The notes under the pieces are model-generated. The model was not told where the DNA came from, did not search any database, and was given only the letters and a program-made list of their open reading frames with translations. A stretch of DNA of 28,082 nucleotides from a bacterium. Lineage in GTDB: Bacteria > Gemmatimonadota > Gemmatimonadetes > Gemmatimonadales > Gemmatimonadaceae. The stretch's first letter is position 1, and each line of letters begins with the position of its first letter. Positions 1 through 28,082 of this stretch are shown in pieces. The translations under genes were made by a program, and so were the position numbers. The stretch is from NCBI GenBank assembly GCA_040005935.1, contig JBDTXZ010000001.1, positions 1-28,082 on the forward strand. The letters are read 5' to 3'.

Positions 1-1
1 G

Positions 2-1018
2 GTCGCGCATCCAGGGCTGCTGGTTGTCCTCGAAAGCACGACATACCCGGGAACAACGCGTGAAGTTGTGCTCCCACTGCTCACGTCGGCTGGCTACACC
101 GTGGGCGACGACATCTTCGTCGCGTTCAGCCCGGAGCGCGTCGATCCAGGCAATCCGGTCTACAACACGCGCAACACGCCCAAGGTCGTCGGTGGCATCA
201 CGCCCAACTGCACTGAGCTCGCCACTGCGCTCTACGCCTCGTGTATCGAGACGATAGTCCCAGTGAGCTCCACCGAAGTCGCCGAGCTGGTAAAGCTGCT
301 CGAGAACACCTTTCGGTCCGTCAACATCGCCATGGCAAATGAAATGGCGATCGTGTGCGACAAGCTCGGAGTGGACGTCTGGGAGGTCATTGATGCCGCG
401 GCCACCAAGCCGTTCGGGTTCATGAAGTTCACGCCAGGCCCGGGCATTGGCGGTCACTGCATTCCGCTCGACCCGCACTACCTCGCCTGGAAGATGCGCA
501 CGCTCAACTACCGCACGCGCTTCATCGAGCTGGCCGGCGAAGTCAATACCGCTATGCCCGCCTACGTCGTCGAGAAGGTCGCGCACGCACTCAACGGCGT
601 TCGCAAGCCAGTGAACGGCAGCTCGGTGCTCATCCTTGGCGTCGCTTACAAGCGCGATATCGACGATGTGCGCGAGAGCCCAGCGCTCGATGTCATCCGG
701 TTGCTCGAGTCGCACGGCGCGACGGTCACGTACCACGATCCGTACATCCCCACCGTGCGCGATGAGAGCGACGGCCACGACGGCCCTGCCGGCGGCGAGC
801 CCCCCCGCCTGCGCCATAGCGTACCACTCACCCCCGAGACTCTGTCAGCGGCGGATGCGGTCGTGATTGTCACCGATCACCGCTCGATCGACTATCAGGC
901 GGTCGTGGACAATGCGGCGCTCGTGGTCGACACGCGGAACGCCACGGCCACGGTGCGACCTGGCCGCGCGTCGATCGTCGCCCTGTCGGGCCGAGCGTCG
1001 ATCAGCGCGACGACCTGA
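2..1018 (+). CDS. Nucleotide-sugar (UDP-HexNAc) 6-dehydrogenase, WbpA/WecC/TviB-like; 5'-truncated by the window edge
   Basis: The frame is open from base 2 (VAHPGLLVVLESTTYPGTT...). Motifs: ESTTYPGTT, FSPERVDPG, KLLENTFRSVN, catalytic-Cys region PGPGIGGHCIPLDP, GVAYKRDIDDVRESP. Exact substrate cannot be read from sequence. Confidence 0.93.
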   Translation, partial: VAHPGLLVVLESTTYPGTTREVVLPLLTSAGYTVGDDIFVAFSPERVDPGNPVYNTRNTPKVVGGITPNCTELATALYASCIETIVPVSSTEVAELVKLLENTFRSVNIAMANEMAIVCDKLGVDVWEVIDAAATKPFGFMKFTPGPGIGGHCIPLDPHYLAWKMRTLNYRTRFIELAGEVNTAMPAYVVEKVAHALNGVRKPVNGSSVLILGVAYKRDIDDVRESPALDVIRLLESHGATVTYHDPYIPTVRDESDGHDGPAGGEPPRLRHSVPLTPETLSAADAVVIVTDHRSIDYQAVVDNAALVVDTRNATATVRPGRASIVALSGRASISATT

Positions 1019-1035
1019 GCTCGGCCACGCAGGGC

Positions 1036-2142
1036 GTGTCAGTCTCCTCGCCGGACGCGGAATCGGCATCCAGCCCGGCGAGGGGACTCCCACAGTCGCT
1101 CGAAGCAGGTCTGGCGCGAAAACATCTCGCCGGCATCGATGGTTTGCGGGCTGTTGCTGCTCTCCTCGTCGTGCTTTATCACGCGGAAGTCCCGCTGATC
1201 CCCGCGAGCACCGGGGTGCTCGCGTTCTTCGTGCTCAGCGGATTCCTGATCACACGATTGATCATCGCGGAAGAGCAGCAGACTGGCACGGTGTCGCTGG
1301 CGCGATTCTACATTCGCCGAAGCTTTCGCATCTTCCCCGCATTCTACGCCTATTGGCTGATCGTCATGGCCTACATTGTGGCCAGGCATCATCCGATCAA
1401 CTGGCCGCACTCGCTGTCGGCGTTCCTTTACGTCTCGAACTACTACCAGGCCATCCTCGGCGACCCCGCGAATGGCCTGAGTCACACGTGGTCACTGGCC
1501 ATCGAGGAGCAGTTTTATCTGCTCTGGCCCTTCGTGTTCATGCTGCTGCGAACGAACGAGCGGCGGTTCAAGGCGTTGATCGTGCTGGTGCCTGTACTCT
1601 GGCTGTACCGCGAATCGTTGATCTATGTCTTCGACGTAAACCAGCGGTACATCTACGAGGCGTTCGATACGCGTGTCGATCACATCCTCATGGGATGCTT
1701 GTTGGCCGTCGCGTTGGAGGGTGGTCACTTCAAGGGGCTGTGGAAGGTCGTTTGCGCCACACCGTATATGATGCTGCTCACGATCGCGCTGATATTCCTT
1801 GCGGTGACGGGGGCGACGATGGTGCATGTGCGTGACTATCGGGACGCCGTCGAATTTGTCGTCGTGCCGGTACTGTGCGCGATGCTCGTTGCTCAACTCG
1901 TCGCCTTTCCCGCAAGCGTCATCGCGAGTCCATTCAATTGGGCCTGGATGCGCTTTCTGGGAAAGATTTCATACTCGATTTACCTCTATCAACAGTTGGT
2001 CGTTTATCCATCGATGAAACTGTTCGAAGGAATTCCGGTGCTCGGTGTCGTGACGGCGATAGCGGCCAGCATCGCCTGCGCGACACTCTCGTTCTACCTC
2101 ATCGAGCAACCGTTCCTTCGGATGCGGCAGCGCTACTCCTGA
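1036..2142 (+). CDS. Acyltransferase-3 (OafA-like) membrane O-acyltransferase, no SGNH domain
   Basis: IDGLRAVAALLVVLYH, FFVLSGFLIT, FYIRRSFRIFP, WSLAIEEQFYLLWP, LGKISYSIYLYQ, FYLIEQPF; many hydrophobic segments; 368 aa. Confidence 0.93.
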   Translation: MSVSSPDAESASSPARGLPQSLEAGLARKHLAGIDGLRAVAALLVVLYHAEVPLIPASTGVLAFFVLSGFLITRLIIAEEQQTGTVSLARFYIRRSFRIFPAFYAYWLIVMAYIVARHHPINWPHSLSAFLYVSNYYQAILGDPANGLSHTWSLAIEEQFYLLWPFVFMLLRTNERRFKALIVLVPVLWLYRESLIYVFDVNQRYIYEAFDTRVDHILMGCLLAVALEGGHFKGLWKVVCATPYMMLLTIALIFLAVTGATMVHVRDYRDAVEFVVVPVLCAMLVAQLVAFPASVIASPFNWAWMRFLGKISYSIYLYQQLVVYPSMKLFEGIPVLGVVTAIAASIACATLSFYLIEQPFLRMRQRYS

Positions 2143-2149
2143 GGCCCTG

Positions 2150-3268
2150 ATGTTTTACTTCGGCCTTGCCTCGCTGGTGGCCCTCGTGGCGATCTGGGGA
2201 GCCTATCCAGTCGTTGTGCGCGTGCTCGGCACATTTCGGCGCGACCGAGGTGAAGACACGTCAGGTGCGACGCCGACGGTGACCGTCATCATTGCGAGCC
2301 ACGATGAAGCGGCCGCGATCAACGCCCGCGTCGACGACGTATTGCAGGCGGACTATCCCGCGGACCGCATCGCGGTGATCGTTGCGCTGGACTCGGCCCG
2401 TGCCCGGTCTACGGTAGAGGGTTTACGTCGAGCGGATTCGCGCGTGACCGTCCTTGTCGGTGACGCGCCGGGCGGCAAGGCATCGTCGCTCAACGCCGCG
2501 GTCCGCGCTGCCCAACACGAACTGCTCGTCTTCACAGACACCGCCCAGCGATTCGAGACAGATGCGATCCGAGAGCTCGTCAGGGAGTTTTGCGATGTGC
2601 GAATTGGCGCCGCATCGGGCATGCTGGAACTCGGCCGCAGCGGCCGGATACTCAATCTTGCCGAACGGTATTGGCTCTACGAACGCTGGCTTCGGCACTG
2701 GGAGGCGCGCCTCCACTCCGCAGTGGGCGTCACGGGAGCCATCTACGCCATGCGCCGCGAGTTGTGGGAGCCCCTGCCCGCCGGGTTGATCCTGGATGAC
2801 CTCTACGGACCTATGCGACTCGTCCTTCGAGGATGGCGGGTCGGGTTCACGGAACGTGCGCGTGCGCATGACGCCCGGCGCTTCGCGGCCTCGGATGAGT
2901 ACCGGCGCAAAGTGCGCACCCTGACGGGGGTCATCCAGACGACGGTATGGCTGGACGGCATACTCAATCCAATTCGTAACCCAATCTGGCTGCAGTTCGT
3001 CTTCCACAAGCTACTGCGCCTCGTCACACCGTACCTTACGATCTTCGTTGGCGTTGCCGCAGTGTGGAGTGTCGTATTGGCCCTCTTGGCGAGTCCAATG
3101 GGCATGCGAACCTTGTCCGGGGCGGTAATACTGTCCATGCTTCTGTTTCTGGTTCCCCGAGTACGCCGCATCGTCAGGGCGCAGGTCGCGTGGGCGGTGG
3201 CGTTGCAGAGCTCCATTGTCGTCGCCACGCTGAATGGTGTCCGCGGACGATGGAACGTCTGGCAATGA
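2150..3268 (+). CDS. Glycosyltransferase family 2 with C-terminal membrane segments
   Basis: VTVIIASHDE, GKASSLN, LVFTDT, GAIYAMRR, ILDD, EYRRKVR; hydrophobic N- and C-terminal helices; GAGG Shine-Dalgarno before the ATG. Confidence 0.9.
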   Translation: MFYFGLASLVALVAIWGAYPVVVRVLGTFRRDRGEDTSGATPTVTVIIASHDEAAAINARVDDVLQADYPADRIAVIVALDSARARSTVEGLRRADSRVTVLVGDAPGGKASSLNAAVRAAQHELLVFTDTAQRFETDAIRELVREFCDVRIGAASGMLELGRSGRILNLAERYWLYERWLRHWEARLHSAVGVTGAIYAMRRELWEPLPAGLILDDLYGPMRLVLRGWRVGFTERARAHDARRFAASDEYRRKVRTLTGVIQTTVWLDGILNPIRNPIWLQFVFHKLLRLVTPYLTIFVGVAAVWSVVLALLASPMGMRTLSGAVILSMLLFLVPRVRRIVRAQVAWAVALQSSIVVATLNGVRGRWNVWQ

Positions 3269-3384
3269 CTGGGTACGGCGCGTGCCCGACTCGTCCGAAC
3301 GACATCGGGCCAAGGACGATGCACGACCTGCTTTCGATTTTCCCTGGATTGCAATTGTCACCTTTTCTGAAAGGGCCGCTGTGA
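3265..3384 (+). CDS. Possible 39-aa small ORF (MTGYGACPTRPNDIGPRTMHDLLSIFPGLQLSPFLKGPL)
   Basis: Its ATG overlaps the GT2 stop (ATGA 3265-3268) and its TGA overlaps the exosortase GTG (GTGA 3381-3384). Codons are less GC3-biased than neighbours and no family was recognised. Confidence 0.3.
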   Translation: MTGYGACPTRPNDIGPRTMHDLLSIFPGLQLSPFLKGPL

Positions 3385-4358
3385 CGACTGAAGCAGCGAC
3401 AACTGGTGACGTTGGCCGAGCATTGGGGGACCTTCGGCTTCGCGTCGACTCGCTGCGCGCCGATCCGCGTGCTGGTGCGCAGCAACTGCTCCCTGCCACT
3501 GTGACGGCCGTGACGTTCGCGTTGCTTTTCGCACAGCCCTTCGCGCAGCTGGTGCGCGATTGGTGGACGCTGCCCGAAGCCGGGCATGGTCTCCTCCTGG
3601 CGCCTGTCGCGATGTGGCTTGCCTGGAAAGCGGGTATTCGCCGCGATGCGGTGGGCAATCCAGGTATGGGCGTCGCGGTGCTCGTGCTGGCTATCCTGCT
3701 ACGCTACATGGCCGGTTTGGCGGCTGAACTATTCACGATGCGCGCCTCGATCGTGATGGCCCTTGGAGCCCTCACGATCTACCACTATGGTTTCCGCCAG
3801 CTCGTGCATTGGTGGCTGCCGTTTCTTCTCGGAGGTCTGGCCATTCCGCTGCCCGAGTTGGTGACGCAGGGGCTCGCGTTGCCACTGCAGTTCAAGGCCT
3901 CGCAGATGGGCGCCGCGCTGCTGAAAATGCGGGACGTGCCGGTGCGGCTCACGGGAAACGTCATTCGCATTCCAGGGAATGAGCTTTTCGTCACTGAGGC
4001 GTGCAGTGGTCTTCGTTCGCTCACGGCGTTGCTCGCGCTCGCAGTGCTGCTGGGCGGTCTGGTGTTGCGCAGTCCAATCACGCGTGTGGTCCTTGTGCTC
4101 CTGGCCATTCCCATCGCTGTCGTGATCAACGGCGTCCGCGTATTCCTGACCGGATTTCTCGTCTACTTCGTGGATCCGGCGCTGGGCAAGGGATTCATGC
4201 ATATCACTGAAGGGTGGCTGCTGTTTCTCGTGTCATTGGCATGCATGGGTGTGGTCGCGTGGCTGGGCGGATGGCTCGAAGGGCTTTTCTTGCGCACGCG
4301 CACTTCGCCCGGGCTCGACATGGATGCGGGTCTGTACGCCGAACCGGGTGTTGTTTGA
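3381..4358 (+). CDS. xrt: Exosortase (EpsH/Xrt family), multi-TM cysteine transpeptidase-like
   Basis: HGLLLAP, LPLQFKAS, VTEACSGLRSL (catalytic Cys), INGVRV (Arg), HITEGW (His). Start moved from the ORF-track 3234 to GTG 3381, which follows GAAAGGG; 325 aa. Confidence 0.92.
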   Translation: MTTEAATTGDVGRALGDLRLRVDSLRADPRAGAQQLLPATVTAVTFALLFAQPFAQLVRDWWTLPEAGHGLLLAPVAMWLAWKAGIRRDAVGNPGMGVAVLVLAILLRYMAGLAAELFTMRASIVMALGALTIYHYGFRQLVHWWLPFLLGGLAIPLPELVTQGLALPLQFKASQMGAALLKMRDVPVRLTGNVIRIPGNELFVTEACSGLRSLTALLALAVLLGGLVLRSPITRVVLVLLAIPIAVVINGVRVFLTGFLVYFVDPALGKGFMHITEGWLLFLVSLACMGVVAWLGGWLEGLFLRTRTSPGLDMDAGLYAEPGVV

Positions 4359-5113
4359 TGACAGCTACCGAGACTCCCGTGCGACGCTTCCTTCCCGGCG
4401 CCCTTCTGGCGATCGGCGTCCTACTCGTGTTTTCATCGCGCTCTCAGAGCATCGTTCCGCTCATCGGGTCGCTTCAGACTGTTCTTCCGGTGTGGGAGGG
4501 GCTGAATACCACAGACCAGAAGGTCACCGACGAGGAAAAGCGCGTGGCGGGTATGACCGACTACGTCGCCCGAGTCTTTTGGAAGGACAGCTCCAACGTG
4601 GCGTTCACGACGTACGTCGGGTACTACGACCGCCAGTCGCAGGGCCATTCGATGCATTCGCCAAAGAACTGCCTTCCAGGTGCCGGTTGGGAGATTCTTG
4701 AGACCAATGTCGCGACTATCGCTTCCCCGGCGAGCGGGAATGTGGTGGTGAACAAGTACTTGCTGAAGAACGGCACGCGGGAAGCGGTCGTGTACTACTG
4801 GTATCAGGGTCGCGGCCGCATTGTGGCCAGCGAGTACGCTGTGAAGTGGAATTTGCTCCATGATGCGGCGCTCCTCGGTCACACCGAAGAGGCGTTGGTC
4901 CGAGTCGTGGCGTACGTGCCGCGAGCAAGCGAGCTACCGGCTGGCAGTACGGCTGCGCAGGCGCACGCGTCTGCGGAGCAGCTCGGTGCCCAGGTTGCCA
5001 GTCGGCTTCTCACGGAAGTTGCGCGAGTAATCCCCCCTTCCAACAAGCAAACGGCGTCGCGCGAGCAAAGTCCCACGCGATCGAATCGCACCATGGCAAG
5101 CAGCCTGGACTGA
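4358..5113 (+). CDS. epsI: Exosortase-associated EpsI family protein
   Basis: N-terminal TM/signal (FLPGALLAIGVLLVFS), YYDRQ...HSPKNCLPGAGW, VVYYWYQGRGR, EEALVRV. The ATG at 4358 overlaps the exosortase stop (TGATG); 251 aa. Confidence 0.88.
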   Translation: MTATETPVRRFLPGALLAIGVLLVFSSRSQSIVPLIGSLQTVLPVWEGLNTTDQKVTDEEKRVAGMTDYVARVFWKDSSNVAFTTYVGYYDRQSQGHSMHSPKNCLPGAGWEILETNVATIASPASGNVVVNKYLLKNGTREAVVYYWYQGRGRIVASEYAVKWNLLHDAALLGHTEEALVRVVAYVPRASELPAGSTAAQAHASAEQLGAQVASRLLTEVARVIPPSNKQTASREQSPTRSNRTMASSLD

Positions 5114-5131
5114 GCTCGCTGACGAGCTTAG
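5110..5131 (+). terminator. 9-bp stem-loop at the epsI stop codon (possible transcript end or stabiliser)
   Basis: CTGAGCTCG-ctga-CGAGCTTAG pairs fully with one G:U. There is no U-tract, so it is not a classic intrinsic terminator. Confidence 0.35.
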
Positions 5132-5303
5132 CAGGTCAACAGTAAAGCGCCGAGCCCTTGCGTTCGTCGCGATCGCGCGAAGATTTGCATCATCGCCCGG
5201 CCTGTCGGCTTTCTCGGTCCGGCCAGACGGGAGTCTTCAGATCCTATCGTGATCAACGCTTTAACGTGCGACCGCCGCAGCGGTCGTTCTGCACCGGGAG
5301 ACT

Positions 5304-7742
5304 ATGTACCCGTCCATAAGAAAGGGCGTATTGATGTTCGGCGTTCTCTCGCTCGCATGCGGTGGTGAGCCCACGCAAGCGCCTCCGACGAGCAATGCCA
5401 GCATTCCAGCGGTCGTGGTCATTACGCAGCCTTCCAACTCCAATGTCCTCGTAGGCGAAACGATTTCGCTCATCGCCGCGGTGAAGAACGCGGCGGGCGC
5501 CGAGGTCTTCAGCACGCCCGTGGTATGGACCACATCCGACGCGTCCGTCGCGACCATCTCGTCGAGCGGCATTGTTACTGGGGTCGGCAGCGGCTCGGTT
5601 TCGATCACCGCGACAGCGGGCGGGCGGAGTGCATCGATCATCCTCACCGTCAAATACGCTCCCGTTAAGGCGCTTTCGATTTCCGTGAAGGGATCGATCT
5701 GGCTCTCGGAAGTGGCGCCGGCGACGTTCGTGGCGATCGACTCGCTGGGGAAAACTGTCGTCGGCCGAAACGTATCGTGGACCACTCGTAACTCGGCCAT
5801 CGCGACCGTGTCCAGCAGCGGACAGGTCGCCGGAATCTCTGTCGGCACAGCGACAATCGAGGGCTCGATCGACGGCGTGGTCGCGTCCGCGACGGTAAGC
5901 GTCTCCAAGGCGCCGTTTATCATCTCTGTGTCCACGCCCTCGAATGCGTTGTTGGTGAACGACCAAATTCAGGCCACGGCGCTCATCAAGGACACCCTGG
6001 GCAACACGATCACGACCGTTCCACCCGCCTGGACATCCAGCGCGCCTTCCCGAGTGTCGGTGTCCGCGGCGGGCGTCGTCACGCAAATCCAGGGCGGGCC
6101 GCAATCCAAGGTGACGATTTTCGCGAGCCTTGGCGGCGTCACAGCGAGTACGGACATTCCACTCATGGGCCACGCTGCCGAAGCGGCTCCGGCGTTGCCG
6201 GCGGTCTTCCTGAATACTGCCGCGCCGGATGCACCGGATATTGGCGGCGTCGTCCGGAGCGTTTCGACGAGCTCTGGTCTTCAGGCCGCTCTCGATGCCG
6301 CGCTACCGGGCGATGTGGTGGAGCTCGCCGCGGGTGTTGTGTTTACGGGCAATTACGTGTTGAAGACCAAAAGCGTGTCGTCCAAGTGGATCACCATTCG
6401 TCCGTCGAACTACGCCAGCCTGCCCGCAGAAGGAAGTCGCATGACACCGACAATCGCGGCGGCCCTCCATCTACCGCGCATCGAGACCGCGAGTATCAAC
6501 AACGCGATCGGTTTTGCGGCTGGAGCGAACCACTACCGCATTACGGGCATCGAAGTCGGGCTCAAGGTGGGCACTCCGTTGACCTATGCGCTCATCAACA
6601 CCGAGTCGGCAACGGGCCAGAAGACGCTGGCAGAAATCCCGAGCGACATCGTGCTTGATCGCGTCTACGTGCACGGTTCATCGACGCAAACACTGCGACG
6701 CTGCGTCGCCCTCAACTCCGCGTCCTCCGCTGTCATCGACTCGTACCTGAGCGATTGCCACGAAAACGGTTCGGACTCGCAGGCCATCGCGATCTGGAAC
6801 GGTCCTGGCCCGTTCAAGATCGTCAACAACTACCTCGAAGCGGCTGGCGAGAACATCATCATCGGCGGCAACGATCCGTCCATTTCGGGGCTCACGCCGA
6901 GCGACATCGAAATCCGCCGCAATCACTTCTTCAAACAGCCGTCGTGGAAGGGCCTGTGGACGGTGAAGAACCTGCTCGAGACGAAAAACGCCCAGCGCGT
7001 GCTCATTGAAGGCAACATCCTTCAGAACAGCTGGACGAGTGGCCAGAACGGACTCGGCGTCGGATTCAAGTCGTCGAACCAGAACGGCTCATGCATCTGG
7101 TGCGTGTCGCAGGACATCACGTACCGGTTGAATTTCCTTCAGAACGTCGGCGCGGCGTATAACATCGGCTCATCGCCGGACAACGCGTACAAGACCATTC
7201 ATGCACGCCGCATCTCCATGACGGACAACATTGCTACCAACATCAACACCGACCCGCAGTTCAATGGCGACGGCCGTGCGTTTCTGACTGACGGCGATCT
7301 AAGGGATGTCGTGATCGCACACAACACCACGCTGACGGAGACGCATGCGTTCGTGATGGGTGGCGCGCCGGCGGTGAGCCTCGCGGTCCGTGACAATATC
7401 TTTGGCACCAGGCTGTACGCCATCCTCGGAACTGGCTACAGCGGCGGCGCAGCGTTCGCGCACTTCGCTCCCGCGGGCTTCTTGCTTCAGAATATCTTCA
7501 TCGCCGATCCAAGCTTGGCGTCGTCGAACTTTGGGAAACTCACCGGCGCGGGTGGCTATCCCGTTTCGAACTACTTCGAGAGTGGTTACCTGAGTTCGAA
7601 CGTCGCCTTCACCAATTCGGCGATCGGAAATTTCTCGCTGCTCAGTAGCAGTGCGTACAAGAACAAGGGCACAGATGGCGCCGATATTGGCGCGGACGTG
7701 GCGGCGGTGAACGCGGCCATCGCCAACGTTATCGTCCCGTAG
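5304..7742 (+). CDS. Lipoprotein with three Ig-like (Big_2-type) repeats and a C-terminal right-handed beta-helix domain of unknown function
   Basis: Lipobox-like SLAC (Cys19, TGC 5358-5360) after a basic then hydrophobic signal. Three repeats with WTTSDASVATISSSG / WTTRNSAIATVSSSG / WTSSAPSRVSVSAAG (about 5406-6164). Beta-helix-style I/V-x-x-N ladders (KIVNNYLE, IEIRRNH, LIEGNIL, IAHNT). GGGAG SD at 5296-5300. Confidence 0.8.
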   Translation: MYPSIRKGVLMFGVLSLACGGEPTQAPPTSNASIPAVVVITQPSNSNVLVGETISLIAAVKNAAGAEVFSTPVVWTTSDASVATISSSGIVTGVGSGSVSITATAGGRSASIILTVKYAPVKALSISVKGSIWLSEVAPATFVAIDSLGKTVVGRNVSWTTRNSAIATVSSSGQVAGISVGTATIEGSIDGVVASATVSVSKAPFIISVSTPSNALLVNDQIQATALIKDTLGNTITTVPPAWTSSAPSRVSVSAAGVVTQIQGGPQSKVTIFASLGGVTASTDIPLMGHAAEAAPALPAVFLNTAAPDAPDIGGVVRSVSTSSGLQAALDAALPGDVVELAAGVVFTGNYVLKTKSVSSKWITIRPSNYASLPAEGSRMTPTIAAALHLPRIETASINNAIGFAAGANHYRITGIEVGLKVGTPLTYALINTESATGQKTLAEIPSDIVLDRVYVHGSSTQTLRRCVALNSASSAVIDSYLSDCHENGSDSQAIAIWNGPGPFKIVNNYLEAAGENIIIGGNDPSISGLTPSDIEIRRNHFFKQPSWKGLWTVKNLLETKNAQRVLIEGNILQNSWTSGQNGLGVGFKSSNQNGSCIWCVSQDITYRLNFLQNVGAAYNIGSSPDNAYKTIHARRISMTDNIATNINTDPQFNGDGRAFLTDGDLRDVVIAHNTTLTETHAFVMGGAPAVSLAVRDNIFGTRLYAILGTGYSGGAAFAHFAPAGFLLQNIFIADPSLASSNFGKLTGAGGYPVSNYFESGYLSSNVAFTNSAIGNFSLLSSSAYKNKGTDGADIGADVAAVNAAIANVIVP

Positions 7743-7760
7743 GACCTACCCCCGACGGCC

Positions 7761-7807
7761 GACGCGGCGCTGGCAGATTCCCTGCTGGCGCCGCGTTCGT
7801 GTTTTAC
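7761..7807 (+). terminator. Probable intrinsic terminator between convergent genes
   Basis: ACGCGGCGCTGGCAG-attcc-CTGCTGGCGCCGCGT, a 15-bp stem with two G:U pairs that form only in the + transcript, followed by TCGTGTTTTA. Confidence 0.65.
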
Positions 7808-9021
7808 GCCGACCTCGCGACCAGTATGGGCGCTTCGGGCGCTGCGTGCATGTGGACGCGTCGCTCCAGCACTCGGTCGCGGAGGATCAGGAAGGGGCGC
7901 TCGACCAGCACGAACGTAACCGTGGCGACCGCCATCGACACGAGCGTTCCGACGATGAGGCCCACCGAACTCGCCGCCGCTATCGAGCCCGTCGCGCGAT
8001 GCACGGCTCTGAAGGCGGCGAACGTGATCCCGGGCAAGATGGTGAAGTTGTTCAGGTACATGCCGTAGGACAGGCGTGAGATCGGATACCAAACGCGCCA
8101 CTTGAACGGTGCACTCAAGACTGAGCGATCCCACAATACCCACAGCGTCAGGCCGCCGTAGACGAGGCCCAGGCCAGCGAACGCCCAGATGATCTTGTTC
8201 GTTTGCCGCAGGGCGACGCCGAGTGCGGACGCTCCAAGAAAGATCGCGAGTCCGAGTTGCGAAAACCCAGCGCTGTTCGGTGCACGAAACCGCTCAGGCC
8301 TCAACACGGACGCAAGTGCAATCGTCAGCCCCGCGAGCAGGGCATCGCAATGCAGGAAAATGGGATAGTGCATAGTGTAGAGCAGCATCTTTCCCGTGAC
8401 GCCCTGACTCGTGAGACGCTGCATCACGATAAACCGAAGAATCCATTCCAGCCCGCATGTCGCAGCGATGCCCACGAAGTACCTGCTGGGGCGCTTGACG
8501 AACGCTGTCGCAATGAGCAAGAGCGGGACGATGATGTAGAACTGTTCCTCTGTGGCGAGCGACCAAGCGTCGTCGAACCCTCCGGTGAACCGCGCGAAGT
8601 TCGTGAGTAACAGAAAGTCCCACCGATTTGGATGTACTGGGCCGAACAGTGCGTAGTACGTCACGACAAAGTAGAAGAGGGGCCAGATTCGAAAGCCACG
8701 GCGAAGGATGAACTCCCTGAACTGCACGGAGCCCGTCGTCAACCGCTCGCGCCAGAGTTGCTTGCCAATGAGATAGCCGCTGAGGACAAAGAAGAGGTCG
8801 ACCCCACTCCAGCCCAACTCGAAGAATGGAAAGTGCGCCATGGGCGGCAATTCCATCGCCATGCGGCCAGACCAGAACACGCCGAAGAAGTGCGAGCCAA
8901 CCACAAGGAGGATCGCCATCGCACGCAGTCCGTCGAGCCCCGGCACCTGATGCGCAGGGCGCTGCCAGAGGTCGCGCAACGATTCGCTGACGTATCCGGT
9001 CGTGTGTTTCAGAGAGCGCAT
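7804..9021 (-). CDS. Acyltransferase-3 membrane O-acyltransferase (divergent from the other two)
   Basis: LDGLRAMAILLVVGSH, GVDLFFVLSGYLI, RRGFRIWPLF, WSLATEEQFY, ISRLSYGMYL, FVLVERPFL. Start moved to ATG 9021 (MRSLKH...) because the longer ORF runs through the non-coding tandem repeat; 405 aa. Confidence 0.9.
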   Translation of the reverse strand: MRSLKHTTGYVSESLRDLWQRPAHQVPGLDGLRAMAILLVVGSHFFGVFWSGRMAMELPPMAHFPFFELGWSGVDLFFVLSGYLIGKQLWRERLTTGSVQFREFILRRGFRIWPLFYFVVTYYALFGPVHPNRWDFLLLTNFARFTGGFDDAWSLATEEQFYIIVPLLLIATAFVKRPSRYFVGIAATCGLEWILRFIVMQRLTSQGVTGKMLLYTMHYPIFLHCDALLAGLTIALASVLRPERFRAPNSAGFSQLGLAIFLGASALGVALRQTNKIIWAFAGLGLVYGGLTLWVLWDRSVLSAPFKWRVWYPISRLSYGMYLNNFTILPGITFAAFRAVHRATGSIAAASSVGLIVGTLVSMAVATVTFVLVERPFLILRDRVLERRVHMHAAPEAPILVARSA

Positions 9022-9068
9022 GAGGGCAGAATACGAATGCGGACCCAATGGGGCAACTGGTCGCGATA

Positions 9069-9129
9069 CGCAGAATGCACAATTGAGAATCGAGCGCGCA
9101 GAATGCACAATTGAGAATCGTGCGCGCAG
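9069..9129. repeat. 28-bp tandem direct repeat (2 copies plus a 5-nt partial) in a divergent intergenic region
   Basis: 9069-9096 CGCAGAATGCACAATTGAGAATCGAGCG; 9097-9124 CGCAGAATGCACAATTGAGAATCGTGCG (27/28 identical); 9125-9129 CGCAG. Confidence 0.95.
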
Positions 9130-9221
9130 CGCGAACCGTTTTGTACTTTTGGGATCCGGTCGCGAACCACACTGATGGCCAGCAGTCGGCACGGTGCCGT
9201 AACGACATGAGAGAAATGACT

Positions 9222-10835
9222 ATGCAAATGCCATACATCACGATCGCGATTTCTGCGTTCGTCCTCGGTCAGGGTTCCCTCGCCCTCGCGCAGGCCGTAG
9301 CGACCGGTGCCGCCGCGGAGGCGCCACGCCTGTACCTGAACACTGCGTCACCGCCGGCGCCCGCGCCCGGCCACGTGATCCTCAAGGTTGGTTCCGGGGG
9401 AAACTTCCAGGCGGCGCTGAACAAGGCGCAGCCGGGAGACGTCATCGAGCTCGCCAAAGGCGCATCATTTTCCGGCAACTTCATCCTGCCGAACAAGAAC
9501 ACCGCGAGCACGAGCTGGATCGTGATTCGTCCGTCGAACTACGCGATGTTGCCTGCTGAAGGCGAGCGCATGACGCCTACCATCGCTTCGACGCTTGCCC
9601 TCCCTCAGGTTCTGGCGCCGAATCAGAATCACGCGATCAAGACCGAGGCGGGTGCACACCACTATCGGCTTGTTGGGCTGAACGTTGGCGTCGTTGCAGG
9701 TCTCGCACAGAGCTACGGCCTGATCGGCATTGACGGCGAACAACGGACCGAGGCAGGTATTCCGCACGACATCATCCTTGACCGCCTCTACGTCCACGGT
9801 ACGCCCGAAATCGCGCTGCGACGCTGCCTGACGTTCAACGCTGCATCCACCGCCGTCGTCGACTCATGGGTGAGTGAATGTCACGACAAAGGCTCGGATT
9901 CGCAGGCGATCGCCGGATGGAATGGGCCCGGTCCGTTCAAGATCGTGAACAACTATCTCGAAGGCGCTGGGGAGAACATCATCTTCGGGGGATCAGACCC
10001 GGCGATCAAGGATCTTACGCCGAGCGACATCGAGATCCGGCGCAATCATATTACGAAGCTGCTTGCCTGGAAAAAGGTCTGGTCGGTGAAGAATCTGGTC
10101 GAGCTCAAGCACGCACGGCGTGTGCTGCTCGAGGGAAACATTATCGAGAATAACTGGACGCATGGCCAGAACGGCACCGGCATCGTGATGATGAGCGCCA
10201 ACCAGAACGGGCAATGCACGTGGTGCGCGACGCAAGATGTGACGATACGATTCAACAAGATCCTGAACGTGGGATCAGGCATCAACATCAGCAACACCGC
10301 GCCAAACCGGTTACCCTCCGGCCAAACGCGCCGGATTGCGATCGTCGACAATATCATTTCTCACATCAACGTCGGCCAGTTTGACGGTGACGGCCGAGGG
10401 TTCTCGACGTTTGGTGCAGTCGATGGTGTTCTGATCGCACACAACACCATGATGACACCAACGAATTCCGCATTTGTGTTCGGCCCAGCAGGATCACAGG
10501 TCATGAACTTCTCGGCGATCGGCAACCTCGTCGGTGGTGGAACCTACGGCATGCTTGGCGACAACTTCATGGCGACGAAGGCGTTCGCCAACTACGCGCC
10601 GAACGGGCAGTTTCGAGATAACGTGATGATCATCGCGTACCCGGGCGCCGTGTACCCGCCGGGAAACGCCTATCCGGCAACCGCGGCCGCCGTCGGGTTT
10701 TTTGACTTGGTCGGCGAGAATTATCGCCTTGCCCCGAATAGCCGCTTCAAGCGACCGGGCTCGGATGGCCGAGAGCCGGGGGCCAACGTTGATTCGCTCG
10801 AGGTACTGCTCAAGGGCGTGCGCGTACAACCGTGA
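9222..10835 (+). CDS. Secreted right-handed beta-helix protein, paralogue of the C-terminal domain of 5304-7742, no Ig stalk
   Basis: Hydrophobic signal ending ALA-Q (ITIAISAFVLGQGSLALAQ). Shares IRPSNY.LPAEG.RMTPTIA, GSDSQAIA.WNGPGPFKIVNNYLE.AGENII, LTPSDIEIRRNH and NQNG.C.WC with the lipoprotein. Start uncertain among ATG 9207/9216/9222/9228; 9222 fits the GAGAG SD. Confidence 0.8.
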   Translation: MQMPYITIAISAFVLGQGSLALAQAVATGAAAEAPRLYLNTASPPAPAPGHVILKVGSGGNFQAALNKAQPGDVIELAKGASFSGNFILPNKNTASTSWIVIRPSNYAMLPAEGERMTPTIASTLALPQVLAPNQNHAIKTEAGAHHYRLVGLNVGVVAGLAQSYGLIGIDGEQRTEAGIPHDIILDRLYVHGTPEIALRRCLTFNAASTAVVDSWVSECHDKGSDSQAIAGWNGPGPFKIVNNYLEGAGENIIFGGSDPAIKDLTPSDIEIRRNHITKLLAWKKVWSVKNLVELKHARRVLLEGNIIENNWTHGQNGTGIVMMSANQNGQCTWCATQDVTIRFNKILNVGSGINISNTAPNRLPSGQTRRIAIVDNIISHINVGQFDGDGRGFSTFGAVDGVLIAHNTMMTPTNSAFVFGPAGSQVMNFSAIGNLVGGGTYGMLGDNFMATKAFANYAPNGQFRDNVMIIAYPGAVYPPGNAYPATAAAVGFFDLVGENYRLAPNSRFKRPGSDGREPGANVDSLEVLLKGVRVQP

Positions 10836-11941
10836 GCGGTGCCGCAACCCTTCACGAGAATACAGTGGCGGACCGCGTCCGCACCCTGCCCCGCGCGCTC
10901 AGAGAGGGACTCGCCGCGAAGCATCTCGCCGGCATCGATGGCTTGCGCGCAATCTCGGCCCTCCTGGTCGTCCTCTACCACGCCGGCGTGCCAGCGAGTC
11001 CGGCTGGCACGGGCGTGTTGGCGTTCTTTGTACTCAGCGGCTTCCTCATTACGCGACTGATCATCGCTGAGGAAGCACAGACCCATACCGTATCCTTATC
11101 GCGATTCTACATCCGGCGAAGCTTCCGCATCTTTCCTGCCTTCTACGCCTATTGGCTTATCTGGGTGATCTTCACGACGAGTCGGCATCATTCGTTGAAC
11201 GTGCCGCAGACGCTTTCGGCCTTTTTCTATGCGTCGAACTACTATCAGGCCCTGTACGGCGACCCGAACAACGGATTGAGTAACGCCTGGTCGCTTGGTG
11301 TCGAGGAGCAGTTCTATCTACTGTGGCCGTTCGCCTTCCTACTGCTGCGCAACAACGAACGCCGCTTCACCGCGCTCGTCCTGCTCATCCCGCTGCTCTG
11401 GGTGTATCGTGAAGCGTTGATCTACGTACTGCATGTGAATCAACGATACCTGTACGAAGCCTTCGACACGCGCGTCGATCACATCCTGATGGGCTGCTTG
11501 CTGGCCATCGCACTCGAAACAGGCCGTTTCACGAGGCTGTGGAGGATCGCATGCGCCTCACCATACATGACCGTGGTCACCATCCTGCTGATCGTGATTA
11601 CGATTCGAGGAAATCGCTTCCTGCACCTCCGCGACTATCGAGACTCTGTCGAGTTCGTCGTCGTGCCCGTGCTGTGCGCCATCCTGATCGCACAACTCGT
11701 TGCCTTCCCATCGCATGGCGTCACGCGTCTCTTCAACTGGACGTGGATGCGCTTTCTGGGCAAGATCTCCTACTCGATCTACCTCTACCAGCAGCTGGTA
11801 GTCTTCCCGGCGAGGAAAATATTCACGGGATATCCGGTGCTCGGCGTGATGGCGGCTGTCGTGGCCAGCATCATCTTCGCGATTGGCTCGTTCTATCTCA
11901 TCGAGCAACCGTTCCTCCGGCTACGGCAGCGCTACGCATGA
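10832..11941 (+). CDS. Acyltransferase-3, close paralogue of 1036-2142
   Basis: KHLAGIDGLRA, GVLAFFVLSGFLITRLIIAEE, RFYIRRSFRIFPAFYAYWLI, YEAFDTRVDHILMGCLLA and WMRFLGKISYSIYLYQQLVV are identical to the first copy. GTGA overlap with the upstream stop. Confidence 0.93.
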   Translation: MSGAATLHENTVADRVRTLPRALREGLAAKHLAGIDGLRAISALLVVLYHAGVPASPAGTGVLAFFVLSGFLITRLIIAEEAQTHTVSLSRFYIRRSFRIFPAFYAYWLIWVIFTTSRHHSLNVPQTLSAFFYASNYYQALYGDPNNGLSNAWSLGVEEQFYLLWPFAFLLLRNNERRFTALVLLIPLLWVYREALIYVLHVNQRYLYEAFDTRVDHILMGCLLAIALETGRFTRLWRIACASPYMTVVTILLIVITIRGNRFLHLRDYRDSVEFVVVPVLCAILIAQLVAFPSHGVTRLFNWTWMRFLGKISYSIYLYQQLVVFPARKIFTGYPVLGVMAAVVASIIFAIGSFYLIEQPFLRLRQRYA

Positions 11942-11983
11942 GAGCACGCCGTTACGGTGCACCGTGTCTGTCACCAAAGCAGA

Positions 11984-13408
11984 TCATCCTGTCGTTGCCG
12001 TTCGTTCCTTCTGCGTTCGCTGCACCAGCATCAGGAATTTCCGTGCTTGCACGCTTCGATCGAACTGCCCGTCGCGACCGACTGGCAAGGGCCTCTCACC
12101 GGCCGAAAACTGCTCGTACCGGTGCCGAATGAGTAACGTGATTCCGTCCACGTCCTGAGGACCCACGACGTCGGCCTCGCTCCCACGCAACAAGTCGGCG
12201 AGCGCACTTTCGGGATGTGCCACGACGAGTAGCCACGCGGCGAAACGCACATACTCGTAGATCTTCGCCGGAAGGGACGTGTCCCGGTCCTGCGCGAGCG
12301 GAAGGCTCAGCAGCACCGTTGCGCCGGCCTGAAATTCCAACACGTCTTTCCGCGACAACAGCCCACGCAGCGACACATACGCCGCAATTCCTTCCTCCTC
12401 GGCGATCTCCGACACCCATTCGCCGTCCATGTCGCCAGCCAGTTCGACGACGAACTGCTCAGGCGTGAGTCCGAGATCGCGGACCACGCGCGCGGACGCA
12501 CGAAAGACGAGACGCGGATCCCGGTCCGAATAGATCGAACCGGCAAATCGGATGCTGAAACGGCCGTCGCGAGTGGGGTCTGGCAACGGATCGCTATCCG
12601 CTCCATTCCGCACGATCTCGATGCGCGATGCGCTCTCGGGATACGTGCGCCGCATCATCGCGCCCACGTGCTCGGTGTTCATCGTGATGAGTGACGCAGC
12701 ATGCACGCACCGCGCTTCGTGCCGGCGCGCGAGACGGAACCAGAGCGGGCTCGCGATGGACTCAGGAAGTCGCTCCTGGAGGCTCCACGGATCGCGCATG
12801 TCCATGACGAACGGCAAACCACTCGCTCGGGAAATCAGCCTGCTGGCTTCGTGCGCCAGATGTGGCGGCGACGAGCTGACCACGAACTGATATCGATGCA
12901 TTCGCGCCAGCGCCACGCCGAGCTTCGCGGCTGCACGTGCCCAGTTTCCGCCTCTCGCATACTCGAGCCAGGCAAAGTACGCGCGAACAATCCCGCGCCC
13001 GCCGCCGGACTGCTTCTTCACCTCGTGATGCGTCAGCGCGTCGACGCGCTGCACTGATTCGCGTGCGAGCAGTCGGCTTATTCTCGGCCAGGCAATCTTG
13101 TGCGCGCGCTCGACCAGCGGTTCACGATCCGCCACCGAAAACAGTCGCAGGTTGGCGCTGAAGTGCTCGAGCCGCGCAGGATCGAGATGCTCGACGTCGC
13201 GAAAGTCGCGCGAGATTACATCCACCGCCCAACCAAGCGAAATGAAGAACCGCGCCATCTCTTGCCAGCGCAATCCGCCCACGACGGGATCGGGTGGAAA
13301 GTGATAGCTGACCACCAGCATCCGCGGAGCGTCCACCGGCGCGGCCGTGTTGCTGGCGAAATACAGCGTACCGTTCGGAGGTGCAGGCTGTTCCAGTGGC
13401 GCAGTCAT
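11984..13408 (-). CDS. GT-B fold glycosyltransferase (GT4-like)
   Basis: LVVSYHFPP...GGLRW, VVSSSPP, DMRDPW, FAGSIY, LPAKIYEY. Start moved to ATG 13408, which overlaps the flippase stop (ATGA); 474 aa. Confidence 0.85.
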   Translation of the reverse strand: MTAPLEQPAPPNGTLYFASNTAAPVDAPRMLVVSYHFPPDPVVGGLRWQEMARFFISLGWAVDVISRDFRDVEHLDPARLEHFSANLRLFSVADREPLVERAHKIAWPRISRLLARESVQRVDALTHHEVKKQSGGGRGIVRAYFAWLEYARGGNWARAAAKLGVALARMHRYQFVVSSSPPHLAHEASRLISRASGLPFVMDMRDPWSLQERLPESIASPLWFRLARRHEARCVHAASLITMNTEHVGAMMRRTYPESASRIEIVRNGADSDPLPDPTRDGRFSIRFAGSIYSDRDPRLVFRASARVVRDLGLTPEQFVVELAGDMDGEWVSEIAEEEGIAAYVSLRGLLSRKDVLEFQAGATVLLSLPLAQDRDTSLPAKIYEYVRFAAWLLVVAHPESALADLLRGSEADVVGPQDVDGITLLIRHRYEQFSAGERPLPVGRDGQFDRSVQARKFLMLVQRTQKERTATTG

Positions 13409-14937
13409 CCGCCCGCCCGCAACTCGGCCAGCATCGTTTTGAGTGTTCGCACACGTTCGCGATGCCCTAACAGCAGCGTGAACGAATAGGCAATCGCGCC
13501 GACGACGGAGAGCTCCAGAAGCTGAGCCAGCGCCGTCCAGCCATCCACCAGCCAGTGTCGCGTCGCGAGCACCGCAACGGCCATCACGATGACACCGCTC
13601 AACGCCGGCCAGAGCGCGCCCACATAGTGCTTCGCGGGCAACTCGATTGCCTTGAACGCCGCCCGGTACATCGGCGCAAGAAAGAACGGATGCACGATGA
13701 TCCACGCGGCGGCCACACCCGCCGCTCCCCACCGTGACGCGATGACGAACGCGATTGGGAAGCCGATTGCGCCCGCGACGTTCGATTGCATCGGCAGCTT
13801 GGTGTTGCCAAGCGCCGTGAGAACTTGCGGGACAAGCGGTGAGATGGAACGAACGCCAGAGTAGATCGCCAACAATTGAAGGGGGAGAATGGCCCCTCTC
13901 CACGCATCACCCAGTGCGGCCAGGACGAACGGTTCGGCGACGAGTGCGAGGCCCACTGACGCAGGGAAGGTGATCACCGCGATGACTTCCGTTATCCCCA
14001 GCAAGTAGCGACGCAACGCCGCGTGATCGTGTTGCGCCGCCGCGAGCACGGAGGGCGTCACACGAACCACCATCGACGTCACCTTCTCGATGGGCACATT
14101 CGCCATCGTCCATCCAAAGGAGTACGCACCAAGCGCCGCCTTGCCCAACATCTTGCCGACGACCGCAAAGTCGGCATTCGAAAAGGCGTACCAGGCAAGA
14201 CGCGCGATCAGCATGTGCGAGCTGAACGTCAGCGCCGCGGTGAGCTCGCTGCGCCTTGGCGTCGCGAACGGAGACGGGCGCGCGATGACTAATGTCGTCG
14301 TCAGTACGACAGCGCCCACGATCTGGCCAATCACCAGCGCCCAGAAGCCTGCGCCTTTCAGCGCGAGCAACACCGTCACCGCAGCCACAAGAATTGTCTG
14401 CGCACCTTCCGCCATTGCCAGCAACTTGAACCGCATCTCCCGCTGCAACAACGATGTCGGAACCGTCTGCAATCCACCAAGAAACAGCGTGATGCTGAGT
14501 GCGAGAATGATCGACGTGACCTGCGGAACACCGAACGCCAGCCCAACGAATTGCGCCGCTGCCAGTGACACGAGGGTCGCGACGATTCCGAACCCGACGG
14601 CGATCGTATTCACCTGCGCGATCTGGTCGCGCGACATCGACCGCAGTGTCACCACCGCCGAGCCGATGCCGAATTCGCTGAGCATCGTGACGAGGCCCAT
14701 GTAGATGACCGCCATGCCGACAAGCCCATATGCATCCGGGCCGAGCACGCGTGCCACGACGAGCGTCGAGATCCAGGTGGCCGCCTGCCCGCCCCATTTT
14801 ACGGCGCTCGTCCAGATGATCCCGCTCATCAGCGAGCGATCGAGATTCCGATCGCGGCCAGCCTCCCGGATCTCTTCCTCTTCTATCGCTACGCGCTCGG
14901 ATCGCTGGTCGGCGGACTCGGGTACGTCGACCGTCAC
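13405..14937 (-). CDS. wzx: Wzx-type polysaccharide repeat-unit flippase (PST family)
   Basis: Many TM segments; VVARVLGPDAYGL, EFGIGSAVV, LLQREMRFK, NADFAVVGKMLG..ALGAY; 510 aa. GTG overlaps the upstream stop (GTGA). Confidence 0.92.
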   Translation of the reverse strand: MTVDVPESADQRSERVAIEEEEIREAGRDRNLDRSLMSGIIWTSAVKWGGQAATWISTLVVARVLGPDAYGLVGMAVIYMGLVTMLSEFGIGSAVVTLRSMSRDQIAQVNTIAVGFGIVATLVSLAAAQFVGLAFGVPQVTSIILALSITLFLGGLQTVPTSLLQREMRFKLLAMAEGAQTILVAAVTVLLALKGAGFWALVIGQIVGAVVLTTTLVIARPSPFATPRRSELTAALTFSSHMLIARLAWYAFSNADFAVVGKMLGKAALGAYSFGWTMANVPIEKVTSMVVRVTPSVLAAAQHDHAALRRYLLGITEVIAVITFPASVGLALVAEPFVLAALGDAWRGAILPLQLLAIYSGVRSISPLVPQVLTALGNTKLPMQSNVAGAIGFPIAFVIASRWGAAGVAAAWIIVHPFFLAPMYRAAFKAIELPAKHYVGALWPALSGVIVMAVAVLATRHWLVDGWTALAQLLELSVVGAIAYSFTLLLGHRERVRTLKTMLAELRAGG

Positions 14938-16679
14938 GAAGAATGGGACATCGTCACGTCCCAGGTTTTTTGAATGGTATCGGCCGCATCGACCACATAG
15001 TCACGGTTGCTGAGCGTCGACCAGTGAACCGCGGCCGCGACCGACAGGACGTACTTTTTCATCAGGCTGCTCGCAAAGTTCGGAGACCGCAACGTGGCCC
15101 ACGCGCGTCGCATCGTTTTCCGCCGAATGAGCGCACGCTTAGCGGCCAGAACTGACGGCGCCCACTGATAGTCAAGAGCCTTGGTGGGAGGAATCGGACA
15201 CGGAACGTGACCGGGGTACGCCTGCCAGTAGGTCTTCGAGACATACTCCGGAAATTCATTCAACCACGAAACATAGAACGCGTGATACAACCGCGCTTCA
15301 ATTGGAATCGACGCGATGATCGCTGCGAACTCGGAATCGAAAAACGGTAGCTGAAGCTCAACGCGATGCTCATCGATCCCCTCGAAGTGATGATGAAGGT
15401 GCCGATGCTGATCGTTCTGCATCAGGAACAGGTAAAACGTCTGCGACAAATCGCCCGCATGCAGCCGTTTCAGCTCTGCGATCACGCCGTTGCGCGGCGC
15501 TTCCGCCATACGCGGCACAATTGAAGGCTGAAGAAGCCGCAGTGGCACGTAGCCGTGCTCGGCCTGCAGATACTCATCGGCCACAGCATCCAAGTCTCCT
15601 GCGGCCGCGCGCTCCATGATCGTGGGACGCAGGTAAACATGGCCGAGGGTAACGCTGCCGCCATCGCCGGACCACATCACCTGTGGACGCTCGACGCGCG
15701 ACTTGATTGCGGCCGTCGACTTAGCGTGCGCGTTTGCAATCATCATCGACCAGCGTGAATCGATCGGGTCGTCAACGCCGTGACTCTCGTGTGTCGTGCC
15801 TGCCACCTGAGCCAACGCGGCACCGTACTCCCGATCTTCCGTACCCTCAGGCGAAAAGTTGAACGAATGCACGTCGACGTCGTCATTGCGCAGCGCGGCA
15901 ACCACGACTCGTGAGTCCAACCCACCGCTCAGGAAGGCGGTTGTCGCGTTATCGCCTCGTTGCCGAATGCGGACCGCCTCCATGAAGGTATCGTATGCCG
16001 CCCTGCTCAACGTTGCGAGATCCTTCGTCGAACGAGGAATGTCCTGCCAACGCCAATACTCCGCGCTCGTTATGCCATCGGCAGTGACCTCGACCACCTC
16101 GCCGGGCTTCAAGAGGGTGATGTTCGCATAGGACGTCCGGGCGCCAAAGCTGAAGCCAAACGCCACGCGCTCGGCCAGGCCGTCGAAGTCGATCGTCTTC
16201 GGCAGGAGGACGCAGGCTTCGAGCAGCCGGATCGTGCTCGAGTACACCACCGTGTCGCCATCCGTCCACACGTACATGGGACGAATGCCAAGCTTGTCCG
16301 TGGCAATGACGAGACGCTTGCTGGCGCGATCATAGTGGGCGACAGAAAATGCGCCGCGAGCCTCCGCGAGTCGCATGTACTCGCGATCCTGCAGCATCCG
16401 ATGCAACTCCGCGGTATCCGTGGCCCTGGAGCGCTGCGACGGATCGAGCGACGAGACAATCGGCTCTCCTGCAACGAATGTCACAGCATCTGCTTCATCG
16501 ACCAGTCCTTTCGACTTGAGTGCGCCGATATCGACTTTGACCAGAAGCGCACAGTCGTCTCGCACCACTTCGAGACGGTCGGACGGGTTCCGCGAGAGAT
16601 GGCGTTTCATCGCCGCGAGCAGGTCGTCCGCCTGCTGCAGAGCCCCTCGTCGGCGGAACGCGCCGGCGAGCAATGTCAC
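14934..16679 (-). CDS. Asparagine-synthetase-fold protein with a degenerate glutaminase domain (N-terminus MTLLAG instead of MCGIAG)
   Basis: ATDKLGIRPMY (cf. ARDRFGVKPLY), PP-loop FLSGGLDSR, WSGDGG, ELQLPFFD. Preferred start GTG 16679 after a GGGG SD; alternative 16706. Neither start supplies an N-terminal Cys. Confidence 0.8.
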   Translation of the reverse strand: MTLLAGAFRRRGALQQADDLLAAMKRHLSRNPSDRLEVVRDDCALLVKVDIGALKSKGLVDEADAVTFVAGEPIVSSLDPSQRSRATDTAELHRMLQDREYMRLAEARGAFSVAHYDRASKRLVIATDKLGIRPMYVWTDGDTVVYSSTIRLLEACVLLPKTIDFDGLAERVAFGFSFGARTSYANITLLKPGEVVEVTADGITSAEYWRWQDIPRSTKDLATLSRAAYDTFMEAVRIRQRGDNATTAFLSGGLDSRVVVAALRNDDVDVHSFNFSPEGTEDREYGAALAQVAGTTHESHGVDDPIDSRWSMMIANAHAKSTAAIKSRVERPQVMWSGDGGSVTLGHVYLRPTIMERAAAGDLDAVADEYLQAEHGYVPLRLLQPSIVPRMAEAPRNGVIAELKRLHAGDLSQTFYLFLMQNDQHRHLHHHFEGIDEHRVELQLPFFDSEFAAIIASIPIEARLYHAFYVSWLNEFPEYVSKTYWQAYPGHVPCPIPPTKALDYQWAPSVLAAKRALIRRKTMRRAWATLRSPNFASSLMKKYVLSVAAAVHWSTLSNRDYVVDAADTIQKTWDVTMSHSS

Positions 16680-16890
16680 TTCAACCCCCGCATCGGGGCG
16701 ATGCACTCTGCACTCACGAAATGGCCTCTGACAGTGACGGAAACTTGACGCGCGATTGCCATTATTTGTCCCTTGCGGGACGACTGGCAGGGGTCGATGT
16801 CACGTATTCTAAGCAATCGTTAGCTTTGCATCTGGTCGCCGCCCGCACCATTCACCAAGAACCGTGAGCGCGCTATTCCAACCGAGGATG
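16679..16890. promoter_or_regulatory. Divergent intergenic region, presumed to hold promoters for both flanking operons
   Basis: About 210 nt, AT-richer than the CDSs, between head-to-head genes. No convincing sigma70 or sigma54 consensus pair was found by eye. Confidence 0.45.
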
Positions 16891-17978
16891 TGAAGCCATC
16901 GGCCGTCCGCGTCTGCGTCGTTGCGCCATCGCTCGGCATCCTTGGCGGACAGGCCGTCCAGGCCCTTCGGCTCGTGGAGCACCTCAATCTCGGCAGCGCC
17001 GTCTCGGCCGACCTGTTGCCCGTGAATCCCGCCTTGCCCGGCCCCTTTGGCCTGCTTCAGAAGATCAAGTATGTGCGCACAGTGGTCACCGAGATCCGCT
17101 ACATCGCCTCGTTGCTCGCGAGGCTTCCGCGCTACGACGCAATTCACGTCTTCTCCGCGTCGTACTGGTCGTTCATGCTCGCGCCATTGCCCGCCATGCT
17201 CATCGGGCGTCTCTACGGAAAAAAGGTGATCCTCAACTACCACAGCGGCGAAGCGGAGGATCACCTCACGCGATGGCCATCCGCCGTGCGTCTCATGCAA
17301 CTCGCCGACGAGATCATCGTGCCCTCCGAATACCTCGTTGATGTGTTCGCGCAGTTCGGCATCCGCGCTCGCGCAGTCTTCAACTTCGTGGAAGTCGCGA
17401 ATATCCCCTATCGGCGACGCACGTCCCTCGCCCCACGGTTTCTCTCCAACCGAAATCTCGAGGCGCTCTACAATGTCGCGCTCGTGCTTCGCGCCTTCGC
17501 CCAGGTCCAGGGCGAGTGCCCGGAGGCGGCGCTCGTCGTCGCCGGCTTTGGCAGCCAGCGCGCCATGCTGGAATCGCTCGCTCGCGAACTCGCCTTGCGC
17601 AACGTCGTCTTCATTGGCCGAGTGCCGTCGGACGAAATGGGGGCACAGTACGATGCGGCGGACATATTCCTGAATGGTTCGGACATCGACAACATGCCGC
17701 TCTCCATACTCGACGCCTTTGCCGCAGGCGTGCCCGTAGTGACGACCGACGCCGGTGGCATTCCGTACGTGGTTCGGAACAACGAGAACGGATTCCTCGT
17801 CTCACGAGGCGATCACACGGCCATGGCGCAGGCATGCCTTGACCTGCTTCGGGACGACGCGCTTGCCGTGCGCATAGCCGATAGTGCCCGCAAGGAATGC
17901 CTCGATCGCTATGCCTGGCCCGTCGTGGCCGAACAGTGGGAAGCGCTCTACGGCTCTCGGAGCGCGGCGCAGCGATGA
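16890..17978 (+). CDS. Glycosyltransferase family 4
   Basis: HVFSASY, LNYHSGEA, FLSNRNLE, DNMPLSILDAFAAGVPVVTTDAGGIP; GAGGA SD before the GTG. Confidence 0.9.
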   Translation: MKPSAVRVCVVAPSLGILGGQAVQALRLVEHLNLGSAVSADLLPVNPALPGPFGLLQKIKYVRTVVTEIRYIASLLARLPRYDAIHVFSASYWSFMLAPLPAMLIGRLYGKKVILNYHSGEAEDHLTRWPSAVRLMQLADEIIVPSEYLVDVFAQFGIRARAVFNFVEVANIPYRRRTSLAPRFLSNRNLEALYNVALVLRAFAQVQGECPEAALVVAGFGSQRAMLESLARELALRNVVFIGRVPSDEMGAQYDAADIFLNGSDIDNMPLSILDAFAAGVPVVTTDAGGIPYVVRNNENGFLVSRGDHTAMAQACLDLLRDDALAVRIADSARKECLDRYAWPVVAEQWEALYGSRSAAQR

Positions 17979-20377
17979 CGATGGTTGGAGAGTGGGGGGC
18001 AAGAGCGATCCTCAAACGGTTCGGCAAGCTTCGTGGGCGGTCGCTCGCCGAACTTCGCGAACGACTGGGCCAGGCAGTCACCGCCGAGTTGGAAATCCGT
18101 CGACTCGCATCCACGGTGGGAGAGCTCTCCGATCGCGCATTCTGGTCCCGGTTCGATCCATATGCGCTAGGCCGCGAATCCCAGTCTGCCGAATCACTGC
18201 GCGCGCACTTCGCCAGTCGTACCTCCCCGGCCTTCTTCGCAGGGGTACGCGACGGGACATCTGCAGCCGAGTTGAACTCGCCTCGCTGGTCGGAGGAGCG
18301 CCTGGAGTTGCTCCTCGCCGCCGACAGGATTCTCGCCGGCACGTACGACCTCCTCGGCTACACCGATCTCTCGTTCGGCAACCCGATCGACTGGCATTTC
18401 GACCCCATCAGCAACGTCCGGTCGCCGCGGCAGCATTGGAGCCGGATCCCATACCTGAACGCCGACGTCGTCGGCGACCACAAGGTCATCTGGGAGATCA
18501 ATCGCCATCAGCACTTTTATGTACTCGGCCGCGCGTTTCAGGTGACCAAGCGCGCCGAGTATGCCGAGAGATTCGTGTTGGACCTGACGTCGTGGATGGA
18601 CGCGAATCCACCCAAACAGGGCGTGAATTGGGCAAGCACCCTCGAGGTCGCATACCGGGCGATTTCGTGGGTCTGGGCCATCGAATTGTTTCGCGAATCA
18701 CCGGCGCTCACACCCGCGATTCTTCAGCGTGCGCTCGGCTATCTGTATCTCCATGGTCGCCACGTCGAACGTTACCTGTCGACCTATTTCTCTCCGAACA
18801 CCCACCTGACCGGCGAAGCGCTCGGCCTGTTGTACCTCGGTACCATGCTCCCTGAGTTTCGCCGGGCCTCGATTTGGCGGACACTGGGTTGGTCCATTCT
18901 CGAGAGAGAATTGCAGCGGCAGGTGCTGGAAGACGGAGTCTATTTCGAGCAGGCGACGTACTATCACCGCTACACGGTCGACATCTACCTCCACGGCCTG
19001 ATCCTCGCCAAGGCGAATGGCGTCGCGATTCCTGCGGCCATGGAGGCGCGCCTTGCTTTGGCAGCTGCCCACTTGGCTGACCTGATGAGGCCTGACGGCA
19101 CGATCCCCGTCATCGGAGATGACGATGGGGGTCGGCTGGTCCAGCTCGAGGAGCAGAGTTTCACAAATGTCCGCGCCGCCCTCGGCACAGCGTCCGTAGT
19201 GCTCGGGAAGCCGGAACTGGCTGCCGTGGCCGGTAGGGCCACCGAGGAAGTTCTCTGGCTGTTGGGTTCAGCCGGCGCGCAGACAGTCGACGCGGCTGGT
19301 GTTGGCTCGCCTCCAGCGCATCAGTCTGTCCTTTCGCCAGTTGGTGGCTATGCCATCATGCGTGATGGATGGGGCGCCGCCGCCAACCACGCCATCATCG
19401 ACTGTGGGCCACTGGGCGCAATGAACTGCGGGCACGCGCATTCGGACGCATTGTCGATTGAAATTACGGTTGCCGGATGTCCCATGATCGTGGACCCAGG
19501 CACGTTCACCTATACCAGCTCGGCCGTCGACCGCGACGCCTTCCGCCACTCGGCAGCGCACAATAGCGTCACCGTGGACGGGCAGTCGAGCTCCGTGTCG
19601 GCCGGGCCGTTCTCGTGGGGTTTCCGAGCCGATGCTCAGGCGAACGAGTGGTGGGCGGGAACGCTTGTCGACCGCTTGGTGGGAAGCCACCCCGGTTTCC
19701 AGCGTCTGCCAGCGTCCGCGATCCATCACCGAGAGGTTCTTTTCGTTCGGGGACAGTACTGGGTCATCATCGATACAGTTCTGAGCATAGGAAAACACGA
19801 GGCGGTGGCACACTTTCACACGGCCCTGGGATCGTCGATTGCGCCACTGTCGCCGTCCAGTGCGTGGATCGAAACACCGTGCGCCTCAGGCCGCCGTCGG
19901 CTATTTTTCGCTGTTCTAGGGGACGCCGTCACGCTTGATTGGGGGTTGGACTGGGTCTCCCCGGCGTATGGCAGTCGGCAACAGGCGCCGCTCGGCCGAG
20001 TTGTGAGTCGAGGCGCCGGTCGTCGAGACATTGTGAGTGTGCTGGTGCCCGCAAGCGATGGTCAGTCGGTGTCCGTCGCCGAAGTGCCCGCCAAAGCGGG
20101 ACGCGCACTACTCATCGATCGTCCTGATACGCATGACCTCATTCTCTTCGGAGCGGAGGGCGGCGTCAGTGTGGGACAGATGGAGGTTACGGCAAGCACT
20201 GCGTTCGTACGGCGTGGTTCGCCGAAGGGCAAGATCGAGGCGATGGCTCTGTTCGGCGGGAGCGCCGGGCTTGTCGCCGGCCCGCTCGAATTTCGGGTGA
20301 CGACGGGTGCGGAAGCCGTGCGCGGTACGAATGGTTGGTCGATTACGGGCGATGGCCAAGTGAACGAACGCTCGTGA
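17975..20377 (+). CDS. Heparinase II/III family polysaccharide-lyase-like protein
   Basis: KVIWEINRHQH, NTHLTGEALGL, EQATYYHRY, GDDDGG, GHAHSDALS, DPGTFTY, AHNSVTVDG. ATG 17975 overlaps the GT4 stop (ATGA); 800 aa. Confidence 0.9.
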   Translation: MTMVGEWGARAILKRFGKLRGRSLAELRERLGQAVTAELEIRRLASTVGELSDRAFWSRFDPYALGRESQSAESLRAHFASRTSPAFFAGVRDGTSAAELNSPRWSEERLELLLAADRILAGTYDLLGYTDLSFGNPIDWHFDPISNVRSPRQHWSRIPYLNADVVGDHKVIWEINRHQHFYVLGRAFQVTKRAEYAERFVLDLTSWMDANPPKQGVNWASTLEVAYRAISWVWAIELFRESPALTPAILQRALGYLYLHGRHVERYLSTYFSPNTHLTGEALGLLYLGTMLPEFRRASIWRTLGWSILERELQRQVLEDGVYFEQATYYHRYTVDIYLHGLILAKANGVAIPAAMEARLALAAAHLADLMRPDGTIPVIGDDDGGRLVQLEEQSFTNVRAALGTASVVLGKPELAAVAGRATEEVLWLLGSAGAQTVDAAGVGSPPAHQSVLSPVGGYAIMRDGWGAAANHAIIDCGPLGAMNCGHAHSDALSIEITVAGCPMIVDPGTFTYTSSAVDRDAFRHSAAHNSVTVDGQSSSVSAGPFSWGFRADAQANEWWAGTLVDRLVGSHPGFQRLPASAIHHREVLFVRGQYWVIIDTVLSIGKHEAVAHFHTALGSSIAPLSPSSAWIETPCASGRRRLFFAVLGDAVTLDWGLDWVSPAYGSRQQAPLGRVVSRGAGRRDIVSVLVPASDGQSVSVAEVPAKAGRALLIDRPDTHDLILFGAEGGVSVGQMEVTASTAFVRRGSPKGKIEAMALFGGSAGLVAGPLEFRVTTGAEAVRGTNGWSITGDGQVNERS

Positions 20378-20437
20378 TGCGGTGTGCGGTGACAGGCTGG
20401 CTGGAATCAAACATTACCAGATTCTCGAGGTTGTAGC

Positions 20438-22405
<1,968 letters not shown>

Positions 22406-22488
22406 TGTCGTCCTGAGCCGTAGGCGAAGGACCTGCACGCGCTGTTGCGCAGTGAAGGCGCGGGTCCTTCGCCGCGCTTCAGACGACA
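22406..22488. repeat. REP-like 83-nt imperfect palindrome (TGTC...GACA ends)
   Basis: TGTCGT (22406-22411) pairs with ACGACA (22483-22488). CTGAGC pairs with GCTTCAG with a bulge. GGCGAAGGACC (22423-22433) pairs perfectly with GGTCCTTCGCC (22463-22473). There is an inner CGCGC/GCGCG stem. Confidence 0.75.
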
Positions 22489-22521
22489 GATTCTCGCCAA
22501 TCGCCTTCTCTCACTTTAGAA

Positions 22522-23841
22522 ATGTCGAACTCCGTTAGCGTTTTTGGTCTAGGCTATGTGGGCTGCGTGAGCGCAGCGTGTCTCGCGCGCGAAGGACATA
22601 CCGTCGTTGGCGTAGACGTCAGCCGCAGCAAGGTGGACATGATCCAGCGCGGTATGGCGACGATCGTCGAGAACGGCATCGGCGAGCTCGTGTCCGAAAT
22701 GGTCACCGCGGGAACACTCACTGCCACGACCGATGTCGCCGACGCAGTGATGCGAACGGAGATTTCGCTCGTCTGCGTCGGCACCCCGAGTCAGGCAAAC
22801 GGCGGCCTCGACCTCACGTATGTGCGTCGCGTCGCCGCGGAGATTGGTGCGGCGCTCAAGAACAAGAGTGCGTGGCATGTCGTTGTCATTCGCAGCACCG
22901 TGTTGCCCGGTACCACGGCGGACATTGTCACGCCAATTCTCGAAGCGGAGTCGGGCAAGAAAGCTGGCGTGGATTTCGGTGTCTCGATGAATCCCGAATT
23001 CCTGCGCGAAGGCACGTCCATCAAGGATTTCGACGATCCGCCCTTCACCGTAATCGGCGCAGCAGACGACCGCACCGCGAAGACCGTCGGCTCACTCTAC
23101 CAGGGGCTCACGGCACCGGTGCGCGTCGTGCCGCTCGCTGTCGCCGAAATGGTCAAGTACGCGTGCAACAGCTTTCACGGGCTCAAGGTCGCCTTCGGCA
23201 ACGAAATCGGGAGCATCTGCAAGGCGCTCAACGTGGACAGCCACGAAGTCATGCGGATTTTCTGCGAAGACACAAAACTCAACATCGCTGCCACGTACCT
23301 TCGCCCGGGCTTTGCGTTCGGTGGCTCGTGCTTGCCGAAAGATCTTCGTGCACTGTCCTATCGCGCCCGGCAGCTCGACGTCGAGACACCGGTGCTCGCC
23401 GCCGCGCTCTCGAGCAACGAGAAGCAGATCTCGCGCGCCTTCGACATGGTTCGCGCCACGGGCTGTAAGCGTGTGGGCGTGCTCGGCCTCGCATTCAAGG
23501 CGGGCACCGATGATCTGCGCGAATCGCCAATCGTCACGCTCGTCGAGCGGTTGATCGGCAAGGGCATGCAGCTCGCGATTTATGATGGCCACGTCTCGCG
23601 CGCGAACCTCATTGGCGCCAACCGCGAATACATCGAGAACGAGATTCCGCACATCTGGTCGTTGATGCGCGACTCCGTGGAGGAGGTCGTCGAGTTCGGC
23701 GACGTCGTCGTGATCGGGAACGGCACCAAGGAGTTCCGCGACATTCAGCCGACACTGCGCGATGGCCAGATGGTCGTCGATCTGGTGCGTGCGTTTGGGT
23801 CGCGCGCATCGCAGGGATTGTATCAGGGCATTGCTTGGTAG
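22522..23841 (+). CDS. algD: GDP-mannose 6-dehydrogenase (AlgD-like) / UDP-glucose dehydrogenase family
   Basis: VSVFGLGYVG, CVGTPS, RSTVLPGT, NPEFLREG, RPGFAFGGSCLPKD (catalytic Cys), FKAGTDDLRESP, IGANREYIENEIPHI. The last motif closely recalls Pseudomonas AlgD from memory; the substrate is unproven. Confidence 0.85.
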   Translation: MSNSVSVFGLGYVGCVSAACLAREGHTVVGVDVSRSKVDMIQRGMATIVENGIGELVSEMVTAGTLTATTDVADAVMRTEISLVCVGTPSQANGGLDLTYVRRVAAEIGAALKNKSAWHVVVIRSTVLPGTTADIVTPILEAESGKKAGVDFGVSMNPEFLREGTSIKDFDDPPFTVIGAADDRTAKTVGSLYQGLTAPVRVVPLAVAEMVKYACNSFHGLKVAFGNEIGSICKALNVDSHEVMRIFCEDTKLNIAATYLRPGFAFGGSCLPKDLRALSYRARQLDVETPVLAAALSSNEKQISRAFDMVRATGCKRVGVLGLAFKAGTDDLRESPIVTLVERLIGKGMQLAIYDGHVSRANLIGANREYIENEIPHIWSLMRDSVEEVVEFGDVVVIGNGTKEFRDIQPTLRDGQMVVDLVRAFGSRASQGLYQGIAW

Positions 23842-23843
23842 CG

Positions 23844-25073
23844 ATGCGCATTCTCTGGGTCAAAGCGGGAAAGATCCTTCCGGTCGATACCGGGGGGCGA
23901 ATCCGTTCGTACAACATCCTTCGTCACCTCGCGGCGCGGAACGACACGGTCTTTCTCTCCTATTACCCGGGCGCGCGCGACGAAGAATACGAACGCGAGC
24001 TGGGCGAAGTCTTTCCCGGCGCGATCACGTTTCCGGCCGGGGCACCACATGGCCTGGCCGCGCAGATGCTGCATTACGCACTTCGTGTCCCACGCGGCGC
24101 GCCATACGCCGTGTCGAAATTCACGTCGTCGTCGGTGCAGCGATCCGTGCTCGACATCATCGGCGATTTTCATCCGGACGTCGCAGTGTGCGATTTCCTC
24201 TCGGCATCGCTCAACTTCCCCGATCCGCTCCCAATTCCCTCCGTGCTCTTTCAGCACAACGTCGAACACGCGCTGTGGGATCGGCAAGCAAGGCATGAAG
24301 CCAATCCGGCAAAGAGGGTGGTCTACACGATGGAAGCGGCGAAAATGCGCCGCTACGAACGAGCCACTGTGGCGCGCTTTCATCACGTCGTCGCTGTTTC
24401 GGAGAATGATCGTTCACTGATGTCCGTGATGACGGACCCATCGCATCTCACCGTCGTTCCAACGGGAGTGGACGTCGCGGCATACAAGTCGGACGCCGAT
24501 AGCGGACACGATCACAGTGTGATGTTCCTCGGCTCCATGGATTGGCCCGCGAACATCGACGGCGTCGAGTTCTTCTGCGAGGCGATCTGGCCGCGCATCA
24601 TCGCTGCCGTGCCCGACGCAACATTTCACGTCGTCGGTCGCAATCCCCCGCGTCGAATCACTCGTCTCGCATCGGAGTCGGTGAAGATCGTGGGCGGTGT
24701 GAAGTCGGTCATCCCACATTTGCGCGAATCGCCGGTGTTCGTTGTACCACTCCGTATTGGTGGTGGCACACGACTCAAGATCTACGAGGCAATGGCGGCC
24801 GAACGCGCCATCGTCTCAACCACTGTCGGCGCTGAAGGCCTCGACTATCGCGAAGGTACCGACCTGCTGCTCGCTGACGACGCGACCGCGTTTGCCGACA
24901 ACGTCATCGCGCTGCTCCGCGATCCCGTTCGTCGTCGCGCGCTCGGCAGTGCTGCTGGTGAAACGGCCGCGCGGTTCGATTGGTCAGCCGTCTCGCTCGA
25001 ATTCGAAACCGTGTTGCGCCGAGCGATCGATGACTTTTCGTCGCGCGCCAGTCCGCTCCTCGCACCGGCCTGA
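23844..25073 (+). CDS. Glycosyltransferase family 4 (type often found in exosortase-linked EPS loci)
   Basis: MRILWV...P.DTGGRIRSYN, FQHNVE, FLGSMDWPANIDG, VVPLRIGGGTRLKIYEAMA. ATG 23844 lies 2 nt after the algD stop. Confidence 0.9.
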   Translation: MRILWVKAGKILPVDTGGRIRSYNILRHLAARNDTVFLSYYPGARDEEYERELGEVFPGAITFPAGAPHGLAAQMLHYALRVPRGAPYAVSKFTSSSVQRSVLDIIGDFHPDVAVCDFLSASLNFPDPLPIPSVLFQHNVEHALWDRQARHEANPAKRVVYTMEAAKMRRYERATVARFHHVVAVSENDRSLMSVMTDPSHLTVVPTGVDVAAYKSDADSGHDHSVMFLGSMDWPANIDGVEFFCEAIWPRIIAAVPDATFHVVGRNPPRRITRLASESVKIVGGVKSVIPHLRESPVFVVPLRIGGGTRLKIYEAMAAERAIVSTTVGAEGLDYREGTDLLLADDATAFADNVIALLRDPVRRRALGSAAGETAARFDWSAVSLEFETVLRRAIDDFSSRASPLLAPA

Positions 25074-25074
25074 C

Positions 25075-26298
25075 GTGCGCGCCATTATCCTGGACGGAAA
25101 CGAGAATCAATCCGTCGCCGCCACCAGGTCGCTCGCACGTGCCGGGTATCGAGTCACCGTCGGTTCAACTGAGTCCTGGTCCAAGGCGGGTTGGTCGCGG
25201 TCCGCCGCTGATTCATTCACCTATCCGTCGCCCGGATCGGATCCCGATGGGTTCGTCAAGCGAATCGCGCGCGAGCTCGAGCGCGGTGGGCCCGCCGTTG
25301 TATTGCCGATGACCGAGTCGTCGACGATTCCCGTCTCCCTCCATCGCGAAGAGATCGAAGCAGCAGGTGGAAAGATGTTGCTGCCGCCGCACGACGTACT
25401 GCTTCGCGTATTCGACAAGAGCGGGATGACAGAGCTCGCACGTTCGCTCGGCATTGCGGTTCCGCGCACGTGGGTGGTGGAGGCAGGCGCCGACGCCGCA
25501 ACGCTCGCAGGTGAGCTGCCTTATCCCGTCGTACTCAAGCCGAATGTGTCGCAGCAGCGAACGTCGTCTGGTGGATCTGCGCCGACCGGCGCTCCTGCGT
25601 ACGCGACAAACGCGCAGCAGTTCGCCAACACGCTTGCTGAGCTCCGGGCGCGGTGCAGTTCGGTGCTCGTTCAGGAGTTCGTAGTCGGAACAGGAGCGGG
25701 ATACTTTGCACTTATGCGAAGTGGCGACCTGCGAGGTGAGTTCGCGCACCGTCGTATTCGCGACGTACGTCCGACTGGTTCTGGCAGCGCGCTGCGCGAA
25801 AGTGTCACACCCACGCCGGCGATTCGCGACGCGTCGTTGAAGTTGTTGCGCGCCGTTGGATGGCACGGCGTCGCGATGGTCGAGTTCCGCTTGCGCCCCG
25901 ATGGTACTCCGGTGTTTCTCGAGGTGAACGGCCGATTCTGGAACTCCCTCGCTCTCGCGGTGCACGCGGGCGTCGACTTTCCCCTTGGCGTGGCAAAACT
26001 TGCCGAACATGGCGATGTCGAGCCGCTCGCGGCAGGTCGTCCCGGCGTGCGCTGTCGCTGGTTTCTGGGAGACGCGCGACATCTTGTCTCGGTGTGGCGC
26101 GGCGCGCCTGCTGGCTATCCCGCGGCCTTTCCCTCTCGCATCGGTACGACGCTCGCAGAACTCATCCCTTCGCTCGGCACGAAGCACGATAATTTTTCGC
26201 TCAGCGATCCGATGCCTGAGGTTGGAGACTGGCTGCACTTCTTCGGGCGCAAGCTGCCGCGCGCGCTCGCTGGAAAGCTCAAGGGAGGCGACGCGTGA
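25075..26298 (+). CDS. ATP-grasp carboxylate-amine ligase-like protein
   Basis: YPVVLKP, VLVQEFVVG, GVAMVEFR, FLEVNGRFW. Start moved from 24742 to GTG 25075, 1 nt after the GT4 stop; 407 aa. Confidence 0.85.
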   Translation: MRAIILDGNENQSVAATRSLARAGYRVTVGSTESWSKAGWSRSAADSFTYPSPGSDPDGFVKRIARELERGGPAVVLPMTESSTIPVSLHREEIEAAGGKMLLPPHDVLLRVFDKSGMTELARSLGIAVPRTWVVEAGADAATLAGELPYPVVLKPNVSQQRTSSGGSAPTGAPAYATNAQQFANTLAELRARCSSVLVQEFVVGTGAGYFALMRSGDLRGEFAHRRIRDVRPTGSGSALRESVTPTPAIRDASLKLLRAVGWHGVAMVEFRLRPDGTPVFLEVNGRFWNSLALAVHAGVDFPLGVAKLAEHGDVEPLAAGRPGVRCRWFLGDARHLVSVWRGAPAGYPAAFPSRIGTTLAELIPSLGTKHDNFSLSDPMPEVGDWLHFFGRKLPRALAGKLKGGDA

Positions 26299-27089
26299 TC
26301 AAGGCGGCGCTCCACGTGCACAGTACATACTCCGACGGCGAGTTCACGCTGTCGGAGTTACGAGAGAAGTTTCTTGCCGCGGGTTGCGCGCTTGTCGGCA
26401 TGGCCGATCACGCGGACGCGTTCGACGCAGAAAAGGTTCGTGATTACATCGACGAGTGCGCGCGTCTCTCCGACGACCGCTTGCGCTTCATGCCCGGACT
26501 GGAGTTCGGCTGCGTCCAGCGCATGCACATCGTCGGTTATGGTGTCACCGCACTCATCGACTCGACGGATCCCGCCACTGTGATCGCGCACATTCGCTCC
26601 GAGCGCGGGGTGGCCGTGATCGCGCATCCTCCCGCCGCACTCTTCGACCTCATCGAAAACCTGGAACTCCTGCCCGATGGCATCGAGGGGTGGAATTCGA
26701 AGTACGATGGCCGTTATGCGCCGCGACCCGAAACGTTCGAACTCATCGGCCGCCTCCAGGTTCGACGGCCGCCATTGCGCGCCTTTTACGGACAGGACCT
26801 GCACTGGCGCAAGCAATACGCAGGTCTGTTCAACCTTGTCGACGTTCCTGCTGCCGAGCAGACTATGGTGCTCGATGCGCTTCGGCAGGGCGCGTTCGAG
26901 GGTGGTACGGAGACTGTTCGGCTACCATCGGATGGACGCCTTTCACCTGGCCTCATCGAGAAGTTCGCCCTCATCAACGCGCGATCGCAGCGATTCCGGA
27001 ATGCCGTACGCTCGGTCAAGAAACTCATGGGCGGCGCGTTCAAGCTTCTCCCCACGTCGGCAAAGGCGCAGCTGAGGCGCTTCTTTTGA
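26295..27089 (+). CDS. PHP-domain metallo-phosphoesterase-like protein
   Basis: HVHSTYSDG, ADHAD, GLEF, HIVG, IAHP, GQDLH metal-ligand pattern; GTGA overlap with the ATP-grasp stop. Confidence 0.85.
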   Translation: MIKAALHVHSTYSDGEFTLSELREKFLAAGCALVGMADHADAFDAEKVRDYIDECARLSDDRLRFMPGLEFGCVQRMHIVGYGVTALIDSTDPATVIAHIRSERGVAVIAHPPAALFDLIENLELLPDGIEGWNSKYDGRYAPRPETFELIGRLQVRRPPLRAFYGQDLHWRKQYAGLFNLVDVPAAEQTMVLDALRQGAFEGGTETVRLPSDGRLSPGLIEKFALINARSQRFRNAVRSVKKLMGGAFKLLPTSAKAQLRRFF

Positions 27090-27874
27090 GCGCCGCGCTC
27101 GAGTCGACCGCGTTCCTCATGTACCACGAACTCGAACGCGCGGGTCGGCCGCTCTGCTCCACTGAGCCTGGGTACGTTCGGTACGTCGTCACGGAAGACG
27201 ACTTCCGCGCGCAGATGGATCATGTTGTCGCAACCGGTAAGCGCGGCTTGGGCGTGTCAGCGTGGCTGGACGCCGACGACGCTTCCGCGGCGCGAACAGT
27301 CGTCCTCACCTTTGACGACGGCTGCGAAACGGATCTCATCGCGGCCGCGCCACTGCTCGAGGAGCGCGGGTTCGGTGCGACGTGCTACCTCACCGTGAAT
27401 TTTCTCGATCGTCGCGGCTATCTCACTCGCGCACAGGTGCGCGAACTCGCCGCAGCAGGCATCGAAGTCGGCTGCCACTCGATGTCGCACGCGTACCTGA
27501 GCGACCTCGACGACGTCGCGTTGCATCGCGAAATCGTGCAGTCCAAGCACGAGCTCGAGTCGATCTCCGGCGTCGCGATCCGATCCTTTTCGTGCCCGGG
27601 CGGCCGCTATGACGATCGCGTTCTACCCATGGCTCGGGCGGCGGGCTACGACAGCGTGACGACGAGCAAGGCCGTGTGGAATGTGCACACACACCCCGCG
27701 GACCTCCTCGGCCGCATCGCGATCTTGCAGGACACGAGCATGGAGCGCTTCGTCGCCACCCTGAGCGGCCGTGATATTGGCGCGCGAAAGCTGCGCGACT
27801 CGGCGCTCACGGCCGCGAAATCCATACTCGGCAACTCACTGTACGAGAAGCTTCGCAAGACCGTGCTCGGCTAG
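27086..27874 (+). CDS. Polysaccharide deacetylase (CE4/NodB-like)
   Basis: FLMYHEL, VVLTFDDG, EVGCHSMSH, FSCPGG, GRIAI. TTG 27086 overlaps the PHP stop (TTGA); 262 aa. Confidence 0.88.
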   Translation: MSAALESTAFLMYHELERAGRPLCSTEPGYVRYVVTEDDFRAQMDHVVATGKRGLGVSAWLDADDASAARTVVLTFDDGCETDLIAAAPLLEERGFGATCYLTVNFLDRRGYLTRAQVRELAAAGIEVGCHSMSHAYLSDLDDVALHREIVQSKHELESISGVAIRSFSCPGGRYDDRVLPMARAAGYDSVTTSKAVWNVHTHPADLLGRIAILQDTSMERFVATLSGRDIGARKLRDSALTAAKSILGNSLYEKLRKTVLG

Positions 27875-28080
27875 CCAGCCAGGCTCGCGATTTCTGCGTC
27901 AGCAGGCAGCGCCAGATACCCGTTCTTCAGCGCTTCCATCCAGAGATCCAGCACCAGCACGCGCCACAGGAAATGGCTGTGGTCACGCCGCCCGCTTACA
28001 TGCTCGCGCACGAGGCGCAGCACGCTTGCGTGATCCACGTACTCGTACACACCGCGCTCCTCACGCACCAGCGTGTCGAG
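27871..28080 (-). CDS. 3' end of a further asparagine-synthetase-family gene (continues beyond the window)
   Basis: LVREHVSGRRDHSHFLWRVLVLDLW matches the AsnB C-terminus and the in-window asnB (LVASHTSGEQNHSERLWSLINLEIW). The frame is open to the window edge. Confidence 0.7.
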   Translation of the reverse strand, partial: LDTLVREERGVYEYVDHASVLRLVREHVSGRRDHSHFLWRVLVLDLWMEALKNGYLALPADAEIASLAG

Positions 28081-28082
28081 CC

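Follow-up and report, generated by a model that had tools for sequence, protein, structure and literature searches.

Class II glutamine amidotransferases are known from textbooks as Cys-Ntn enzymes, which raises the question what is done by a protein of the same fold in which threonine stands in place of this cysteine, and why its gene directly adjoins that of a Wzx flippase. Such a gene, here called the target gene, is found in the window, i.e., the whole stretch of 28,082 nucleotides that was analysed. The locus also contains a separate canonical Cys1 AsnB-type gene with the motifs MCGICG, HRGPD, FLSGGIDS and LTGEGSDEVLGGY (TIGR01536 522 bits, above the cut-off; TIGR03108 607 bits, below the cut-off of 817), so that the target gene is not simply redundant. 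With a probability of roughly one half, we read the target as a functional AsnB-fold enzyme with a Thr/Ser nucleophile, which would use ATP to form a C-N bond and thereby modify the polysaccharide repeat unit before it is flipped.

The target reading frame starts at a GTG at position 16679, read as Met, and ends at 14934 of the minus strand, giving the N-terminus (M)TLLAG (Table 1). Its end shares the four nucleotides GTGA (14934-14937) with wzx, and wzx in turn overlaps a third gene by ATGA. Co-transcription of the target gene with wzx is supported. Of the arrangement described in the earlier note, i.e., 4-nt overlaps with wzx and with a GT4 gene, the overlaps were recovered and the GT4 assignment was not, the third product being only weakly GT4-like, as its Pfam Glyco_transf_4 score of 21.5 bits stays below the cut-off (28.5). 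This third gene again follows wzx in the Gemmatimonadaceae loci L011, L012 and L024.

Table 1. Positions in the window of the target gene, its sequence elements and the neighbouring genes discussed in the text.
Feature	Position	Strand	Remark or basis
Target gene, 581-aa two-domain AsnB-fold protein	14934..16679	-	GTG start; family "T"
GGGGG run, Shine-Dalgarno-like	16685..16689	-	5 nt upstream of target GTG start
N-terminal Ntn / class II GATase-like domain, about residues 1-214	16038..16679	-	Pfam GATase_7, GATase_6; structural matches
Thr2 codon, at class II amidotransferase Cys1 position	16674..16676	-	Profile and structure alignments
PP-loop SGGLDS, residues 251-256	15912..15929	-	Motif intact
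SGDGGS, residues 337-342, in place of canonical (S/T)GEGSD	15654..15671	-	Alignment
WQAYPGHVPC block, residues 485-494, family-specific	15198..15227	-	Aligns with canonical RxKxGF region
Wzx / MOP-family flippase	13405..14937	-	Pfam Polysacc_synt_3 8e-60; NF007773 1.4e-52
Third operon gene, weakly GT4-like	11984..13408	-	4-nt ATGA overlap with wzx at 13405-13408
Canonical Cys1 AsnB-type amidotransferase (comparison gene)	20438..22405	+	TIGR01536, TIGR03108 scores
Exosortase, start uncertain	3234..4358	+	Pfam Exosortase_EpsH 1.8e-58; TIGR02602 above cut-off

The linkage of homologs to polysaccharide genes, on which the earlier note had made its proposal depend, was found across phyla: a same-strand Wzx gene lies at most 7 kb from the family gene in 35 of 51 loci, which come from Gemmatimonadota, Acidobacteriota and Betaproteobacteria. 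Genes for GT4, GT2 and Wzy-like proteins and for exosortase are further recurrent neighbours in these loci, a CE4 deacetylase gene directly precedes the family gene in 21 of them, and a canonical AsnB directly adjoins it in 12, most loci having none next to it. Exosortase is encoded in nine of ten other carrier genomes, and in Pyrinomonadaceae-type loci it lies 1-5 kb downstream. The target thus shares an exosortase-associated exopolysaccharide setting with the amidotransferases described by TIGR03108, and its homologs often stand beside such an enzyme. Two UDP-sugar dehydrogenase genes are present in the window; used as tblastn queries, they revealed such genes close to the family member in just 2 of 54 homologous loci, so that a uronate substrate is unsupported as a general rule and uronate was dropped as the family-wide substrate.

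Judged from its homologs, the target gene is not a one-off product of decay and belongs to a large clade of 530 representative clusters (E<=1e-30). Comparison with the 90%-identical homolog of locus L011 gave a dN/dS of about 0.16, which indicates a functional gene under purifying selection. The distribution is patchy: a survey of 151 genomes of the phylum recovered the family in 3, so that it is accessory rather than lineage-wide. Full-text literature searches returned no paper describing it, and among NCBIfam models none claims it, there being just sub-threshold matches to generic AsnB-type models. It is an uncharacterised and previously undescribed clade of exopolysaccharide loci in many soil and water bacteria.

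The protein shares the two-domain fold of E. coli AsnB, WbpS and the TIGR03108 enzymes, in which a class II GATase/Ntn domain is followed by a PP-loop synthetase domain. An AF2 model (pLDDT 93.4, pTM 0.93) matched best, over both domains, to the hydroxyamidotransferase TsnB9 (Z 31.3), E. coli AsnB (Z 28.6) and beta-lactam synthetase (beta-LS; Z 27.1), and hhalign to canonical AsnBs gave a probability of 99.7% over 481 columns. The proposal of a Cys-less AsnB-fold protein is thereby borne out. TsnB9 (PDB 7YLZ; phmmer 4.4e-10; 505 residues aligned) is the best PDB match; however, it shares just 15% identity, derives from a secondary-metabolite pathway rather than from a polysaccharide locus, and lacks the family-specific motifs of the target in the aligned segments compared. 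Pfam detects only the generic domains Asn_synthase, GATase_7 and GATase_6, and scores fall far under the cut-offs of the curated families: 96.9 bits against 267.1 for TIGR01536, 91.4 against 816.9 for TIGR03108, which covers residues 104-342 only, and 72.1 against 525 for the lasso-peptide cyclase model NF033535.

In the N-terminal domain, Thr2 superposes on Cys1 of E. coli AsnB, PurF, GlmS and human ASNS in profile and structure alignments, in the latter pairing with residue 1 of 1ct9, 1ecb, 1xff and 6gq3. The position is occupied by Thr in 166, by Ser in 52 and by other residues in four of 222 clean N-termini (218/222, 98% Thr/Ser). In the model a beta-strand begins at this very residue and spans residues 2-9, so that Thr2, following the initiator Met at a strand start, agrees with the Ser/Thr first residue of hydroxyl-type Ntn hydrolases, which opens a strand of their alpha-beta-beta-alpha core. 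Thr as second residue allows excision of the initiator Met. The domain resembles the glutaminase domains of PurF, GlmS and EgtC (Z 14-16), and its pocket is retained in part: R30 (96%), G71 (100%), E/D72 (87%) and D88 (81%) align with R30, G75, E76 and D98 of AsnB. Other canonical features have changed. The HRGPD motif is degraded to SRNPSD (residues 29-34), as described before, Arg49 has no clear counterpart, and Asn74, which contributes the oxyanion-hole side chain in AsnB, is replaced by Ala70 in the target and by Ala, Val or Thr across the family. Conservation amounts to 0.52 in the N-domain and 0.535 in the C-domain. Together with the conserved Thr/Ser, this points to a working hydroxyl Ntn site rather than to a dead domain, and from the alignments the N-terminal Thr/Ser is a candidate hydroxyl nucleophile.

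The known Cys-less AsnB-fold enzymes, beta-lactam synthetase, carbapenam synthetase (CarA) and the lasso cyclases, work with a silent N-domain and an external amine. In a corresponding scenario, the PP-loop domain of the target alone would adenylate the carboxyl group of a uronate or another sugar and couple it to a free external amine, supplied for instance by an amino acid, by ethanolamine or by a sugar after deacetylation. We regard this as possible and rather unlikely. It would fit the loss of both Cys1 and the Asn74 equivalent, the strong structural matches to beta-LS and CarA (Z 23-27 for these enzymes and the lasso-peptide cyclases, which also keep the PP-loop), the two UDP-sugar dehydrogenase genes of the window and the frequent CE4 deacetylase as a possible source of a sugar amine. 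However, the N-domains of these enzymes are degenerate, whereas that of the target is as conserved as its C-domain, retains R30, G71, E72 and D88 and carries a Thr/Ser-only N-terminus, which is unexpected for a silent domain and does not support the likeness to their N-domains drawn in the earlier note. Moreover, the catalytic residues of beta-LS, the Tyr348-Glu382 dyad and Lys443, find no match: by hhalign via canonical AsnB, an indirect mapping, Asp339 of the target falls on the beta-LS Tyr348 / E348 position, which is acidic (Asp/Glu) in 93% of the family, and Trp/Gln occupies the position of Lys443 (Lys449). Among the window ORFs scanned, none encodes a lasso partner, i.e., a PqqD-like RRE, a transglutaminase-like protease or a precursor.

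In the synthetase domain the PP-loop is intact, as had been read initially, and SGG(L/M)DSR with G252, G253, D255 and R257 forms an invariant core across 217 sequences. Comparison with the in-window asnB likewise confirms the change from TGEGSDEV to SGDGGSV with loss of the canonical, Mg-binding Asp; the target reads SGDGGSVTLGHVY, and Ser342, which replaces this Asp, is found in 214 of 217 sequences. By alignment the canonical residues D351, E352 and K449 are missing, being replaced by Ser, Val and Trp/Gln, the last within a region that reads WQxYPGH in the family; this numbering is the one that we take to hold for E. coli AsnB, mapped through the in-window asnB. Hence, canonical carboxylate adenylation may not occur. 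A conserved block, N422-D423-Q424-x-R426 (89-94%), aligns by hhalign to a canonical segment that presumably contains D384 and R387 of E. coli AsnB. Val343 takes the place of the Glu of the Glu-Tyr dyad, the importance of which for the synthetase has been described (PMC13060819). In place of the canonical residues the family has acquired the invariants H466, Y469, W485, Q486, Y488 and Q505 and the motifs WQxYPGH..C and YQW, H491 and C494 being conserved to at least 95%. Across the clade, the nucleotide loop is thus kept, and the catalytic pocket appears to have been rebuilt.

The loss of several canonical catalytic residues in both domains would also fit a non-catalytic, nucleotide-binding pseudoenzyme that would partner, structurally or by regulation, with Wzx, to which the gene is very tightly adjacent, or with the locus AsnB, of which a canonical representative directly adjoins the family gene in 12 of the 51 loci. 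This option, raised in the earlier note as a non-catalytic partner, is improbable, as the PP-loop is invariant, the newly conserved residues are polar or aromatic (H466, Y469, Q486, Y488, H491, C494, Q505), the restriction of position 2 to Thr/Ser argues for a hydroxyl being required, dN/dS is low, and most loci have no adjacent canonical AsnB.

The start site was considered separately since the public gene call P0002 places it at 16706. Use of this alternative GTG would merely add VHRPDAGVE to the protein, and the GGGGG run and the start region are the same in locus L011. That the target is an ordinary glutamine-dependent amidotransferase of the AsnB/WbpS type with a missed Met-Cys start, for which this gene call and the Pfam Asn_synthase and GATase_7 matches might speak, is refuted by the sequence itself with hardly any residual doubt, as there is no in-frame Cys codon upstream, more than 200 homologs begin exactly with M-[T/S]-x-x-A-G and the TIGR01536 and TIGR03108 scores are far too low. 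The contrast between MTLLAG and the canonical MCGIAG, with which the earlier note had begun, is thus genuine.

For the Thr/Ser-nucleophile reading we propose the following course. Cleavage of the initiator Met would expose Thr1, the hydroxyl group and free alpha-amine of which would act on an amide or acyl donor, as in Thr/Ser Ntn hydrolases and transferases. The C-domain would employ its PP-loop and ATP to activate an acceptor group on the repeat-unit sugar, which may be nucleotide-activated or undecaprenyl-linked. A C-N bond, an amide or a related linkage, would be formed on the cytoplasmic face, and the modified unit would be flipped by the cognate, co-translated Wzx. The role of Thr1 as nucleophile, the consumption of ATP, the substrate and the type of bond are inferred. 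Proteasome beta subunits, gamma-glutamyltranspeptidase, plant-type asparaginase and ornithine acetyltransferase offer an analogy in that they may be likened to the target by an N-terminal hydroxyl at the start of the Ntn strand. These enzymes unmask their nucleophile by autoproteolysis, whereas the target, like class II amidotransferases, would need no more than the removal of Met.

A parallel for the gene arrangement is found in the pathway for the linking sugar of the Porphyromonas gingivalis T9SS, in which wzx(porS) lies immediately beside the AsnB-type gene PGN_1234, as the target lies beside wzx, and in which the deacetylase VimE acts as well (PMC7468200). The authors of that study liken the pathway to PEP-CTERM/exosortase loci, and by PSI-BLAST PGN_1234 is akin to exosortase-locus asparagine synthases with TIGR03108 as top domain (PMC7468200). 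The AsnB of this pathway is thus of the canonical type, and no member of the target family was studied there. From the parallel to this wzx(porS)/asnB/deacetylase pathway it is conceivable, at rather long odds, that the Thr/Ser-nucleophile family, with its rebuilt PP-loop site, forms a class of its own among class-II-amidotransferase-like enzymes and that it and its cognate Wzx, often with a CE4 deacetylase, make a specially modified, nitrogen-bearing lipid-linked sugar that would serve as exosortase acceptor for PEP-CTERM proteins.

With the cysteine exchanged for Thr/Ser and the rest of the pocket kept across a widespread clade, the range of chemistry known for this fold would be widened, and nature would have provided a test of how Ntn catalysis depends on its nucleophile. 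The tight pairing with Wzx across phyla suggests that the flippase requires or recognises a modification that has so far gone unnoticed. The loci concerned belong to the exosortase/PEP-CTERM exopolysaccharide type and occur in soil bacteria, nitrifiers and floc-formers. A transposon insertion in an "asparagine synthase" gene adjoining wzxC has been reported in Rubrivivax gelatinosus (RGS1_10435; PMC3684757); should this gene belong to the family, loss of aggregation would be a mutant phenotype already on record for it. Nitrosomonas eutropha and Massilia phyllostachyos are cultured carriers of the family, and with them the question is directly testable.

By comparison with its relatives, the target protein is a member of a family, here called T, rather than a decayed copy. 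At least 688 relatives (full-length identity 38–81% in the best 120) came from a word-indexed search, and HMMER, run exhaustively over 1.84 billion cluster representatives, yielded 530 clusters at E ≤ 1e-30, with end-to-end alignment in almost all of the best 150. The target gene and a 90%-identical homolog gave a dN of 0.055 and a dS of 0.34, and the dN/dS of ~0.16 thus indicates purifying selection. In an alignment of 217 sequences (median identity to the target 38%), G71, D128, G252, G253, D255, R257, G338, P445, D448, H466, Y469, W485, Q486, Y488, and Q505 are invariant, and A5, G6, R30, D50, G109, R133, S251, S256, G340, G341, S342, E433, D436, E441, H491, C494, and W506 reach at least 95%. 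N-domain and synthetase core are equally conserved (mean frequency of the commonest residue 0.52 and 0.535, respectively). Neither a curated NCBIfam model nor a paper in the literature searched was found to cover this clade, which is of interest as being large, coherent, cross-phylum, and flippase-linked, and its function is testable through cultured carriers.

The earlier note had read the N-terminus as MTLLAG, with Thr replacing the N-terminal Cys, and had described SRNPSD (residues 29–34) in place of HRGPD, an intact PP-loop SGGLDS, and SGDGGSVTLG as an altered synthetase motif; all of these readings were borne out, and the in-window asnB carries the canonical MCGICG, HRGPD, FLSGGIDS, and LTGEGSDEVLGGY. 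The 581-residue reading is secure as judged by homology, because M-[T/S]-x-x-A-G is the exact N-terminus of more than 200 homologs and because the target's GTG and upstream sequence are identical in the 90%-identical locus L011. The public gene call (P0002, 590 residues) starts at an in-frame GTG upstream, which adds VHRPDAGVE and no Cys; homology places the start at the downstream GTG, and database copies of T-type proteins may hide their M-T N-terminus in this way. Of 222 clean N-termini, 166 have Thr at residue 2, 52 have Ser, and 4 have another residue; this restriction to hydroxyl residues is as expected of a functional nucleophile or hydrogen-bonding group. A mere need for a small residue in Met excision would be expected to leave more variation.

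Pfam assigned Asn_synthase (5.6e-13) and GATase_7 (1.2e-9) to the target, and NCBIfam models gave sub-threshold matches only (TIGR01536, 96.9 bits, cut-off 267; TIGR03108, 91 bits, cut-off 817; lasso cyclase NF033535, 72 bits, cut-off 525). The AlphaFold2 model, built with 34 homologs as input, is confident (pLDDT 93.4, pTM 0.93) and resembles the full-length AsnB-fold structures TsnB9 (7YLZ; Z 31.3, 505 residues aligned), E. coli AsnB (1CT9; Z 28.6, 441), beta-lactam synthetase (Z 27.1, 418), human ASNS (Z 24.6, 438), and CarA (Z 23.7, 416); the N-domain alone matches the glutaminase domains of PurF, GlmS, and EgtC (Z 14–16). All structure alignments place residue 2 of the model on Cys1, the first enzyme residue. 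The T profile pairs G6 of the target with G5 of 1CT9, and therefore Thr2 with Cys1, and an hhalign comparison with seven canonical proteins of AsnB type, taken from the window and related loci, agrees (99.7% probability, 481 columns, T2 on C2). Structurally, the target qualifies as an Ntn protein whose N-terminal residue carries a hydroxyl. Among known enzymes, glutamine-hydrolysing AsnB was rejected by Cys1, motif residues, and model score, TIGR03108 by score, lasso cyclases by score and partner genes, and beta-lactam and carbapenam synthetases by catalytic residues.

Canonical positions, for which we assume the E. coli AsnB numbering, were mapped onto T by the PDB-profile and hhalign alignments. 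In the glutaminase domain Cys1 is Thr/Ser and Asn74 is Ala (also Val or Thr), Arg49 falls inside a five-residue deletion without a clear equivalent, and R30 of HRGPD (96%), Gly75 (100%), Glu76 as Glu/Asp (87%), and Asp98 (81%) are retained. The synthetase domain keeps the PP-loop, Asp/Glu at the E348 position (93%), and the ExRxPFxD block as E441..P445-F-x-D448. The block N422-D423-Q424-x-R426 is 89–94% conserved and aligns with the canonical segment that presumably holds D384 and R387. The alteration reaches further than previously noted: the Mg-binding Asp351 is Ser342 (99%), Glu352 is Val343 (89%), and the RxKxGF block holding Lys449 is replaced by an invariant WQxYPGH..C block. The pocket around the nucleotide loop is, according to these alignments, rebuilt with new invariant residues (His, Tyr, Gln, Trp, and Cys). 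According to a recent preprint (PMC13060819), five AS-like enzymes share the Glu-Tyr dyad that corresponds to E352/Y357, and the Tyr is essential in PesC; in the target the Glu of the dyad is Val.

One genome was scanned for each GTDB species, which gave 204 T loci, the best 80 of which lie in Gemmatimonadaceae, in Pyrinomonadaceae, Blastocatellia, and other Acidobacteriota, in Nitrosomonas (including the cultured N. eutropha), Rhodoferax, Roseateles, Massilia, and Janthinobacterium, and in single MAGs labelled Nitrospirae, Chloroflexi, and Alphaproteobacteria. T occurs in 3 of 151 sampled genomes of the window's phylum, a rarity in keeping with an accessory gene in polysaccharide loci that vary; of 14 control genomes, only 1 gave a signal for T. 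When all ORFs within 7 kb were clustered without prior labels in the 51 loci whose flanks were long enough, the commonest neighbor was a Wzx/Polysacc_synt_3 flippase (35 loci, always on the same strand), followed by GT4 (22), GT2 and CE4 polysaccharide deacetylase (21 each, CE4 on the same strand in all), Wzy_C-like protein (16), PhyH-like dioxygenase (13), Asn_synthase protein (12), and exosortase (8). Likewise, tblastn with the window's Wzx found a same-strand flippase within 3 kb of T in 36 of 57 loci, and close homologs are thus clearly linked to polysaccharide genes, contrary to the condition under which the earlier note would have been refuted. Recurrent orders (> and < denoting strand) are Wzx > CE4 > T > GT2 > PhyH > GT4 > exosortase > EpsI > TPR in Pyrinomonadaceae; GT2 > T > AsnB ... 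GT4 > heparinase-like > AsnB with an ABC (Wzm/Wzt) exporter; FkbH-like > MaoC/SDR > GH127-like > Wzx > T in Comamonadaceae; Wzy-like < T > Wzx in Nitrosomonas; and T > Wzx > GT4-like in Gemmatimonadaceae including the window. In the Comamonadaceae loci L074–L089 the FkbH-like, MaoC-dehydratase/SDR, and GH127-like genes lie ~3.8–8.5 kb upstream of T, before Wzx, which hints at a pathway there for decoration of the acyl or glyceryl type. In a Gemmatimonadaceae MAG (locus L003 = L014, 11783–18819) T stands beside a lasso-peptide-like set (PqqD, Transglut_core3, AsnB-type cyclase, ABC transporter, NTP_transf_5), an adjacency that is probably coincidental.

An exosortase was present in 9 of 10 other carrier genomes tested and apparently on T's contig, 14–34 kb away, in at least three (contigs matched by number and coordinates only). 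In Porphyromonas gingivalis, wzx (porS) is followed by asnB (PGN_1234), the proposed maker of the glucuronamide of the T9SS linking sugar; a deacetylase and an aminoacyl transferase also act on this sugar, and the authors pointed out a parallel gene set in PEP-CTERM/exosortase loci (PMC7468200). The Wzx-CE4-T-...-exosortase order fits this picture, and by analogy one may speculate that T helps to build the acceptor used by exosortase.

The comparisons support an active enzyme rather than a relic, because the two-domain architecture is conserved with a Thr/Ser-only N-terminus at the Ntn position, the amino-acid-binding pocket is partly retained, the nucleotide loop is invariant, and the synthetase pocket holds a new constellation of invariant residues; of the three explanations considered, that of a pseudoenzyme is the least likely. 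In its working the target would come closest to an AsnB-type amidotransferase or amide ligase, and the most economical mechanism would be a coupled reaction like that of AsnB but with a hydroxyl nucleophile, in which the N-domain would act on an amide or acyl donor via Thr1 (Thr2 after Met removal), the C-domain would activate an acceptor on a sugar with ATP, a C–N bond would be made at the cytoplasmic side, and Wzx, being co-translated, would afterwards flip the lipid-linked unit so modified. Flippases of the Wzx type are selective for their own repeat unit, which would explain the co-inheritance with T. Since the equivalents of Asn74, D351, E352, and K449 are lost, the chemistry may differ from the canonical carboxylate adenylation and ammonia transfer. 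It is also possible, as the earlier note proposed, that the N-domain is silent and an external amine is used; this is compatible with the frequent CE4 neighbor but leaves the Thr/Ser restriction and the N-domain conservation unexplained.

In the window, the target is the first of three minus-strand genes, and the 4-nt overlaps described earlier are present at both junctions; the third gene, previously called a GT4, is only weakly GT4-like (21.5 bits, under the Pfam cut-off). The divergent plus-strand unit comprises GT4, heparinase II/III-like, asnB, UDP-sugar dehydrogenase, GT4, ATP-grasp, and CE4 genes.

Coordinates of features in the window and in two related loci
Feature	Position	Strand	Remark
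Target ORF, AsnB-fold, 581 aa	14934–16679	minus	GTG start at 16679, (M)TLLAG
GGGGG run		minus	5 nt upstream of the GTG start
Extension in public call	16680–16706	minus	GTG at 16706
PP-loop SGGLDS	15912–15929	minus	
SGDGGS	15654–15671	minus	
Target/wzx overlap	14934–14937	minus	GTGA, target stop on wzx GTG
wzx/third-gene overlap	13405–13408	minus	ATGA, wzx stop on ATG
Wzx N-terminus	14830–14937	minus	acidic extension, ~36 residues ahead of first membrane segment
In-window asnB	20438–22405	plus	
GT4/heparinase II/III-like/AsnB triad	16890–22405	plus	
Same triad, locus L001	15713–21335		T-carrying, Acidobacteriota
Same triad, locus L002	15168–20788		T-carrying, Acidobacteriota
Exosortase/EpsI pair	3.2–5.1 kb		
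Open-ended ORF	27871–28080	minus	end …DHSHFLWRVLVLDLWMEAL…
ATP-grasp overlap with upstream neighbor	23835–25073 / 24742–26298		longest-ORF calls
Exosortase overlap with upstream neighbor	2150–3268 / 3234–4358		longest-ORF calls

The triad keeps the same order in the window and both loci and seems to form a separate conserved module. In L011, L012, and L017, further T loci, tblastn alignments of Wzx start 0–6 nt past the end of the target gene (subject coordinates), consistent with the overlapping upstream wzx start read in the window. The open-ended ORF ends like the C-terminus of canonical AsnB-type proteins and is probably a third AsnB-fold gene cut at the window edge. For the ATP-grasp and exosortase genes, the longest-ORF calls run into the upstream neighbors by tens to hundreds of bases, and the true starts probably lie farther downstream.
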